DNA of 64,000 nt from Parcubacteria group bacterium (GCA_041661275.1 JBAZUU010000004.1:7480-71479); one strand, 5' to 3'; positions 1-64,000 are shown, counted from the first letter of the stretch. Made by a program: numbers and translations. The notes: generated by a model from the sequence alone, not told the origin.

Positions 1-187
1 GATACCGCATTTATCGATTATCAGCATCAAAAACAGGAAAAAACAATGATAAGTGACGAAGAATTGGATAAAATTAAAAATGACAGAAAAGACGAGAAAA
101 AAACGAAAAAGCATGGATAAATATCTAAAAATGATGTATAATATAGTCCCTAAGAAAGAAGAAAGAATAAAGAAGTAAGAAGAAAGT

Positions 188-1384
188 ATGAAAAATATCT
201 TTTATTTTATTAAAGAAAATTACATTTTAGCCAGAAGGAGAAAAATTTCTTCTAAGATTGCTTTTTTGATTATTATTGTTGCTTCCATATCTGCCATAAC
301 AATAGTTAGAATTTATTATTCTCATCTTGTTTTTCCGGAGCCACAGGTAGTAAAAATTGAAAAAAAACCGGAAATAAAACCAGAGGAATGGAAATTCAAT
401 CCCCAGCCGTTTACAATGAAAGAACTAAAGACCCGCGGATGTGTGGCGGACGGAATTTTGTCTGATTACGGTAATGATAGTGAAAATTCCACAAAGCTTA
501 TTAATCGTTCACAATGCGTCTATCTCCACAGAGCCCTTGAAACCTGGGCGGCTCCGCCGGATTTTGAAAAAGCCCGGGAAATCATGAGGGATATCGACAA
601 AAAACATATAGTTTATGGTATGTTTATTGCCGAAGCTATAGACAAAAAAGCTGATTACTATTTTCCGGAGGAAGATAGAAATTTCAGATTCTCCGATATG
701 TGCCGGGGAAGCACGGACAACCGCTGGGGCGAACATACCTGCATTCCTTCGTTCAACAAGCAGGAATATCGCGATTATTTGAAAACAATAACCCATCAGG
801 CTATGGATTTGGGTATCCAGAGCTTTCTTTTCGGACAGATTTATCTCCAGGATCCGGAGGAAAGGAATAAGTCAGAGATATATGATGTTATGAAAGATAT
901 GAGGAAGTATGCCAGCAGCAAGCATATGCAAATTATCATCGGAGCGCAGACAAATAATATGACTAATCAGAAATATCTGGACGCCTTTGACTATATCGAA
1001 GGCGGCGTAGGAATAAACAATGGAGGGAATATCGAAGACGGGCCATGCCTTTCGACAAAGGGTAGTTGCTGGGCGCTTCTGTGGCATCCGAATTATGCGA
1101 GTCGCGCCAAGAATGTTTTTTTGCATCTTGACTGGAGCGGACTCTATTATGATGACATGAGTATATTTGCCCGGATGGATCAAAAGACACGAGTAAATAC
1201 CCTGAAACATCTTTATAACTATTTCACCATGCGCGATATGGGATTTATGATGCCGTATCTTGCCACTATTAATAAAAATGATGATGGGTGCTATGGTCCC
1301 AAAAAAAGATTTTATTCTCCGGATAATAAATATAGTTGTCAGGACGAAAATTTTATCTCGGACATTTTCCTTGGACGACTCTAA
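188..1384 (+). CDS. hypothetical membrane-anchored protein (N-terminal TM helix, Cys-rich extracytoplasmic domain)
   Basis: 398-aa ORF; hydrophobic stretch FLIIIVASISAITIV near the N-terminus; no family recognised. Confidence 0.45.
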   Translation: MKNIFYFIKENYILARRRKISSKIAFLIIIVASISAITIVRIYYSHLVFPEPQVVKIEKKPEIKPEEWKFNPQPFTMKELKTRGCVADGILSDYGNDSENSTKLINRSQCVYLHRALETWAAPPDFEKAREIMRDIDKKHIVYGMFIAEAIDKKADYYFPEEDRNFRFSDMCRGSTDNRWGEHTCIPSFNKQEYRDYLKTITHQAMDLGIQSFLFGQIYLQDPEERNKSEIYDVMKDMRKYASSKHMQIIIGAQTNNMTNQKYLDAFDYIEGGVGINNGGNIEDGPCLSTKGSCWALLWHPNYASRAKNVFLHLDWSGLYYDDMSIFARMDQKTRVNTLKHLYNYFTMRDMGFMMPYLATINKNDDGCYGPKKRFYSPDNKYSCQDENFISDIFLGRL

Positions 1385-1390
1385 AAATGC

Positions 1391-1419
1391 TGGACAAAGC
1401 GGCTTTAATATGCTATACT
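1391..1419 (+). promoter_or_regulatory. sigma70-like promoter (TGGACA-17-TATACT)
   Basis: -35 and -10 hexamers separated by a 17-nt spacer, read directly. Confidence 0.35.
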
Positions 1420-1445
1420 TGATATAGATAGAAAGGAGAAAAGGA

Positions 1446-1477
1446 GACGGGTGAGCCCGTCTTTTTGCTTTTTTTAT
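1446..1477 (+). terminator. GC hairpin plus T-run (gacgggtgagcccgtc + ttttt) about 25 nt after the putative start site; terminator or attenuator
   Basis: perfect 6-bp GC stem with a tetraloop followed by tttttgcttttttt. Confidence 0.5.
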
Positions 1478-1497
1478 GCTGAAAAATCAATAAAAAT

Positions 1498-2292
1498 ATG
1501 AAAACGCTCAAAATGGAAGTATGTATGCTTCCGTCGGGAAACAATAAAAAAATCAAAATAAAGAGAACATTTGAAGGACACTTCCCCGGCCTTATTTGGC
1601 ATATCTTTTCAGGTAGTATTGAAGCGTCTTTCCATGAATGGAAAATCCGATCAAACTGGTTTTGGGAATATTTGAAAAAAAATATAACACTGGAAAGACA
1701 TGTTTTGGAATCAGAAATCAGAATAGTCATTCTTATCTTTCTTAATATCATCGCTTTTTCCTGGATAGTGAACCAAAGGTTTTTTGTTATCAGTCTTCCA
1801 TATAATTATGCTTTTGGAGAAGAGGTAACTGATACAAAAATACCTTTTATCCCCAATGAAAATCCGGATCTGGCCGGAATGACCAGGCTTGATTCGGAAA
1901 GAAAAGATAACAATGATGAAAATAAAAATGAGGAAAGCCAGACAATTATCACTGAACTTAATAAATTAATTTCTTCCCAGGATGAAAGATGCCAGAAGGA
2001 TAAAGAGAATAAGGAGTGCACAGAACTATGCGTGAAAAATGAAGAGGAAATTATTGCTCAAATGAAGGCCGAAGAACGAAAAGGATGGGCTAAATATCTT
2101 TCCGGGAAGCCGAGATTATTGCAACCGAGCGCGCATATTTCCTGCGCTAAAGATACAAAAGGCGCGAGAAGGAGTGATACCAAGGGAAAACACAGAGATG
2201 AGGATTGTTGCCCGGATCCGGACGAATGGCCAAAGCCTGGTTGTCGTTATAGCGCGGCGGGACTGGCGCTTATGATGAAAGGACCAAAATAA
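1498..2292 (+). CDS. hypothetical protein (acidic, Cys-rich C-terminus)
   Basis: 264-aa ORF; start uncertain; no recognisable family. Confidence 0.35.
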   Translation: MKTLKMEVCMLPSGNNKKIKIKRTFEGHFPGLIWHIFSGSIEASFHEWKIRSNWFWEYLKKNITLERHVLESEIRIVILIFLNIIAFSWIVNQRFFVISLPYNYAFGEEVTDTKIPFIPNENPDLAGMTRLDSERKDNNDENKNEESQTIITELNKLISSQDERCQKDKENKECTELCVKNEEEIIAQMKAEERKGWAKYLSGKPRLLQPSAHISCAKDTKGARRSDTKGKHRDEDCCPDPDEWPKPGCRYSAAGLALMMKGPK

Positions 2293-2293
2293 G

Positions 2294-2923
2294 ATGAGAA
2301 AAAAAATAAAAAAATTTAAGGCAAATTTTCAAAAAGCTTTCTTGGCCAAGACCGAGAAGCTTTTTGCCATTCCTCATCCCAAAGACGCCATAAACATCCT
2401 CTATCTTTTTATGGTCTTTATGTCTTTTTCTTATGGAATACTAATATATATGGCCGGTCAAGCCATAGAGCACGAGAACTATAATGGTAACCCGAGTCCC
2501 CGGAATCCGGGGCTGGAAAGAAAAATAGGCAAGATGACCCACGGTTACCCGATAGAAAAAATGTCTCCTTACATTTCTGAAAAAGATAAAAAAGTAGCTA
2601 CATTTCTCATCGCTATTGGAAAGAAAGAAAGTAACTGGGGTAGGATTTCTCCTAAAAAAGATGGGCGGGAATGTTTCAACTACTGGGGCTATCGCGGTCA
2701 GGAAAATACAACGGCTTCCGGTTATTCCTGTTTCCGCAATCCCCAGCAGGCGGTGAATATTGTCGGCCAAAGAATTCAAGAACTAGTAGATCAGGATTTG
2801 GATACCCCGAGAAAAATGGCGGTCTGGAAATGTGGTTGGGATTGTTCTTGGGACAATCCGGCACAAGTGAGAAAGTGGGTCAGTGACGTCGACTTTTATT
2901 ATCAAAAAATTTACGTAGAATAG
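2294..2923 (+). CDS. hypothetical membrane or secreted protein, possibly a cell-wall hydrolase
   Basis: 209-aa ORF with an N-terminal TM segment; weak E-S-x-W-G-like motif (KESNWG); sits next to the amidase gene. Confidence 0.35.
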   Translation: MRKKIKKFKANFQKAFLAKTEKLFAIPHPKDAINILYLFMVFMSFSYGILIYMAGQAIEHENYNGNPSPRNPGLERKIGKMTHGYPIEKMSPYISEKDKKVATFLIAIGKKESNWGRISPKKDGRECFNYWGYRGQENTTASGYSCFRNPQQAVNIVGQRIQELVDQDLDTPRKMAVWKCGWDCSWDNPAQVRKWVSDVDFYYQKIYVE

Positions 2924-2954
2924 TTTTTCTACTGTTTTATGCTAGAATATTAGC

Positions 2955-3707
2955 ATGAATAAAAAATATATAATCATAATGATATGCGCCGTTTTAATTT
3001 TAGCTCCGGCGCTTTTTTTGTCCGCCAGCTGGCGGACAAAATGGGAAAAGAAAGTAGAGTTTAAAAAAATTCAAAAAATCACAGAAACGGATAATAATAT
3101 AACTTCGGAAAATACTGATTTGGAAAACTTACCGGAAAATAACTCGCCGGAGAATAATAACGATTCTTCTATCCGAGAAAATAAAGCCGCGCAAGAAAAT
3201 GATAATAAGATCGAAGATGAAAATAAAAAATCCGAACCAGTAAGTGTGGCTAAAATTACTAATAGGCTGGTCAGCTGGGGATATGAAAAGGCGGATTCGC
3301 GAAAAATTGATACAATCATTGTTCATTCGACATATAACATCACTTCAAGCGACCCATTTGATCTGGATGCTATCATTTATAAAGAATATAAGCCCTATGG
3401 CGTTTCACCTCACTATATCATCAATCGTGACGGAAAAATTTATCGTCTAGTTGAAGATAAAAATATTGCTTACCATGCCGGGGAATCCAAGATGCCTGAC
3501 GGCCGCACTGGCGTCAATAATTTTTCTATCGGCATTGAACTGGTCAATTCTAAAACTGCCAAGCCGACCGATGAACAATATGCTTCTTTAAAATATCTAA
3601 TTGGATATATTAAGGGCAAATATTCTATAAAATACACCCTTGGCCACAAGGATATCGCCTCCGGCCGCAAAGATGACCCGTGGAATTTTGATTGGGGGAA
3701 AATTTAG
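2955..3707 (+). CDS. N-acetylmuramoyl-L-alanine amidase (amidase_2/PGRP domain) with signal peptide or TM anchor
   Basis: C-terminal domain IDTIIVHSTYN...PHYIINRDGKIY...AYHAG...GIELVN resembles amidase_2 zinc-amidase motifs; N-terminal hydrophobic segment; low-complexity N/E-rich linker. Confidence 0.7.
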   Translation: MNKKYIIIMICAVLILAPALFLSASWRTKWEKKVEFKKIQKITETDNNITSENTDLENLPENNSPENNNDSSIRENKAAQENDNKIEDENKKSEPVSVAKITNRLVSWGYEKADSRKIDTIIVHSTYNITSSDPFDLDAIIYKEYKPYGVSPHYIINRDGKIYRLVEDKNIAYHAGESKMPDGRTGVNNFSIGIELVNSKTAKPTDEQYASLKYLIGYIKGKYSIKYTLGHKDIASGRKDDPWNFDWGKI

Positions 3708-3763
3708 AATAATAAAGCGGTTTAATTGTATTTTTACAGGCAGAGATAAATCATTGAAAGGGG

Positions 3764-4123
3764 GTGATAAACATGCCTATGAAAGAACAAATCAGGACGT
3801 CGAGAGGGCTAAATGTTCTAGCCGGTGTTTGGCTTATTATTTCGCCCTACATCCTGGGTTTTGCCAAAACTTCCGCTGCTACCAATGCTATAATCGTGGG
3901 AATTGTGGTGGGTATTTTGGCGCTTATCAGTGCAACTTCACCCGAATCGGCCATGTGGACAGGTTGGGTCAACATAATCCTGGGAGTTTGGATGATTATT
4001 TCACCTTTCATTTTGGGTTTTGTTGGTGGAGCGGTCGTTATGAATAGCATTATCTTGGGAATTATCGTTATCGCATTATCCGCTTGGAGCTCTTCGACGA
4101 CAGCCAAGTTGGGAACGGCCTAA
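3764..4123 (+). CDS. SPW-repeat membrane protein
   Basis: two repeats WLIISPYILGF / WMIISPFILGF within hydrophobic helices; strong SD (aagggggtgataaac) upstream. Confidence 0.55.
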   Translation: MINMPMKEQIRTSRGLNVLAGVWLIISPYILGFAKTSAATNAIIVGIVVGILALISATSPESAMWTGWVNIILGVWMIISPFILGFVGGAVVMNSIILGIIVIALSAWSSSTTAKLGTA

Positions 4124-4312
4124 GTCTTCTTTTCGCCTATGGGGGAAAAATTAAATCCCGTCGAAAGACAGGGATTTAATTTTGGTTATTTGAGTAATTT
4201 GCTAATTATATGAATTTTAGGGTAGAATAAAAAACCATTGGTTGAAATGAAAGTATATCGGAATTAAAAACCATGTTCTTTTCCATAAACCGAATCTCTA
4301 GGAGGGATTACG

Positions 4313-5845
4313 ATGAAAGATCCAAGAGTGGTGGTTATTGATCTCGGTTCTCAGTACACCCGAGTTATTGGACGTGCTTTAGGAGAGTTGGGCGTTCGCT
4401 CTGTAGTACTGAATGCACAGAAGGCGGAAAGCTGGATCAGAAGGGAGTGGCCAAAAGGTATCATTCTTTCCGGAGGAGACAGTAGCGTCTATGAAAAGAA
4501 TGCCATCTTTCCTCCAGAAATTATTCTCACATTAGGAGTACCAGTACTGGGCATCTGTTACGGGATGCAATGGATGGCTCATGTTCTCGGGGGAAAAGTT
4601 ATTCCCAGTCACGAGGACAAAGAATATGGCGAAGTAACGGCATGTTTTTATCCCAACCCTCTATTTTCTGGTCTGAAAGACAAAAGTGTTGTCTGGACCA
4701 GTCATGGAGACAGCGTGGCTGATGCTCCGCCAGGTTTTTCAGTGATTGCTAGGTCAAAAGAAACAGGAACTATTGCTGGCATGAGCAATAAAGCGCGAAG
4801 GCTTTGGGGGGTCCAATTCCATCCAGAAGTTACCCACACTGAATACGGGAAGGACATGCTTAGCAGGTTTCTTTTCAACATCTGCGGATGTGAAACGGAT
4901 TGGGAACCGAAAGATGCTATCGAAGAGGTGCGGGAAGAATTGCGCTCGCTGACACATCTCCGATTTGTGAGTGGTTTCAGTGGAGGGGTCGATTCAAGTA
5001 CGCTTGCTGCTGTGGTAGCTCCTGTTCTTGGAAATAATGTGAAAGTTTTTACCATCGACAGTGGCGCCTTGAGGGAAAATGAAATTCCTGAAATCCGTGC
5101 CAATGCTAAAGCAGCTGGCGTTCAGCTAAGAGTAGTCCATGCTGCCAGACGTTTTCAAAAAGGAATCGGGCACACCTCCGATGCTGAAACGAAACGGAAG
5201 AGATTTAGCCGGGTTTATGGTGAAATTTCCGCCGAGCAGGCCAAAATGTTTGGAGGTGATAAGCCACTGTGCTTCATCCAAGGAACGCTAGCTACGGACT
5301 TGATCGAGTCAGGCAAAGCTGGCGAGTCGGCGCTTATCAAAACCCATCACAATACCAGACTGAAGCTTCGGGATGTTCAACAGATCCATCCATTTCGACG
5401 ATTTTTCAAACATGAAGTTCGCGATTTGGCCCGGACACTAGGGTTACCTGTTTCTATCAGTGAAAGACAGCCCTTTCCTGGACCGGGACTGTTTATCAGG
5501 GTCTTGGGGAAACCACCAACATTAGACAAGCTAGTCTTGGCTAGGTGGGCTGATGCTAGGGTAGCCGAAGTTCTCATAAGAAAAGGCATCTACAATACTC
5601 TCTCCCAACTCGTTGTCGCCCTTGATTGTACTAAAAGTGTTGGCATCAAAGGAGATGCTCGAGCCTACGGCTATTCGATTCGGGTCCGGGCTGTCCAGAC
5701 GACCGATTTTATGACCGTGAAAGGTGTCCATTTTTCGGAGGAAATTGAGGATGAAATCGAGAGGGTGGTGACAAAGCACCCGCGTATTGTTCAAGTAGGT
5801 TTCTACCCGTGCAATAAACCGCCGGCAACGACCGAATTTGAATAG
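4313..5845 (+). CDS. guaA: GMP synthase (glutamine-hydrolysing)
   Basis: N-terminal class-I glutamine amidotransferase domain followed by an ATP-pyrophosphatase domain (SGGVDSS) and a C-terminal dimerisation domain; strong SD (ctaggagggatt). Confidence 0.9.
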   Translation: MKDPRVVVIDLGSQYTRVIGRALGELGVRSVVLNAQKAESWIRREWPKGIILSGGDSSVYEKNAIFPPEIILTLGVPVLGICYGMQWMAHVLGGKVIPSHEDKEYGEVTACFYPNPLFSGLKDKSVVWTSHGDSVADAPPGFSVIARSKETGTIAGMSNKARRLWGVQFHPEVTHTEYGKDMLSRFLFNICGCETDWEPKDAIEEVREELRSLTHLRFVSGFSGGVDSSTLAAVVAPVLGNNVKVFTIDSGALRENEIPEIRANAKAAGVQLRVVHAARRFQKGIGHTSDAETKRKRFSRVYGEISAEQAKMFGGDKPLCFIQGTLATDLIESGKAGESALIKTHHNTRLKLRDVQQIHPFRRFFKHEVRDLARTLGLPVSISERQPFPGPGLFIRVLGKPPTLDKLVLARWADARVAEVLIRKGIYNTLSQLVVALDCTKSVGIKGDARAYGYSIRVRAVQTTDFMTVKGVHFSEEIEDEIERVVTKHPRIVQVGFYPCNKPPATTEFE

Positions 5846-5957
5846 TCCTCGAAGAATTAAGTTGAGCTCTGGCAGGCTGCGACCCGCCAGAGCTTTTCTA
5901 TTTGCCAGACGGGTGTTATTTAAAGTAAGATTAGGTTATAAGTATACTATAAATCAT

Positions 5958-6557
5958 ATGAACATTTGCATTTTTGGCGCCAGTATTACTTATGGGTACT
6001 ATGACCAAAAAATGGGCGGATATGTCCAGAGAATTCGCCATTATCTTGAAAATAAAAATAAATTTGACGGTCAAATTTTTAATCTGGGAGTTTCTGGTGC
6101 TAGTACGAAAGATATACTGAAAAGATTCGACATTGAGGCAGAGGCAAGAAGGCCGGGATTAATTATTTTTTCTTTAAATACCAATGATACTCAATTTCTG
6201 ATTAAAGAAAATAAGCAAAGAGTGACAATTAAAGATTATGTAAAGAATATAAATGAGTTAATAAATAAAGCCAGAAAATTTACACCAAATATTATTTTCA
6301 TTGGAATCGCAGCAGTTAATGATAATAAAACCAACCCATTGCCTTGGGCAACTAACAAGGTTGTCGGAAATAAAACTATTGAAAAATATAATAATACAGC
6401 TATGAAGATATGCGAAAGAGGGAAAATAAAATTTATCAATCTTTATTCTGAAATGATCAATCTGGACTATAAATCAATGCTTTTTGATGGTCTTCATCCA
6501 AATGCCGAAGGCCATCAATGGATGGCGGAGAGAATAATTAAGGAAATAAATTTATGA
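5958..6557 (+). CDS. SGNH/GDSL-family hydrolase
   Basis: ICIFGASITYG (GDS-like block I) and DGLHPNAEGHQWMA (block V, DxxH); the ORF track begins earlier at 5838 and overlaps guaA, so I take ATG 5958 as the start. Confidence 0.65.
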   Translation: MNICIFGASITYGYYDQKMGGYVQRIRHYLENKNKFDGQIFNLGVSGASTKDILKRFDIEAEARRPGLIIFSLNTNDTQFLIKENKQRVTIKDYVKNINELINKARKFTPNIIFIGIAAVNDNKTNPLPWATNKVVGNKTIEKYNNTAMKICERGKIKFINLYSEMINLDYKSMLFDGLHPNAEGHQWMAERIIKEINL

Positions 6558-7087
6558 AAACATTGATTATTTCAGGTAGTCCAAGAAAGGGAAATACGGA
6601 ATTTATTCTTAGCAAAATCTACAAATCTCTCAGGGGAAATAAAGAACTTATCTTGCTCCGAAATAAAAATATTAAACATTGCTCCGGGTGTTTATATTGT
6701 GATGGGCATAAAAAATGCGCTATTCAGGACGACATGCAGGAAATATACAGAAAATTACTCAAAGCCGATTTAATTATCCTCGGTACTCCAAACTATTTTG
6801 ACAATGTGCCGGGGATAATGAAGGATTTTGTTGACAGAACTAATCCATTTTATGAAACTGACAAATTGAAAGGTAAAAAAGTTATTTCAATTGTTGTTGG
6901 AGGCGGAAAAGTCAATAACTCCAAACGGGTGGGCGAACAAGCCTTGAAATATTTTATAAATGGCCATCAAATGAAATCGGTGGGGAAATATTATTTTCAG
7001 GCATTATATCCCAAGGATATTGAAAATAATCCCGAAGCTATCAGCGAAGCGGGTAAAATTATTAAAAAAATTAACACAATAAGGTAA
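6554..7087 (+). CDS. NADPH-dependent FMN reductase / iron-sulfur flavoprotein (flavodoxin-like)
   Basis: MKTLIISGSPRKGNT motif and a CSGCLYCDGHKKC cysteine cluster; 4-bp overlap with the upstream gene. Confidence 0.6.
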   Translation: MKTLIISGSPRKGNTEFILSKIYKSLRGNKELILLRNKNIKHCSGCLYCDGHKKCAIQDDMQEIYRKLLKADLIILGTPNYFDNVPGIMKDFVDRTNPFYETDKLKGKKVISIVVGGGKVNNSKRVGEQALKYFINGHQMKSVGKYYFQALYPKDIENNPEAISEAGKIIKKINTIR

Positions 7088-7091
7088 ATGT

Positions 7092-7445
7092 ATGGGCATT
7101 AAAGTTGAATTTAATCCTGATCTGGCGCTTCGAGACATTTCGGAATATAAAAAAGGAAGCAGAAAAATTGAAGAATGCATTCCTGATCCATTGGAAGAAG
7201 GGAAAACATATGATTTTTTGAAAAAAGACCAGAGAAATTATTGGATATATGGAGAGATTCCACTGATTGAAACAAAAGGCAATGAAGTGCTTTCGCGTCC
7301 CAAAGCCAGTATCCAAATTTTGGAAGCGACGCATTTTTGCGTGGATGGTATTATGTATACCAAGGGGAAATATCAGGTTAAGGAAGTATTTAAAGATGAC
7401 GATATTCATTTTGAATGTTTTGATAAACTAGGAGTTAGAAAATAA
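7092..7445 (+). CDS. hypothetical protein
   Basis: 117-aa ORF packed tightly within the hydrolase gene run. Confidence 0.4.
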   Translation: MGIKVEFNPDLALRDISEYKKGSRKIEECIPDPLEEGKTYDFLKKDQRNYWIYGEIPLIETKGNEVLSRPKASIQILEATHFCVDGIMYTKGKYQVKEVFKDDDIHFECFDKLGVRK

Positions 7446-7449
7446 TTTT

Positions 7450-8088
7450 ATGAAAATAAAAGTAATCCTCTTTGATTTTGGGCGGGTCTTGGCGGATTTT
7501 GATTTTATGAATTTTGCAAGAATTGTTGAAAAATTTTCTCTTTTATCCGCGGAAGAAATAGTGAAAAAAACAGTGGATAATAAACCGATGTCCAGATTTC
7601 AAAAAGGGCAAACTAGCCCGATGGAATTTTTTAGGGAGATGAAAAAAGAATTGAAAATGTCAGGTATGAAATATCAACAATTTAAATTTGCCTGGAACGC
7701 AGTGCTGGTTCATCCGGATAAAAAAACAGAAAAAATACTTTCCAGGATTAAACCAGATGTGAAAATATTAATTTTGTCTACCAACGATGCTTTACATTGG
7801 GGAAAAGAAAACAAATACAAAATGGTCAAAAGATATTTTCCTCTTTCCTGCCAAAGAGTACTGTCTCACAAAGTCGGGGCAGAAAAACCAGAGCTTAAAA
7901 TATACAAAAAAGCGCTTGGCCGCTATAACATTCCCGCTTCGCAGACTCTTTATATTGATGACAATAGGACGTATCTGGAAGCGTTTCAAAAATTGGGCGG
8001 CAATACGATATATTACAGTTGTCGGCTGCATTCGTTTGATTATTTAACAAGGGAACTGAATGAGTTCGGGGTTTTGAATAAAAATTAA
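7450..8088 (+). CDS. HAD-superfamily hydrolase
   Basis: N-terminal motif I ILFDFGRVL (DxG variant) and C-terminal YIDDN motif. Confidence 0.65.
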   Translation: MKIKVILFDFGRVLADFDFMNFARIVEKFSLLSAEEIVKKTVDNKPMSRFQKGQTSPMEFFREMKKELKMSGMKYQQFKFAWNAVLVHPDKKTEKILSRIKPDVKILILSTNDALHWGKENKYKMVKRYFPLSCQRVLSHKVGAEKPELKIYKKALGRYNIPASQTLYIDDNRTYLEAFQKLGGNTIYYSCRLHSFDYLTRELNEFGVLNKN

Positions 8089-8098
8089 AATAACAAAT

Positions 8099-8377
8099 AT
8101 GGAAATAAAAAGTTTATTACAAACAAGCCGGGAAATTTGGGGCGGTAAAAAATTATCACTTGGAGAAATTATCGTCAGAACGGGAAAAATTTTTGGTGAT
8201 ATTTGTCGTTGGGAACGCGATGCCGCAAAAGACAAGGATACGCATACGGAAGAAGAAATAAAAAAGGAATTAGGGAATATGATATTTTGTACGATCAAAT
8301 GGTACGATGATTTGGGCTATGATCCGGAAGAATGCATCGAATTGGCCATTGAGTGTCAGAAGAATTTTAAAAAATAA
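8099..8377 (+). CDS. MazG-like nucleotide pyrophosphohydrolase domain protein
   Basis: 92 aa; LGEIIVRTGKIFGDICRWERD...EEIKKELGNMIFCTIKWYDDLG resembles the MazG/NTP-PPase EExxE helix pair. Confidence 0.5.
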   Translation: MEIKSLLQTSREIWGGKKLSLGEIIVRTGKIFGDICRWERDAAKDKDTHTEEEIKKELGNMIFCTIKWYDDLGYDPEECIELAIECQKNFKK

Positions 8378-8383
8378 CAAAAA

Positions 8384-8400
8384 CCCCCGTTTATAGGGGG
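8384..8400 (+). terminator. hairpin cccccgtttataggggg after the MazG-like gene
   Basis: 5-bp G/C stem preceded by an A-run; weak T-run downstream. Confidence 0.35.
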
Positions 8401-8498
8401 AATAGCCTATCCCTTGCGGGAGACCTGCCATACGGACAGTGTTCGGCTATTGCTAATCCTATTATAGCACATAATATCATCAGCCAGCGCTTTTTTAC

Positions 8499-8527
8499 TT
8501 GCGCGAGACAATTAGCAGTGGTATAAT
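8499..8527 (+). promoter_or_regulatory. promoter (ttgcgc...17...tataat) in front of the DUF3800 pseudogene
   Basis: consensus -10 TATAAT at 8522-8527 with a TTGCGC -35. Confidence 0.4.
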
Positions 8528-8554
8528 ATCACTATAGCTAATTATTTTTTAAAA

Positions 8555-9331
8555 ATGCCCACAAATAAACATTTTAGAGATATAAAAACTGGATTTTGCT
8601 TTCTTGATGAAACCGGACTCATTCATAGTGAACAGGATAGATTTTTTGCTCTGGGAATAATAAAATGTAATGATCCACAAAAATTATATAACAGGATAAG
8701 AAAGGTAAGAAGCAGATATAGATATGGCTAAGAACTAAAATGGTCTAATCTTGATCGAAAAATACGCTTTGATATAGCCAGAGAATTTGTTAATATATTT
8801 CTAACAGAGGACGCGAAATTTAATTGTATCATTCTTGATAAAAGTGAACTGGATTTTGAAAAATATTACGACAATAATCTATATAAAGTTTATAGGAATT
8901 TCACTATAGCTCTTTTGAAGTTAATTATCGGAAATAATCCTCAGGAAGTCCTAGTTGTTTTGGCTGATGATTATTTTTCTCCCGACGGAACCGACTTGGA
9001 AATTACGATTAAAAAATTCATTAATGATCACTATAAAAGGTTTGTTGTTGCTGGTGTATGTCAGATAAATTCCAAATGTTCAGATATTTTACAATTAACA
9101 GACTTACTTCTCGGAGCTATAGCCTATGATTTGAAAAAACAAAATAAACTAATAAAAAGGCAGACTGAATATAAAAGAAAATTTTTGAACTTTTTATATC
9201 AAAAACTGAAAATAAAAAAATCTTTTTTCAAAAATGGATTCGGTTTTAATACGAGAAATTATGTTCTGTCGGGAGATAAAATTAGAGCAACCATTTTTGA
9301 TTACCGCAGATCCAAGAGGAGGCGAAAATAA
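8555..9331 (+). pseudogene. DUF3800-family gene disrupted by frame changes and in-frame stops
   Basis: N-terminal part GFCFLDETG in frame 2 ends at TAA 8705; the middle segment ELKWSNLDRK... is in frame 1 (8731-8886); the C-terminal part ...CQINSKCSDILQLTDLLLGAIAY (DUF3800 DSKxSxxLQLADLLAGA-like motif) is back in frame 2 (8882-9331). Confidence 0.5.
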
Positions 9332-9477
9332 AAAACAAGCCATGGCCCATAACGGGCGACGCTTGTTTTTCGCAGGCATTATGAATAATAACACCTGCAA
9401 CAAGAATAGCAGATATATCCTATCTTGTCAACAATTAATACCAGGGCCAGATAATAATTATTTCAGGCGAATAGTTA

Positions 9478-9734
9478 TGAAACTGATTATAAATATCAAC
9501 GATAACAAAGTAAGGGCGATTTTGGCGGAAAAAGGGAAAAATATTGATGAGAAAGGTTTTGATTTGGACAATAATTTGTCGGAAAAGCTTTTGCCAACAG
9601 TTGATAAGGTTCTAAAAAGGCATAAATTAGAGCCAAAAGACTTGAAAAAGGCGGAGTTAGAGTGTAATGTGCCGGATTCCTATACTACATATAGGATAGC
9701 GAAAGCGGTAGCGGACGCTTTGAATTGGAAATAA
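9478..9734 (+). CDS. short TsaB/YeaZ-like N-terminal domain protein (about 85 aa)
   Basis: MKLIININ...LLPTVDKVL...DL...PDSYTTYRIAKAVADAL follows the TsaB N-terminal pattern but stops after about 85 residues; the ORF track starts it at 9234 within upstream sequence that looks non-coding. Confidence 0.35.
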
Positions 9735-9739
9735 CCCCC

Positions 9740-9767
9740 TTGACAGAAATCGGAAAGTCTTTATACT
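9740..9767 (+). promoter_or_regulatory. candidate rpoB promoter (TTGACA-16-TATACT) about 220 bp upstream of the start
   Basis: consensus -35 TTGACA with a near-consensus -10. Confidence 0.35.
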
Positions 9768-9984
9768 TAGAACTACACACTAATCTTGACAAAAAATACG
9801 GGTGGAAAAACTTCATAGGAAATAAATATAAATGCATGAAAGACTGCACCTCAGTTGCGTGTCTTTTGATTTTGTTGTCTGCGGCGATACCAAAAATATT
9901 GCCAATTCATATAAATTAACCATCTTTAATATTTAGCCGTATTCGCGCGTAAATGTCCCTAGATTTTCAGCGGACTAGCGTAAA

Positions 9985-12900
9985 TTGTGGCATAAAACAT
10001 TCATGCTTAAAGTTGACAAAAAGCTCAAAGTAAAGAGTACTTTTGGAGCGCAATCATCTCTCGCCAAGCGAAAATTCTTCAAACCGATGTTGATGGTGTC
10101 TCTCCCAAACCTCATCGAAGCCCAAATCAATTCCTATGATTGGCTGCTTGAAGAGGGGATAAAAGAGCTTTTTGAAGAAGTGAATCCTATCAAGGACTTT
10201 ACGGAAAAAGACCTGGAACTATCTCTCAAGGACTATTATCTGGACGATCCGAAATACGATGAGGTGACAGCCAAAAGCAAGAATATTTCATATGAAGCGC
10301 CATTGCGTGCCAAAGTTCAGTTAGTCATCAAAAAGACCGGCGAGATAAAAGAGCAGGAAATATACCTGGGCGATTTTCCTTTGATGACCGATCGCGGAAC
10401 TTTCATTATTAACGGTGTGGAAAGAGTGGTGGTTAGCCAGATCATCAGAAGCCCCGGTGTGTTTTTCACTATGGATTATCAAAAAGGACGAAAACTTTTT
10501 GGAGCGAAAATTATTCCTAACCGTGGAGCCTGGCTGGAAATGGAAACTGATCTTGACGGAGCAATATCCGTGAAGATCGACCGCAAAAGAAAAGTGCCGA
10601 TAACCTCGCTTTTGCGGGCTTTTGGCTATTCTACCGACAAAGAATTGGTGGATCTTTTTGCCGATGTGAACAAGGGCGAAGTTAACCATATCGAAGCTAC
10701 TATTGCCAAAGATACAGCTAAAAACCAAGGAGAAGGATATAAGGAAGTATATAAAAGAATACGACCGGGCGATCTAGCGACAGAATCCAATGCCAAATCA
10801 GTCATTGATTCTATGTTTTTCAACTTTGAAAAATATGACTTTGGATCAGTTGGGCGATATCGTCTCAACCAAAGATTGGAACTGGACAAGCCGGATGATG
10901 AGGCGCACCGAGTGCTTACTCGAGAGGATTTGATTTTAATAATAAAAGAAATTATCAAACTTAATAATAATCCAATGGCGGTGGCTGATGATATTGATCA
11001 CTTGGGAAATCGTCGAGTCCGTTCTATTGGAGAACTAGTACAAAATAAATTGCGAGTAGGATTGGCCAGGACCGCTAGAAATATCAAAGACCGAATGAGT
11101 ACCTGTGATATCACGATTGTTGTCCCGGGCCAACTAGTCAATTCTCGACCAATAGCCGCTTCTATCAAGGAATTCTTCTCCTCTTCGCAGCTTTCTCAAT
11201 TTATGGACCAGGTCAATCCCTTGGCGGAGCTGGAGCATAAAAGAAGAATTTCGGCGATGGGACCAGGCGGACTTACTCGAGAACGAGCCGGATTTGAAGT
11301 GCGAGACGTACACAATTCCCACTATGGTCGCATTTGTCCAGTGGAAACTCCGGAAGGTCCGAACATTGGACTTGTCGGACACCTGGCGACATATACGAAA
11401 ATAAACGAATATGGATTTTTAGAAACGCCATATCTCAAAATTTATCATGAAGTGGAAAATAAAGAAGAAGTGCTTTTAAATAAAATTCTGGACGAGGCAG
11501 TGGCTGGAGGAAAACCGGGAACTATGATTGATGAAAAATTGGCTAAAGCTATTGTCAAAGAAAAATCCAAAAAAACTATAAAAATCCGTCCGTGGGTCTC
11601 TCATGAGATTGATTATATCAATGCTACCGTCGAAGACCGAAAAAGCATCACTCACGCCGGTGTCCCTATGGATGAGCATGGAAATATTCTGGCTGAAGCA
11701 GTGGGAGCGCGTGTTAAAGGACGAACAACTGAAATTGAAACGAAAAAATTGGATTACATTGATGTGTCAGCTAAGCAATGCATTTCTGTCGCCACCTCTC
11801 TTATCCCATTTTTGGAACACGATGACGCTAACCGAGCTCTTATGGGTTCCAACATGCAGCGTCAAGCAGTGTCTTGTGTGAAACCGGAAGCACCAGTTGT
11901 TGGAACAGGAATTGAGGACAAAGCAGCGGCCGATTCTGGGCAGGTGGTTATTGCTAAGATGGATGGTGAAATAGTGGAAGTGGATTCTGATCATGTGGTT
12001 GTCAAAGAAGCCGCGCCAGCCGGAGCAAAAAAGCCATATATCAAACGTGAATATCGCCTGCAAAGCTTTGTAAAATCCAACGCTTTTACCTCGATGAACC
12101 AGATTCCACGAGTGAAAAAGGGCGATGTAGTGAAAAAGGGGCAACTTTTGGCTGATGGTGCTTCAACTGACCATGGAGAGCTGGCGCTCGGACAAAATAT
12201 TTTGGTGGCTTTTATTCCCTGGGAAGGGTTCAACTATGAAGACGCTATCATAATTTCAGAAAAACTAGTGCAGGACGACCGATATTCCTCAATTCACATT
12301 GAAGACTTTTCTATTGATGTCCGTGACACTAAACTTGGACCGGAAATCGTCACACGTGACATCCCAAACATCGGAGAAGAACGTCTCAAAAACTTAGATG
12401 AAACTGGAATTATCCGCATTGGTGCCGAAGTTACTTCTGGCGATATTCTCGTTGGAAAAATTTCTCCGAAAGGTGAAGGTGATCTGACTTCGGAAGAGCG
12501 TTTGCTTCGAGCAATATTTGGCGAAAAATCAAGAGACGTCAAAGACTCATCGCTCTATCTGCCTCACGGCGAATATGGAAAAGTAGTGGATATCAAGATA
12601 TTTTCCCGTGAACAGGGCGACAAACTATCGACTGGTGTTATCCAACAGATCCAGGTGTCTGTGGCGCAACTCAAAAAAATATCGGTCGGTGACAAACTAG
12701 CCGGACGACACGGAAACAAGGGTGTTATTTCGAAAGTGGCTCCAGTGGAAGACATGCCGCATCTGGCGGATGGAACACCAGTGGATATGATTTTAAACCC
12801 GCTGGGAGTAGCCAGCCGTATGAACATTGGTCAGATTTTGGAAACCCATCTTGGCTGGGCAGCTTGGAAATTGGGATATAAAGCGGCGACGCCAGCCTTG

Positions 12901-13422
12901 GACGGAGTAACGGAAACTCAAATAAAGGAAGAATTGAAAAAGGCCGATTTGCCAGAATCCGGAAAAGTGAAACTGATAAACGGACGAACTGGTGAATATT
13001 TTGCCAACCCAGCTACAGTGGGAGTCATGTATGTCATGAAACTTCACCACCTGGTTGATGACAAGATTCACATGCGTTCTATTGGTCCATATTCTCTCAT
13101 TACCCAGCAACCTCTTGGTGGAAAAGCGCAGTTTGGCGGTCAGCGGTTCGGAGAAATGGAAGTATGGGCGCTTGAAGGTTATGGCGCTGCTTATACTTTA
13201 CAGGAAATGCTGACGATAAAATCCGATGATGTGATGGGACGTTCGAAAGCTTATGAATCAATCATCAAGGGAGAAATGATAAAGAGTCCTAATATCCCGG
13301 CATCTTTCCATGTGTTGGTTTCAGAATTAAAAGGACTTGGTCTTAATGTTGAGCTGATGGGAGAACAGAAAGTCAGAAATGAAAATGACATTGAACCAGA
13401 TGAAGATGTGACCCAGGCTTAA
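9985..13422 (+). CDS. rpoB: DNA-directed RNA polymerase subunit beta
   Basis: 1145-aa ORF with conserved RpoB blocks (KRKFF..., GDFPLMTDRGTFIINGVERVVVSQ, GPGGLTRERAGFEVRDVH, NMQRQAV). The exact start is ambiguous between 9985 and 10003. Confidence 0.95.
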   Translation: MWHKTFMLKVDKKLKVKSTFGAQSSLAKRKFFKPMLMVSLPNLIEAQINSYDWLLEEGIKELFEEVNPIKDFTEKDLELSLKDYYLDDPKYDEVTAKSKNISYEAPLRAKVQLVIKKTGEIKEQEIYLGDFPLMTDRGTFIINGVERVVVSQIIRSPGVFFTMDYQKGRKLFGAKIIPNRGAWLEMETDLDGAISVKIDRKRKVPITSLLRAFGYSTDKELVDLFADVNKGEVNHIEATIAKDTAKNQGEGYKEVYKRIRPGDLATESNAKSVIDSMFFNFEKYDFGSVGRYRLNQRLELDKPDDEAHRVLTREDLILIIKEIIKLNNNPMAVADDIDHLGNRRVRSIGELVQNKLRVGLARTARNIKDRMSTCDITIVVPGQLVNSRPIAASIKEFFSSSQLSQFMDQVNPLAELEHKRRISAMGPGGLTRERAGFEVRDVHNSHYGRICPVETPEGPNIGLVGHLATYTKINEYGFLETPYLKIYHEVENKEEVLLNKILDEAVAGGKPGTMIDEKLAKAIVKEKSKKTIKIRPWVSHEIDYINATVEDRKSITHAGVPMDEHGNILAEAVGARVKGRTTEIETKKLDYIDVSAKQCISVATSLIPFLEHDDANRALMGSNMQRQAVSCVKPEAPVVGTGIEDKAAADSGQVVIAKMDGEIVEVDSDHVVVKEAAPAGAKKPYIKREYRLQSFVKSNAFTSMNQIPRVKKGDVVKKGQLLADGASTDHGELALGQNILVAFIPWEGFNYEDAIIISEKLVQDDRYSSIHIEDFSIDVRDTKLGPEIVTRDIPNIGEERLKNLDETGIIRIGAEVTSGDILVGKISPKGEGDLTSEERLLRAIFGEKSRDVKDSSLYLPHGEYGKVVDIKIFSREQGDKLSTGVIQQIQVSVAQLKKISVGDKLAGRHGNKGVISKVAPVEDMPHLADGTPVDMILNPLGVASRMNIGQILETHLGWAAWKLGYKAATPALDGVTETQIKEELKKADLPESGKVKLINGRTGEYFANPATVGVMYVMKLHHLVDDKIHMRSIGPYSLITQQPLGGKAQFGGQRFGEMEVWALEGYGAAYTLQEMLTIKSDDVMGRSKAYESIIKGEMIKSPNIPASFHVLVSELKGLGLNVELMGEQKVRNENDIEPDEDVTQA

Positions 13423-13456
13423 TCTTAATTAGAATTAATTTTATTTATAACTTTTT

Positions 13457-16400
13457 ATGGAATCAATATCCAACACTAAAATAAGCGATTTTGACTCGGT
13501 GCGGTTGAAACTGGCTTCTCCTGAGGAGATCTTGACCTGGTCTCATGGAGAAGTGACAAAACCAGAAACGATCAACTATCGAACCCAGCGCTATGAAAAA
13601 GATGGGCTTTTTGACGAGCGTATTTTTGGACCATCACGGGATTGGGAATGTTATTGCGGAAAATACAAGAGAATCAGATATAAAGGGATAGTCTGCGACA
13701 AGTGCGGTGTAGAAGTAACTCGGTCAATTGTGAGACGGGAAAGAATGGGACATATAAAATTAGCTACGCCAGTTTCCCACATCTGGTTTTTGCGCGGAGT
13801 GCCATCAAAAATTGGCCTGGCTCTTGGAATGGGCGTGCAAGACTTGGAGCGGGTCATCTATTTTTCCAGCTATATCGTGCACAATGTTGATGAAGAGCAA
13901 AGAGAACGGGTAATGAATCAGCTGGACACAGAATTCAAAACTAAACAGAAAGAAATTGCCAAAAATTTTGGCGCCAACGAAAAAGAATTGAAAGAAAAAA
14001 CGGAAGAATTGAAAGGCGCTTACAAAACCCTGAAAGATGAGCTAAAAAGTCTTCATCGACTGAAAATTATTTCCGAAGTTGAGTATTTCAATCTTTCCAC
14101 CCGTTTTGGACAGGTCTTTACGGCGGGAATTGGAGCGGAATCTATTAGGAAAATTTTGGAAGGAATAGATCTCAAAAAAGAAGTAGATACTCTCAAAAAA
14201 GAACTTTTGAAAGAAGAAGTTTCCGACAAAAAGAAAATATTGAAAAGAATAAAGCTTTTTAAGGGATTTATAAACGCTGGACTGCATTTGGAATGGATGC
14301 TACCGATCGCTATCCCGGTTATTCCGCCGGATTTGAGACCAATGGTGGCGTTAGATGGTGGACGATTTGCTACGTCTGATCTTAATGATCTATATAGAAG
14401 AATCATCAACCGGAATAATCGCTTGAAAAAACTGATTGAAATCGGAGCGCCAGAAGTGATTACTCGAAACGAAAAAAGAATGTTGCAAGAAGCAGTGGAT
14501 GCACTTTTTGACAACAGTGCCAGACGCTCTCAAGTTTCCGTGGCCGCTTCAACTGGGCAAAGACGAGCGCTTCGTTCTCTTGCTGATACCCTAAAGGGAA
14601 AACAAGGACGATTTCGTCAGAACCTACTGGGAAAACGAGTAGATTATTCCGGACGATCAGTAATTGTGGTCGGACCAAAACTAAAACTTCATCAGTGTGG
14701 AATTCCGAAAAAAATGGGGCTGGAACTTTTCAAGCCGTTTATTATCAATAAACTGATCGAAAGAGAACTGGCATATAACGTGAGATCAGCCGGAAAAATG
14801 GTGGAAGCGGAGGCGGAAGAGGCCTATGACATCCTGGACGAGATTATTTCTCATCACTACGTTCTTCTTAACCGCGCTCCGACCCTGCACCGTCTGTCCA
14901 TTCAGGCTTTCCAGCCAGTGCTCATTGAAGGAAAAGCTATCCAAATTCATCCAATGGTTTGTTCAGCTTTCAACGCGGACTTCGATGGTGACCAGATGGC
15001 GGTACACGTTCCACTGACTGACAAAGCCAGGTGGGAAAGCGGCAATCTGATGCTTTCCGCCAAGAACCTTTTGAAGCCAGCGAGCGGCGATCCAATCACC
15101 ACTCCGACTTTGGATATGGTTTTGGGTTGCTATTACATCACTCACATCTCACCCAATGCCAAAGGAGAAGGAAAAATGTTTTCAACTTACGAAGAGGCGA
15201 TAATGGCGTGTGAATTGGGTCATGTCGATATTAGAGCCAAAATTAAGGTTTTGCATGACAATGAAGTTTTGGAAACTTCCATCGGAAGGATCAAGCTCAA
15301 TCTCATCATGCCCGAAGGATTTGAATATATTAATCACGAGATGACCAAGAAAGAATTGAAAGTGCTGGTAGCAAGAGTTCTAGAACTAAAAGGTCAGGAA
15401 GAAGCTGCTCAATTTGTGGACAGGATAAAAGACTTGGGATTTGAGTCGGTCACCAACTCCGGAATTTCTTGGGGGATGGACGACTTGATTGTGCCTGCAG
15501 GCAAAAAAGATATCATGATCGAAGCGGAAAAACAAGTAGAAACTGTCAAAAAGCAATATAATATGGGACTCCTGACTGAAGAAGAAAGAAAAGACAAGGT
15601 AATTGAGATTTGGAATGATTCCAAAAACAAAATTACTGATCTGGTGCGCGCCGGAATGGACAAAGAGGGTCCGGTATATTCCATGGTCTATTCCAAAGCC
15701 AGAGGTTCCGAATCAGTGGTGGTGCAGATGTCCGGAATGAAAGGTCTTATGGCCGGTCCAACCGGAGAAACGATCGAACTTCCGGTTAAGAGCTCTTTCA
15801 AAGAAGGACTGAACGTTTTGGAATATTTTATTTCTACTCACGGCGCCCGAAAAGGTATGGCTGACACCGCTCTTCGAACGGCGACTGCTGGATATCTGAC
15901 TAGACGCCTTGTTGACGTGGCGCAGGATGTTATTGTTCGGGAAAAAGATTGTCATGATAAAAATGGCGCTTTCATGTATAAAGAAGATTCTGATCGAATT
16001 GGCCAGAGCTTTGCCGCCAGGATCATTGGTCGTGTTCTTTTGGAAGACGCTGTTGATCCAAAGACCGGAGAAGTTGTCGCCGCTAAGGGTGATATGATTT
16101 CCAAGATTCAGGGTGAGCAAATTGAAAAAGCCAATATGGACAAATTGAAGGTTCGATCGATTATCACTTGCAAAACTGCCCGTGGAGTGTGCCAGAAATG
16201 CTATGGAATGGACTTAGGACGTGGACATTTGGTGGAAATCGGTCAAGCTGTCGGAATTGTAGCGGCGCAGGCCATCGGTGAACCTGGAACGCAGCTTACT
16301 ATGCGTACCTTTCACATCGGAGGAGTGGCCGGAACAGATATTACTCAAGGTCTTCCCCGAGTGGAAGAAATTTTTGAAGCCCGTCCGCCGAAAGGTGAAT

Positions 16401-17047
16401 CAGTTGTCAGTGAAATCGACGGGAAGGTTTTGGAAATTGAAAATGTCGACAAAAATATTATTGTCAAAATTGAAGCGACTGACAAAAACAAGACAATCAA
16501 AGAATATCAACTTCCAGCTGGAACAACGGTCAAGGTGGCCACTGGTGATTTGGTCGGAAAGGGATCGCAACTCAATGAAGGTCACATCGATCTTAAAAAA
16601 TATTATAAGATCACTGGCTGGGAAGAAGTTTGTCGCTATATCATTCGGGAAATTCAGGAAGTGTATGCATCACAAGGTGAAGGTATCAACGACAAACATA
16701 TTGAAATTATCATTCGTCAGATGTTTTCTCGCATTAATATTTTGACCGAAGGCGATAGTAATTTCTTGGTTGGCGACATCACAGAAATAGACGAATTTAA
16801 TGAAGAAAACACTCGCGTCAAAGAGCGAAATGGCGAAATGGCCAAAGGTGAAAAAATGCTTCTTGGAATCACCAAAGTGGCTCTTTCCACTGAAAGTTTC
16901 CTCTCTGCGGCGTCTTTCATGGAAACCGCCCGCGTGCTCATCAATGCGGCTGTTGCCGGCAAAGAAGACAAGCTGCGCGGTCTCAAAGAAAACGTCATCA
17001 TCGGAAAACTTATTCCAGCAGGGACAGGGTTTCGGAATATAAAGTAG
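13457..17047 (+). CDS. rpoC: DNA-directed RNA polymerase subunit beta'
   Basis: 1196 aa; zinc-binding CYCGKYKRIRYKGIVCDKCGVEV, catalytic NADFDGDQMAVH, and a conserved C-terminus. Confidence 0.95.
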   Translation: MESISNTKISDFDSVRLKLASPEEILTWSHGEVTKPETINYRTQRYEKDGLFDERIFGPSRDWECYCGKYKRIRYKGIVCDKCGVEVTRSIVRRERMGHIKLATPVSHIWFLRGVPSKIGLALGMGVQDLERVIYFSSYIVHNVDEEQRERVMNQLDTEFKTKQKEIAKNFGANEKELKEKTEELKGAYKTLKDELKSLHRLKIISEVEYFNLSTRFGQVFTAGIGAESIRKILEGIDLKKEVDTLKKELLKEEVSDKKKILKRIKLFKGFINAGLHLEWMLPIAIPVIPPDLRPMVALDGGRFATSDLNDLYRRIINRNNRLKKLIEIGAPEVITRNEKRMLQEAVDALFDNSARRSQVSVAASTGQRRALRSLADTLKGKQGRFRQNLLGKRVDYSGRSVIVVGPKLKLHQCGIPKKMGLELFKPFIINKLIERELAYNVRSAGKMVEAEAEEAYDILDEIISHHYVLLNRAPTLHRLSIQAFQPVLIEGKAIQIHPMVCSAFNADFDGDQMAVHVPLTDKARWESGNLMLSAKNLLKPASGDPITTPTLDMVLGCYYITHISPNAKGEGKMFSTYEEAIMACELGHVDIRAKIKVLHDNEVLETSIGRIKLNLIMPEGFEYINHEMTKKELKVLVARVLELKGQEEAAQFVDRIKDLGFESVTNSGISWGMDDLIVPAGKKDIMIEAEKQVETVKKQYNMGLLTEEERKDKVIEIWNDSKNKITDLVRAGMDKEGPVYSMVYSKARGSESVVVQMSGMKGLMAGPTGETIELPVKSSFKEGLNVLEYFISTHGARKGMADTALRTATAGYLTRRLVDVAQDVIVREKDCHDKNGAFMYKEDSDRIGQSFAARIIGRVLLEDAVDPKTGEVVAAKGDMISKIQGEQIEKANMDKLKVRSIITCKTARGVCQKCYGMDLGRGHLVEIGQAVGIVAAQAIGEPGTQLTMRTFHIGGVAGTDITQGLPRVEEIFEARPPKGESVVSEIDGKVLEIENVDKNIIVKIEATDKNKTIKEYQLPAGTTVKVATGDLVGKGSQLNEGHIDLKKYYKITGWEEVCRYIIREIQEVYASQGEGINDKHIEIIIRQMFSRINILTEGDSNFLVGDITEIDEFNEENTRVKERNGEMAKGEKMLLGITKVALSTESFLSAASFMETARVLINAAVAGKEDKLRGLKENVIIGKLIPAGTGFRNIK
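16989..17047 (+). repeat. 59-bp direct repeat, copy 1 (the last 17 codons plus stop of rpoC)
   Basis: identical to 18326-18384: aaaacgtcatcatcggaaaacttattccagcagggacagggtttcggaatataaagtag. Confidence 0.9.
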
Positions 17048-17084
17048 ATTTTAGCTGTTAGCTTATAGCTTTTAGGATAGAAAA

Positions 17085-17110
17085 AAGCCCCGGATTATCC
17101 GGGACTTTTT
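17085..17110 (+). terminator. rho-independent terminator after rpoC (cccgga-tta-tccggg + ttttt)
   Basis: G/C hairpin followed by a T-run. Confidence 0.6.
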
Positions 17111-17122
17111 AATAAGGAAAAC

Positions 17123-17151
17123 TTGACAAATCTTATAATTACTGATAAAAT
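17123..17151 (+). promoter_or_regulatory. promoter TTGACA-17-TAAAAT upstream of the ATPase gene
   Basis: consensus -35 with an AT-rich -10. Confidence 0.4.
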
Positions 17152-17184
17152 TGATAATGTAATCTCATAATTTATAATAATTAT

Positions 17185-18318
17185 ATGAATTATATCCCAA
17201 GATTAATAACAAGTTCCATAGAAAATCGCTTATTTAAGGGAAAAGTCATAATTATCTATGGTGCCAGACAAGTTGGAAAGACCACTTTGGTCAAGAAAAT
17301 TTTAGAAAAATACAGTTCAAGTGGCGATTATTTGAACTGTGAGTTATTATCCGTCCGAAAAGGGCTTTCGGAACCGGAAGCGGTCAAGTTGAAAAAGTTT
17401 CTTGGAAATTATAAAATCATTGTTCTGGATGAAGCTCAAAACATTCCCAATATTGGATTAATTCTCAAAATAATTGTAGATACTTACCCAGAACTGCAGA
17501 TTATTGCTACCGGCTCATCCAGTTTTGATTTAGCGCAAAAAATTTCCGAACCCATGACAGGAAGAACCTTTACTTTTATGCTTTATCCAATTTCGTTAAG
17601 AGAAATTAGACAAAAAGAAAATTTAATCGAAGTAGAGGCAAAACTGGAAAGTTTGTTAAGATTTGGAAGTTACCCGGAAATACTGACTCTAAGTGAAGGT
17701 GAATCCAAGGAGCGTCTCAACGAAATCGCGTCCAAATATTTATATAAAGATATTTTAAGTTTCGAAGGTCTTAAGAAGGCTGATGTTATAAGAAATCTTC
17801 TGGAACTTTTGGCTCTTCAGTTGGGCAATGAAGTTTCTTATAATGAATTGGCCACAAAACTTGGAATTGATCGGTTAACCGTTCTAAAATATATAAATAT
17901 CTTGGAACAATCATTTGTTGTTTTTCGTCTAAGGGCTTTCAGTCGAAATCTTCGAAAAGAGATATCCAAATCGGTTAAAATATATTTTTATGATTTGGGC
18001 GTCAGAAACAGTATAATTGAAAGCTATAACCGGCTAGATGTAAGAAACGACACTGGAGCGTTGTGGGAAAATTTTTGTATCGTGGAAAGAAAGAAAAATA
18101 ACGAAAGCGATTTCCGATTTGTGAATTCATATTTTTGGCGCACATATGATCAAAAAGAAATTGATTATATCGAAGAAAAAGACGGCCAACTTCGTGGATT
18201 TGAATTTAAATGGAACGCGAAAAAGGACATAAAATTACCAAAAGAGTTTATAAAAAGCTACAACGCGACGGTGGAAAAAGTTGATCCGGAAAATTATTGG
18301 AAGTTTTTGAAACTATAA
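17185..18318 (+). CDS. AAA+ ATPase with a C-terminal DUF4143 domain
   Basis: Walker A GARQVGKTT; Walker B IVLDEAQ; C-terminal region typical of DUF4143 proteins. Confidence 0.75.
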   Translation: MNYIPRLITSSIENRLFKGKVIIIYGARQVGKTTLVKKILEKYSSSGDYLNCELLSVRKGLSEPEAVKLKKFLGNYKIIVLDEAQNIPNIGLILKIIVDTYPELQIIATGSSSFDLAQKISEPMTGRTFTFMLYPISLREIRQKENLIEVEAKLESLLRFGSYPEILTLSEGESKERLNEIASKYLYKDILSFEGLKKADVIRNLLELLALQLGNEVSYNELATKLGIDRLTVLKYINILEQSFVVFRLRAFSRNLRKEISKSVKIYFYDLGVRNSIIESYNRLDVRNDTGALWENFCIVERKKNNESDFRFVNSYFWRTYDQKEIDYIEEKDGQLRGFEFKWNAKKDIKLPKEFIKSYNATVEKVDPENYWKFLKL

Positions 18319-18325
18319 CGCGCAA

Positions 18326-18384
18326 AAAACGTCATCATCGGAAAACTTATTCCAGCAGGGACAGGGTTTCGGAATATAAAGTAG
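18326..18384 (+). repeat. 59-bp direct repeat, copy 2 (a non-coding duplicate of the rpoC 3' end)
   Basis: exact copy of 16989-17047; followed by its own hairpin/T-run at 18386-18416. Confidence 0.9.
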
Positions 18385-18460
18385 CTTTTATGGAAAAAAC
18401 GACTTGGCTTATCGTCAGGTCGTTTTTGTTTTGTAGAGTAGTAGTTGACTACAATTCCTT

Positions 18461-18877
18461 ATGATGATACTATATCACTATAAAAACAAAATAATGAAAA
18501 AAGATTTTGTAAAGTGGCAATTAGAAAAAGAAATAATAAATAGCCGAAATAGAGAAATATATTTTCGCGAAAGGCAAATATGGTGGTGTAGCATCGGACT
18601 CAATATTGGTTATGAGCAGGATGGTAAAAATGAACGATTTGAACGCCCGGTTTTGATTTTGAAAAAGTTTAGTAAGGATTTATTTTGGGCTTTGCCAACC
18701 ACCAGCCAAAATAAAACAGGAGCCTATTATTACCAATATAACTATAACGGCAGAAAATACTCCATAATACTTTCGCAATTACGAGCATTGAGTAGTAAGC
18801 GATTATTGAGAAAAATAAGAAAACTGCGGGAAGACGACTTCGAAAAAGTAAAAACTTCCGTAAGAAGTTTGATATAA
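18461..18877 (+). CDS. MazF/PemK-family endoribonuclease toxin-like protein with no adjacent antitoxin
   Basis: RQIWWCSIGLNIGYEQDGKNERFERPVLIL matches the MazF/EndoA block (IYW.DL.P..G.EQ.G.RPVLI); the probable true start is ATG 18494; no antitoxin ORF in the 76-bp upstream gap. Confidence 0.5.
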   Translation: MMILYHYKNKIMKKDFVKWQLEKEIINSRNREIYFRERQIWWCSIGLNIGYEQDGKNERFERPVLILKKFSKDLFWALPTTSQNKTGAYYYQYNYNGRKYSIILSQLRALSSKRLLRKIRKLREDDFEKVKTSVRSLI

Positions 18878-19000
18878 AAAACGAAACCCTCCTTTCGGAG
18901 GGAATCTCGGAGCTTCGAATTGCTTCAAAGCCATTTGTAATGTAATACTACCACAGAGTCAATTTTATTGCAATAGCGGGTTTATTGTCCAGGTAAACCC

Positions 19001-19035
19001 TATTTTGTTGGTCTTTTCCCGCCGGGCGTGTATAA
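19001..19035 (+). promoter_or_regulatory. promoter (ttggtc-17-TATAAT) for the transporter gene
   Basis: consensus -10 at 19030-19035. Confidence 0.35.
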
Positions 19036-19057
19036 TTAGGACAAAATTGAAATTATT

Positions 19058-19915
19058 ATGGACCTAATTAATTCCTGGCAAGCCTGTTTAATACTTCTTT
19101 TGATCTTCGGAGTAATTTATATCCAGTTTTTTAAATATGCCGTTTCTGGCGCGAAAAAAGACGGGGCATCAACAGTGATTCTTGAAATAATGAGCGGGTT
19201 AGTTCTATTGATATTCATTCCATTTTTTCCATTAAAACTTCCCGCGGATATAAAACCATACCTACTTTTATTTTTAGCCTCCTGTTTTTATGCGTTAAAT
19301 GACAGACTCCAAACATCTGTAAGGAGAAATCTGGATGTATCTATTTTTTCTATTATGGGTCAGCTTTTTAGGGTGTTTTTAGTTCTCTACGGAATATTTC
19401 TTTTTGGTGAAAAAATAGCACTCAATCAAATAATCGGAGCGGCTATGATTTTTTTAGGAACAGCTCTGTTGTTCTATAAAAAAAAGCGATTTCAGCTTAA
19501 TAAATATGTATTATTTAGCGTCATTGCCTCGGCTTGTTTGGCAACAGCCCTTATTATAGATGTCGATATATCACGCGGATTTAACCTGCCCTTTTATATC
19601 ATAATTACCCTTTTTGTTCCAGCCATTATAATTTCAATTACTGGAAATATTTCCATTAGAGATTTGAAATTCGAATTTAATACCGATAGGCGCAAATACT
19701 ATATAATTGTTGGCGCAGCCTGGGCTCTTTCGATGTTATTTACCATCCGATCATTGCAACTCGGAAAAGTATCCCTGGTAGCCCCGCTTCAAACTTTGTC
19801 AGTTTTATTGAATGTGATTTTGGCATATTTTCTTTTGAAAGAAAGGGAAAATCTGTTAAAAAAGATTATTTTAGTTTGCATTATAACAGCAGGAGTATTT
19901 ATAATATTAAAATAA
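19058..19915 (+). CDS. EamA/DMT-superfamily transporter-like membrane protein (about 10 TM helices)
   Basis: 285-aa polytopic hydrophobic protein with a two-fold repeat architecture. Confidence 0.5.
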   Translation: MDLINSWQACLILLLIFGVIYIQFFKYAVSGAKKDGASTVILEIMSGLVLLIFIPFFPLKLPADIKPYLLLFLASCFYALNDRLQTSVRRNLDVSIFSIMGQLFRVFLVLYGIFLFGEKIALNQIIGAAMIFLGTALLFYKKKRFQLNKYVLFSVIASACLATALIIDVDISRGFNLPFYIIITLFVPAIIISITGNISIRDLKFEFNTDRRKYYIIVGAAWALSMLFTIRSLQLGKVSLVAPLQTLSVLLNVILAYFLLKERENLLKKIILVCIITAGVFIILK

Positions 19916-19919
19916 ATCT

Positions 19920-20333
19920 ATGAAATTATGTAGCGCGTGTCTTTTGGGAGTAAATTGCCGTTATGATGGAAAAAATAAGGCGAATGAGAAAGTTTTGGAA
20001 TTATCAAAAAAAGAAAAGTTGATTCCTGTTTGTCCGGAACAATTGGGCGGTCTTCCCACGCCAAGAACTAAATCAGAAATTTTAGATGGGAAAGTTATTA
20101 CTGAAAAAGGAGAAGACGTGACGGAGAAATTCCAAAAAGGAGCGGAGGAAACTCTCAAAATTGCCAAAGAAAATAATATTACCGAAGCGATTTTGAAACA
20201 AGAAAGCCCATCTTGTGGCTGCGGAAAAATTCATGACGGAACATTTTCAGGGAAAGTTATTGAAGATTGGGGGATTACAGTGGATTCATTAAGGAAGAAC
20301 GGAATAAAAGTTATTTCGGAGGAGGAAATATAA
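19920..20333 (+). CDS. DUF523 (YbbK-like) domain protein
   Basis: N-terminal SACLLGVNCRYDG and PVCPEQLGGLPTPR motifs characteristic of DUF523. Confidence 0.55.
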   Translation: MKLCSACLLGVNCRYDGKNKANEKVLELSKKEKLIPVCPEQLGGLPTPRTKSEILDGKVITEKGEDVTEKFQKGAEETLKIAKENNITEAILKQESPSCGCGKIHDGTFSGKVIEDWGITVDSLRKNGIKVISEEEI

Positions 20334-20347
20334 AGAGGATAAAAAAT

Positions 20348-20836
20348 ATGATTCTAGCGCATACAATTGTCGGTGTGGCGGCGGGGAATTATTTTGGACA
20401 TTTTTGGTATGTTCTTATTGGTTCCATATTCCCGGATATTGACCATATTTTCGTGCTCTTGAAAAACAAAATATTTTCGCCGAAAAGGATCATTGACACA
20501 CTACGTTTTGAGAAAAAATATAATTTAAGCTTCAAGACAAAATATGTTCATTCTGTTTTTGGAGCGATTGTTTTCAGTTTACCGATAGCAGTTTTTGACG
20601 TAGAGGGAGCAGGATATTTCTTTTTGAGTTATCTCGGACATCTAGCCATGGATTATCCAGACTATGACGAAAAACAATATCTATATCCTTTAAAGATTAA
20701 ATTCCAAGGATTCTGGCCGATTTTCTCTAGGCAGGAGATCCTCCTTACGTTATGTCTTGTCGTTTTTCTTTTTATTAATTTAAATAATTATTTACGTAAT
20801 CCCGCCAGCCGTGATGAGCTGGTTTTTTGTACTTGA
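20348..20836 (+). CDS. membrane-bound metal-dependent hydrolase-like protein (DUF457/YdjM-like)
   Basis: hydrophobic protein with a PDIDH motif; the ORF track start at 20267 overlaps the previous gene, so I take ATG 20348. Confidence 0.4.
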   Translation: MILAHTIVGVAAGNYFGHFWYVLIGSIFPDIDHIFVLLKNKIFSPKRIIDTLRFEKKYNLSFKTKYVHSVFGAIVFSLPIAVFDVEGAGYFFLSYLGHLAMDYPDYDEKQYLYPLKIKFQGFWPIFSRQEILLTLCLVVFLFINLNNYLRNPASRDELVFCT

Positions 20837-20867
20837 GGTTGATGTATAAGCCAAATTGTAGTATATT

Positions 20868-21266
20868 ATGATTATGGGAAAATATGAGGCGAAAATTCCT
20901 GAAATAAAGGAAAGAATAGTCAAAGAAATCGATCCGGAGAAGATTATTCTTTTCGGTTCTTACGCTTGGGGAAATCCAACCGAAGATAGCGATGTCGATT
21001 TATTTGTCGTGAAAAAAAGCTCTGAAAAGAGACTTGAACGGCAGAGGAAATTGAGAAAAATTCTTTTTGATAGTATTAGTGGTAATTTCCCCGCAATGGA
21101 TATTCTCGTGTATACTCCAGAAGAGACTGAAAAAAGTGTCAACGAGCATAAAAATCTTTTTATAGAAGATATCTTGCGTCATGGAAAAACTATTTATACC
21201 AAGCCAAAAAGTGCGTTCAATGTAAAGCTTCCTGCAAGGCCGTTAACTATTCTACATGAATCATAA
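20868..21266 (+). CDS. nucleotidyltransferase (MNT/Pol-beta superfamily) - antitoxin-like
   Basis: ILFGSYAWGNPTEDSDVDLFVV (GSx9-13Dx[DE] nucleotidyltransferase signature). Confidence 0.7.
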   Translation: MIMGKYEAKIPEIKERIVKEIDPEKIILFGSYAWGNPTEDSDVDLFVVKKSSEKRLERQRKLRKILFDSISGNFPAMDILVYTPEETEKSVNEHKNLFIEDILRHGKTIYTKPKSAFNVKLPARPLTILHES

Positions 21267-21268
21267 TT

Positions 21269-21658
21269 ATGATAACAGAATACGTTAAAAATTGGTTCAA
21301 GCGTGCAGATGAGGATTTAGAGCTTATAGAAATATTATTAAAAGAGGAGTCTTTTTCTCCTAATCCTGTTTGTTTTCACGCTGAACAAGCGGCGGAGAAA
21401 TACCTAAAAGGGTTTTTGGCTTATCGTGATTTGCACGTAAGAAAAATTCATGATTTGGAGATTCTCATTGAAGACTGCGAAAAAATTGATCAGACTTTTA
21501 AAATATTGCAAGATAGCGCGAAATCATTAAATCAATTTTATATTGAGTCGCGTTACCCTGATGATTACATAGAATTTTCAATTCAGGATGCTGAAGAGGC
21601 CTACGAAGCGGCGAAGAAAATTAAGGACTTTGTGCTATCAAAAATAAAAAATTTTTGA
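21269..21658 (+). CDS. HEPN domain protein - toxin-like partner of the MNT gene
   Basis: FHAEQAAEKYLKGFL helix and ESRYP motif typical of HEPN proteins that pair with minimal nucleotidyltransferases; 2-bp intergenic gap. Confidence 0.65.
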   Translation: MITEYVKNWFKRADEDLELIEILLKEESFSPNPVCFHAEQAAEKYLKGFLAYRDLHVRKIHDLEILIEDCEKIDQTFKILQDSAKSLNQFYIESRYPDDYIEFSIQDAEEAYEAAKKIKDFVLSKIKNF

Positions 21659-21674
21659 TTATTGCTACCAGAAT

Positions 21675-21703
21675 TTGACTTTTCCGCCGAATGGGTGTAT
21701 AAT
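21675..21703 (+). promoter_or_regulatory. consensus sigma70 promoter TTGACT-17-TATAAT
   Basis: read directly; a second copy of the module at 1391-1477. Confidence 0.5.
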
Positions 21704-21720
21704 AGATGTATAGTAAAAGA

Positions 21721-21743
21721 ACGGGTGTCAGCCCGTCTTTTTT
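21721..21743 (+). terminator. GC hairpin acgggtgtcagcccgt + tttttt about 18 nt after the predicted start site; attenuator or sRNA terminator
   Basis: nearly identical to the hairpin at 1446-1461. Confidence 0.45.
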
Positions 21744-21807
21744 ATTTAATTAATAAAAAACCTCATATCTTAGCGAAAATCGCTGATTTATAGGGGGAAA
21801 AACAAAA

Positions 21808-22023
21808 ATGACTGACGAAACACAAGTCCCTATCGCTCCTACTCCAGCGGAACCGGAAGTCCCTTCTACTGAAGGAGGAGACGGGACTCCGGCTGAGGAC
21901 TGCCCTCACTGTGGCAAGCGAGCAGAAGAGGAAGCGGAGTCTAACGAGCTAAACATGGCGATTCTTATCGCTTTAGTACCGGCTCTGACCATCACTCTTT
22001 TTTCCAACTTAGGATTGTTCTAA
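21808..22023 (+). CDS. small hypothetical protein (CPHC motif, C-terminal TM helix)
   Basis: 71-aa ORF with an SD-like ggggga upstream. Confidence 0.35.
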   Translation: MTDETQVPIAPTPAEPEVPSTEGGDGTPAEDCPHCGKRAEEEAESNELNMAILIALVPALTITLFSNLGLF

Positions 22024-22217
22024 GAGAAAAAATAAATCTTCAAGTCAAAAAGGCGGATTAATTTCGGCCTTTTTGATTTTCCTCAAAAGACAAAAATCAT
22101 TATCTTCCTCTCCCTTTGGGAGAGGATGTCTGTCAAAGTTTTTACGAAGTAAAAATTTAGGCGGACAGGAGAGGGAGGGACTTTTGATTTTTTATCAGAC
22201 TATGTTAAAATACTCGT

Positions 22218-24572
22218 ATGGGACGGAAGAAAAAAAATAAAGACGCTGAAAACGGATCCTCCTTGGACAAGCCGCAGGAGGGAAAAAGCAAAATAAAACT
22301 CAATATCGCGGGGGAGGCTAAGAGGAGCGCAGTGGCGGTCTTTTTGTTTGCGTTAGCTTTAGTCATGATCTTGGGATTTTTAGGCTCTTCCGGGGTAGTG
22401 GGAGAAAAATTAAGCAGGTACAGCGGGTTCGCACTCGGCTGGGCCAAGTTTATATTCCCTCTTTTTCTTGTAATCGCTGGAATTGTGCTTCTTTTCAGAA
22501 AGGAGAAATCTTTTTATGTAACTAAACTCCTGGGACTGGCGCTTACTCTTTTGGCGCTGGTCAGTTTTTTCCATTGGCTCTATGATACGTCAAAAATGTC
22601 CGAAGCGGCTGCGGCCGGTCTTGGCGGCGGATATTTGGGATATGCCATGGCCTATATCCTCACTAAGTATTTAGGAACATATGGCAGTCTGGTCATTATT
22701 GTAATGCTGTTTTTTATCGGAATTATCGTCGCTTTCAATTTTTCGATAATTTCGCCCCTGGAAAAATTACGCAAAAAAGAGGAAGGAGAAGAAAAGCCGG
22801 AGGAAACTACTTTGCCGCAAGAACCGGTTGTAGCTCCAGTGGAAATTTCTGAAGAAGCAAAAAAAGAGAATGAAGAAAAAGCGGATTTGGAAAAGAGCAA
22901 TATTTCTAAAATTGAATTTGTGGAAGGTCCGGATCAATTTGTTTCATCAGCGCTTTCGGCCGGATCGGGCGATGAATCAAAAGGAAATATAGGATTCGGG
23001 CGAAAAACTGTCGGAGTATCAGGAAAAAGAAGTATGAAAAACAAATGGCTTTTCCCACCCCTCGATCTTTTGGAAGAAAGCACTGGAGTGGCCAAAGGAG
23101 GAGATGTGGAAAAAAATGCGGAAATAATCCAAAAAACTCTCCATAATTTCGGGATAGAAGTGGAAAAAGGCGAGATAAAAACAGGACCGGCTGTGACGCA
23201 ATATAGTTTTCGGCCGGCCATTGGGGTAAAAATTTCCAAGATTCTGGCGCTACAAAATGATTTGTCTTTGGCTCTCGCCGCCCATCCCATTAGAATTGAA
23301 GCTCCGATTCCAGGAAAATCTTTGGTCGGAGTAGAAGTGCCAAACAAAGTAGCGGCTATTGTTCGATTGAAAGAAATTCTGGAAACCCAGGAATTTAAAT
23401 TCAGAAAATCAAGCCTGACTCTGGCTCTCGGAAAAGACGTCAGTGGCTCTCTGACATTTGGAGATCTTTCCAAAATGCCCCATCTACTCATTGCCGGAGC
23501 GACTGGAACAGGAAAATCAGTTTGCATCAATTCCATTATCACTACGCTTCTTTATGAGAACTCACCGGAAGATCTGAAATTTATTATGGTTGATCCAAAG
23601 CGCGTGGAGCTTTCACTATATAATGGTATACCACACCTTCTTTCCGGTGTAATCGTAGAAAATGGGAAAGTAATAAACGCGCTCAAATGGGCGGTGGGAG
23701 AAATGGAAAGAAGATATCGCCTGTTGCAAGATGCCGGATCGCGCGATATTGCTTCATATCAGGAAAAATCTCGTGCGGGAAAAAAGAAAAGGATAACTGA
23801 TCCGGAATCGGGAGAGATTCACGAAGAAGAATTGGAAAATTTGCCATATATTGTTATTGTGATTGATGAACTGGCCGATCTTATGGGCAGCCACGGCAAA
23901 GAAGTGGAAGGAGCGGTAGTGCGTCTGGCGCAAATGGCCAGAGCTGTCGGCATCCATCTCATCATTTCTACCCAACGTCCGTCTGTCGAAGTTATCACCG
24001 GGCTCATCAAGGCTAATATTACGACTCGCATCGCTTTTCAGGTGGCCACTCAAATTGATTCCAGAACTATTCTTGATATGGGTGGCGCGGAAAAACTTTT
24101 AGGAAATGGTGATCTCTTGTATCTCTCTGCCACTTCGCCCAAACCGAAAAGAATCCAGGGAATATTCGCCAGTGAATCAGAGGTGAAGCGAGTGGTGAAA
24201 TTCGTGAAAGGCCAAAGGAAGGAAGAAACGCCGGATGAGGAAGAAATGTCTCCGGCTATGTTTGAGAAAAAATCCAACATATTGGAATTTAACGACACGG
24301 CTGATGGCGGATCAGAAGACGAACTTCTGGAGGCGGCCAAGGCAGAAGTAATCCGGGCTAAAAAAGCTTCTGCTTCACTTTTGCAAAGAAGACTGCGTGT
24401 CGGATATGCGAGAGCGGCAAGACTTCTGGATATATTGGAAGAAAAAGGGATAGTTGGTCCGTCTGACGGAGCGAAGCCGAGGGAAGTCTATGCAGCAGAC
24501 ACTCAAAATGCAGAAGTAAATTATGAAAATCCGACAGAGGACCAAGGGACGAGAGATAAATGGAATCTATAG
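22218..24572 (+). CDS. ftsK: DNA translocase FtsK/SpoIIIE
   Basis: N-terminal TM helices; motor domain with Walker A GATGTGKS; Walker B VIVIDELADLM; C-terminal gamma wHTH. Confidence 0.9.
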   Translation: MGRKKKNKDAENGSSLDKPQEGKSKIKLNIAGEAKRSAVAVFLFALALVMILGFLGSSGVVGEKLSRYSGFALGWAKFIFPLFLVIAGIVLLFRKEKSFYVTKLLGLALTLLALVSFFHWLYDTSKMSEAAAAGLGGGYLGYAMAYILTKYLGTYGSLVIIVMLFFIGIIVAFNFSIISPLEKLRKKEEGEEKPEETTLPQEPVVAPVEISEEAKKENEEKADLEKSNISKIEFVEGPDQFVSSALSAGSGDESKGNIGFGRKTVGVSGKRSMKNKWLFPPLDLLEESTGVAKGGDVEKNAEIIQKTLHNFGIEVEKGEIKTGPAVTQYSFRPAIGVKISKILALQNDLSLALAAHPIRIEAPIPGKSLVGVEVPNKVAAIVRLKEILETQEFKFRKSSLTLALGKDVSGSLTFGDLSKMPHLLIAGATGTGKSVCINSIITTLLYENSPEDLKFIMVDPKRVELSLYNGIPHLLSGVIVENGKVINALKWAVGEMERRYRLLQDAGSRDIASYQEKSRAGKKKRITDPESGEIHEEELENLPYIVIVIDELADLMGSHGKEVEGAVVRLAQMARAVGIHLIISTQRPSVEVITGLIKANITTRIAFQVATQIDSRTILDMGGAEKLLGNGDLLYLSATSPKPKRIQGIFASESEVKRVVKFVKGQRKEETPDEEEMSPAMFEKKSNILEFNDTADGGSEDELLEAAKAEVIRAKKASASLLQRRLRVGYARAARLLDILEEKGIVGPSDGAKPREVYAADTQNAEVNYENPTEDQGTRDKWNL

Positions 24573-24575
24573 ATT

Positions 24576-25586
24576 ATGATAAACAGCGGTTTCACTAAAA
24601 AGAGAGTTGGCACAATGACATTGGGTGAAAAACTCAAGAAACTTCGCGCTGACAAACGAATTTCTCTTGGTGAAATTTCCCGAGTGACCAGAATCCAGAT
24701 AATATATCTTGAGAGCCTGGAAGAAGGCGACTATAATAGTCTTCCGGCTGATGTATATGTCAAAGGATTTTTGCGCTCTTACGCTGATTTTATGGGCGTA
24801 GAAGAAAAAGCGTTGGTCAAACTTTACGAGAAAGAGAGAGGGATAAAAAATCATCTGGAAAGAAGCAAAAACCCTCAAAAAGAAAAGAAAAAAGAGCCCA
24901 TTAGCATTTCTTCTTTTGTTTTTACTCCTAAAAAAATAGTCCTGGTCAGTTCAGTGCTCCTTGTTTTTCTCGGAGTTTTTTATCTTTATCGGGAAATAGG
25001 TTCTTTTGCTGACAGTCCAAGACTTCTCATTTTGAGTCCGCAAGCTAATGCGGCAGTGGACGGAAATTCAGTGACGGTGGAAGGAGTGACTGATAAGGAC
25101 GCCAAACTATTTGTCAACGATCAGCCAATCCTGGTTAACGACGATGGAAAATTTCGCGAAACGATAACGATGCAGCCGGGAGTTAGCACGATAAATGTTA
25201 AATCGGTCAATAAATTCGACAAGGAATCGGTAGCCAGCGTGACAGTGAAATCGGGATCAGGGGAAGAAGTGGCTGGGGAGATGGACGTAAATGGTAATGG
25301 AGAAAACAATACAGACGGCTCCAAAAATAATGATGAAATTAATATGGAACTTCGAGTCGATCCCGGTCCGGTCTGGCTTTCAGTGGAAGCTGACGGCAGT
25401 CTGGTTTTTTCCGGAACGATGCTCACCGGCGCTACCCAAACTTTCAAAGGCAATGATAAGATTGTCATCAATTCCGGCAAAGGAAATGCAACATTCTTGA
25501 AGTTCAATGGAAAAGACATCGGGCCGCTTTCACAAGATCCGGGAGCAGTGAGGGGGGCGACGTTTAATAAGGACACTAAATATTAG
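24576..25586 (+). CDS. rodZ: RodZ-like cytoskeleton protein (XRE-type HTH + TM + C-terminal DUF4115-like domain)
   Basis: N-terminal LGEKLKKLRADKRISLGEISRVTRIQIIYLESLEEGDY HTH region; single TM helix; beta-rich C-terminus. The start could instead be ATG about 24615. Confidence 0.5.
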   Translation: MINSGFTKKRVGTMTLGEKLKKLRADKRISLGEISRVTRIQIIYLESLEEGDYNSLPADVYVKGFLRSYADFMGVEEKALVKLYEKERGIKNHLERSKNPQKEKKKEPISISSFVFTPKKIVLVSSVLLVFLGVFYLYREIGSFADSPRLLILSPQANAAVDGNSVTVEGVTDKDAKLFVNDQPILVNDDGKFRETITMQPGVSTINVKSVNKFDKESVASVTVKSGSGEEVAGEMDVNGNGENNTDGSKNNDEINMELRVDPGPVWLSVEADGSLVFSGTMLTGATQTFKGNDKIVINSGKGNATFLKFNGKDIGPLSQDPGAVRGATFNKDTKY

Positions 25587-25589
25587 AAA

Positions 25590-25735
25590 GCGGTTGAATA
25601 GAAAATGGAAATTGGTTCAAGAGAATGGAAATTAGAAAACAGTAAATCCAACTTCTATTTTCTATTTTTCCAGAACTTATTTCTATTTTCCAATCAACTA
25701 ATTTCTAGTGGGGGAGTTGCCAAGTTTTTACATTA
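25590..25735. repeat. imperfect palindromic intergenic element (family F; related copy at 45811-45933)
   Basis: shares ttctaatttcc, gaaaatagaa and ggaaatt blocks with 45811-45933. Confidence 0.5.
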
Positions 25736-25786
25736 GTGATACAATATCACTGTAATACTAAACTAACCCTGCGGGGTAAAAATAAT

Positions 25787-26782
25787 ATGACGGAAAAAAA
25801 TGAGAAAGAATTGCAAAATGTTGTCGATGGAATAAAGGAGAAATTCGGCGACGGAGTAATCATGAAATTAGGGGACGTGAAAAAAGTAGACGTGGAATCT
25901 ATTCCGACCGGTTCTATCTCTCTTGACATCGCGCTCGGTATCGGCGGCATTCCTCGCGGGAGAGTAGTGGAAATTTATGGGCCAGAATCTTCCGGAAAAA
26001 CTACTTTAACTTTGCATATTATCGCTAACACTCAAAAAGCGGGCGGAGTGGCGGCGTTCATTGACGCGGAACACGCCCTTGATCCGGAATATGCCAAGAA
26101 AATTGGCGTCAATGTCAATGATCTTCTCATTTCCCAGCCGGACAATGGTGAGCAGGCACTGGATATCGTGGAAACCTTGGTTAGTTCGGGACAAGTTAAT
26201 ATAATCGTAGTGGACTCGGTGGCGGCGCTCGTTCCCAAAGCAGAAATCGAAGGTGATATGGGCGACCAGCATATGGGACGGCAAGCTCGGTTGATGTCGC
26301 AGGCTCTTCGCAAACTAACTTCTATCATTTCCAAATCTAATTGCACAGTTATTTTCATCAATCAAATTAGAATGAAAATTGGCATTGTTTTTGGCAATCC
26401 GGAAACGACCACTGGTGGAAACGCTTTGAAATTCTATTGTTCGGTGCGTATTGAAGTGAGGCGATCAGCGCAGATAAAAAAGGGTGAGGAGATCGTGGGC
26501 AATAGGACAAAAGTAAAAATTGTCAAAAACAAAGTAGCGCCACCATTTCGCACGACCGAATTTGACATTATGTATAACGAAGGCATTTCAGCCTCTGGTG
26601 ATGTCCTGGATACGGGCGCGAAATATGAAGTGATCGAGAAAAAAGGTAACTCATTCTCTTTTGGTGAAGTGAAACTGGGCGTAGGCCGCGAAGCCGCCAA
26701 ACAATTTTTGAAAGAAAACCCGAAGGTGATGAAAGAAATTACCAAAGAGGTTTACAAGAAATTGAAAGAGATTGAGGGATAG
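25787..26782 (+). CDS. recA: recombinase RecA
   Basis: GPESSGKTT Walker A and a conserved RecA core throughout; ATG 25787 matches the expected RecA N-terminus. Confidence 0.9.
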
Positions 26783-26799
26783 GAATAGTTTTTGTTTTA

Positions 26800-26824
26800 A
26801 AACCCGCCGGATTGGCGGGTTTTA
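26800..26824 (+). terminator. rho-independent terminator after recA (aacccgccgg-att-ggcgggtttt)
   Basis: GC stem followed by a T-run. Confidence 0.6.
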
Positions 26825-26896
26825 CCGAATAAGGATACTATCGAGGACTTTACTTGACATAATAAAAATAATTGTATATAATGGTAATATACAAAA

Positions 26897-27202
26897 ATGA
26901 AAATAAATCTTGCCCAGATTTCTGGTTTCGATTGGGATAAGGGCAATTTGAGAAAAAACAAAGATAAGCACGACGTGGATAACTTTGAATGTGAAGAAGT
27001 TTTTTTCAATAAACCCCTTTTTTTCGGTTTAGATAAAGCCCATTCACTTATGGAAGAAAGACGGTTTGTCTTGGGTATTACAGATGCAGGAAGAAAGTTA
27101 AGTCTTACTTTTACAGTAAGAAAAAGTTTAATAAGAATTATTTCTGCTCGGGATATGAGCAAAAAAGAACGCGAAAAATATGAAAGAAATCAAAAAATTT
27201 AG
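26897..27202 (+). CDS. brnT: BrnT-family toxin (DUF497 ribonuclease)
   Basis: FDWDKGNLRKNKDKHDVDNFECEEVF and RIISARDMSKKERE match conserved BrnT blocks. Confidence 0.7.
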   Translation: MKINLAQISGFDWDKGNLRKNKDKHDVDNFECEEVFFNKPLFFGLDKAHSLMEERRFVLGITDAGRKLSLTFTVRKSLIRIISARDMSKKEREKYERNQKI

Positions 27203-27455
27203 GCCGATTCCTAAATTCAAAAGTGAAAAGGAAGAGAGAAGATTTTGGGAAACGCATGATACGGTTGATTATATTGACTGGGATAAAGCCCAAGGGGGTG
27301 TTTTGTTTCCCAATCTGCGTCGTTCGACGCGGACGATCTCTTTGCGTTTAACGGAAAGCATGTATCAGGCTCTCAAAACAGAGGCAAATAAACAAGATGT
27401 GCCTTACCAGTCGTGTCTAAAAATGATTTTAGCCGAAAAACTAAAAAAATGCTAA
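27180..27455 (+). CDS. brnA: BrnA-family antitoxin
   Basis: FKSEKEERRFWETHDTVDYIDW...TRTISLRLTESMYQALKTEANKQDVPYQSCLKMIL matches BrnA/DUF4415; overlaps brnT by 23 bp. Confidence 0.7.
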   Translation: MKEIKKFRPIPKFKSEKEERRFWETHDTVDYIDWDKAQGGVLFPNLRRSTRTISLRLTESMYQALKTEANKQDVPYQSCLKMILAEKLKKC

Positions 27456-27456
27456 A

Positions 27457-27487
27457 AAACCCGCCAAAATTCCGGCGGGTTTTTTCT
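27457..27487 (+). terminator. rho-independent terminator after brnA
   Basis: cccgcc-aaaattc-cggcggg followed by ttttttc. Confidence 0.6.
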
Positions 27488-27571
27488 CGCCCTTTTTTCT
27501 TGCCTAAACTATTTTCGTCTGGTAAGATAGAAAAAGAACAAAAACCTCTTCGTGAGGTTTATTAATTAAAA

Positions 27572-27940
27572 ATGAAAAAAATATTCTACAACAAAGTCAT
27601 TAGAGATAGAATTCCTGATGTTATCAAGGAGTGGGGTGGAGTTTTTGAAATTAAGAAACTAAAAGGAATAGAATTTGAAAAAGAATTGATCAAAAAAGTC
27701 GGAGAAGAAGCTAGCGGACTTCTGGCGGCTAAAGATAGGAAGGAATTAATTTCCGAGTTGGCAGATGTTGTTGATGTTATCGAAGAAATTAAGAAGTTGA
27801 AAAAAATATCTACTTCTGAATTGAAAAAGGCTCAAAAAGCGGGCTTTGCCAAAAAAGGCGGATTTAAGAAGAAATTATTTCTAGTATGGTCATCGGATAC
27901 CGGATACAAAAGCAACGAGCGAAGGTATAAAAAAAGCTAG
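27572..27940 (+). CDS. small NTP pyrophosphohydrolase-like protein (PRA-PH / MazG-like all-alpha fold)
   Basis: NKVIRDRIPDVI...ELADVVDVIEEI resembles the PRA-PH-type NTP-PPase signature. Confidence 0.45.
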   Translation: MKKIFYNKVIRDRIPDVIKEWGGVFEIKKLKGIEFEKELIKKVGEEASGLLAAKDRKELISELADVVDVIEEIKKLKKISTSELKKAQKAGFAKKGGFKKKLFLVWSSDTGYKSNERRYKKS

Positions 27941-28060
27941 CCTCGACGGGCTGGTTTTTATTTGAGCAAGTTCTTGCCCAAAACATTTTTGTCTGGTAGG
28001 ATGAAATAAGTAAAAAAGCAACAATAAAATTGTTGACTAATATTAAAGAGGAGAAAAAAT

Positions 28061-28678
28061 ATGAAAAATGATCATCCTTCAAAGGAAAGAACGCTCGTCA
28101 TAATCAAGCCGGATGGCGTACAAAGAAGCCTTATCGGTGAGATCGTCAAACGCTATGAAAGGGTAGGTTTGAAACTTATTGCCATGAAAATGATGGTTGC
28201 CACTGAAGAAATGGCGACAAAACACTACTATGAAGTAGGTGGCGACGCGTGGCTCGAAGAAGTGGGCAGGAAAGCAGCAGCGGCCTATGAGAAGAAGGGA
28301 TTAAAATCTCCGTTTGCTACCTTCAAGGACAACGGCGTCGCTATTATGAAATCTAACGCCAAGTATTTGAGCTCCGGGCCGGTAGTGGCAATGATTTGGC
28401 AAGGCAATCAGGCGATTGGACTGGTGCGAAAAATTACCGGAGGGACAGAACCGCTCTCGTCTGATGTTGGAACGATCCGTGGTGATTATGCCATCGATAC
28501 CTATCAGATGGCTGACCTCGATCAAAGAAGCATCAGAAATCTGATCCATGCTTCCGGATCAATCGAGGAAGCGGAAAAGGAAATTCCTATTTGGTTTTCC
28601 GAGAAAGAAATTCTGAATTATAACCACATACAAGAAAAAATTCTGTATGACGTGAATCTTGACGGGATTTTGGAATAG
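28061..28678 (+). CDS. ndk: nucleoside diphosphate kinase (extended form)
   Basis: RTLVIIKPDGVQRSLIGEIV...; NIIHASGS-like catalytic His region (LIHASGSIEEAEKEI); about 60 aa longer than the typical 140 aa. Confidence 0.8.
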   Translation: MKNDHPSKERTLVIIKPDGVQRSLIGEIVKRYERVGLKLIAMKMMVATEEMATKHYYEVGGDAWLEEVGRKAAAAYEKKGLKSPFATFKDNGVAIMKSNAKYLSSGPVVAMIWQGNQAIGLVRKITGGTEPLSSDVGTIRGDYAIDTYQMADLDQRSIRNLIHASGSIEEAEKEIPIWFSEKEILNYNHIQEKILYDVNLDGILE

Positions 28679-29008
28679 TTTGCAGTTCCTTCAGGAGAAA
28701 GGAATTTAAAAATGAGCCAGAAGGTAGTTTATGTTAATTGGAAACGCAATGAAGGTTTTACCTGCGATGAATGCGGGCTGCCGGGCGATTCTCGAGATTC
28801 GCGTATAAGATTACGCAATGGACAAATAATGCGGCTGTGCATGGCTGGTGGACATGCTCAATTCGGGCGACGTAGCCGCAGCCGGCAAGGCAACGTTTGT
28901 CGTACCAATGCGGCTGGTGAAAGGTTGAAAAAGTAAATGCTCAACATTTCAAAACAAGCGCCAAAAAAGGCCTGGATTATTCCCGGCCTTGATTTTTTTC
29001 CAAGAAAA

Positions 29009-29176
29009 TTATTTCGACATCGTTTTCAGGCATTTGGTGCAGACTTTCTTCCGAACCCCGCCAATTTTTTTGCTTTGAAGATTGATAGCAAATTTTCGAA
29101 GAGTCTTGACATTGGAATGGCTGACTTGGTTTCCAGTTTGACTTCCTCTACCGCAGATATCACATACTCGACTCAT
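29009..29176 (-). CDS. rpmB: 50S ribosomal protein L28
   Basis: [29 protein letters not shown]... matches the L28 consensus (MSRVCQVTGK..GNNVSHSN). Confidence 0.8.
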
Positions 29177-29184
29177 GATCGTAA

Positions 29185-29260
29185 AACGCATAACGCATAA
29201 CGCATAACGTAAAAAGCAATAATTTGCGTTCCACGCTCCATGTTCTACGCTTCGCGACTA
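29185..29260. repeat. intergenic repeat family D (cataacg x3 ... gttccacgc...ctacgc)
   Basis: shares motif blocks with 39762-39836 and 62372-62451. Confidence 0.55.
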
Positions 29261-29327
29261 GTTGATTTATTACAAAATTTAGATTATCATAGTAAATGTT
29301 ATTTAGCAAGCCATTTGGCAGAAAACT

Positions 29328-30044
29328 ATGTCTAACGAAATCGTTTTAATTGCCTTTTATGTCATCATCCTTCTTTACTCGGTCATTTTGCACGAGGTTT
29401 TTCATGGTATTGTGGCGCTTTGGCTAGGCGATGTGACGGCTAAGTATGCCGGACGAATTTCAGCCAATCCTTTCAAACACATCGATCCTATGATGACCAT
29501 TCTCATGCCGATATTACTCCTTATTCTGACGGCTGGACATTTTGCTTTTGGTGGAGCGAAACCTGTCCCGTATAATCCATACAATCTAAGAAATCAAAAA
29601 TGGGGACCAGCTATGGTCGCCTTGGGCGGGCCGTTGTCCAATATCGTTATTGCTCTAGTCGCGGCAATAGTTGCTAAACTTATAGCCATCCCCGCTATGC
29701 TAAAGGTATCTATAATAAACGATTTTGGGGTTTTATATGGAAGCAGTCCTAATTGGACATCTCTCGCTCAATATATGCATGATTCATTGGGAGCAATATT
29801 TTTTGTTCTTCTCGTTATGATAATCATTTGGAATGTCCTTTTGGCGTTTTTCAATCTGATTCCCATTCCGCCACTAGATGGATCCAAAATCTTGTATGGT
29901 ATTTTTTCCATAAAAGTAGAGACTATGGCATTTCTGGAACAATTTGGCTTCATTTTTTTGATAGCGATCATATTTATTTTTGGCGGACTACTGAATCTAT
30001 TTTTGGTGTTCTTTTGGAATATCTTTTTAAGCATTGCCATATAG
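29328..30044 (+). CDS. M50-family (site-2 protease-like) membrane metalloprotease
   Basis: polytopic membrane protein with an HEVFHG (HExxH) motif in the first TM region. Confidence 0.55.
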   Translation: MSNEIVLIAFYVIILLYSVILHEVFHGIVALWLGDVTAKYAGRISANPFKHIDPMMTILMPILLLILTAGHFAFGGAKPVPYNPYNLRNQKWGPAMVALGGPLSNIVIALVAAIVAKLIAIPAMLKVSIINDFGVLYGSSPNWTSLAQYMHDSLGAIFFVLLVMIIIWNVLLAFFNLIPIPPLDGSKILYGIFSIKVETMAFLEQFGFIFLIAIIFIFGGLLNLFLVFFWNIFLSIAI

Positions 30045-30140
30045 CCATTAGTTGACAGGTATGAATATATCATTTATGATTATTCTGCTAGCCTCTGGGC
30101 GTGCTTTTTTATTAATGTTTGTAAATTAGAATAATATAAT

Positions 30141-30560
30141 ATGCCGACAATAAATCAGTTGAAAAGAAAAGCTCGGAAATCAGTGAAGAGTAAGAGTAAA
30201 ACTCCGGCTTTTAAGCATGTTTTCAATACTCTAAAAAATCGTCCAGTAGATGACAACAGCCCGTTCAAGCGCGGGGTTTGTGTCAAAGTTTCCACTACTA
30301 CTCCCAAAAAACCAAACTCGGCTCTCCGAAAGATCGCAAGAGTCCGCCTCACCAATGGAATGGAAGTCACTGCTTACATTCCTGGCATCGGACACAACCT
30401 CCAAGAACACTCAATTGTCATTATCCGCGGCGGAAGAGTAAAAGACCTTCCGGGCGTTAGATATCATATTGTTCGGGGAGTTCTCGATGCTTCCGGAGTT
30501 TCCAACAGAAAAAGAGGACGAAGTAAATATGGAGCTAAAAAGGAAAAATCTAAAGAATAA
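30141..30560 (+). CDS. rpsL: 30S ribosomal protein S12
   Basis: MPTINQL...[10 protein letters not shown]...conserved throughout. Confidence 0.95.
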
Positions 30561-30567
30561 TTGTAGT

Positions 30568-30677
30568 CTCTACGAATTACGAATTGGTACGAATGTAACG
30601 AAATACGAATAATCGTTAATAAGGACAATTTAAAAAATCAATCGTTCGTACATTCGTAAAGGTTCGTATTTCGTAGA
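30568..30677. repeat. 110-bp palindromic element of family B (tctacgaattacgaa...ttcgtatttcgtaga) between rpsL and rpsG
   Basis: long inverted repeat; near-identical copy at 43631-43742. Confidence 0.8.
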
Positions 30678-30695
30678 GAAATAATTTAAACAAAC

Positions 30696-31163
30696 ATGGC
30701 AAGACGTAAACGAATATTTGAAAAGCACGTAAAACCCGACACCAGGTACGGCAATCTTTTGGTTGGGAAGTTTATCAATAACATAATGAAGGATGGGAAG
30801 AGAACTACGGCAGAAATGATTGTTTATGGATCTTTTGATGAAATCCACAAGCGTACTAAGCGTGGAGGACTCAATGTCTTTGAGCAAGCTATCAAAAATA
30901 TTTCTCCTCTTGTCGAGCTGAAATCCCGCCGAGTTGGTGGCGCTAACTATCAAATTCCGGTTCCAGTCATCGGGGAGCGAAGAACAACTTTGGCTATTCG
31001 CTGGATAAAAGTGGCCATTTTGGCTAAAAAAGGCAAGGGGATGGCTCAAAAACTGGCCGATGAACTGATCGATGCTTCTAATAAAACCGGAGCTTCTATG
31101 AAGAAGCGAGAAGATGTGCACCGAATGGCAGACGCCAACAAGGCTTTCGCCCATTTTGCATAA
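30696..31163 (+). CDS. rpsG: 30S ribosomal protein S7
   Basis: conserved S7 sequence. Confidence 0.95.
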   Translation: MARRKRIFEKHVKPDTRYGNLLVGKFINNIMKDGKRTTAEMIVYGSFDEIHKRTKRGGLNVFEQAIKNISPLVELKSRRVGGANYQIPVPVIGERRTTLAIRWIKVAILAKKGKGMAQKLADELIDASNKTGASMKKREDVHRMADANKAFAHFA

Positions 31164-31172
31164 AATAAAAAT

Positions 31173-33260
31173 ATGGCTCGCCAATATCCAATTGAAAAGT
31201 ATAGAAATATAGGCATCATTGCTCATATTGACGCCGGGAAGACTACTACTACCGAGCGTGTTTTGTTTTACACCGGAATCACCCATAAGATCGGCGAAGT
31301 GCATGAAGGCGAGGCCGTTATGGACTGGATGGATCAGGAACGTGAGCGTGGGATTACCATCACTTCCGCCGCGACTACTTGTTTTTGGAAAGAACATCAG
31401 ATAAATATCATCGATACTCCAGGTCACGTGGATTTTACCGTGGAAGTGGAACGATCCTTGCGCGTCCTTGATGGCGGTGTAGTAGTTTTTGATGGCAAAG
31501 AAGGCGTGGAGCCGCAGTCGGAAACTGTCTGGCGGCAAGCGGACAAATATAACGTACCAAGAATTTGTTTTATCAATAAAATCGACAAAGAAGGAGCTGA
31601 TTTCTATTACGCCCTGCGTACTATTTGGGACAGACTGACTCCAAACGCTGTGGCCGTGCAAATTCCGATCGGTGAGCGAGGAGAATTTTCTGGAGTTGTT
31701 GATCTCATCAAAATGAAAGCCTATACATTCGACGGAAAGATGGGAGAAATCGTGGTAGAGGGAGAAATTCCAGCCGAACTTCTGGACAAAGCCAAGGAAT
31801 GGCGAGAAAAAATGGTGGAAAAAATTTCTGAAACTGATGACGCTCTAACTGAAAAATATTTGAACGGCGAAGAAATATCAATTGATGAAATCAAGAAAGC
31901 TCTTCGTCAGGCAGTTATTGACGTAAAACTAATCCCAGTCTTTACCGGCACCGCTCTTCGAAATAAGGGTGTGCAATTGGTTTTGGACGCTGCAGTTGAC
32001 TATTTGCCTTCTCCTACGGACGTTCCAGCTATCAAGGGATTTGATGTCGATGACCGCGAAAAAGAAGTAGAAATAAAGCCGATAGACGAAGCGCCTTTTG
32101 CCGCTTTGGCTTTCAAGGTGGCGACCGATCCATTTGTCGGACAACTAACATTTTTTCGAGTATATTCCGGAGTGTTGAAAGCCGGTTCATATATTCTCAA
32201 TTCTTCCAAAGGCGAAAAGGAGCGAGTAGGAAGAATTTTGCAGATGCATTCCAATCACCGTGAAGAAATCACTGAAATTTATTCCGGAGGAATCGGAGCT
32301 CTTGTTGGCATGAAAAATACGACTACGGGTGATACTTTGTGTGATCCTGAAAACCCACTGCTTTTGGAATCAATCACTTTTCCGGAACCAGTTATCCACA
32401 TTGCTATTGAACCAAAAACCAAAGCCGATCAGGAAAAGATGGGGCTGGCTCTTCGAAAACTTTCTGAAGAAGATCCGACTTTTAAAGTCAGGACTGATGA
32501 AGAAACTGGACAAACGATCATTGCCGGAATGGGTGAATTGCATTTAGATATTATTGTCGATCGAATGAAAAGAGAATTCAAGGTGGAAGCCAATATTGGT
32601 CAGCCGCAAGTAGCTTATCGGGAAACAATCAGGACAACTGCGGAAGCGGAAGGGAAATATATTCGTCAGACCGGTGGACATGGACAGTATGGTCATTGTT
32701 GGATCAGGGTAACTCCTCAAGAACCGGGAGCTGGTTTCCTCTTTGAAAATGAAATCAAGGGTGGAGTTATTCCTCAAGAATTTATCGCGCCGATCGGAAA
32801 AGGAGTGAAAGATGCGCTGGATAACGGAGTTTTGGCGGGATATCCGATGGTGGACATCAAAGCGGTCGTTTATGACGGGTCATTCCATGATGTTGACTCA
32901 TCAGAAGCGGCTTTCAAAATTGCCGGCAGTATGGCTTTCAAGGAAGCTGTGAGACGCGCCAAGCCAGTCATTCTTGAACCGATCATGCGCGTGGTTGTGA
33001 CAACTCCTGAAAACTTTATGGGTGATGTTGTTGGCGATTTAAATAGTAAGCGTGGAATAATCAAAGAAATGAACGACCGAGGAGAAGGCAACGCGCGCGT
33101 TAAAGAAATCGAATCAGAAGTGCCGTTGGCCTCGATGTTTGGATACGCCACTGCTCTTCGCTCAATGTCCCAGGGACGCGCCAATTATGTGATGGAGTTT
33201 GACCACTACGCTGAAGTGCCGAAAAACGTGGCGGAAGAGATTATGGGCGGGAAGAAGTAA
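31173..33260 (+). CDS. fusA: elongation factor G
   Basis: [13 protein letters not shown]; DTPGHVDF; conserved full length. Confidence 0.95.
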
Positions 33261-33325
33261 TAAGAATCATAAAACTTTCAATAAAAAAACAATCTCGTTT
33301 ATAGAGGTTGTTTTTTTGTCTAAAA

Positions 33326-33757
33326 TTATTTCGCCTCCATATCCGTTTGCATGATCGACATCAGTTCGCCCTCGGAATCTTTGAAAGCGGCAAACCAGCC
33401 GACTTTCGGGATGGCGGTTTTTTCCATGGTGATCTCTCCGCCGTTTTTCTTGATTTTTTCCACATACTCATCAATGTCGGGAACATCGATAGTCAGGACG
33501 TTTCGCGGCATATCGCTTTTTTTGCTCATTCCGCCGTTTATTCCCGGTTTCTTGTCATCTCCAGTCATCACCATCCAATATTCCATCTGACTCGAAGGAT
33601 CTTCCCATTTCTCAAGCTTCCAACCGAAGGTGTCGGAATAAAATTTAGACATCCGCTCCGGATCTTGGGCATATAAGTCGAAGTGCACTACTCGTGGCAT
33701 AGGTTTGTTTTTAATGGTTACACTTATACTACCAATTGTACCTGATAATAATTCCAT
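33326..33757 (-). CDS. VOC (glyoxalase/bleomycin-resistance) family protein
   Basis: 143-aa minus-strand ORF; RVVHFDLYAQDPERMSKFYSDTFGW...GINGGM... typical VOC fold motifs. Confidence 0.65.
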   Translation of the reverse strand: MELLSGTIGSISVTIKNKPMPRVVHFDLYAQDPERMSKFYSDTFGWKLEKWEDPSSQMEYWMVMTGDDKKPGINGGMSKKSDMPRNVLTIDVPDIDEYVEKIKKNGGEITMEKTAIPKVGWFAAFKDSEGELMSIMQTDMEAK

Positions 33758-33791
33758 TTACAACCAGCTTGATTTATGAAATGATAAGTTT

Positions 33792-34229
33792 ATGAAAAAG
33801 AAATCTATTGTCGTAGTTTTGGGAATAATTGAAAATGAAAAAGGGGAGGTTCTTCTTTCTCTTCGCAATGATCCGAAATTCGTCGGCGCCCATCTCAAAT
33901 GGGATTTTGTCGGCGGGAAAGTGGAGATGGGCGAATCTCTGGAAGAGGCGCTTTTGCGAGAAGCCAAAGAAGAATCTGGCTTCAAGGTAAAAATCAAAAA
34001 GATGCTTCCACATTGCATTCGAAAAAACTGGAAGCTTCCAAATCATTTTCTACACGTTCTTGTTTTTTGTTATGTTACGAAGAAACTGTCTGGAAGATTA
34101 TGCTCAAAAGACGCTAAAATTGATGGACTGAAATGGGTAAAACCAAAAGACGCACTGAAAATGGATCTTATCTTTTCGGCTCGCATTTTTCTTAAGCTTT
34201 ATCTGCAGGAAAAGGCCAGAATGAAATAA
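33792..34229 (+). CDS. NUDIX hydrolase
   Basis: NUDIX box GGKVEMGESLEEALLREAKEESG. Confidence 0.7.
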   Translation: MKKKSIVVVLGIIENEKGEVLLSLRNDPKFVGAHLKWDFVGGKVEMGESLEEALLREAKEESGFKVKIKKMLPHCIRKNWKLPNHFLHVLVFCYVTKKLSGRLCSKDAKIDGLKWVKPKDALKMDLIFSARIFLKLYLQEKARMK

Positions 34230-34425
34230 AAAGGGGCATTAATTGTAGTAATGTCTGCAAAAGCCTTCCTAATCTGGTGGTATCTGGGTAGCGTAAAAGT
34301 TATTCAGGTATCAATGTAAAGCTCTTCACTTATGCAATTAAAGATTAGTATAGTGAAGAGAAAAATAACCACAGCAGCTATAAGTTGGTGTGGGGTTTTT
34401 TAATTATGGGAACGATTTTGGAAAT

Positions 34426-34453
34426 GAAAAAGACTCCAGCTGGAGTCTTTTCG
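34426..34453. terminator. bidirectional hairpin terminator (agactccagctggagtct flanked by A and T runs)
   Basis: perfect palindrome with aaaaag on the left and ttttcgg on the right. Confidence 0.5.
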
Positions 34454-34476
34454 GGTGGTCGTGGCCAAGTCGACTT

Positions 34477-34668
34477 TTAAGGAATGGTTTGTCCTTTGGG
34501 CAATGGGGGATATGGTCCGCCAAGAACATAATCTTCGGGAAAACTTCTCTTCATTTCGTCTCCCTCCCTTTGAGCGTCAAGAACTGACTGTACCTCCGCT
34601 TCGGTAGGAACAAACCAATCTGGTGCGGCTTTTGCCCTCGAATCTTTTCTCTCATTGTCGTACGGCAT
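34477..34668 (-). CDS. small hypothetical protein (63 aa)
   Basis: strong SD gaaggagggatt directly upstream of ATG on the minus strand; a terminator lies downstream. Confidence 0.45.
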   Translation of the reverse strand: MPYDNERKDSRAKAAPDWFVPTEAEVQSVLDAQREGDEMKRSFPEDYVLGGPYPPLPKGQTIP

Positions 34669-34835
34669 AATCCCTCCTTCGCACTTTGCGCGTAAGTTTA
34701 AGATGGTGTACTGATTAAATTAGAGCAGCTTGTGATTTTTATGTCAAATTTGTAAAATTTGTAATAAATATTGACATAATAATTATGTTAAGTTAATATT
34801 CTTCTATAAGTAAAAAGAAATTTACTTTTACGATT

Positions 34836-35114
34836 ATGTTAGATAAAAAGTTGAAAGAAGCACTGGATCTTTTGGGCGGAAAAGCCATTTTGAAGGATCA
34901 GGATCAGTACTATGTGCTTTTGTCCCTTAGGGAATTCAAGAAGATCAGGCAAGATGGCATATCGGGCTTGACAAAGCAAGAGTTAGTTGATAAGATAAAC
35001 AACGATATCGCTTCCTGGAAATTTGCCCAAGAAGACGACAAAATTGATGAAATGGTGCTGGGCGAAATTGCTGACATCAAGGATGAAGAGATAATCTACG
35101 AGAAAACAGTATAA
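34836..35114 (+). CDS. small hypothetical acidic protein (92 aa)
   Basis: TTGACA-17-TAATAT promoter about 70 bp upstream; no recognised family. Confidence 0.35.
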   Translation: MLDKKLKEALDLLGGKAILKDQDQYYVLLSLREFKKIRQDGISGLTKQELVDKINNDIASWKFAQEDDKIDEMVLGEIADIKDEEIIYEKTV

Positions 35115-35263
35115 ATCCTTGCCAAGATTCAATATTTAGTCTACACTTAATTTTGTGGATATAATAAAATTTAATAATAAAATTCGTAAATCTTACGAAG
35201 CCGGTCTTTAATTCCGGCGTAAAATTCGCCTCTTCGGCGAACCGTAGGTTACGCCAAAAAACT

Positions 35264-36457
35264 ATGGCAGCAGAAAAATTCGAAAGAACTAAACCCCATG
35301 TCAATGTCGGCACAATCGGCCATGTTGACCATGGAAAAACCACTCTAACAGCGGCTATTCTTCATGTCTTGAGTTTCAAGGGCATGGCAAAGCCCAAGGG
35401 AGTGGATGAGATCGACAAGGCTCCTGAAGAAAGAGAGCGCGGAATCACCATTGCCACCGCTCACTGCGAATATGAATCCGACAAGCGTCACTATGCGCAC
35501 GTAGACTGCCCGGGACACGCTGACTACATCAAAAATATGATTACTGGAGCGGCTCAAATGGACGGCGCTATCCTTGTAGTTGCTGCTACTGACGGTCCTA
35601 TGCCTCAGACTCGAGAACACATCTTGCTGGCTTATCAGGTAGGTGTTCCGGAAATTGTAGTGTTTTTGAACAAAGTTGATATGGTTGATGATCCGGAGCT
35701 GATTGATTTGGTGGAAGCGGAAGTGCGAGAACTTTTGACTAAATACAACTTCGATGGTGAAAACGCCAAAATTATCCGCGGGTCAGCCTTGAAAGCTTTG
35801 AATTCCAAGAGCGCTGACGATCCTGATGCCAAACCGATTTTTGATCTGATGGCGGCACTCGATGAAAAAATCCCTGAACCGGTTCGCGATACTGACAAGC
35901 CATACCTGATGCCGATTGAAGATATTTTCTCCATTGAAGGTCGTGGAACAGTAGTAACCGGAAGAATCGAAAGAGGAACAGTGAACGTCAACGAAGAAGT
36001 GGAAATTGTTGGGCTGAAACCAACAACCAAAACTACTGTTACCGGAATCGAAATGTTCAATAAAACCCTGGACAAGGGAACAGCCGGAGATAACGCAGGG
36101 GTTCTTCTTCGAGGAACTAAAAAAGAAGATGTGGAAAGAGGACAAGTTTTGGCAAAACCCGGTTCTATCACTCCTCATACTGAATTTGAAGCAGAAGTAT
36201 ATATCCTGACCAAAGAAGAAGGTGGACGACACACTCCATTTTTCAAGGGATATAAGCCGCAATTCTATGTTCGAACGACCGATGTTACAGGAGAAGTGAT
36301 GCTTCCGGAAGGAACTGAAATGGTTATGCCTGGAGACACTGTGAATTTCAAAGTGGTTCTTGGAGCGCCAGTGGCTATGGAAGAAGGAATGAGATTTGCT
36401 ATCCGCGAAGGTGGAAAGACTGTCGGCGCCGGAGTGGTAACCAAGATTGTAAAATAA
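35264..36457 (+). CDS. tuf: elongation factor Tu
   Basis: [10 protein letters not shown]; DCPGHADY; NKVD; conserved throughout. Confidence 0.95.
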
Positions 36458-36469
36458 GTTTATTCTTAG

Positions 36470-36496
36470 CCCTGTCGCTCGCGAGCGACAGGATTT
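36470..36496 (+). terminator. rho-independent terminator after tuf (cctgtcgctcgcgagcgacagg + atttt)
   Basis: perfect GC-rich palindrome. Confidence 0.6.
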
Positions 36497-36528
36497 TAGA
36501 GTAAAGTTAGGTTATATTAAAAATTAGA

Positions 36529-36858
36529 ATGGCTATCAAAAAGGAAGAAGAAGTAAAACCGAGAATTCGGATCAAAATCAAGGCGTACGACCATAAGATC
36601 ATTGACCAATCAGCCAGACAGATTGTGGAGAATGCCGAGCGAACTGGGGCCAGTGTTACTGGGCCGGTTCCTTTGCCTACCGAGATCAGAAAAGTGACGG
36701 TCAACAAATCAACTTTCGTGCATAAAGATGCGCGGGAGCAATACGAGATGAGAATTCACAAGAGATTGATAGATATAACTAGCCCTACTCCAAAAACAAT
36801 TGACAATCTGACCAATCTAGATCTTCCGGCCGGAGTGGATGTGGAAATAAAAATGTAG
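36529..36858 (+). CDS. rpsJ: 30S ribosomal protein S10
   Basis: conserved S10 sequence ([17 protein letters not shown]...). Confidence 0.95.
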
Positions 36859-36937
36859 GTTACGAAATACGAAATCTGGTTTAAGTCCAAAGATTAAAAT
36901 CGGAGGATACTAAGCTGGCAATAAGTAATCGGGTAAT

Positions 36938-36988
36938 CATAAGCCCGGATATAATTGCGAGGCTTATGGATATCCGTTTTTTATTTTA
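36938..36988 (+). promoter_or_regulatory. hairpin plus long T-run between rpsJ and rplC (candidate intra-operon attenuator)
   Basis: tcataagcc...ggcttatgg stem followed by atatccgttttttatttt. Confidence 0.35.
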
Positions 36989-36993
36989 CTAAA

Positions 36994-37551
36994 ATGACCA
37001 AGTTTATATTAGGAAAAAAACTAGGAATGACAACGATTTTTACGGATCAGGGAGCGCAAAATGTGACTCTCGTTCTATGTTTGCCTAACAAAATTTCCAA
37101 GACGAGAACAGTGGAAAAAGACGGATACAGCGCAACGCAGGTGGAAATCCAGAAAACTAAAAATAAAGTTTTCACAAAGGAATTCCGAACAGAGGAAAAA
37201 ACTGAAGAGGAAATAAAAGTTGATGTGTCTGCTTTTGAAATAGGTGATATGGTGAAAGTCAGCGGAATAACCAAAGCCAAGGGCTTCCAAGGAGTCGTTA
37301 AGAGACATGGGTTCAAGGGTTCTCCAACATCGCACGGACACAAGCATGATGTGCGTGCCCCGGGCTCTATCGGTTCCGGGTTTCCCGAGCATGTGGTAAA
37401 AGGAAAAAGAATGGCCGGCCGAATGGGAGGAGAAAGGGCGACTACAAAGAATATTAAGATTGTTTTTATAGATAAAGAAAAAAATATGCTTGGGATCAAA
37501 GGCCCAGTGCCTGGCATTCCGGGGAATATTGTGGAGATTAGAAGTGTTTAG
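36994..37551 (+). CDS. rplC: 50S ribosomal protein L3
   Basis: MTKFILGKKLGMTTIF start; the ORF track begins earlier at 36955 inside the hairpin. Confidence 0.9.
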   Translation: MTKFILGKKLGMTTIFTDQGAQNVTLVLCLPNKISKTRTVEKDGYSATQVEIQKTKNKVFTKEFRTEEKTEEEIKVDVSAFEIGDMVKVSGITKAKGFQGVVKRHGFKGSPTSHGHKHDVRAPGSIGSGFPEHVVKGKRMAGRMGGERATTKNIKIVFIDKEKNMLGIKGPVPGIPGNIVEIRSV

Positions 37552-37576
37552 CTCGGATACTTTTTATTTTTTGATT

Positions 37577-38212
37577 ATGAAAATCAAAGTATATAATTTA
37601 CAAGGAAAACCGGTTAAAGATATTGAATTATCCGATTCTGTTTTTGGATTGCCTCTTAATGCCGATCTGGTGCATCAGGTAGCGATGGCTATAACCGGAA
37701 ATATGCGACAAGTATTGGCGCACACCAAAAACAGAGGAGACCGAGCAGGAAGCGGAAAAAAACCCTGGAAACAGAAGGGAACGGGACGAGCGAGAGTCGG
37801 ATCAGTCAGAACTCCAGTTTGGCGAAAGGGAGGCGTGGCCTTCGGTCCAAGGTCGGATCGAAACTTCAAAAAGAAAGTGAATAGAAAAATGAATGCCAAA
37901 GCGATTGCTATGGTAATGTCTGGAAAAGTGAAAGATAAAGAATTGATTGTTGTTGATGATTTGGAAATGAATGAAAAAAAGACAAAAGAGATGGCTAAGG
38001 CTCTTATAAATTTGAAAATCAAGGGCAGAACACTTATGGCATATTCCGAAAAAGAAAAAGGCATGAGACTAGCCAGTAAAAATATCAAGAAAGTGGAAAA
38101 TACTCTAACCGCGCAACTCAATGTTCTCGATATGTTAAATAATAAATATCTGGTAATGAGTGTTGAATCTGTAAAATATTTAGAAGGAAAATATGGCAAA
38201 GGAAGTAAATAA
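37577..38212 (+). CDS. rplD: 50S ribosomal protein L4
   Basis: MKIKVYNLQGK... conserved L4 sequence; the track ORF begins at an upstream TTG. Confidence 0.9.
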   Translation: MKIKVYNLQGKPVKDIELSDSVFGLPLNADLVHQVAMAITGNMRQVLAHTKNRGDRAGSGKKPWKQKGTGRARVGSVRTPVWRKGGVAFGPRSDRNFKKKVNRKMNAKAIAMVMSGKVKDKELIVVDDLEMNEKKTKEMAKALINLKIKGRTLMAYSEKEKGMRLASKNIKKVENTLTAQLNVLDMLNNKYLVMSVESVKYLEGKYGKGSK

Positions 38213-38504
38213 AACTGAAAAAATCGCATATAGAATCCTGGTCGAACCCTGGATTACTGAAGAAGCTACCAGAATTGGCGAGCTTAATAAATATATTTTC
38301 AAGGTGGCTAAAGGTGCTGATAAGAAAGAGATTAAAAAAGCGATCGAAGAAATATATGGCGTGACAGTTTTGTCAGTAAATACGGTCACTATTCCGGCTA
38401 AAAAAAGAATGCGTGGAGCAAAGGCTGGTTGGAAAACAGGACACAAAAAAGCGATAATCACCGTGAAAGAGGGAGATAAGATAGAATTGTTTGAGAACAA
38501 ATGA
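38193..38504 (+). CDS. rplW: 50S ribosomal protein L23
   Basis: conserved L23; overlaps the rplD end by 20 bp; ends with TGA. Confidence 0.9.
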   Translation: MAKEVNKTEKIAYRILVEPWITEEATRIGELNKYIFKVAKGADKKEIKKAIEEIYGVTVLSVNTVTIPAKKRMRGAKAGWKTGHKKAIITVKEGDKIELFENK

Positions 38505-38565
38505 CGCGTAGCGTCATCCTGAGCGGAGTCCTGCTGAAAAGCAGGACGAAGTCGAAGGATCTAGT
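38505..38565. repeat. family A hairpin element, short form (half-unit), between rplW and rplB
   Basis: atgacgcgtagcgtcat palindrome + cgtcatcctgagcg + tcctgctgaaaagcagga hairpin + gaagtcgaaggatct. Confidence 0.8.
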
Positions 38566-38578
38566 ATAGGAAAATATT

Positions 38579-39412
38579 ATGGCAATTAAAGTATACAAAA
38601 GAAATACAGCCGGAAGACGCAATATGTCAGTTGTGAAAGTTGATTATGTGACGAAAGGCAAGCCGGAGAAATCACTTTTGGCTAAGATAAATGAAAAGGC
38701 CGGACGATCTCATGGAACTATTTCCGTCCGTCACCAGGGCGGTGGAGCCAAGAGACGATATCGAATGGTTGATTTCATGCAGGATAAGCTTGGTGTTCCG
38801 GGGAAGGTGGCGGCTATCGAAAAAGATCCGAACCGCAGCGGATTTATCGCTCTAGTGCATTACAAAGACGGAGAAAAAAGATACATTTTGGCTGTTGAAG
38901 GAATGCGAGCTGGACAGGAAATTGTAGCTGACCAAAATGCGCCGATAAAAATTGGAAACAGAGCTAAAGTTAAAAATATTCCAGTGGGAACTATCATTTC
39001 TAATGTCGAACTATTCCCAGGGCGTGGCGGACAAGCGGTGAGAAGCGCAGGATCAGGCGCTATGCTGACAGCAGTAGATGAAAAGATGGCGCAGATAAAA
39101 CTAGCATCAGGTGAAATTAGAATCGTGAGTATTGATTGCTACGCGACCATTGGACAGGTGAGCAATTTTGAACATAGCGCAGAAACTATCGGAAAAGCCG
39201 GAAGAAAAAGACATATGGGTGTGCGACCATCAGTGCGTGGATCAGCAATGAACCCAGTTGACCATCCACATGGCGGAGGTGAAGGAAGGCAAGGAATCGG
39301 CCTCAAGCATCCGAAAACTCCGTGGGGCAAACCGGCATTAGGAAAGAAAACCAGGAAGAAAAAGAAGTATAGTAATAAATTTATAATTAGCCGAAGACAG
39401 AAGAGGAAATAA
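38579..39412 (+). CDS. rplB: 50S ribosomal protein L2
   Basis: conserved L2 sequence. Confidence 0.95.
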   Translation: MAIKVYKRNTAGRRNMSVVKVDYVTKGKPEKSLLAKINEKAGRSHGTISVRHQGGGAKRRYRMVDFMQDKLGVPGKVAAIEKDPNRSGFIALVHYKDGEKRYILAVEGMRAGQEIVADQNAPIKIGNRAKVKNIPVGTIISNVELFPGRGGQAVRSAGSGAMLTAVDEKMAQIKLASGEIRIVSIDCYATIGQVSNFEHSAETIGKAGRKRHMGVRPSVRGSAMNPVDHPHGGGEGRQGIGLKHPKTPWGKPALGKKTRKKKKYSNKFIISRRQKRK

Positions 39413-39421
39413 TTTAAGTAT

Positions 39422-39760
39422 ATGACAAGAAGTTTGAAAAAAGGGCCATATATAGATGAAAGGCTCATCAAAAAAGTTAAGGATAAAAAGCCTGGAGATC
39501 GTACACCGATCAAGACTTGGGCGAGGGCGGCTGTCATTTCTCCTGAAATGGTAGGACATACCTTTGCTGTGCATAATGGAAAGATTTTTATTCCGGTTCT
39601 CGCGACAGAACAGATGGTGGGGCACAGGTTAGGAGAGTTTTCTGCGACCAGAAAATTTGTCCGGCACGGAGGAAAGATGCAGAAGGAACTGGAAATAGCG
39701 GCTAAGCAAAAAGAGGTGGAAGCGTCGAAAGCGACCAAGGCCGAACCGGCGAAGAAATAA
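39422..39760 (+). CDS. rpsS: 30S ribosomal protein S19
   Basis: conserved S19 with a K/E-rich C-terminal tail. Confidence 0.95.
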
Positions 39761-39761
39761 A

Positions 39762-39836
39762 TCGCATAACACATAACACATAACACATAACATCGGATTC
39801 GTATTTTGTTCCATGTTACGTGCTACGGGTTACGTG
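39762..39836. repeat. intergenic repeat family D (cataacacataac x4 ... gttccatgttacgtgctacgggttacgtg) abutting the rplV start
   Basis: same block structure as 29185-29260 and 62372-62451. Confidence 0.55.
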
Positions 39837-40412
39837 ATGAATATGAAAGTTACAGCAAAACTAGACAATTTGCGAATAGCTCCCAGAAAGACTAAGCTGG
39901 TGGCTGATCTCATCAAAGGACTCGACACGAAAGTGGCTCTTGATCAGTTGGATATGGAAGTAAAAAGAACTAGCCCCTATATGAAAAAATTGCTTTTAAG
40001 CGCTGTGGCTAACGCAGAAAATAATTTTGGTTTAGATAAGGACAATCTATACGTAGAAGATGTTGTTATCGGGGCAGGCCCGATACTCAAGCGTTGGATG
40101 CCAAGAGCCTATGGCCGCGCGGCGCAAATTTTGAAAAGAACATCAAAAATTACCATAGTTCTCGAAGAAAGAGTCGAAGGCAAAGGCCGAAAAACTAAGG
40201 AAGAGATGGCCAAGATTATGGAGAAAAGGCTGAAAGACAAGAAAAAGGAAGAAAAAGAACGGGCGGAAGTTGAAGGCAAGGAACCCGCCTCGACTCGTGG
40301 AGACGATCACTCGTCGATGCGAGGCGGGGAAAAAGAAACGGAAAATATCAAAAAAGACAGTGGTGGAGGAAAAAGCTGGGGGAGTAAGATATTCAGAAGA
40401 AAGTCGATGTAG
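39837..40412 (+). CDS. rplV: 50S ribosomal protein L22 with a long K/E/G-rich C-terminal extension
   Basis: KLDNLRIAPRKTKLVADLIKG core; about 80 extra C-terminal residues. Confidence 0.85.
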   Translation: MNMKVTAKLDNLRIAPRKTKLVADLIKGLDTKVALDQLDMEVKRTSPYMKKLLLSAVANAENNFGLDKDNLYVEDVVIGAGPILKRWMPRAYGRAAQILKRTSKITIVLEERVEGKGRKTKEEMAKIMEKRLKDKKKEEKERAEVEGKEPASTRGDDHSSMRGGEKETENIKKDSGGGKSWGSKIFRRKSM

Positions 40413-40417
40413 GTTTA

Positions 40418-40508
40418 GTTAAAAAGTAAAAAGTAAAAGTTAAAAGTAAAGAAAAAATTAAACAGCTTCAAATATTTTGGACTTTTAATTTTTAACTTTT
40501 AACTTGAG
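40418..40508. repeat. AT-rich palindrome (ttaaaaagtaaaaagtaaaagttaaaagt ... acttttaatttttaacttttaa) between rplV and rpsC
   Basis: inverted repeat read directly. Confidence 0.5.
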
Positions 40509-40518
40509 CGAAGCGAAC

Positions 40519-41181
40519 ATGGGAAATAAAGTAAATCCAGTCGGACTTCGAATAGGAATAACTCAAGGCTGGAAGTCCAAGTGGTTTTCTAAAAAAGAAT
40601 ATAAGACTAATCTGCGGCAGGATCTGGAAATCCGTACTTTCGTCATGAAAAAATGGAAGAACGCTTCTATCGCTGAAGTGGAAATAGAAAGATCAGCTGC
40701 GGCTGTCAGAATTATTATCAAGACTGCCCGTCCCGGAGTTCTGATTGGTCGGGGAGGAAGTGGTATTGAAGATGTCAAAAAGCAGCTTCAGGATAAGTTT
40801 TTCAAAAGTAACAAGAAGTTGAATTTAAAAATAGAAGTGCAGGAAGTGAAGAATTTTGAAGAATCCGCGCAGCTTGTTGCTCAAAACGTGGCAGAACAGT
40901 TGGAAAAAAGAATGCCATTCAGAAGAGTGTTGAAAAGCATGCTGGAACAAGTGATGAAGAATAACACAGTAAAGGGAGTGAAAATAGAAGTGGCGGGTCG
41001 GCTTGGTGGCGCTGAAATGTCCAGGCGTGAGTGGTCAGCCAAAGGAACATTGCCTCTGCACACTCTGCGCGCTGACATTGATTTTGCCAGAACTACCGGA
41101 TATACCACTTATGGGACGCTGGGAGTGAAAGTTTGGATATACAAAGGAGAAGTATTTAATAAAGTTAAGACTGAAAGATAA
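40519..41181 (+). CDS. rpsC: 30S ribosomal protein S3
   Basis: [14 protein letters not shown]... conserved. Confidence 0.95.
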
Positions 41182-41186
41182 AACCG

Positions 41187-41597
41187 ATGTTGATGCCCAA
41201 GAAAGTAAAACATAGAAAGATTCAACGAGGCGGAGCGATCCGCGGGAATGCTAATCGTGGAAACACTTTGAGCTTTGGCAGTTATGGCCTGAAATCGTTG
41301 GAAGCGGGACTAGTTTCTTCAAGACAAATTGAGGCATCACGTCGCGCTATGACCAGATATATCCAGCGTGGTGGAAAAATTTGGATTAGAATATTTCCGG
41401 ATAAGCCGATGACTAAAAAAGGTGATGAAACTCCGATGGGAAAAGGAAAAGGATCTGTCGATCATTTTGTGGCAGTAGTAAAACCCGGAAGAGTGGTATT
41501 TGAAATGGACGGAGTAAAGAAGGAAATTGCAGTGGAAGCAATGAGACTAGCGGCCTATAAATTAAATGTAAAGACGAAATTTATCAGCAAGGAATAA
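41187..41597 (+). CDS. rplP: 50S ribosomal protein L16
   Basis: [15 protein letters not shown] conserved. Confidence 0.95.
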
Positions 41598-41608
41598 AAT
41601 TAAAAAGC

Positions 41609-41797
41609 ATGAAAGTAAAAGAATTAAGAGAAAAAGGAATAGAGGAGCTCAAAAAGCTTTTAGCGGAAAAGAGAGAAATTGTCCGAAAAGCCAGATTTGA
41701 TATGGCAACGAAGCAGGTGAAAAATAACCGTCAGAAAAGAAATGAGAAGAGAGATATTGCCAGAATTATCACATTAATAAAAGAGAAGAAACAATAA
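41609..41797 (+). CDS. rpmC: 50S ribosomal protein L29
   Basis: MKVKELREKGIEELKKLLAEKREIVRKARF conserved. Confidence 0.85.
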   Translation: MKVKELREKGIEELKKLLAEKREIVRKARFDMATKQVKNNRQKRNEKRDIARIITLIKEKKQ

Positions 41798-41798
41798 T

Positions 41799-42041
41799 AT
41801 GGAAAAGAATAATAATATTAGTGCTAAGAAAAAAGGAATTGTTGTCAGTGACAAAATGGCCAAAACCATTGTTGTGGCCGTGACTGAATTCAAGACTCAT
41901 CCCAAGTACAAGAAAAAATACAAATCAACCAACAGATATAAGGTTCATGATGAAGATAATAAGTATAAAGTTGGGGATGTTGTCGAGATCGTCCCGACTA
42001 AACCGATGAGCAAGGAGAAATTTTATAAAGTGACGACGTAG
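41799..42041 (+). CDS. rpsQ: 30S ribosomal protein S17
   Basis: conserved S17 sequence. Confidence 0.9.
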
Positions 42042-42096
42042 TCGTCATCCTGAGCGAAGTCCTGCTGAAAAGCAGGATGAAGTCGAAGGATCTATA
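42032..42096. repeat. family A hairpin element, short form, between rpsQ and rplN
   Basis: tgacgacgtagtcgtca palindrome + cgtcatcctgagcgaagtcctgctgaaaagcaggatgaagtcgaaggatct; nearly identical to 38505-38565. Confidence 0.8.
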
Positions 42097-42103
42097 CAAA
42101 TAT

Positions 42104-42469
42104 ATGATACAAGCAGAATCAAAACTAGTCGTAGCTGATAATTCTGGTGCCAAGATCATCGAGTGTTTCAAGGTGCTTGGCGGTTCAAGAAGGCGATATG
42201 CTGGTCTGGGTGATGTTATCGTGGCTTCCGTAAAGTCATCAGAACCTCGCGGAACAGTCAAAAAAGGCGAGGTAGTGAAAGCGGTGATAGTGAGACAACG
42301 AAAGGAATTTAGAAGAAAAGATGGTTCATATATCCGATTTGATGAAAATGCAGCGGTAATTGTTGACGGGAAAGATCCAAAAGGAACAAGAATTTTTGGG
42401 CCTATCGCGCGAGAATTGCGAGACCGGGGATATAGCAAGATAATTTCACTCGCTCCGGAAGTATTGTAA
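42104..42469 (+). CDS. rplN: 50S ribosomal protein L14
   Basis: [17 protein letters not shown] conserved; the ORF-track ATG at 42077 lies inside the repeat element. Confidence 0.95.
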
Positions 42470-42470
42470 T

Positions 42471-42552
42471 CTTTACTAATTACTAATTTTGTAAGAATAT
42501 ACCGATTGCGAATAAAGATTAGTATATTAGTATAAGATTCGTAATTAGTAAA
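42471..42552. repeat. family C palindromic element (ctttactaattactaatt ... aattagtaaag) between rplN and rplX
   Basis: near-identical copy at 44176-44262. Confidence 0.75.
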
Positions 42553-42572
42553 GAATAATTCATATTAAATTC

Positions 42573-42875
42573 ATGAAGATAAAAAAGAACGATATCGTGA
42601 TAATGCTTTCAGGAAAAGACCGCGGAAAAACGGGCAAGGTTTTGCGAGTGGTTGAGAAAGGAAAGGTTACGGTAGAAAATTTAAATACAGTCAAAAAACA
42701 TAAACGTCCCAGACGAGAAGGAGAAAAAGGTCAGCGAGTAGAAATCCCGAGATTGGTAGATATATCAAAAGTAGCGCTTGTTTGTCCGAAATGCGGAAAA
42801 GCGACAAGGATCGGCTATAAAATTTCAGGAGAGATAAAATCAAGATTTTGTAAAAAGTGTAAGAGTGAGATATAA
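42573..42875 (+). CDS. rplX: 50S ribosomal protein L24 with a C-terminal CxxC...CxxC zinc-ribbon tail
   Basis: KOW motif MLSGKDRGKTGKV; C-terminal CPKCGK...CKKCK. Confidence 0.85.
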   Translation: MKIKKNDIVIMLSGKDRGKTGKVLRVVEKGKVTVENLNTVKKHKRPRREGEKGQRVEIPRLVDISKVALVCPKCGKATRIGYKISGEIKSRFCKKCKSEI

Positions 42876-42879
42876 AATA

Positions 42880-43422
42880 ATGGAAAATATTCGAGAAAAA
42901 TATTATAAAAAAGCCCTGCCGACAATGAAAAAAGAATTCGGGCTCAAAAATGACCTGGAAGTTCCTAGAATCACCAAGGTGGTTGTTAATACTGGAATAG
43001 GAAAATTTATCAAAGACTCTTCTTCTGTTGAGGAAATTCAAAAAGCCTTGACCGCTGTTACAGGACAAAAAGCGATAATGGTGAAAACCAGAAAGTCTAT
43101 TGCCGGATTCAAGACAAGAGCGGGACTGGAAGTGGGAGTGAAAGTGACTCTTCGTGGTCCTCGAATGTGGAGCTTTTTGGAAAAATTAGTCGGAGCTGCT
43201 ATGCCTCGCATCCGGGACTTCAGAGGAATTAAGCTGACATCAGTGGATAGCAATGGTAATTTAAACATTGGCCTCAAAGAACATACGATTTTTCCGGAAA
43301 TTTTGCCGGAGTCAGTGAAAAATATTTTCAGTTTGCAAGTGAATGTTACCACTAACGTAAGAAATAGAGATATGGGAATAGCATTATTTAGAAATTTAGG
43401 TTTTCCAATAGAGCATAAGTAA
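42880..43422 (+). CDS. rplE: 50S ribosomal protein L5
   Basis: conserved L5 sequence. Confidence 0.95.
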   Translation: MENIREKYYKKALPTMKKEFGLKNDLEVPRITKVVVNTGIGKFIKDSSSVEEIQKALTAVTGQKAIMVKTRKSIAGFKTRAGLEVGVKVTLRGPRMWSFLEKLVGAAMPRIRDFRGIKLTSVDSNGNLNIGLKEHTIFPEILPESVKNIFSLQVNVTTNVRNRDMGIALFRNLGFPIEHK

Positions 43423-43444
43423 TAAGAAATAGTTGTTAAATTTT

Positions 43445-43630
43445 ATGGCAAAGAAATCCGTAGAAGCAAGAGCAAGAAAAAAACCGAAATTCTCAACAAG
43501 AATAGTCAGGCGCTGTTGGAAGTGCGGAAGAAAACACGGTTATCTTCGTCAGTTTGACATTTGCCGGATTTGCTTTCGGGAATTAGCCAGTACCGGTCAG
43601 ATTCCGGGAGTAAAAAAGTCCTCATGGTAG
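43445..43630 (+). CDS. rpsN: 30S ribosomal protein S14 type Z (61 aa, zinc-binding)
   Basis: [20 protein letters not shown] conserved. Confidence 0.9.
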
Positions 43631-43742
43631 TCTACGAATTACGAATTAGTACGAATGTAACGAAATACGAATAGTAGTAAATGTGACAAAAGTTAAATTC
43701 AATTATTGTTCGTACATTCGTAAAGGTTCGTAATTCGTAGAC
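43631..43742. repeat. 112-bp palindromic element of family B between rpsN and rpsH
   Basis: arms identical to 30568-30677 with a different loop. Confidence 0.8.
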
Positions 43743-43769
43743 CAAGAGATTAAATTAAACTAATCAAAT

Positions 43770-44171
43770 ATGGATAAAATTGCAGAAATGCTAACATCAA
43801 TAAGGAACGCCCAGATGGCCGGGCACAAGGAAGCGAAAATAAGCGCCTCCAAGTTGAAGTTGGCCGTGGCCAAGATCCTGGAAAAAGAAGGCTTTTTAGA
43901 ATTTGCCAATGTGGAGCAGGAAAATAATTTCAATGTGATAAAGGTCGGGCTGAAATACCATACGATCTCCCGGACAAAAAGGCTGCCGGCGATAAACGGA
44001 TTGGAAAGGGTGAGTAAAGAAGGACAAAGAGTATATATAAAGAAAAAAGACATAAGAAATGTAAAAAATAATTACGGTTTAGCTATTATTTCCACTTCCA
44101 AGGGCGTAATGACCGGAGAAGAATCTAAAAAACTCGGCTTGGGAGGGGAATATATATGTAAAGTCTGGTAG
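43770..44171 (+). CDS. rpsH: 30S ribosomal protein S8
   Basis: conserved S8 sequence. Confidence 0.95.
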   Translation: MDKIAEMLTSIRNAQMAGHKEAKISASKLKLAVAKILEKEGFLEFANVEQENNFNVIKVGLKYHTISRTKRLPAINGLERVSKEGQRVYIKKKDIRNVKNNYGLAIISTSKGVMTGEESKKLGLGGEYICKVW

Positions 44172-44175
44172 TAAT

Positions 44176-44262
44176 TCTTTACTAATTACTAATTTTGTAC
44201 GAATATACCAATTACGAATAAAAAAATTAGTATATTAGTATAAGATTCGTAATTAGTAAAGA
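44176..44262. repeat. family C palindromic element between rpsH and rplF
   Basis: copy of 42471-42552. Confidence 0.75.
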
Positions 44263-44291
44263 AAGAAATTAACTAAAAATCAGGAAATTAT

Positions 44292-44846
44292 ATGAGCAAG
44301 ATCGGCAGAAAATTAATAACTATTCCAGAAGGCGTGGAAGTCAAGATTGATGGACAAGTTCTGGAGGCTAAAGGTTCAAAAGGAACACTGTCTTTGATCA
44401 TTAACTCAAAAGCAAAGGTGGAAATTGAAGGCAAAGAAATAAAAGTTACCAAAGGCGACCTCGATGATTCTTCCAGAGAATCGGGAGCGGTTTGGGGACT
44501 GACCCGGTCGCTGGTAAATAATATAATCATTGGTGTGTCTCAGGGTTACCAAAAAAAATTAGAACTGCAGGGAGTAGGCTTTCGGATGAGTGTTCAGGGA
44601 AAGAAAATTGTTTTGGCGCTCGGTTTTTCTCATCCGGTAGAAAAGGAGATTTCTGAAGGACTCGAGGCAAAAATAGAAGAAAATAATGTTTTGAGCATTA
44701 CTGGAATAGACAAGCAAAAAGTTGGCCAATTTGCGGCCGAAGTACGATCTTTGAAACCTGTCGAACCATACAAAGGAAAAGGATTTAGATATCAGGGAGA
44801 AAAAGTAAGAAGAAAAGCGGGAAAGAAAGCGGCCACCGCGAAATAA
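44292..44846 (+). CDS. rplF: 50S ribosomal protein L6
   Basis: conserved L6 sequence. Confidence 0.95.
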   Translation: MSKIGRKLITIPEGVEVKIDGQVLEAKGSKGTLSLIINSKAKVEIEGKEIKVTKGDLDDSSRESGAVWGLTRSLVNNIIIGVSQGYQKKLELQGVGFRMSVQGKKIVLALGFSHPVEKEISEGLEAKIEENNVLSITGIDKQKVGQFAAEVRSLKPVEPYKGKGFRYQGEKVRRKAGKKAATAK

Positions 44847-44849
44847 AAC

Positions 44850-44931
44850 GATGCTAATCCACGAATAAAGGCGAATCTGCTAATCGCTAATTCGCAATTA
44901 GCGGATTAGTATATATTAGCAGATTAGCATC
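44850..44931. repeat. nested palindrome (gatgctaatc...gattagcatc) between rplF and rplR, related to family C
   Basis: perfect outer 10-bp inverted repeat and an inner ctaatcgctaatt/aattagcggattag pair; shares the gattagtatatattag core with family C. Confidence 0.65.
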
Positions 44932-44944
44932 ACTTGAAAAAATT

Positions 44945-45289
44945 ATGAAAAATAGTAGAAACAATTTAAGACTCCATAGAAAAAGGCGCATTCGAGCCAA
45001 GGTTTCCGGTACGGCTAAAAAACCGAGACTGGCGGTCTTTAAGAGTCTTATGAGTATCGAAGCCCAACTGATCGATGATGCGAAAGGAATAACTTTGCTT
45101 CACAGTCACAGCAAGAATTTGAAGATTAAAAACGGTATCGAGGGAGCTAAAAAAGTTGGGACGGATATTGCTAAAAAAGCTCTCGCTAAAAAGATCACTG
45201 AAGCGGTTTTTGATAGAGGCGGATATAAATATCACGGAAAAGTAAAAGCGGTGGCGGAAGGCGCGCGAGAAGGTGGACTTAAGTTCTAA
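44945..45289 (+). CDS. rplR: 50S ribosomal protein L18
   Basis: conserved L18 sequence. Confidence 0.9.
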   Translation: MKNSRNNLRLHRKRRIRAKVSGTAKKPRLAVFKSLMSIEAQLIDDAKGITLLHSHSKNLKIKNGIEGAKKVGTDIAKKALAKKITEAVFDRGGYKYHGKVKAVAEGAREGGLKF

Positions 45290-45306
45290 ATTATACGTTT
45301 ATATTT

Positions 45307-45810
45307 ATGGCGAGAGACAATAGCAGAAAATTTAAGGGAAAAAGAGAAAAGCCGGAATTTGACCAGAAGCTTTTGGATTTGGCGCGCGTTACCCGTGTGG
45401 TCAAGGGCGGAAGACGTTTTCGTTTTCGAGCGACCTTGGTTATCGGCAATAAGCGCGGCAAAGTAGGTGTCGGAGTCGGGAAGGGTGGAGATGTTTCTGA
45501 TGCTATCAAAAAAGCCTATGATGACGCCAGAAAGCATATGGTTATTGTTCCTATGAAGGATAATACTATTGCTCATGATATTTTCCATAAGAAAGGAAGC
45601 GCCAAGATTATGTTGAAGCCTGCTCACAAAGGAAGAGGAATAGTGGCTGGCGGAGCGGTGCGCGCAGTGGTAGAGTTTTCCGGAATAAAGGATATTGTTT
45701 CGAAATCACTCGGAACATCAAATAAGATCAATGTGGCGAGGGCTACTATTGAAGCGTTAGAGATGCTTAATTATTCAAGACTAAGAAAAATAAATCAGGA
45801 AGGAAATTAG
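45307..45810 (+). CDS. rpsE: 30S ribosomal protein S5
   Basis: conserved S5 sequence. Confidence 0.95.
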   Translation: MARDNSRKFKGKREKPEFDQKLLDLARVTRVVKGGRRFRFRATLVIGNKRGKVGVGVGKGGDVSDAIKKAYDDARKHMVIVPMKDNTIAHDIFHKKGSAKIMLKPAHKGRGIVAGGAVRAVVEFSGIKDIVSKSLGTSNKINVARATIEALEMLNYSRLRKINQEGN

Positions 45811-45933
45811 TTTATTGGAAATCAAAAATTAGTTCCAGAAATTGGAAAAGGGAAAATAGAATTTCATCTTTCCAGTTTCTAATTTCCTGAACCATTTTCA
45901 AATTTCTATTAAACTATTTTCTAAAAAATAATT
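45811..45933. repeat. family F imperfect palindromic element between rpsE and rplO (where rpmD/L30 would normally sit)
   Basis: related to 25590-25735. Confidence 0.5.
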
Positions 45934-46359
45934 ATGCAATTACATTCACTAAAATTAAAGATGAAGCGCAAAAAAAGAAAGACTATCGGACGTGGCGGGA
46001 AAAAGGGGACATATTCCGGAAAAGGAATGAAGGGACAAAAGGCGCGTAGCGGGGCTCACGTTAAACCTATGTTTGAAGGTGGACGTTCAACTTTGATCGA
46101 TCACATGAAAAAGAAACGAGGGTTCAGATCTCCTCATGCCAAAAAAGTGATCGTGAAATTGTCGGCAATCGACAAAAAATTTAAGGATGGGGACGAGATT
46201 AATGCCGAGGCTTTGATAAAAGCAGGTTTAATTGATAAGATAGAGGCGAGGAACGGAATTAAAATCCTGGGTGGCGGAAAAGAGACAAGCAAAAAATTCA
46301 CTTTTGATAAGAAAATATTTCTTAGCGGTTCTGTTTCAAAGTCCCTAAAGAAAGCATGA
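45934..46359 (+). CDS. rplO: 50S ribosomal protein L15
   Basis: conserved L15 sequence. Confidence 0.9.
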   Translation: MQLHSLKLKMKRKKRKTIGRGGKKGTYSGKGMKGQKARSGAHVKPMFEGGRSTLIDHMKKKRGFRSPHAKKVIVKLSAIDKKFKDGDEINAEALIKAGLIDKIEARNGIKILGGGKETSKKFTFDKKIFLSGSVSKSLKKA

Positions 46360-47633
46360 AAGAAAAATTAATCCAAATATTTAAAATTCCAGAGTTGCGG
46401 AATAAGATATTTTTTATTCTAGCTCTTTTGGTTGTCTTCAGATTGGCTGCCAATGTTCCTATTCCTGGAATTGATCAAGAGCGCCTCAAATCTTTCTTTC
46501 AAGGCAATGAATTTTTCGGACTTCTTAATATGTTTTCTGGCCGCGGGCTCTCCAGTATTTCTATCGTGATGCTTGGAGTCGGTCCATACATCACTTCTTC
46601 CATCATCATGCAGCTTTTGACCATGATCTTCCCGAGACTTGAGCAAATATACAAAGAAGAAGGAGAAGCAGGCAGACAAAAATTCAATCAATATACACGT
46701 TGGATCACTGTGCCATTGGCTGCTATGCAGACTTTCGGAATGATCGCTCTTTTCCGGTCACAGGGAATAATCGCAACACTTTCAGCGTTTGATATGGCAA
46801 CAATGATAACTATCGCAGTCGCTGGAACGATATTTCTTATGTGGTTAGGAGAACTGATCACCGAAAAAAACATTGGCAATGGTGTGTCGCTCATCATCTT
46901 TGCCGGAATAGTTTCCGGCATTCCTTCATCTATTGCCCGACTTTTTGCGACGTCTGATTCTTCCAAGCTTTTTTCCTATCTTATTCTGGGAGCGATTGTC
47001 ATTTTGGCTATCGGAGCAGTGGTTTATGTGACCGAAGGACAGAGAAATATTCCGGTGGCTTATGCCAAAAGGATACGGGGAAACAAGATGTATGGTGGAA
47101 CCTCCACGCATCTTCCTCTTCGCATCAATCAGGCCGGAGTAATTCCGATAATTTTTGCGCTTTCTATCATGCTTTTTCCCGGAATGATCGCCAATTTTTT
47201 GGCGACCAAATATTCCGGCGCGGCTATCGCGGGGATCGCTTCAAAAGCGGCAATCATTCTTTCTCCGACTTCCTGGGTCTATTGGCTTCTTTATTTCTTG
47301 CTGGTAGTCGCTTTTACCTATTTTTATACAGCTGTTGTCTTTGATCCTAATAAAATATCAGAAAGTCTCCAGAAAAACGGAGGGTATGTTCCCGGAATCC
47401 GTCCCGGAAAAAATACGGCCGAATATCTCTATCGCATTATGAACCGAGTTACCCTTTCCGGCGCGGCTTTTTTGGGACTCATTGCTGTTTTGCCATTCAT
47501 TGTCCAAAGTTTCACCAGTATCGGACAGATCTCCATCGGCGGCACCGGACTTTTGATTGTTGTATCCGTTGTCATTGAAACAATGAAACAGATTGAAGGA
47601 CAACTTGTCATGCGTGATTATGAAGGGTTTTAA
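46356..47633 (+). CDS. secY: preprotein translocase subunit SecY
   Basis: 10-TM architecture with conserved SecY blocks. Confidence 0.95.
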   Translation: MKEKLIQIFKIPELRNKIFFILALLVVFRLAANVPIPGIDQERLKSFFQGNEFFGLLNMFSGRGLSSISIVMLGVGPYITSSIIMQLLTMIFPRLEQIYKEEGEAGRQKFNQYTRWITVPLAAMQTFGMIALFRSQGIIATLSAFDMATMITIAVAGTIFLMWLGELITEKNIGNGVSLIIFAGIVSGIPSSIARLFATSDSSKLFSYLILGAIVILAIGAVVYVTEGQRNIPVAYAKRIRGNKMYGGTSTHLPLRINQAGVIPIIFALSIMLFPGMIANFLATKYSGAAIAGIASKAAIILSPTSWVYWLLYFLLVVAFTYFYTAVVFDPNKISESLQKNGGYVPGIRPGKNTAEYLYRIMNRVTLSGAAFLGLIAVLPFIVQSFTSIGQISIGGTGLLIVVSVVIETMKQIEGQLVMRDYEGF

Positions 47634-47642
47634 ATTTTTTTT

Positions 47643-48293
47643 ATGAATATTGTTATTCTTGGTCCGCAAGGCAGCGGTAAAGATACGCAAGCGGAAAAAA
47701 TAGCGGAAAAATTCCATCTGGAAATCATTCATATGGGGAAGTTTTTGCGCGAAGTGGCGAAGCAGGATACGCCGCTTGGGAAAGAGGTGTATCATTACCA
47801 AAATGAGATAAACGAAATGGTGCCTTCACGGATTTTGAAAGAAGTTCTGCATATGAAAATTATGTCTTATTCCCGCGAGCAGGGAATTATGTTTGAGGGA
47901 GTGCCAAGAACTATGGATCAGGCTCTTTACTTTGATGAAGCAGTTTTGGAATCAGGCCGGAAGATCGATGCTGTAATCAACCTTAAATTGTCAGAGGAAG
48001 AAGCGGTCAAGCGAATTTCCATAAGAAGAATTTGTGAAAAATGCAAAAAACTATATATTTTAGGAAAAGATATAGAAGAGGGAGAAAATTGTCCTGATTG
48101 TGGTGGAAACATTATCCAGCGGATTGATGATACTGATGCGGGAATCAAAAAAAGACTAGAAGTATTCAATAAAGAAACTCTGCCGGTAATCGAGCATTAC
48201 AAAAAGAAAGGAAATCTGGTAGAAATAAACGGCGATCAATCGATCGAAAAAGTTTTTGAAGAAATTATTGGAAAATTAAAAAGCGTAGAGTAA
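47643..48293 (+). CDS. adk: adenylate kinase (zinc-lid form)
   Basis: GPQGSGKDTQ P-loop; LID with CxxC...CxxC. Confidence 0.9.
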   Translation: MNIVILGPQGSGKDTQAEKIAEKFHLEIIHMGKFLREVAKQDTPLGKEVYHYQNEINEMVPSRILKEVLHMKIMSYSREQGIMFEGVPRTMDQALYFDEAVLESGRKIDAVINLKLSEEEAVKRISIRRICEKCKKLYILGKDIEEGENCPDCGGNIIQRIDDTDAGIKKRLEVFNKETLPVIEHYKKKGNLVEINGDQSIEKVFEEIIGKLKSVE

Positions 48294-48436
48294 CCCGTCA
48301 TTCTGAGCGAAATGACGACGACGTTAGTCGGAGGAATGAAGTCGAAGAATCTGCCAAAAGTTAGCACTGGTGGTAATTTATAGTAGATCCTTCGACTACG
48401 TCCAATAAGAATTGGACTTCGCTCAGGATGACGTAT
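48294..48436. repeat. family A element, full-length (about 140-bp inverted duplication), between adk and map
   Basis: left arm cgtcattctgagcg...gaagtcgaagaatct; right arm agatccttcgactacgt...cgctcaggatgacg. Confidence 0.85.
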
Positions 48437-48440
48437 TATT

Positions 48441-49202
48441 ATGATTATTATTAAAACCCAGGAAGAAATAGAAAAAATGCGTGAAGGCGGGCATAAACTC
48501 GCCGAGATTATGGATGAGATTGGAAAAGCGGTTCGTCCCGGACAAAATACGCATGAAATTGATGAGCTCTCAAGACGGCTCATTTTTGATATCGGCGGTA
48601 TTCCCATTTTTGAAGGCTATGGAGGTCCCGAAAATCCCTATCCGGGCGCTGTCTGCGCGTCTATTAATCATGAGGTGGTTCATGGTATTCCCCGGAAGGA
48701 TAGAATTTTAAAAGAAGGTGATGTCTTGAAAATCGATATCGGGATGAAATACCGAAACCTCATCACTGATATGGCGCGCACATTTCCTGTCGGAAAAGTA
48801 TCGCCGGAGGCGTGGAAGCTGATGAAAGCGACGAGAGAGAGTCTGAACATGGGGATTAGCAAACTTAAAGCCGGTGCTAAATTGTCAGAGTATTCCCAGG
48901 CTGTCGAAAGTTATGTCCGCGCCAATGGATTTTCTGTCATTCGGGAACTGGTCGGGCACGGAGTGGGATATGAGCTTCACGAAGATCCGCAGATCCCTAA
49001 TTATACATCCAATGCGAAAGATATAATTTTGAAAGAAGGAATGACGCTGGCACTTGAACCGATGATAAACGTAGGGACAGAAAAGATAAAGTTGCAAAAA
49101 GACGGTTGGACATATGTGACGGCGGATGGAAAATTGTCCGCGCATTTTGAAGATACGATTGTCATAACTAAGGGCGGGGTGGAGATACTAACTAGAAAAT
49201 AA
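48441..49202 (+). CDS. map: methionine aminopeptidase type I
   Basis: conserved MetAP motifs. Confidence 0.9.
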   Translation: MIIIKTQEEIEKMREGGHKLAEIMDEIGKAVRPGQNTHEIDELSRRLIFDIGGIPIFEGYGGPENPYPGAVCASINHEVVHGIPRKDRILKEGDVLKIDIGMKYRNLITDMARTFPVGKVSPEAWKLMKATRESLNMGISKLKAGAKLSEYSQAVESYVRANGFSVIRELVGHGVGYELHEDPQIPNYTSNAKDIILKEGMTLALEPMINVGTEKIKLQKDGWTYVTADGKLSAHFEDTIVITKGGVEILTRK

Positions 49203-49341
49203 CCGTCATTCTGAGCGGAATCGAGTCCGTTAGGACGAGATGAAGTCGAAGAATCTGCCAAAGGTTAGCACTTGTGGTAAATTATAGTAGATCCTTCGAC
49301 TACGTTCGGATAAAATCCTCACTACGCTCAGGATGACGGGA
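49203..49341. repeat. family A element, full-length
   Basis: central region nearly identical to 48294-48436 (gccaaaggttagcacttgtggtaaattatagta). Confidence 0.85.
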
Positions 49342-49432
49342 AAAAGAGAATAAAAAAACACCCGGGAGTTTCCACGATTACGATGTAACGTGTGAAAACC
49401 CGCCGGGGTAGATGGTTTTCCGCCGTGAAATT

Positions 49433-49816
49433 TCAACGGCGATTCCAATATGGAGGTCGAGGGACGCTGTGAGTTATCTCGCATCCGTCAGGGAATACAA
49501 GAGTAACATCATCGCAGGGTATTGGGGATTTCGGCCAAGGCATTGGCTTTCTCCATTGTCCAGTAAGATTTTCCCACCAGACATTTCTCTTTAAGAACGA
49601 CCCCCATCTGGTGAGTTGATAGATCACCACGAGACCGCCCACGATTCCGGGCAGTAATTTTACGATAATCGGCCACGTTGCGACATCGGGTGAAGTGAAT
49701 GCCTCCCAGGAGATCTTCACAAAATAGATGCCCAACAGAACGACTCCAAATTCTACCCAGAATCCCTCATCTTTGCTTTCTTTAATGTGCTGATTTTTTT
49801 TCACTGATTCCTCCAA
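49433..49816 (-). CDS. hypothetical membrane protein
   Basis: 127-aa minus-strand ORF with two hydrophobic helices. Confidence 0.4.
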   Translation of the reverse strand: MEESVKKNQHIKESKDEGFWVEFGVVLLGIYFVKISWEAFTSPDVATWPIIVKLLPGIVGGLVVIYQLTRWGSFLKRNVWWENLTGQWRKPMPWPKSPIPCDDVTLVFPDGCEITHSVPRPPYWNRR

Positions 49817-49918
49817 GCATGTGGTTAAAACCGTTAAAACTTGTGAAAATCAGAACCGATCTCTCATCTGCCAACTAACCTACTATTATACTACAATTAT
49901 CACAAAAAATCAATACCT

Positions 49919-50380
49919 ATGTCAAATGAGCCTGAAATAAGCCACATTTTGGGGGTAGATTATGGCCGAGCCAAAATTGGCCTGGCCATGGCCGACAGTG
50001 AGACTCGGATGGCTTTTGTCTATGGGACAATTGAAAATAACAAGGGATTATTTCGAAAACTGGCGGAAATCATCGAAAAAGAGGGCGTAACAAAAGTGAT
50101 TGTTGGCGTGCCCGGGTTTAGGAATCAGGGAGATGAGGCTCGCCTCGATTCGACGAGACGCCTCATCGAGTCGAAGCGGGGTAATCAGGAGATTTATAGG
50201 GGGTTTGGCGAAACGCTTAGGAAAAATTTACCCGGAGTAGAAATTGTTTTTGTTGATGAAATGTTTACTACCAAGATGGCGCAGGACAATCTGAAAGAGA
50301 CGGGAATGAAAAATATTCAGAGGTCAGATGACAAGGAAGCAGCGAGGATAATTTTGCAGAGCTGGCTAGATTCTAAATAA
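49919..50380 (+). CDS. ruvX: Holliday-junction resolvase-like nuclease YqgF/RuvX
   Basis: ILGVDYGRAKIGLAMAD N-terminus and VIVGVPGF motif. Confidence 0.7.
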   Translation: MSNEPEISHILGVDYGRAKIGLAMADSETRMAFVYGTIENNKGLFRKLAEIIEKEGVTKVIVGVPGFRNQGDEARLDSTRRLIESKRGNQEIYRGFGETLRKNLPGVEIVFVDEMFTTKMAQDNLKETGMKNIQRSDDKEAARIILQSWLDSK

Positions 50381-50516
50381 CACCGTCATTCCGAGCGGAA
50401 TCCGCTTTAAGCGGATGAAGTCGAAGAATCTGCTAATTAATATTACTAGTGCTATTTGTAAGTAGATCCTTCGACTTCGTTCGGATAAAATCCTCACTTC
50501 GCTCAGGATGACGGGC
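50381..50516. repeat. family A element, full-length
   Basis: same arms as the other full-length copies; loop differs. Confidence 0.85.
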
Positions 50517-50591
50517 CTATTGTATGTTTTGAAAAAACACGAATTATGTTACAATTGAACTACGAAATAACCATTAATCATATAAAAGAAA

Positions 50592-51359
50592 ATGGAAAAT
50601 AAACCATATCTGTCTGTTGTCTTCTCTGCGTACAATGAGGGTGGCAGAAAAGGAGAGGAATTAAGAAAAAATCTTGAAGAAATAGGAAAATATTTAGGAG
50701 AAAAACAAATCTCCTATGAAGTTGTCGCGATAAATGACGGGTCAAAAGACAACACCGTAGAGGTTTTGAAAGAACTCTCTCCTTTGGTTAGCAAGCTGGA
50801 AATTATTGATCGCAAAGAAAATAGAGGAAAATGGTATTCTTTGCGTGAAGGATTTTTAAAAGCCAGGGGAAAATATAGATTATTGGTAGATGCTGATGGA
50901 GCAACATCGATCACTAATATGGAAGGTTTTTGGTCACACATGGAAAAAGGGGAAGATATTATCATTGGATCAAGGGATTTAAGTGAATCAAAAATAGAAA
51001 AACATCAACCAAGATGGAAAGAGATTATGGGCGATGCTGGCAACCTGCTCATCCAATTTATGCTAGGACTTCGAGGGATAAAAGACACTCAATGCGGTTT
51101 CAAGGTAATTTCCGAAAAAGCAACAAATGATATTATTACTCGAATGAAAGTGGATAGATGGGGCGGGGATTTTGAAATGATGGCTCTCGCTCGGAAGCTT
51201 GGATATAAATTTGTGGAAGTGCCGGTAGTTTGGGTGGATGCCGGCCAGAGCTTGGTTGGAGCAAAGGGTCTCGGTGGTTACGGCTCAACTCTCAAAGAGC
51301 TTTTTCAGGTGAAGCTGAATATGATGATGGGTAGATACCATCTACATAAGAAACAATAA
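50592..51359 (+). CDS. family-2 glycosyltransferase (dolichyl/polyprenyl-phosphate sugar transferase-like)
   Basis: LSVVFSAYNEG, VVAINDGSKDNT, LVDADG (DxD) motifs. Confidence 0.75.
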   Translation: MENKPYLSVVFSAYNEGGRKGEELRKNLEEIGKYLGEKQISYEVVAINDGSKDNTVEVLKELSPLVSKLEIIDRKENRGKWYSLREGFLKARGKYRLLVDADGATSITNMEGFWSHMEKGEDIIIGSRDLSESKIEKHQPRWKEIMGDAGNLLIQFMLGLRGIKDTQCGFKVISEKATNDIITRMKVDRWGGDFEMMALARKLGYKFVEVPVVWVDAGQSLVGAKGLGGYGSTLKELFQVKLNMMMGRYHLHKKQ

Positions 51360-51521
51360 AAAAGCGAGAAACCCCGCACCAAATTCCAGTATAGATTTGC
51401 TTAGTGTATAGTTGAGTGTGCGTGGTCGCCTGCGGCTTAAAATAGAAATAAAAAATAGTCTTTCGAGCGAATTGGTGCGGGGTCTCATTTTTGTAACCAC
51501 TCGCCAAGCTCGCGGACAAAA

Positions 51522-52541
51522 ATGGAAAAGGAGACAAAAAAACAAAAAAATTCAGAGCTGCGCCAAGATATTGTGACGGGGGATTGGGTGGTAATTTCTA
51601 CCGCTCGAGCCAAACGTCCGAAAGAGTTTGCGGAACATGGGCGTGAGCCGGTCATTGAAGATCCGGACAAGGTTTGCATTTTCTGTCATCCGGAGGAAAC
51701 CGGACAGGAAAAAGATGTTTTGATATACCAAAACGCGGATGGCGACTGGAGTCTTCGCGTTATTCCCAATAAATTTCCGGCTTTTTCCCGTCCTGTTGGC
51801 GGGCTTATGAAACATAAAGAGGAGGGACCGTATTTTCATATGGATGCTATCGGTTATCATGAAATTATCATCACCCACGACCATAAGAAGTCGTTGGCGC
51901 AATTGGATAAATATCGCGCAGCCGAAGTTGTTGACGCTTACCAGGACAGGTACATCGATCTCATGAATAAAAAGAGCGTCAACTATATCGAGATTTTTCA
52001 CAATCATGGCAAGGAAGCGGGAGCTTCTGTCGGTCATCCGCATTCACAATTAGTGGCTATTCCCGTCATCTCGCCATATATCAAGGGCGAGCTGGACGGC
52101 GCGGAAGAATATCATAAAATGAACAAAGCTTGCGTCTATTGCGCGATGCTCGAGTGGGAACTGGAACATAAAAAAAGAATAATTTTTGAAAACGATTCAT
52201 TTGTCGCTTTTTGTCCTTTCTCCTCGCGTGCGGCATTTGAAGTCTGGGTGATGCCCAAAAAACATAAACCATATTTTGAAAGGACGTCAGTTGACGACAA
52301 AGTACTGGCGGGAGAAACATTGCAGGTGGCGCTTAGCAAAATTTTCAAGGGATTAAATGACCCGCCATATAATTTTTATATGCACACCGCGCCCTGCGAC
52401 GGCAAAGATTATCCACATTACCACTGGCATATAGAGATTTTGCCGAGAATGTCCACATGGGCAGGGCTGGAATATTCAACCGGCATTGAAATCTCAACTA
52501 TTGAACCGGAGGAAGCGGCCAAGTTTCTAAGAGAGAATTAA
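51522..52541 (+). CDS. galT: galactose-1-phosphate uridylyltransferase
   Basis: CxxC zinc site CIFCHPEE and HPHSQL active-site motif. Confidence 0.8.
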   Translation: MEKETKKQKNSELRQDIVTGDWVVISTARAKRPKEFAEHGREPVIEDPDKVCIFCHPEETGQEKDVLIYQNADGDWSLRVIPNKFPAFSRPVGGLMKHKEEGPYFHMDAIGYHEIIITHDHKKSLAQLDKYRAAEVVDAYQDRYIDLMNKKSVNYIEIFHNHGKEAGASVGHPHSQLVAIPVISPYIKGELDGAEEYHKMNKACVYCAMLEWELEHKKRIIFENDSFVAFCPFSSRAAFEVWVMPKKHKPYFERTSVDDKVLAGETLQVALSKIFKGLNDPPYNFYMHTAPCDGKDYPHYHWHIEILPRMSTWAGLEYSTGIEISTIEPEEAAKFLREN

Positions 52542-52542
52542 C

Positions 52543-53022
52543 ATGCACGATTTTATTATCAATCTTTTTACCGGCTTCCCAAAAGAGCTGGCTACATTTC
52601 TCATAGCTATCATTCCTGTCACGGAACTGCGAGCGGCCTTGCCGTTGGCCTATAAAGTTTATGGACTTTCCGCTTTCTGGTCATGGTTCTATTCTGTTGC
52701 CGGCACTTTTTTTGCCATGGTAATAATTGTCATTCTTTTGGATCCGATAGCTCAATTTTTATCAAAATATATAGGATTTTTTAGGAAATTCTTTGAGTGG
52801 CTGTTTGAACATACGAGGCGCCGTGCTAATGGGAAAATGGAAAAATATGGAGAATGGGCTATTTTTATTCTGGCGGCAACACCTATTCCGCTTTTGGGCG
52901 GAATGACAGGAGCGCTCGCGGCTTTTGTTTTCGGAGTTCCCTTGAAAAAGTCGCTCCCGTTGCTATTATTTGGTACAATAGTATCAGGTCTAATCGTATT
53001 GGGTATCACGGTATATTTATAA
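52543..53022 (+). CDS. small membrane protein (COG2426-like putative small multidrug-export protein)
   Basis: 159 aa, 4-5 TM helices. Confidence 0.4.
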   Translation: MHDFIINLFTGFPKELATFLIAIIPVTELRAALPLAYKVYGLSAFWSWFYSVAGTFFAMVIIVILLDPIAQFLSKYIGFFRKFFEWLFEHTRRRANGKMEKYGEWAIFILAATPIPLLGGMTGALAAFVFGVPLKKSLPLLLFGTIVSGLIVLGITVYL

Positions 53023-53025
53023 ATT

Positions 53026-53790
53026 ATGGATAAATTAGTTGTTGGAAATATGAAGATGAACTTATTGTCTCCCGTTGAACGCGAGAGATACCTTGAGAAT
53101 TTCAAAAAAGAATTAGGAACAAAAAAATTCGGGAGAACAGAACTGATTCTTTGTCCTTCATACGTCCATCTCGAAAATTTTAAAAAGGAATTGGGAAAAA
53201 AAGTTAATATTGGAGCGCAAAATATGTTTTGGAAAAAAGAAGGCGCGTTTACCGGAGAGATATCGCCGGTTATGATAAAAAATCTCGGTTGTGATTATGT
53301 AATTATCGGGCACAGTGAAAGAAGAAAATATTTTTGCGAAACAGACGAGGAAATAAATTGCAAAATAATCGAAGCTTTGAAAATCGGACTTAAACCTATA
53401 GTATGCGTAGGGGAATCAAGCGTGGAAAAGGATATGAATGAAACTCTCAATGTGATTACCAGGCAATTGAACGAATCCCTGGCTAATATTGGTCGGACAA
53501 AAATAGAAAATATTACCATTGTCTATGAGCCGGTTTGGGCGGTGGGAACGGATGATATTCCGACAATTCACGAAATTATGGAAGCCAGACTCCTCATCCG
53601 AAAAATCCTGGTGGCTAATTTTGACAAAAAATACGCCCAGAACGTAAAAATACTCTATGGCGGATCAGTAAACTCTAAAACAGTGAAAGAAGTTTGTATC
53701 GAACCGGGAATGGATGGAGTGTTGATAGGGCGGGAGAGCTTAATACCGTATGAACTTATTAAAATAGCTCAAATTATTAATGAAGGATAA
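53026..53790 (+). CDS. tpiA: triosephosphate isomerase
   Basis: VVGNMKMN..., IIGHSERR, GESS, YEPVWAVGTD, YGGSVN motifs. Confidence 0.85.
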   Translation: MDKLVVGNMKMNLLSPVERERYLENFKKELGTKKFGRTELILCPSYVHLENFKKELGKKVNIGAQNMFWKKEGAFTGEISPVMIKNLGCDYVIIGHSERRKYFCETDEEINCKIIEALKIGLKPIVCVGESSVEKDMNETLNVITRQLNESLANIGRTKIENITIVYEPVWAVGTDDIPTIHEIMEARLLIRKILVANFDKKYAQNVKILYGGSVNSKTVKEVCIEPGMDGVLIGRESLIPYELIKIAQIINEG

Positions 53791-53914
53791 CAGGTTTAAA
53801 ATTTTTGAATTTTTAATTTTATAATTTTGTAAATAAATCCAAATTTTTAATGTTTAAACATTTGGAAATTAAAAATTATTTAAAAATTAAAAATTACAAA
53901 ATTAAAAATTTTGT
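53791..53914. repeat. AT-rich palindromic spacer between tpiA and fba, centred on gtttaaac
   Basis: inverted repeats of aaaattaaaaatt-type words. Confidence 0.5.
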
Positions 53915-54781
53915 ATGATAACTTCAGTCAAAGAAATATTAACTAAAGCCAGAGAAGGTGGTTATGCCGTCGGGGCTTTTAATACGGTCAACTTGGAAAC
54001 AACGCGTGCCATCGTTGAAGCGGCGCAGGAAATGAGATCGCCGGTCATCATTCAGATCACCGAGAAAACTATGGAATATGCCGGAGGACGGCTCATATAC
54101 CATTTAGTTAAGAATGACGCGGAATTCTATGCTCCGGAAATTCCCATTGGCATTCATCTGGATCATGGAAGGAGTTTTGAAATAATCCAACGGGCTGTTG
54201 CTATCGGTTTCACATCCGTCATGTATGACGGATCAAGAAAAAAATATGAGGATAATTTGGAGATTACCAAAAAGGTAGTTGATTTTTGCAAGGAAAAGGG
54301 CGTTAATGTTCAGGCGGAACTAGGGAGTGTGCCATATCTTGGTGAAATGGGAATGGGGGAAGTAAATTGGGAAGAATATATGACCGATCCTGGTCAAGCC
54401 AGTGCTTTTGTCAAAGAAACCGGAATTGATGCGTTGGCAGTGGCTATCGGCAACGCTCATGACTTTTTCAAAGAAAAAGAAGTCCCTGATTATGCCAGAC
54501 TGGAAATGATAAACAAAAATTGCGGGAATCTTCCACTTATCCTTCATGGGGCATCAGACTGGGAAAATGGGCGGGTAAAAGAAGTAATAAACCGAGGAGT
54601 GGCTTGTTTTAATGTGGACACGGCTATCCGGTTGTCTTTTATAAATAATCTTATCAATTCAGTCCGGAATCAGGGCAATGTATCCTTTGATATCAGAAAG
54701 CTCCTGGGGGAATCGAGAGATGCTGTGAAAGATATAGTGAAGAAAAAAATAAAGTTTTTTGGAAGTGACGGAAAAATATGA
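53915..54781 (+). CDS. fba: class II fructose-bisphosphate aldolase
   Basis: GGYAVGAFN..., IHLDHG, ILHGASD motifs. Confidence 0.8.
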   Translation: MITSVKEILTKAREGGYAVGAFNTVNLETTRAIVEAAQEMRSPVIIQITEKTMEYAGGRLIYHLVKNDAEFYAPEIPIGIHLDHGRSFEIIQRAVAIGFTSVMYDGSRKKYEDNLEITKKVVDFCKEKGVNVQAELGSVPYLGEMGMGEVNWEEYMTDPGQASAFVKETGIDALAVAIGNAHDFFKEKEVPDYARLEMINKNCGNLPLILHGASDWENGRVKEVINRGVACFNVDTAIRLSFINNLINSVRNQGNVSFDIRKLLGESRDAVKDIVKKKIKFFGSDGKI

Positions 54782-55221
54782 TGACGGTTGAGAAAATATT
54801 ATTAGAGTTTGATCCAGAAATAAAAAATCTTCTGCCGGCGCTGAAAAAGATCAGCGCTGGTTTTGGCTATATCTCACAAAATGACGCCCAAAAATTGGCT
54901 GAATATTTTTCTGTCCCACTTTCTCGCGTTTTTGAAACGGCATCTTTTTATGATGAGATAAAAACTAAAAAGCAACCCGACCTGGTTATTCAAGTATGTT
55001 CCAGTGTCAATTGCGCAGTGAGTAAGTCTTTTGAAATAGTGAGTAAAATAGAAGATTATTTTAAGATAAAGGCGGGAGACGAGTTTGATCAGAAAGTAAG
55101 ATTGGAAGTGATGAGTTGCTTGGGGCAGTGCGGGGAAGGGCCGGTAGTGGTTGTTAATGATAAAGTATATACTAATGTGACAAAAAGTTCGGTGGCGGGG
55201 GTTTTGGAAGAGTGGGCATAG
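54778..55221 (+). CDS. hoxE: NuoE/HoxE-like [2Fe-2S] thioredoxin-fold subunit
   Basis: CSSVNC...C...CLGQCGEGP cysteine pattern; 4-bp overlap with the fba stop. Confidence 0.6.
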   Translation: MMTVEKILLEFDPEIKNLLPALKKISAGFGYISQNDAQKLAEYFSVPLSRVFETASFYDEIKTKKQPDLVIQVCSSVNCAVSKSFEIVSKIEDYFKIKAGDEFDQKVRLEVMSCLGQCGEGPVVVVNDKVYTNVTKSSVAGVLEEWA

Positions 55222-55358
55222 CGTCGTCATTCTGAGCGGAATGAGACCTTTGGTCGAATGAAGTCGAAGAATCTACCAAATAATATTACCGGTGATAATT
55301 CCTGGTAGATCCTTCGACTACGTCCCAATAAGAATTGGGACTTCGCTCAGGATGACGG
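55222..55358. repeat. family A element, full-length, between hoxE and hoxF
   Basis: arms identical to the other copies. Confidence 0.85.
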
Positions 55359-55377
55359 TTTTTTGTTAAATTATTAA

Positions 55378-56607
55378 ATGAATAATACTAAAATAATCAC
55401 TAAACACTGGGGTCGGATAAATCCTCTCAAAATCGAGGACTATGTTGCTATTGGCGGATATAAAGCTCTTAAAAAATATATCCGCGATATGGATGCGGAA
55501 AGGGCGATAGGAGAAATAAAAAAATCCGGACTTTGCGGAAGGGGTGGGGCAGGTTTTCCGACAGGCAATAAATTGGAAATAGTAGCGGAAAAAAACGGAA
55601 CGAAATATTTTATCTGTAATTTGGACGAATCAGAGCCGGGAACATACAAAGATCGGGCGATTGTTGATAATAATCCACACAGTTTGATTGAGGGAATAAT
55701 AATTTCAGCGCTTATTATTGGAGCAAAAAGGGCGATTATATATATTAATGGTCGATATATCAAACAGAAAGAAATATTGGAGATAGCCGTAGAACAAGCA
55801 GGAAAATATAATTTTCTAGGCAAAGGAATAATTGGATCTTGTTATGACCTGGGGATAGAGATATTTTCCGGCGCTGGCGCTTATATTTGTGGAGAAGAGA
55901 CAGCTCTCATTAATTCCATTGAAGGCAATCGTGGCGAACCGAAATCCCGTCCACCATATCCGACAGACGCGGGGCTTTTTGGAAAACCAACGGTTATCAA
56001 TAATGCGGAAACTATAGTAAATATTCCCTGGATAATAACGAACGGCGGGGAAAAATATGCTGATTCGGGCGGGGAAAAATTATATATCTTAGGCGGAAGC
56101 GTAAAAAAACCCGGGGTTTATGAGGGTTCAGTGGGAATAACTATTCGCCAAGCGATAGAAAAAATGGGCGGGGGATTAAAAAAAGGAAAAGAATTCTGGT
56201 TTGCGCAAATTGGTGGCGCGTCAGGAAGATTAATTTTAGGAAATGAATTGGATTGTGTGTTAGATTACGATCGGGTGTCTGCAGAGACGCCCCGACGGGG
56301 CGTCTCTATAATGCCAATCGGTTCCGGTTCTATCTTGGTCATTGATAAAACTGTCGACATAAAAGATCTGCTATTATCCTGGACAACATTTTTTCGCTAT
56401 GAATCATGCGGAAAATGCGTACCATGTCGCGAAGGGACATTTCGACTGTGGGAAATAGCCAAACGGATGCAAGACGGAGAAATCACCGAACGCGATCAAA
56501 AAGCCATTCCGGAAATCATTTGGACATTGCAGAATACGACATTTTGTCCTCTGGGCAAATTCGCCGCGACAGCATTTTCGGATGTAATGGAAAAAAAGTT
56601 AATATAG
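55378..56607 (+). CDS. hoxF: NuoF/HoxF-like NAD(H)-binding FMN / 4Fe-4S subunit
   Basis: GRGGAGFPTG FMN site and ESCGKCVPCREG 4Fe-4S motif. Confidence 0.8.
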   Translation: MNNTKIITKHWGRINPLKIEDYVAIGGYKALKKYIRDMDAERAIGEIKKSGLCGRGGAGFPTGNKLEIVAEKNGTKYFICNLDESEPGTYKDRAIVDNNPHSLIEGIIISALIIGAKRAIIYINGRYIKQKEILEIAVEQAGKYNFLGKGIIGSCYDLGIEIFSGAGAYICGEETALINSIEGNRGEPKSRPPYPTDAGLFGKPTVINNAETIVNIPWIITNGGEKYADSGGEKLYILGGSVKKPGVYEGSVGITIRQAIEKMGGGLKKGKEFWFAQIGGASGRLILGNELDCVLDYDRVSAETPRRGVSIMPIGSGSILVIDKTVDIKDLLLSWTTFFRYESCGKCVPCREGTFRLWEIAKRMQDGEITERDQKAIPEIIWTLQNTTFCPLGKFAATAFSDVMEKKLI

Positions 56608-56630
56608 GTCATATTCGTTGTATAAGACAT

Positions 56631-57647
56631 ATGGAAATATTAATCAACAAAAAAGCTTACCAAGCGCAGGAAGGAGAAATGATTCTCGATGTTTGTCGGC
56701 GGGAAAATATCAGAATCCCAACTCTTTGTGCGTTTGAAGGTTTACCAAAAGAAGCAGTTTGCCGACTGTGTCTCGTGGAAATTAATTTGGCGGATAAGCT
56801 TGTTCCGTCTTGCGCTTTTCCAGTTTGTGAAAAGTTAGAAGTGACGACAGAAAGCGAGAAAATAAAAAAAGCGCGAGAAGTAAATCTTGAACTTTTATGG
56901 TCGGATCATGCCGGAAAATGCGTGAAATGCAAGAAAAATCGGATGTGCGAGCTGCAGTCGTTGGCAGAAGAATATAAAATAGATAATTTCCATTTTGTGC
57001 CTCGAAGAGAAGATTTAACCAATGCGGAAGAGTTGGATTTATTGAAAGATAATAAGATAAGAGTAGTAGTGGAAGAGGAAAATCCATGCATTGCTCGGAC
57101 GACAGAATTTTGTGTGGAATGTCGCAGATGTATAAACATTTGTCCAGATAAAGCTTTCGGGTTCAACCATCGTGCTGGGGACGGGGTTGTCGGAACGCCA
57201 TACGAAAAAACGTTAGATTGCAGCTTTTGCGGCGAGTGTGTGCGTGTTTGTCCTGTGGCAGCACTTACTGATAAAAATAATTTTTCTAAGATTATAGAAG
57301 ACTTGGATGATATGAAAAAAATGGCGGTGGCGCTTGTTGCTGAGGGTATGGAAGAAAAAATTAATACGATGCTAAAATATACAGAAATTGCCATTGAGGC
57401 GAAAGAGGTTTTGAAAAAACTGGGCTTTGAAAAAATATTTGATTTTACTGAAAAGGACGATGAAGATGAAGGGCTGGATGAATTTAAGGATCAATTAGCC
57501 AAAAAGGAAAAAATTAATTTGGAAAATATAGTATTGTTTTATATTTCTGATAATATTTCGCTCAAAAAAGAAAAAATAGCCAATCTGGATCATATTTTAA
57601 CTGACAGAGAAGTGGCGAGACTGGCGAGAGATAGGAAAATAATTTAA
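56631..57647 (+). CDS. hoxU: NuoG/HoxU-like iron-sulfur subunit ([2Fe-2S] and [4Fe-4S] clusters)
   Basis: N-terminal 2Fe-2S pattern C...CRLC...C and later CxxCxxC(x)nCP motifs; start taken at ATG 56631 (the track ORF begins inside hoxF). Confidence 0.7.
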   Translation: MEILINKKAYQAQEGEMILDVCRRENIRIPTLCAFEGLPKEAVCRLCLVEINLADKLVPSCAFPVCEKLEVTTESEKIKKAREVNLELLWSDHAGKCVKCKKNRMCELQSLAEEYKIDNFHFVPRREDLTNAEELDLLKDNKIRVVVEEENPCIARTTEFCVECRRCINICPDKAFGFNHRAGDGVVGTPYEKTLDCSFCGECVRVCPVAALTDKNNFSKIIEDLDDMKKMAVALVAEGMEEKINTMLKYTEIAIEAKEVLKKLGFEKIFDFTEKDDEDEGLDEFKDQLAKKEKINLENIVLFYISDNISLKKEKIANLDHILTDREVARLARDRKII

Positions 57648-57711
57648 AAGTACCCTCTCTGTCAGTCGAAGACGACTGACATCTCTCCCGAAGGGAGAGA
57701 GGGAAACGCTT

Positions 57712-57936
57712 ATGTGTTTAACAATTCCCAAAAAAGTAGTAGAAATTACGGGCGATGAGGTTGTCGTAGAACTTCCTAATGGCGATAGACAAACTGTGAA
57801 AAGTATAGTAGATTTAGGTGTCGGCGATTTTTGTTTAACGCAGCAAAATGTCGCAATCTATAAGCTAGACCAAAAAGAAGCTGAAGAAGTCCTGGGGCTT
57901 TTTCAAAATAGGGAGGGAAATAATAATGGACAATAG
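57712..57936 (+). CDS. hypC: HypC/HupF-family hydrogenase maturation chaperone
   Basis: N-terminal MCLTIP (the MC(L/I)(A/G)(I/V)P signature); about 74 aa. Confidence 0.75.
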   Translation: MCLTIPKKVVEITGDEVVVELPNGDRQTVKSIVDLGVGDFCLTQQNVAIYKLDQKEAEEVLGLFQNREGNNNGQ

Positions 57937-58381
57937 CGGACTGAAATTATTATTGTACTTTGGTTACGGCGCTATGCTTAAGGGGCTTTGTAGTGACGGT
58001 GTCAATGAGGATTTTCACCAAAAAGCGCTGAAATATTTTGATGGCGACAGTTCTCTCGAGAACGATATCGCTGACGATGTTTATGTGGAGTTTCCTCATG
58101 CCACTCGGCGATTGATCGAGATGTCCAGAGAGAAGAACATTGATCGGTTCTCTGGAGAAAATGTTCATAGCTACGTCTATGAGATCCATGGACGCGAGGT
58201 CTTGCCGTCATGTGCAGTTCTATCGGGCAGGGTCAAAAATGTCTTTTCTGACAAGAAGATTGTCGAGATTGAACGGGATAAGGAGATTTTTGAGATCAAT
58301 TATCTTCTTTCGCTCGAAAGCACTTTCAGTATCGGCGATGAGGTGTATTTCCATCAAGGATGGCTTATCCCGAAAAAATAG
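57926..58381 (+). CDS. hypothetical protein inside the hydrogenase cluster
   Basis: 151-aa ORF overlapping the hypC end by 11 bp; no recognised family. Confidence 0.4.
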   Translation: MDNSGLKLLLYFGYGAMLKGLCSDGVNEDFHQKALKYFDGDSSLENDIADDVYVEFPHATRRLIEMSREKNIDRFSGENVHSYVYEIHGREVLPSCAVLSGRVKNVFSDKKIVEIERDKEIFEINYLLSLESTFSIGDEVYFHQGWLIPKK

Positions 58382-58454
58382 CACTTGAGCTTAGAAAAGC
58401 GGAGAATGGGAATCTCCGCTTATTTTTTTCCCAAATTTATGATAAAATTAGGAT

Positions 58455-59318
58455 ATGATCAAAAAAATTGCTAAAAAAACAAAAAAAGCTGCAGGTGCAA
58501 AGGTCGCCAAAAAGAAGGTGGCAAATATCAAGGTCGTGGAGAAGGGTAGCCACGAGAAAAAACCAAAAGTGGCTATTATCAGCCTTACGTCTTGTGAGGG
58601 ATGTCAATTCGCGCTTCTTGATTTAGGGCAAAGATTTTTGGATCTGGCGGAGAAAATTGAAATGGTGGATTTTAGGCTTTTGGAAGATGAAGAAGATCCG
58701 GGAATGGATTTGGATTTGGTACTCATAGAGGGCAATCCAGTAACAGAGGATAACATGAAGACGCTTCTGGCGGCCAGAAAAAGATCAAAACTCCTGGCAG
58801 CCCTTGGAAATTGCGCGGCTATGGGTGGGATACCGGAGATTAAAAATTATCAGGAAGGTAAAAATACCATAAAACATGTCTATCGATATTTGCAGGGGAT
58901 ATATAATCCGGAAATAAAAGAAATTGATAATTTTGTTAAAGTGGACTTCATTTTTCCTGGATGCCCGGTTACCGGAGAGGAATTTTTGAAATATATTCCG
59001 GAATTACTCGCGGGTAATATCCCAACCATTCCTGACCAGCCAGTCTGCGTAGAGTGTAAAAAACGTGGCAATCGATGCTTACTCTTAGATAAAAAACCTT
59101 GTTTTGGCCCGATGATTTTGGGCGGGTGCGACGCTGTTTGCCCGACATCGCGTATGATGTGTCAGGGTTGTCGAGGGTTGCGTCCTGGCGGAAATGTGAA
59201 AGCAATGAAAGCGACTCTTAAAACCATGATGAGTGACGCGGAATTTGAAAATACAACGGAAATTTATGGCTTGCGTGATGATATAGAAGAAAGGGAGAGA
59301 AAACAAAGAACAGTGTAA
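58455..59318 (+). CDS. hoxY: [NiFe]-hydrogenase small subunit (HoxY/delta-like) with a Lys-rich N-terminal extension
   Basis: AIISLTSCEGCQ proximal cluster motif; GNCA..GG; C-terminal Cys ligands. Confidence 0.75.
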   Translation: MIKKIAKKTKKAAGAKVAKKKVANIKVVEKGSHEKKPKVAIISLTSCEGCQFALLDLGQRFLDLAEKIEMVDFRLLEDEEDPGMDLDLVLIEGNPVTEDNMKTLLAARKRSKLLAALGNCAAMGGIPEIKNYQEGKNTIKHVYRYLQGIYNPEIKEIDNFVKVDFIFPGCPVTGEEFLKYIPELLAGNIPTIPDQPVCVECKKRGNRCLLLDKKPCFGPMILGGCDAVCPTSRMMCQGCRGLRPGGNVKAMKATLKTMMSDAEFENTTEIYGLRDDIEERERKQRTV

Positions 59319-59328
59319 CCGTAGCCTA

Positions 59329-59380
59329 TTAGAGGTCGGACCTCTAAAGCGTTAAGGCTCATTAGAAATCCGACCTCTAA
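59329..59380. repeat. palindrome ttagaggtcggacctctaa plus a partial second copy (terminator-like) after hoxY
   Basis: perfect 9-bp arms. Confidence 0.5.
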
Positions 59381-59400
59381 GACACGAGTAAATTGCTACT

Positions 59401-60339
59401 ATGAAAAAGTTTTTCCAATACTTAATATTAATCATCCTGATTTCTATATCAGGAATAATCCTTACCAACCGGGAACCCTCTCGCGTTTTTTTTCAGAAAG
59501 TGAGAAGGACGTATATCGAAAAACCATGCACCAAGCCGATAAAATATTCCATCGGCAATGTTGATTCCAGATTCAACATAACGCAAGCCGATCTTCAAAA
59601 TACAATTCTGCAGGCGGAAAATATATGGGAAAAACCGATTGGACGAAATTTATTTGAGTATGATCCAAACTCCCAGTTTAAAATAAATTTGGTTTATGAC
59701 GACCGGCAGGAAAGGACGCAGGAATCAGCGAAGCTGGAAAACACACTTGGGAAACTGGAAAGTTCGCACGAACAAATTATCGGCCAGTATAATAATTTAA
59801 GCAGCGCGTATAAAAAAAGGCTGGATGCCTACAATAAGGCGGCGGCTGACTATGAAAAACAGCTTAAAAAATATAATGACGAAGTGGATTCCTGGAACAA
59901 AAAGGGCGGAGCGCCACCAGACGTGTACGATAATTTGAAAAAAGAAAAAAAAGATTTACAGGATACTTTTTCCACTTTGGAAAAAGAAAGAAAAGTGGTC
60001 AATAGTCTCATCGGCCAGACTAATAATCTGGTAGAACAAGAAAAAAATATTGTTAGCAATTACAATTCCAACCTTTCCAGCTATCAAAATAAATATGGTG
60101 AGCCGGTTCAGTTCGACAAGGGAGTTTATGACGGAACAAAGATCGATATTTTCCAATTCAATGAAATTGGCGATTTGCGCCTGACTATTGCTCACGAATT
60201 TGGCCATGCTTTGGGAATTGACCATCTCGAAAATCCGCAATCACTCATGTATTATCTGATGGGCGAGCAGGATCTATCTAATCCACAACTTTCAACGGAA
60301 GATATCGCGGCACTGAAAGACGTATGCAATACAAAATAG
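59401..60339 (+). CDS. secreted or membrane-anchored zincin metalloprotease (matrixin-like HEFGHALGIDH) with a coiled-coil region
   Basis: N-terminal TM/signal sequence; heptad-rich middle; HExxHxxGxxH zinc motif followed by a Met-turn-like LMYY. Confidence 0.55.
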   Translation: MKKFFQYLILIILISISGIILTNREPSRVFFQKVRRTYIEKPCTKPIKYSIGNVDSRFNITQADLQNTILQAENIWEKPIGRNLFEYDPNSQFKINLVYDDRQERTQESAKLENTLGKLESSHEQIIGQYNNLSSAYKKRLDAYNKAAADYEKQLKKYNDEVDSWNKKGGAPPDVYDNLKKEKKDLQDTFSTLEKERKVVNSLIGQTNNLVEQEKNIVSNYNSNLSSYQNKYGEPVQFDKGVYDGTKIDIFQFNEIGDLRLTIAHEFGHALGIDHLENPQSLMYYLMGEQDLSNPQLSTEDIAALKDVCNTK

Positions 60340-60384
60340 TTTTTTGCCAAAGCCGCTTCCTTATGTTAACGTTAGATTAGAATC

Positions 60385-60702
60385 ATGTGGCTTTTTTTGT
60401 TTGGCTCAAATCTTAGAGGGGGAGGACTAATGTCAAACGGGACAGAAGTCTTTAGTTCTTTTTCGGAATTGCAAAAAAAATGGGGCGCGATTAAGCATAT
60501 GACGTCAGTGTGTCCCAATAATTGCAGGGGGAAAACGATTGAGGAGATTCGTGATGAAATGATAAGTGGCTCTGATTTCGCAATCAGCAAAAAAATACCT
60601 TTCGTCCAGTCAGGGGGAAAAATAACAAGAGCTGATGATAATTGCGAAATTAACCCAGTAGTTCACGAAAGAGTTCTTTTTCTTCTTTTTAAAAGGCCAT
60701 AA
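60385..60702 (+). CDS. hypothetical small protein
   Basis: ORF of 105 aa (or 90 aa from ATG 60430); hairpin/T-run terminator at 60726-60758. Confidence 0.25.
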   Translation: MWLFLFGSNLRGGGLMSNGTEVFSSFSELQKKWGAIKHMTSVCPNNCRGKTIEEIRDEMISGSDFAISKKIPFVQSGGKITRADDNCEINPVVHERVLFLLFKRP

Positions 60703-60834
60703 CCAACAACTGTTTTCTAGGCAGGGGAATCTCATTGGGTTTTCCCTGCTTTTTTATGATATAATAGCTTAAGTGGTTGCTAACAAACTTTTTCGCATTT
60801 TCGTACGTTCGTATTAATTTCGTAGTTCGTAACT

Positions 60835-62094
60835 ATGCATATAAAAATAAATCACATCGCCAAAATGGAAGGACACGCTGGGTTTATGGCGAGTGTTCTT
60901 GGCGGTGATGTAAGATCAGCCAAAATCGAAGTGCAAGAGGGGATCCGGCTTATCGAAGGAATTCTTATTGGACGCCACTATAAAGATATGCCAATTGTCG
61001 CGCAAAGGATTTGCGGGATCTGTCCGGTGGTGCACAATCTCACTGCCATAAAATCCCTGGAAAACGCTATGGGCGTAACCGTTACTGCTGAAACGGAAAA
61101 GCTGCGAACCCTTATGGAACTCGGGCAAATTATCCATTCCCACGCGCTTCATCTTTTTTTCTTGTCCCTGGCTGATTTTTTGGATATCGATAATGATATA
61201 AAACTGGTAAAAAAATATCCCGAAGAAACAAAAGCCGCGGTGAGAATTCGCGAATACGGCATGGAAATCATAAAAATTATTGGCGGACGAGTGGTTCATC
61301 CTCTCACTAATGAGGTGGGCGGATTTAAAAAGGCGCCAGATAAGGAAGAGCTGAAAAAATTATTGAATAATTCCGGAGAAATTTTAAAAACAGCACTGGA
61401 GTTAGGAAAATTTTTCAAGACTATAAAATTGCCGGAATTTTCAAGAGAAACGGAATATATATGCCTCACGAAACAAGGTGAATATGCTGTTTATGGCGGA
61501 GATATCGCGTCATCTTCCGGAAAAATAATTCCAGTTGAGAAATTCGAAAAGGATTTTTCTGAACTGGAGAAGCAGCAAGAAGTGATTAAAAAAGTAGAGC
61601 ATAATGGTCAAAGTTATATGGTAGGGGCAATTGCCAGGGTTAATATCAATAAAAATAAATTACGGGAAAATGCTCACGGATATCTAAATAGTTTAGGCTG
61701 GAAATTTCCCAATTACAACCCATTTAATAATATCCTGGCGCAGATGACCGAAGTCGTCCATTCAGTAGAAGAAAGTCAGCGTATCGTTAGAGAGCTTTTA
61801 AATATGGATCTGGAAAGAGTAGTTACTACGGAATATAAGATTCGTGCCGGAATAGGAGTGGCAGCAGTGGAAGCGCCACGAGGAACGCTATACTATCATG
61901 TAGAGGTGGATGACAAAGGCTATGTCAAAAACGTCAATATCATCACGCCAACCGCGCAATTTCTGGCTAATCTCGAAGATGACATCGCCGAATATATTCC
62001 CAAAATTATGGGATTGGGAGACAGTGAAAGACAAAGAAAACTGCGCGGATTTATCCGGGCATACGACCCGTGTATAAGTTGCGCTGTGCACTAA
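60835..62094 (+). CDS. hoxH: [NiFe]-hydrogenase large subunit (HoxH-like) ending exactly at the terminal His of DPCxxCxxH
   Basis: N-terminal RICGICPVVH and C-terminal DPCISCAVH-stop nickel-ligand motifs. Confidence 0.85.
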   Translation: MHIKINHIAKMEGHAGFMASVLGGDVRSAKIEVQEGIRLIEGILIGRHYKDMPIVAQRICGICPVVHNLTAIKSLENAMGVTVTAETEKLRTLMELGQIIHSHALHLFFLSLADFLDIDNDIKLVKKYPEETKAAVRIREYGMEIIKIIGGRVVHPLTNEVGGFKKAPDKEELKKLLNNSGEILKTALELGKFFKTIKLPEFSRETEYICLTKQGEYAVYGGDIASSSGKIIPVEKFEKDFSELEKQQEVIKKVEHNGQSYMVGAIARVNINKNKLRENAHGYLNSLGWKFPNYNPFNNILAQMTEVVHSVEESQRIVRELLNMDLERVVTTEYKIRAGIGVAAVEAPRGTLYYHVEVDDKGYVKNVNIITPTAQFLANLEDDIAEYIPKIMGLGDSERQRKLRGFIRAYDPCISCAVH

Positions 62095-62098
62095 AATT

Positions 62099-62371
62099 AT
62101 GCATGATTTTATGTTAGCCAAGGAAATAATAGGCAAACTTAGTGAGGTTGCCTTCAGTAAAAAACTTTCTCGCATCAAGAAAGTCTATGTTGAAATTGGG
62201 CAGATCACTATGGCTCATGATGATCATCCGGAACATACAGAAGATATTTCCATCGAAAACCTGCAATTTGGCCTGAAAAGTATTGCTAAAGATGGAATTT
62301 TCAAAAATACGGAGTTTTTTATTACCAAAGTGCCGGGCGACAATTGGAAAATAGTGGATATCGAAGTATAA
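62099..62371 (+). CDS. HypA-like protein lacking the zinc-finger CxxC pairs (N-terminal metal-binding domain only)
   Basis: starts MHDFMLAKEII... like the HypA MHE motif and helix, but has no cysteines. Confidence 0.4.
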   Translation: MHDFMLAKEIIGKLSEVAFSKKLSRIKKVYVEIGQITMAHDDHPEHTEDISIENLQFGLKSIAKDGIFKNTEFFITKVPGDNWKIVDIEV

Positions 62372-62451
62372 TAGAATCGCATAACGCATAACGTAAAACG
62401 CGTAACGACAATAATCCGTTCCACGCTACGCGCTCTACGTTCCACGATAAT
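62372..62451. repeat. intergenic repeat family D abutting the gap start codon
   Basis: cgcataacgcataacg...cgtaacg...gttccacgctacgcgctctacgttccacg. Confidence 0.55.
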
Positions 62452-63447
62452 ATGAAAATTGCAATCAATGGTTTTGGGAGGATAGGGAGACCAAGTTTTA
62501 AAATTGCCTTTGCCAATGAGAATATGGAAGTGGTGGCGATAAACGATCTCACTGATCTGAAAACGGCCGCCCATCTTTTGAAATTCGATTCGACGTACGG
62601 CCGATATGACAAAGAAGTGACGATTGATGAAGAAAATTCGGAACTGATTGTGGATGGGACGAGGATCAAATTCTTTCAGGAAAAAGAAGCGGCCAAGCTT
62701 CCCTGGAAAGAATTGGGGGTGGATGTGGTTTTGGAATGCACAGGAGTTTATGAAACAAAGGAAAAATGCGCCGAACACATAAATGCGGGGGCGAAAAAAG
62801 TTGTTCTGTCCGCGCCGCCGAAAGATGACACCCCGGTGTATCTGATCGGAGTCAATGAAAATGAATATAATGATGAGGACGTGATTTCCAATGGCTCTTG
62901 CACGACCAACTGTCTGGCGCCGATGATTAAAGTTTTGGACGACAATTTTGGAGTAGAAAAAGGATTTATGACAACCACTCATTCATATACCAATGACCAA
63001 AGAGTGCAGGATCTGCCGCATAAGGATCTACGGCGCGCCCGAGCAGCAGCTTTGAATATTATTCCGACAACAACAGGAGCCGCTAAAACTGTCGGAAAAG
63101 TAATTCGACATCTCGAAGGACAACTGGATGGAATTTCTCTTCGCGTTCCGACACCGGTGGTTTCTATTGTTGATTTTATCTGCACCCTAAAAAAAGAGGC
63201 GAGTGCGGAAGAGATAAATAATGCTTTTTCTGAAGCGGCGAGTGGTGCTATGAAGGGGATCATGGCAGTGAGCGTTGATGATTGTGTCTCGATGGATTTT
63301 AAAAAAGATTCCAATAGCGCGATTGTTGATCTACAACTTACGATGGCCAATGGCAATCTGACCAAAGTGGTCGGTTGGTATGATAACGAATGGGGATATT
63401 CATGTAGGTTGGTGGAGATGGCGGAGTTTATCAGTCAGAACCACTGA
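62452..63447 (+). CDS. gap: glyceraldehyde-3-phosphate dehydrogenase
   Basis: INGFGRIGR NAD-binding motif and catalytic SCTTNCLAP. Confidence 0.9.
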   Translation: MKIAINGFGRIGRPSFKIAFANENMEVVAINDLTDLKTAAHLLKFDSTYGRYDKEVTIDEENSELIVDGTRIKFFQEKEAAKLPWKELGVDVVLECTGVYETKEKCAEHINAGAKKVVLSAPPKDDTPVYLIGVNENEYNDEDVISNGSCTTNCLAPMIKVLDDNFGVEKGFMTTTHSYTNDQRVQDLPHKDLRRARAAALNIIPTTTGAAKTVGKVIRHLEGQLDGISLRVPTPVVSIVDFICTLKKEASAEEINNAFSEAASGAMKGIMAVSVDDCVSMDFKKDSNSAIVDLQLTMANGNLTKVVGWYDNEWGYSCRLVEMAEFISQNH

Positions 63448-63464
63448 TTATCACTGATCAACAC

Positions 63465-63779
63465 GTGATTTCACTTGAAGAAATAAAAATAAAAATGAGA
63501 ATAGATGAAATAAAAAAAGAGGAATTTCTTTTGGGATTATTAGTGCCCGTCTTTATTGTTATTGGGGTTTCGCTTTTGAACATTTTCGATTTTCTTTATC
63601 TTTTTTTCCCACCACTTCTTATCATAGTATTTTTAATCACGCTTTTTTGGAAAAAATGGGGGACGACTGGGGGAATAATAGCATTCGTAGCTTTATCCTA
63701 TCTTGTTCATTGGTTTATTCCTATTTTTTGGGGTTGGATTATGGCGGATAACGAACTTATAAAACGCCTAATGAAATAA
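63465..63779 (+). CDS. small hypothetical membrane protein
   Basis: 104 aa, three hydrophobic helices. Confidence 0.35.
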   Translation: MISLEEIKIKMRIDEIKKEEFLLGLLVPVFIVIGVSLLNIFDFLYLFFPPLLIIVFLITLFWKKWGTTGGIIAFVALSYLVHWFIPIFWGWIMADNELIKRLMK

Positions 63780-63782
63780 AAA

Positions 63783-64000
63783 ATGTTTGATATATTAATA
63801 AAAAACGGAACAGTGATTGACGGAACAGGCAAGGCCATGTATCGAGCCGATGTTGGAATAAAAGAAGATAAAATATCAAAGATAGGGGAATTACACAACG
63901 AAAAAGGGCGCGTGGAAATAGAAGCTTATGGCAAAATGGTTTGTCCGGGCTTTATCGATGTCAACAATCACAGTGACACATACTGGCAATTATTTTTAGA
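63783..64000 (+). CDS. amidohydrolase-family protein (D-aminoacylase/dihydroorotase-like), 5' fragment; continues past the window
   Basis: MFDILIKNGTVIDGTG...PGFIDVNNHSD (HxH metal-binding start motif as NNH). Confidence 0.55.
   Translation, partial: MFDILIKNGTVIDGTGKAMYRADVGIKEDKISKIGELHNEKGRVEIEAYGKMVCPGFIDVNNHSDTYWQLFL

What the first reader, a model, noticed from the sequence alone, without database searches (positions are those of the whole stretch)
54778..62371. Unusual NAD-linked [NiFe]-hydrogenase cluster: HoxH without a C-terminal propeptide, a matrixin-like metalloprotease between hoxY and hoxH, an unknown 151-aa gene and a cysteine-less HypA
The order is hoxE - (family A element) - hoxF - hoxU - hypC - ORF151 - hoxY - metalloprotease - ORF - hoxH - hypA-like. 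HoxH terminates exactly at the His of DPCISCAVH, so no endopeptidase-cleaved extension exists and no HoxW/HycI-type protease gene is present. Instead a secreted or membrane-anchored, coiled-coil zincin (HEFGHALGIDH) is encoded between the small- and large-subunit genes. The HypA-like protein has the N-terminal MH(D/E) helix but no CxxC zinc site. ORF 57926..58381 has no recognisable family and may be a new maturation or assembly factor.
Basis: partly seen in the sequence, partly recalled or inferred. Interest (0 to 1): 0.6.

Follow-up and report, generated by a model that had tools for sequence, protein, structure and literature searches.

The report
Streamlined CPR [NiFe]-hydrogenase gene cluster
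This is the cytoplasmic hydrogen-producing enzyme cluster typical of Moranbacteria (tiny uncultured CPR bacteria): its odd features are real and conserved, they point to a pared-down way of building the enzyme without the usual final protease cut, and the metalloprotease gene in the middle is most likely an unrelated passenger.

Summary
The window is from a Candidatus Moranbacteria (CPR) genome. The catalytic subunits are group-3b type (closest to Pyrococcus sulfhydrogenase), not Hox/3d type. They are joined to a NuoEFG/HoxEFU-like NADH module and sit between glycolysis genes.

The large subunit ends at the His of DPCISCAVH in all 120 closest homologues. Across 96 large subunits in fetched loci, 26 of 26 without an extension lack a HycI/HybD-type endopeptidase nearby. 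Fifty of 70 with an extension have one adjacent. The extension has been lost several times within group 3b.

The 90-aa protein is a HypA nickel-binding domain without the zinc domain, conserved across CPR. ORF151 is a real gene (dN/dS about 0.10) with a C-terminal HypC-like domain. The adjacent HypC carries Gln in place of the conserved His51.

The M10 zincin is strongly conserved in many Moranbacteria clusters. However, it is absent from others, has an N-terminal membrane anchor, and has relatives in unrelated contexts, so it is probably a passenger.

hypD, hypE, hypF and hypB are not in the window. Purifying selection as strong as on glycolytic genes argues that the enzyme works. This is a new variant of a known kind, of moderate interest.

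The parts
54778..55221 (+). HoxE/NuoE-like thioredoxin-like [2Fe-2S] subunit (147 aa)
   Evidence: Pfam 2Fe-2S_thioredx, E 2.3e-32. NCBIfam nuoE_fam and HoxE hits fall below their equivalog cut-offs.
55225..55360 (.).
   Evidence: A four-copy family at 48335, 49239, 50414 and 55257. The alignment shows conserved terminal and internal inverted repeats. The RNA fold is -65.8 kcal/mol, z = -9.9. No Rfam match.
55378..56607 (+). HoxF/NuoF-like FMN- and NAD(H)-binding subunit (409 aa)
   Evidence: Pfam Complex1_51K, SLBB and NADH_4Fe-4S. NCBIfam nuoF_fam scores 414 bits.
56631..57647 (+). HoxU/NuoG-N-terminal-like FeS subunit (338 aa). The true start is MEILINKK, not the upstream ATG at 56406.
   Evidence: Pfam Fer2_4, NADH-G_4Fe-4S_3 and Fer4_7. 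Best NCBIfam match is the N-terminal FeS region of [FeFe] hydrogenase group A6 at 187 bits; HoxU scores 122 bits. The gene is called at 338 aa in L004.
57712..57936 (+). HypC chaperone, variant type: Cys2 is present but the conserved His51 is replaced by Gln (…GDFCLTQQNVAI…)
   Evidence: Pfam HupF_HypC scores 47 bits against a cut-off of 28.5. The alignments show the His-to-Gln type only in clusters that lack hypD/E/F. The role of His51 is described in PMC9002611.
57926..58381 (+). ORF151: helical N-terminal half (about aa 1-90) plus a HypC-like beta-barrel (aa 96-150). A lineage-restricted HypC paralogue.
   Evidence: The only database hit is itself, plus one 90%-identical variant. dN/dS is 0.098 against L162. 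hhalign to HypC gives probability 63%, E 6.9e-5, with Cys96 aligned to Cys2. An iterated HypC-domain profile scores E 5.9e-12 and 45 bits, equal to the genuine HypC of the window. The AF2 model has low confidence (pLDDT 50.6) and shows 5 helices plus 5 strands. Foldseek top hits include HypC entries 3vyt, 2z1c and 3vys.
58397..58421 (+). Terminator-like hairpin with a T-run, followed by a -10-like box upstream of the small-subunit gene
   Evidence: Consensus scan. The 73-nt spacer is 70/73 identical to L162, whereas the flanking coding DNA is 81-88% identical.
58455..59318 (+). Small subunit, 3b (HyhS/delta) type, 287 aa, with a Lys-rich N-terminal tail and extra C-terminal Cys motifs
   Evidence: Pfam Oxidored_q6. 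Best NCBIfam matches are sulfhydrogenase delta ShyD and HydD at 145 and 141 bits. dN/dS is 0.06.
59401..60339 (+). Membrane-anchored matrixin-like (M10) zincin with a coiled-coil insertion of about 130 aa (312 aa)
   Evidence: Pfam Peptidase_M10 scores 42.2 bits against a cut-off of 24. The HEFGHALGIDH motif and SLMYY Met-turn are present. An N-terminal hydrophobic segment is found in 97 of 119 family members. dN/dS is 0.045.
60430..60702 (+). Small ORF (90 aa) with a GGAGG ribosome-binding site and two conserved Cys; function unknown
   Evidence: Sequence. It is 40% identical over the aligned residues to an 87-aa ORF in the same position in L093. It is called at 90 aa in L004. No family hit.
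60724..60745 (+). Terminator-like hairpin with a T-run between the small ORF and the large-subunit gene
   Evidence: Consensus scan and sequence.
60835..62094 (+). [NiFe] large subunit, 3b (HyhL/alpha) type, 419 aa. It ends at the His of DPCISCAVH with no extension.
   Evidence: Pfam NiFeSe_Hases. NCBIfam sulfhyd_HydA and ShyA score 249 and 245 bits. Best PDB match is P. furiosus SHI alpha. The L1 motif RICGICPVVH and the L2 motif DPCISCAVH are present. All 120 homologues end the same way. dN/dS is 0.03.
62099..62371 (+). Mini-HypA: the nickel-binding domain only (90 aa), with an MHD N-terminus, no Cys, and a His-rich loop AHDDHPEH
   Evidence: Pfam HypA scores 28.0 bits against a cut-off of 28.9. 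MHD, H46 and E48 are invariant in 9 CPR homologues. A profile built from them hits canonical Zn-containing HypA proteins and PDB 3A43. The AF2 model has pLDDT 85.6. The top 14 Foldseek hits are all HypA structures, TM 0.65-0.81.

Best explanation
**What it is.** This is the standard cytoplasmic [NiFe]-hydrogenase locus of a Candidatus Moranbacteria (CPR/Patescibacteria) bacterium. It pairs a group-3b-type catalytic dimer (large and small subunit) with a NuoE/F/G-like (HoxEFU-like) flavin/FeS NADH module, in place of the usual 3b beta/gamma subunits.

**Likely role (inferred).** The locus lies between triose-phosphate isomerase/aldolase and GAPDH. It most likely re-oxidises glycolytic NAD(P)H by making H2, and the reaction is reversible.

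**Maturation (partly shown, partly inferred).** Maturation appears streamlined. The large subunit is made in its final length, so no endopeptidase step is needed. This matches what is known for sensor, Ech and CO-linked hydrogenases. Nickel would be delivered by a one-domain HypA that has no zinc module. Iron-cofactor hand-over would involve a variant HypC (His51 to Gln) plus a HypC-domain paralogue (ORF151). The canonical hypC-D-E-F set is inferred to lie elsewhere in the genome.

**The M10 zincin.** It is a membrane-anchored, probably extracytoplasmic surface protease. It was inserted between the subunit genes in an ancestor of many Moranbacteria and has been retained as a passenger. It is not a maturation protease.
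For: **Identity and class.** establish the subunit types. HydDB classed a Moranbacteria enzyme as group 3b (PMC5037454).

**Missing extension.** It is absent in all 120 closest homologues and in 42 of 150 representatives of 50%-identity clusters. Among 96 large subunits in fetched loci, 26 of 26 with no tail have no HycI/HybD-type gene in the locus. Of the 70 with a tail, 50 have one adjacent. No such gene is found in the window. A rough NJ tree shows about 6 separate clades without a tail, one of which is the whole CPR group. Reviews accept hydrogenases that need no processing, but list only groups 2b, 2d, 4c and 4e (PMC12134894; PMC7654741).

**Mini-HypA.**

**HypC variant and HypC-domain paralogue.**

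**The enzyme is functional.** dN/dS is 0.03-0.07 for the hydrogenase subunits (0.15 for HoxE), comparable to 0.03 for GAPDH and aldolase.

**Glycolytic embedding is conserved.** It is seen in Moranbacteria and in Komeilibacteria.

**Module swap.** Komeilibacteria locus L009 has the classical beta/gamma genes in the position where Moranbacteria have hoxEFU-like genes.

**M10 as a passenger.**
- It is present between the subunit genes in about 9 distinct cluster lineages. It is absent from L008, L009, L102, L108 and L147. In L006, hypC-D-E-F occupy that position.
- The same spacer also hosts a HAD hydrolase and a small ORF.
- Homologues at 41% identity lie beside pheT and glycosyltransferases, or beside dnaK/dnaJ.
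- The N-terminal hydrophobic anchor is conserved across the family.

**Stand-alone hyp clusters exist.** hypC-D-E-F clusters with no hydrogenase genes nearby are found in related metagenomic contigs L137-L142.
Against: - hypD, hypE, hypF and hypB were not found in the 64-kb window. The rest of the genome could not be searched, so a complete maturation pathway is inferred, not shown.
- M10 is under strong purifying selection (dN/dS 0.045). It is tightly packed between the subunit genes, overlapping the small-subunit stop in L090, and this holds across lineages whose large subunits are only 74% identical. That degree of retention would also fit a functional link.
- Its membrane topology was judged only from flanking charges. 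For this particular protein the C-terminal flank is the more positive one, so a cytoplasmic catalytic domain is not excluded.
- Terminator-like hairpins after ORF151 and after the small ORF suggest three transcription units. This weakens simple operon arguments in either direction.
- The direction of catalysis and the cofactor (NADH or NADPH; sulfur reduction; bifurcation) are inferred from domain content only.
Confidence: 0.7

Rival explanations
1. The M10 zincin is a working part of the hydrogenase system. It might be a replacement processing or quality-control protease acting on a subunit, or a factor co-regulated with H2 metabolism at the cell surface.
For: - It lies between the small- and large-subunit genes in both cluster types: those with and those without hypDEF.
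- At least 20 homologue clusters share a contig length with a large-subunit homologue.
- dN/dS is 0.045.
- It overlaps the small-subunit stop by 4 nt in L090.
- The C-terminal flank of the membrane segment is more positive in this protein.
Against: - There is no C-terminal extension to cleave.
- Sister clusters with large subunits 66-75% identical lack it (L008, L102, L108, L006). Their large-subunit genes are intact and full length and end in the same motif.
- Its presence does not correlate with the Lys-rich N-terminal tail of the small subunit.
- Family members at 41% identity sit in unrelated housekeeping contexts.
- The family-wide charge bias favours an outside-facing domain.
- Other unrelated genes (a HAD hydrolase, hyp genes) occupy the same spacer.
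Confidence: 0.1
2. The cluster is a decaying or non-catalytic paralogue, because the Fe(CN)2CO-building genes hypD/E/F and the gene hypB are missing.
For: - No hypD/E/F or G3E-type hypB is found in the window.
- Many relatives carry hypC-D-E-F inside the cluster.
- The HypC here has lost the His51 that supports binding to HypD.
Against: - All four active-site Cys and both motifs are intact.
- dN/dS is 0.03-0.07 for the hydrogenase subunits (0.15 for HoxE), comparable to 0.03 for GAPDH and aldolase.
- The same hypDEF-less layout is conserved in L008, L090, L092 and L093.
- Stand-alone hypC-D-E-F loci exist in related contigs.
Confidence: 0.05
3. The enzyme is not a simple NADH-linked H2-evolving hydrogenase. 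It could instead be a sulfhydrogenase (polysulfide reducing) or an electron-bifurcating complex, as has been proposed for other CPR 3b enzymes.
For: - Its closest characterised relatives are the Pyrococcus sulfhydrogenases.
- A paper on Berkelbacteria and Moranbacteria proposes bifurcating 3b enzymes (PMC10811913).
- The HoxU-like subunit best matches the FeS region of the NADH-dependent [FeFe] hydrogenase group A6.
Against: - The HoxF-like subunit is a minimal, 409-aa NuoF-type protein in which no domains beyond the NuoF set were detected.
- The locus is embedded in glycolysis genes, which fits redox balancing.
- No sulfur-metabolism genes are adjacent.
Confidence: 0.15

Closest known systems
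Group 3b [NiFe]-hydrogenase (Pyrococcus furiosus sulfhydrogenase I, Thermococcus kodakarensis Hyh; HyhBGSL)
   Same: The large and small subunits are closest to these enzymes (223 and 216 bits; NCBIfam HydA/ShyA and HydD/ShyD). They have the same L1/L2 Cys motifs, a cytoplasmic location, and a small subunit with additional C-terminal Cys motifs.
   Different: There is no 4-10-residue C-terminal tail and no linked HycI/HybD-type endopeptidase. The beta/gamma diaphorase is replaced by NuoE/F/G-like subunits. HypA has no zinc domain.
Group 3d NAD-coupled bidirectional hydrogenase (HoxEFUYH plus HoxW)
   Same: The diaphorase has the same domain content (2Fe-2S NuoE-like, FMN/NAD NuoF-like, NuoG-N-terminal-like) and the same gene order E-F-U…Y…H.
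   Different: The catalytic subunits are not HoxH/HoxY: 131 bits against the 3d structure 5XF9, versus 223 bits against a 3b enzyme. The small subunit best matches 3b delta subunits and carries extra C-terminal Cys motifs. There is no HoxW and no propeptide.
Naturally extension-less [NiFe]-hydrogenases (H2 sensors of groups 2b/2d, CO-linked 4c, Ech 4e)
   Same: The large subunit ends at the conserved His/Arg and no processing protease is encoded (PMC12134894; PMC7654741).
   Different: Those enzymes belong to other groups. Group 3b is not on the published lists, although 26 of 96 3b-like large subunits sampled here lack the tail.
HypA nickel metallochaperone (T. kodakarensis 3A43, H. pylori 6G81)
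   Same: It has the N-terminal M-H-(D/E) nickel motif and the nickel-binding-domain fold (TM 0.65-0.81, rmsd 1.2-1.9 Å).
   Different: The whole zinc-finger domain (two CxxC motifs) is missing and is replaced by a few residues. A His-rich loop is inserted. No HypB is found nearby.
HypC-family chaperone paralogues (HybG, HupF, HoxL)
   Same: A second HypC-type protein is encoded next to the structural genes. ORF151 has a HypC-like beta-barrel that includes the GD-x-V-x-x-H-x-G motif.
   Different: ORF151 carries a helical extension of about 95 aa in front, so the Cys is internal. The genuine HypC beside it has Gln in place of His51. In relatives, the same slot holds proteins of about 220-260 aa with a HypC domain, or a DUF6390 protein.
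Matrixin/M10 metzincins
   Same: The HExxHxxGxxH zinc site and the Met-turn are present, and the Pfam M10 match is above the cut-off.
   Different: It has an N-terminal membrane anchor, a coiled-coil insertion of about 130 residues inside the catalytic domain, and no PRCGxPD cysteine-switch propeptide. The family was seen here only in Patescibacteria.

Membership tests
Group 3b [NiFe]-hydrogenase | Large subunit with the N-terminal RxCGxC and C-terminal DPCxxCxxH nickel-binding motifs | tested here: met
   RICGICPVVH and DPCISCAVH are present. These positions are invariant in alignment A1.
Group 3b [NiFe]-hydrogenase | Catalytic subunits closest in sequence to characterised 3b enzymes | tested here: met
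   PDB: P. furiosus SHI alpha scores 222.7 bits and T. kodakarensis HyhL 215.9 bits. MvhA scores 176 bits and the 3d HoxH 131 bits. NCBIfam HydA/ShyA and HydD/ShyD are the top hits.
Group 3b [NiFe]-hydrogenase | Beta (FeS) and gamma (FAD/NAD(P), 2Fe-2S) diaphorase subunits | tested here: not met
   The window encodes NuoE/F/G-like proteins instead. The Komeilibacteria relative L009 does carry Fer4_22 and FAD/NAD-binding subunits.
Group 3b [NiFe]-hydrogenase | Formal assignment by the HydDB classifier or a curated phylogeny | not testable with these tools
   HydDB is not available here. The HydDB paper lists a Moranbacteria enzyme as group 3b. The NJ tree is only rough.
Group 3d (HoxEFUYH) hydrogenase | HoxE, HoxF and HoxU diaphorase subunits | tested here: inconclusive
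   The domain architecture fits. However, the NCBIfam HoxE model scores 82 bits against a cut-off of 224, and HoxU scores 122 against 333, both far below the cut-offs.
Group 3d (HoxEFUYH) hydrogenase | HoxH-type large subunit and a short HoxY small subunit, with the HoxW protease | tested here: not met
   The 3d HoxH structure 5XF9 scores only 131 bits. The small subunit is 287 aa and best matches sulfhydrogenase delta. No endopeptidase is present.
HycI/HybD/HoxW maturation endopeptidase | A gene of this family in or near the cluster | tested here: not met
   The iterated profile finds 50 copies adjacent to tail-bearing large subunits in other loci. It finds none in the window or in any CPR locus.
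HypA | N-terminal Met-His-Glu/Asp nickel-binding motif | tested here: met
   MHD is invariant in 9 CPR homologues.
HypA | Fold of the nickel-binding domain | tested here: met
   The AF2 model has pLDDT 85.6. The top 14 Foldseek PDB hits are all HypA, with E down to 3.7e-4 and TM 0.65-0.81.
HypA | Zinc site made of two CxxC motifs | tested here: not met
   There is no Cys in the protein or in any of the 9 homologues.
HypA | Score above the curated family cut-off | tested here: not met
   Pfam scores 28.0 against a cut-off of 28.9. NCBIfam scores 30.5 against 146.
HypC/HupF family (gene 57712-57936) | N-terminal Cys2 and a family score above the cut-off | tested here: met
   The protein starts MCLTIP…. 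Pfam scores 47 bits against a cut-off of 28.5.
HypC/HupF family (gene 57712-57936) | Conserved His51 (E. coli numbering), which supports binding to HypD | tested here: not met
   The position is Gln (…LTQQNV…) in the window, L008, L090, L092, L093 and L162. It is His in all hypD-linked HypC proteins. The role of His51 is described in PMC9002611.
HypC/HupF family (ORF151, 57926-58381) | HypC-type OB-fold domain detectable by profile or fold comparison | tested here: inconclusive
   There is no Pfam hit. hhalign gives probability 63%. The iterated profile gives E 5.9e-12 in a small database. Foldseek hits to HypC have E about 0.02, from a low-confidence model.
HypC/HupF family (ORF151, 57926-58381) | Cys at the free N-terminus | tested here: not met
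   The aligned Cys is residue 96, so it is internal.
Matrixin (peptidase M10) | HExxHxxGxxH zinc site, Met-turn, and a Pfam score above the cut-off | tested here: met
   HEFGHALGIDH…SLMYY is present. PF00413 scores 42.2 bits against a cut-off of 24. The motif is found in 99 of 119 homologues.
Matrixin (peptidase M10) | Cysteine-switch propeptide (PRCGxPD) | tested here: not met
   The motif is absent from the sequence. The only Cys near the N-terminus is in KPCTKP, just after the membrane segment.

The most novel reading that the evidence does not exclude
CPR bacteria mature their group-3b hydrogenase by a distinct minimal route. There is no C-terminal processing. Nickel is inserted by a zinc-less, single-domain HypA acting without HypB. 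The iron cofactor is handed over by a His51-to-Gln HypC working with a fast-evolving HypC-domain partner (ORF151, or the 220-260-aa and DUF6390 proteins found in the same slot in relatives). If so, extension-less 3b enzymes would be a natural, compact model for protease-independent [NiFe] assembly.
Probability: 0.3. Interest if true: 0.65.

Novelty: new variant of a known kind. Interest (0 to 1): 0.45.

Why it matters
CPR bacteria are thought to depend on fermentation, and this hydrogenase is one of their few redox outlets. Three points would interest hydrogenase specialists.

1. A large, recurrent set of group-3b enzymes lacks both the assembly peptide and its protease. Current reviews list only groups 2b, 2d, 4c and 4e as exceptions.
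2. A HypA reduced to its nickel domain is conserved across CPR classes, and it also turns up in Planctomycetes and Pseudomonadota 3b clusters.
3. A 3b catalytic core has been re-wired to a complex-I-type NADH module.

Together these define a compact gene set that could be expressed heterologously to test which maturation steps are dispensable. The zincin, the most eye-catching item, is probably irrelevant to the enzyme.

Tried and rejected
- **ORF151 as a degenerate HycI-type endopeptidase (it is of similar size).** Rejected. The iterated endopeptidase profile gives no hit at E <= 10. The predicted structure is helices followed by a beta-barrel, not the alpha/beta/alpha fold of those proteases.
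- **ORF151 as a remnant of deleted hypD/E/F or of the 314-aa or AAA genes of L001.** Rejected. tblastn finds no similarity.
- **ORF151 as a member of the slot family of relatives.** BLASTP against L008_238 finds nothing. hhalign against the four-member slot alignment gives only 5% probability. BLASTP against the DUF6390 protein gives E 0.007. The link rests on the HypC-domain profile.
- **hypD/E/F/B in the window.** None found.
- **Tracing hypD in the same metagenome by a metagenome scan.** The 68 loci returned come from other metagenomes. They were useful only for cluster layouts.
- **M10 linked to the Lys-rich N-terminal tail of the small subunit.** No correlation.
- **Exact-sequence look-up of the large subunit.** It failed because public gene calls start at an internal Met, giving 402 aa.
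- **Rfam scan of 47-64 kb.** No hits.
- **AlphaFold-database fold search to find more mini-HypA proteins.** The library was unavailable.
- **Literature.** Searches found no paper on DUF6390 and none describing an extension-less 3b enzyme or CPR hydrogenase maturation; a search for a zinc-less HypA and the one paper checked turned up no such description.

Full report
**Observation.** The ORF map, Pfam and NCBIfam scans confirm the described order on the + strand:
- NuoE/HoxE-like 2Fe-2S protein, 54778-55221
- NuoF/HoxF-like protein, 55378-56607
- NuoG-N-terminal/HoxU-like protein; the true start is 56631, giving 338 aa as called in an identical public copy
- HypC, 57712-57936
- ORF151, 57926-58381
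- small subunit, 58455-59318
- matrixin-like zincin, 59401-60339
- a small ORF
- large subunit, 60835-62094
- a 90-aa HypA-like protein, 62099-62371

The large subunit ends ...DPCISCAVH-TAA. The cluster proteins are 100% identical (tblastn) in two independent assemblies. The 156-nt gap between hoxE and hoxF holds one copy of a four-member palindromic repeat family. It folds into a very stable structure (-65.8 kcal/mol, z = -9.9).

**Origin and class.** The closest large-subunit homologues (72-92% identity) are all from Candidatus Moranbacteria / Parcubacteria MAGs. The best solved relatives are P. furiosus sulfhydrogenase I alpha (222.7 bits) and T. kodakarensis HyhL (215.9 bits). The 3d HoxH of Hydrogenophilus scores 130.9 bits. 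The small subunit best matches sulfhydrogenase delta subunits. The catalytic dimer is therefore 3b-type, in line with HydDB's assignment of a Moranbacteria enzyme. The diaphorase is NuoEFG/HoxEFU-like. A Komeilibacteria relative (L009, 51% identity) has the classical 3b beta and gamma genes in the same place. Moranbacteria therefore appear to have swapped the NAD(P)H module. In both lineages the locus is embedded in glycolysis genes: TIM and aldolase upstream and GAPDH downstream here; PGK, enolase and iPGM in L009. This fits re-oxidation of glycolytic reducing equivalents, but that role is an inference.

**No propeptide, no protease.**
- All 120 closest homologues end at the His.
- Among the best 150 representatives of 50%-identity clusters, 42 end at the His. 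Most of the rest carry tails of 4-24 residues.
- I built an iterated HycI/HybD profile and scanned 96 large-subunit genes in fetched loci. All 26 without a tail had no endopeptidase gene in the locus. Of the 70 with a tail, 50 had one immediately adjacent and 4 had one elsewhere in the locus.
- The profile finds nothing in the whole window.
- A rough NJ tree puts all CPR sequences in one tail-less clade. It shows about five further tail-less clades: Archaeoglobales, Coriobacteriia, a Desulfobacterota/Nitrospirota group, Dehalococcoidales, and Aerophobetes/Thermodesulfovibrionales.

Hydrogenases that need no processing are accepted for groups 2b, 2d, 4c and 4e (PMC12134894; PMC7654741). Group 3b is not on those lists. 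The trait is real, conserved and recurrent. It is not an error or a sign of decay.

**Mini-HypA.** The 90-aa protein has an invariant MHD start, invariant H46 and E48, a His-rich loop, and no cysteine in any of nine CPR homologues. A profile of these hits canonical zinc-containing HypA proteins in other loci and hits only T. kodakarensis HypA in the PDB. The single-sequence AlphaFold model is confident (pLDDT 85.6). Its top 14 Foldseek hits are all HypA structures (TM 0.65-0.81), followed by a sharp drop in score. It is the HypA nickel-binding domain with the zinc domain deleted. Canonical HypA genes in the comparison loci sit next to HypB, but no G3E-type HypB is near any mini-HypA. Two other Cys-less HypA-like proteins of about 90 aa turned up beside endopeptidase genes in Planctomycetes and Pseudomonadota 3b clusters. 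The form is therefore not confined to CPR.

**HypC and ORF151.**
- Moranbacteria clusters come in two layouts. The common one has hoxEFU-hypC-hypD-hypE-(hypF fragment)-…-small-[M10]-large. The window's layout, shared with L008, L090, L092 and L093, has no hypD/E/F. Its HypC has the conserved His51 replaced by Gln. His51 supports binding to HypD (PMC9002611).
- In this second layout, the slot between hypC and the small-subunit gene holds a fast-evolving protein. In L008, L090, L093 and Komeilibacteria L009 it is a 220-260-aa protein with a HypC-type domain. In L092 it is a DUF6390 protein. In the window it is ORF151.
- ORF151 has only one database relative, which is 90% identical. Against that relative, dN/dS is 0.098, so it is a real gene.
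- Residues 96-150 align to HypC 2-52, with Cys96 on Cys2 (hhalign probability 63%). An iterated HypC-domain profile scores ORF151 as well as the window's genuine HypC (E 5.9e-12 against 1.1e-11).
- The low-confidence model shows five helices followed by a five-strand barrel. Its best PDB matches include several HypC entries.
- I read ORF151 as a HypC paralogue with a helical N-terminal extension. A role in cofactor hand-over is inferred only.

**The zincin.**
- It is a bona fide M10-type metzincin with a coiled-coil insertion and an N-terminal hydrophobic segment. That segment is conserved in 97 of 119 family members.
- It lies between the subunit genes in about nine distinct cluster lineages of both layouts. 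It is strongly constrained, with dN/dS 0.045.
- It is absent from L008, L009, L102, L108 and L147. In L006, hyp genes occupy that position. The same spacer also carries a HAD hydrolase and a small ORF in L093.
- Family members at 41% identity sit beside pheT and glycosyltransferases, or beside dnaK/dnaJ.
- There is no tail to cleave, and its presence does not track the variable Lys-rich N-terminus of the small subunit.
- Flanking-charge statistics favour an outside-facing domain for the family, though not clearly for this protein.
- The best reading is a surface protease carried as a passenger in a very syntenic region. A functional link keeps about 10% probability.

**Is the enzyme functional?** hypD/E/F/B are not in the window, and the rest of the genome could not be reached. 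Against decay: dN/dS values versus two relatives are 0.03-0.04 for the large subunit, 0.06 for the small subunit, 0.07-0.10 for HoxF and HoxU, and 0.03-0.10 for mini-HypA. GAPDH and aldolase give 0.03-0.07. Synonymous sites are near saturation, so the ratios are approximate. Stand-alone hypC-D-E-F loci exist in related contigs, so a separate hyp locus is the likely arrangement.

**Transcription signals.** Terminator-like hairpins follow ORF151 (58397-58421) and the 90-aa ORF (60724-60745). The spacer between ORF151 and the small-subunit gene is 70/73 identical to a relative whose coding DNA is only 81-88% identical. That suggests a conserved regulatory element. These are consensus matches, not proof of function.

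**Verdict.** The locus is the lineage-typical CPR 3b hydrogenase, with a swapped NADH module and a reduced, protease-independent maturation set. The zincin is most likely irrelevant to it. I found no paper describing extension-less 3b enzymes, zinc-less HypA or the HypC(Gln)/HypC-domain pair. This is a new variant of a known kind, of moderate interest.

Noticed in passing
window 48335-48436, 49239-49340, 50414-50515, 55257-55358 (related ends at 38512-38563 and 42043-42094): A family of intergenic palindromic elements of about 125 nt. They have conserved terminal (CGTCATCCTGAGCG…CGCTCAGGATGACG) and internal inverted repeats. The hoxE-hoxF copy folds at -65.8 kcal/mol (z -9.9). No Rfam match.
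   Followed up: partly
window 30569-30690 / 43631-43754, and 42470-42555 / 44176-44263: Two further families of AT-rich, 'TACGAAT/TAGTAA'-type inverted-repeat elements in intergenic regions (repeat families D5-D8 and I2-I7).
   Followed up: no
window 16989-17053 and 18326-18390, flanking the ORF at 17185-18318: A 65-nt direct repeat (98% identical) duplicates the 3' end of the long ORF 13457-17047. It brackets a 377-aa AAA_14/DUF4143 ATPase gene, which looks like an insertion with a target duplication.
   Followed up: partly
window 58455-58560; loci L001, L092, L093, L095, L111: The small subunit carries a Lys-rich, low-complexity N-terminal tail. Its length varies from about 0 to about 130 residues between close relatives. 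It does not correlate with the presence of M10.
   Followed up: partly
L001 4590-5705 (-), L006 8826-9938 (-), and many loci in L094-L152: In Moranbacteria hyp clusters, HypF is a protein of about 370 aa in which Pfam detects only the Kae1-like C-terminal domains. It is encoded on the opposite strand.
   Followed up: no
L001 11283-11657, L006 11283-11657, L102, L108, L123: In many relatives a desulfoferrodoxin (superoxide reductase) gene sits between the large-subunit gene and the mini-HypA gene. It is absent from the window.
   Followed up: no
window 58382-58454 versus L162 700-772: The spacer between ORF151 and the small-subunit gene (hairpin plus a -10-like box) is 70/73 identical between two lineages whose flanking coding DNA is 81-88% identical.
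   Followed up: partly
L064 2186-2467 (Planctomycetes), L079 5953-6231 (Pseudomonadota): Cys-less HypA-like proteins of about 90 aa also occur just after the endopeptidase gene in canonical, tail-bearing 3b clusters outside CPR.
   Followed up: partly
window 57926-58381 versus L093 6202-6906 and L092 7388-8107: The gene in the slot between hypC and the small-subunit gene is replaced between close relatives. It is the 151-aa ORF here, an unrelated-looking 234-aa protein at 92% large-subunit identity, and a DUF6390 protein plus an EamA transporter at 85%. The neighbouring genes stay 71-92% identical.
   Followed up: partly
window 60430-60702; L093 9595-9858: A small ORF of about 90 aa with a strong GGAGG site and two conserved Cys. 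It is shared only with the closest relative (40% identity) and matches no family.
   Followed up: partly
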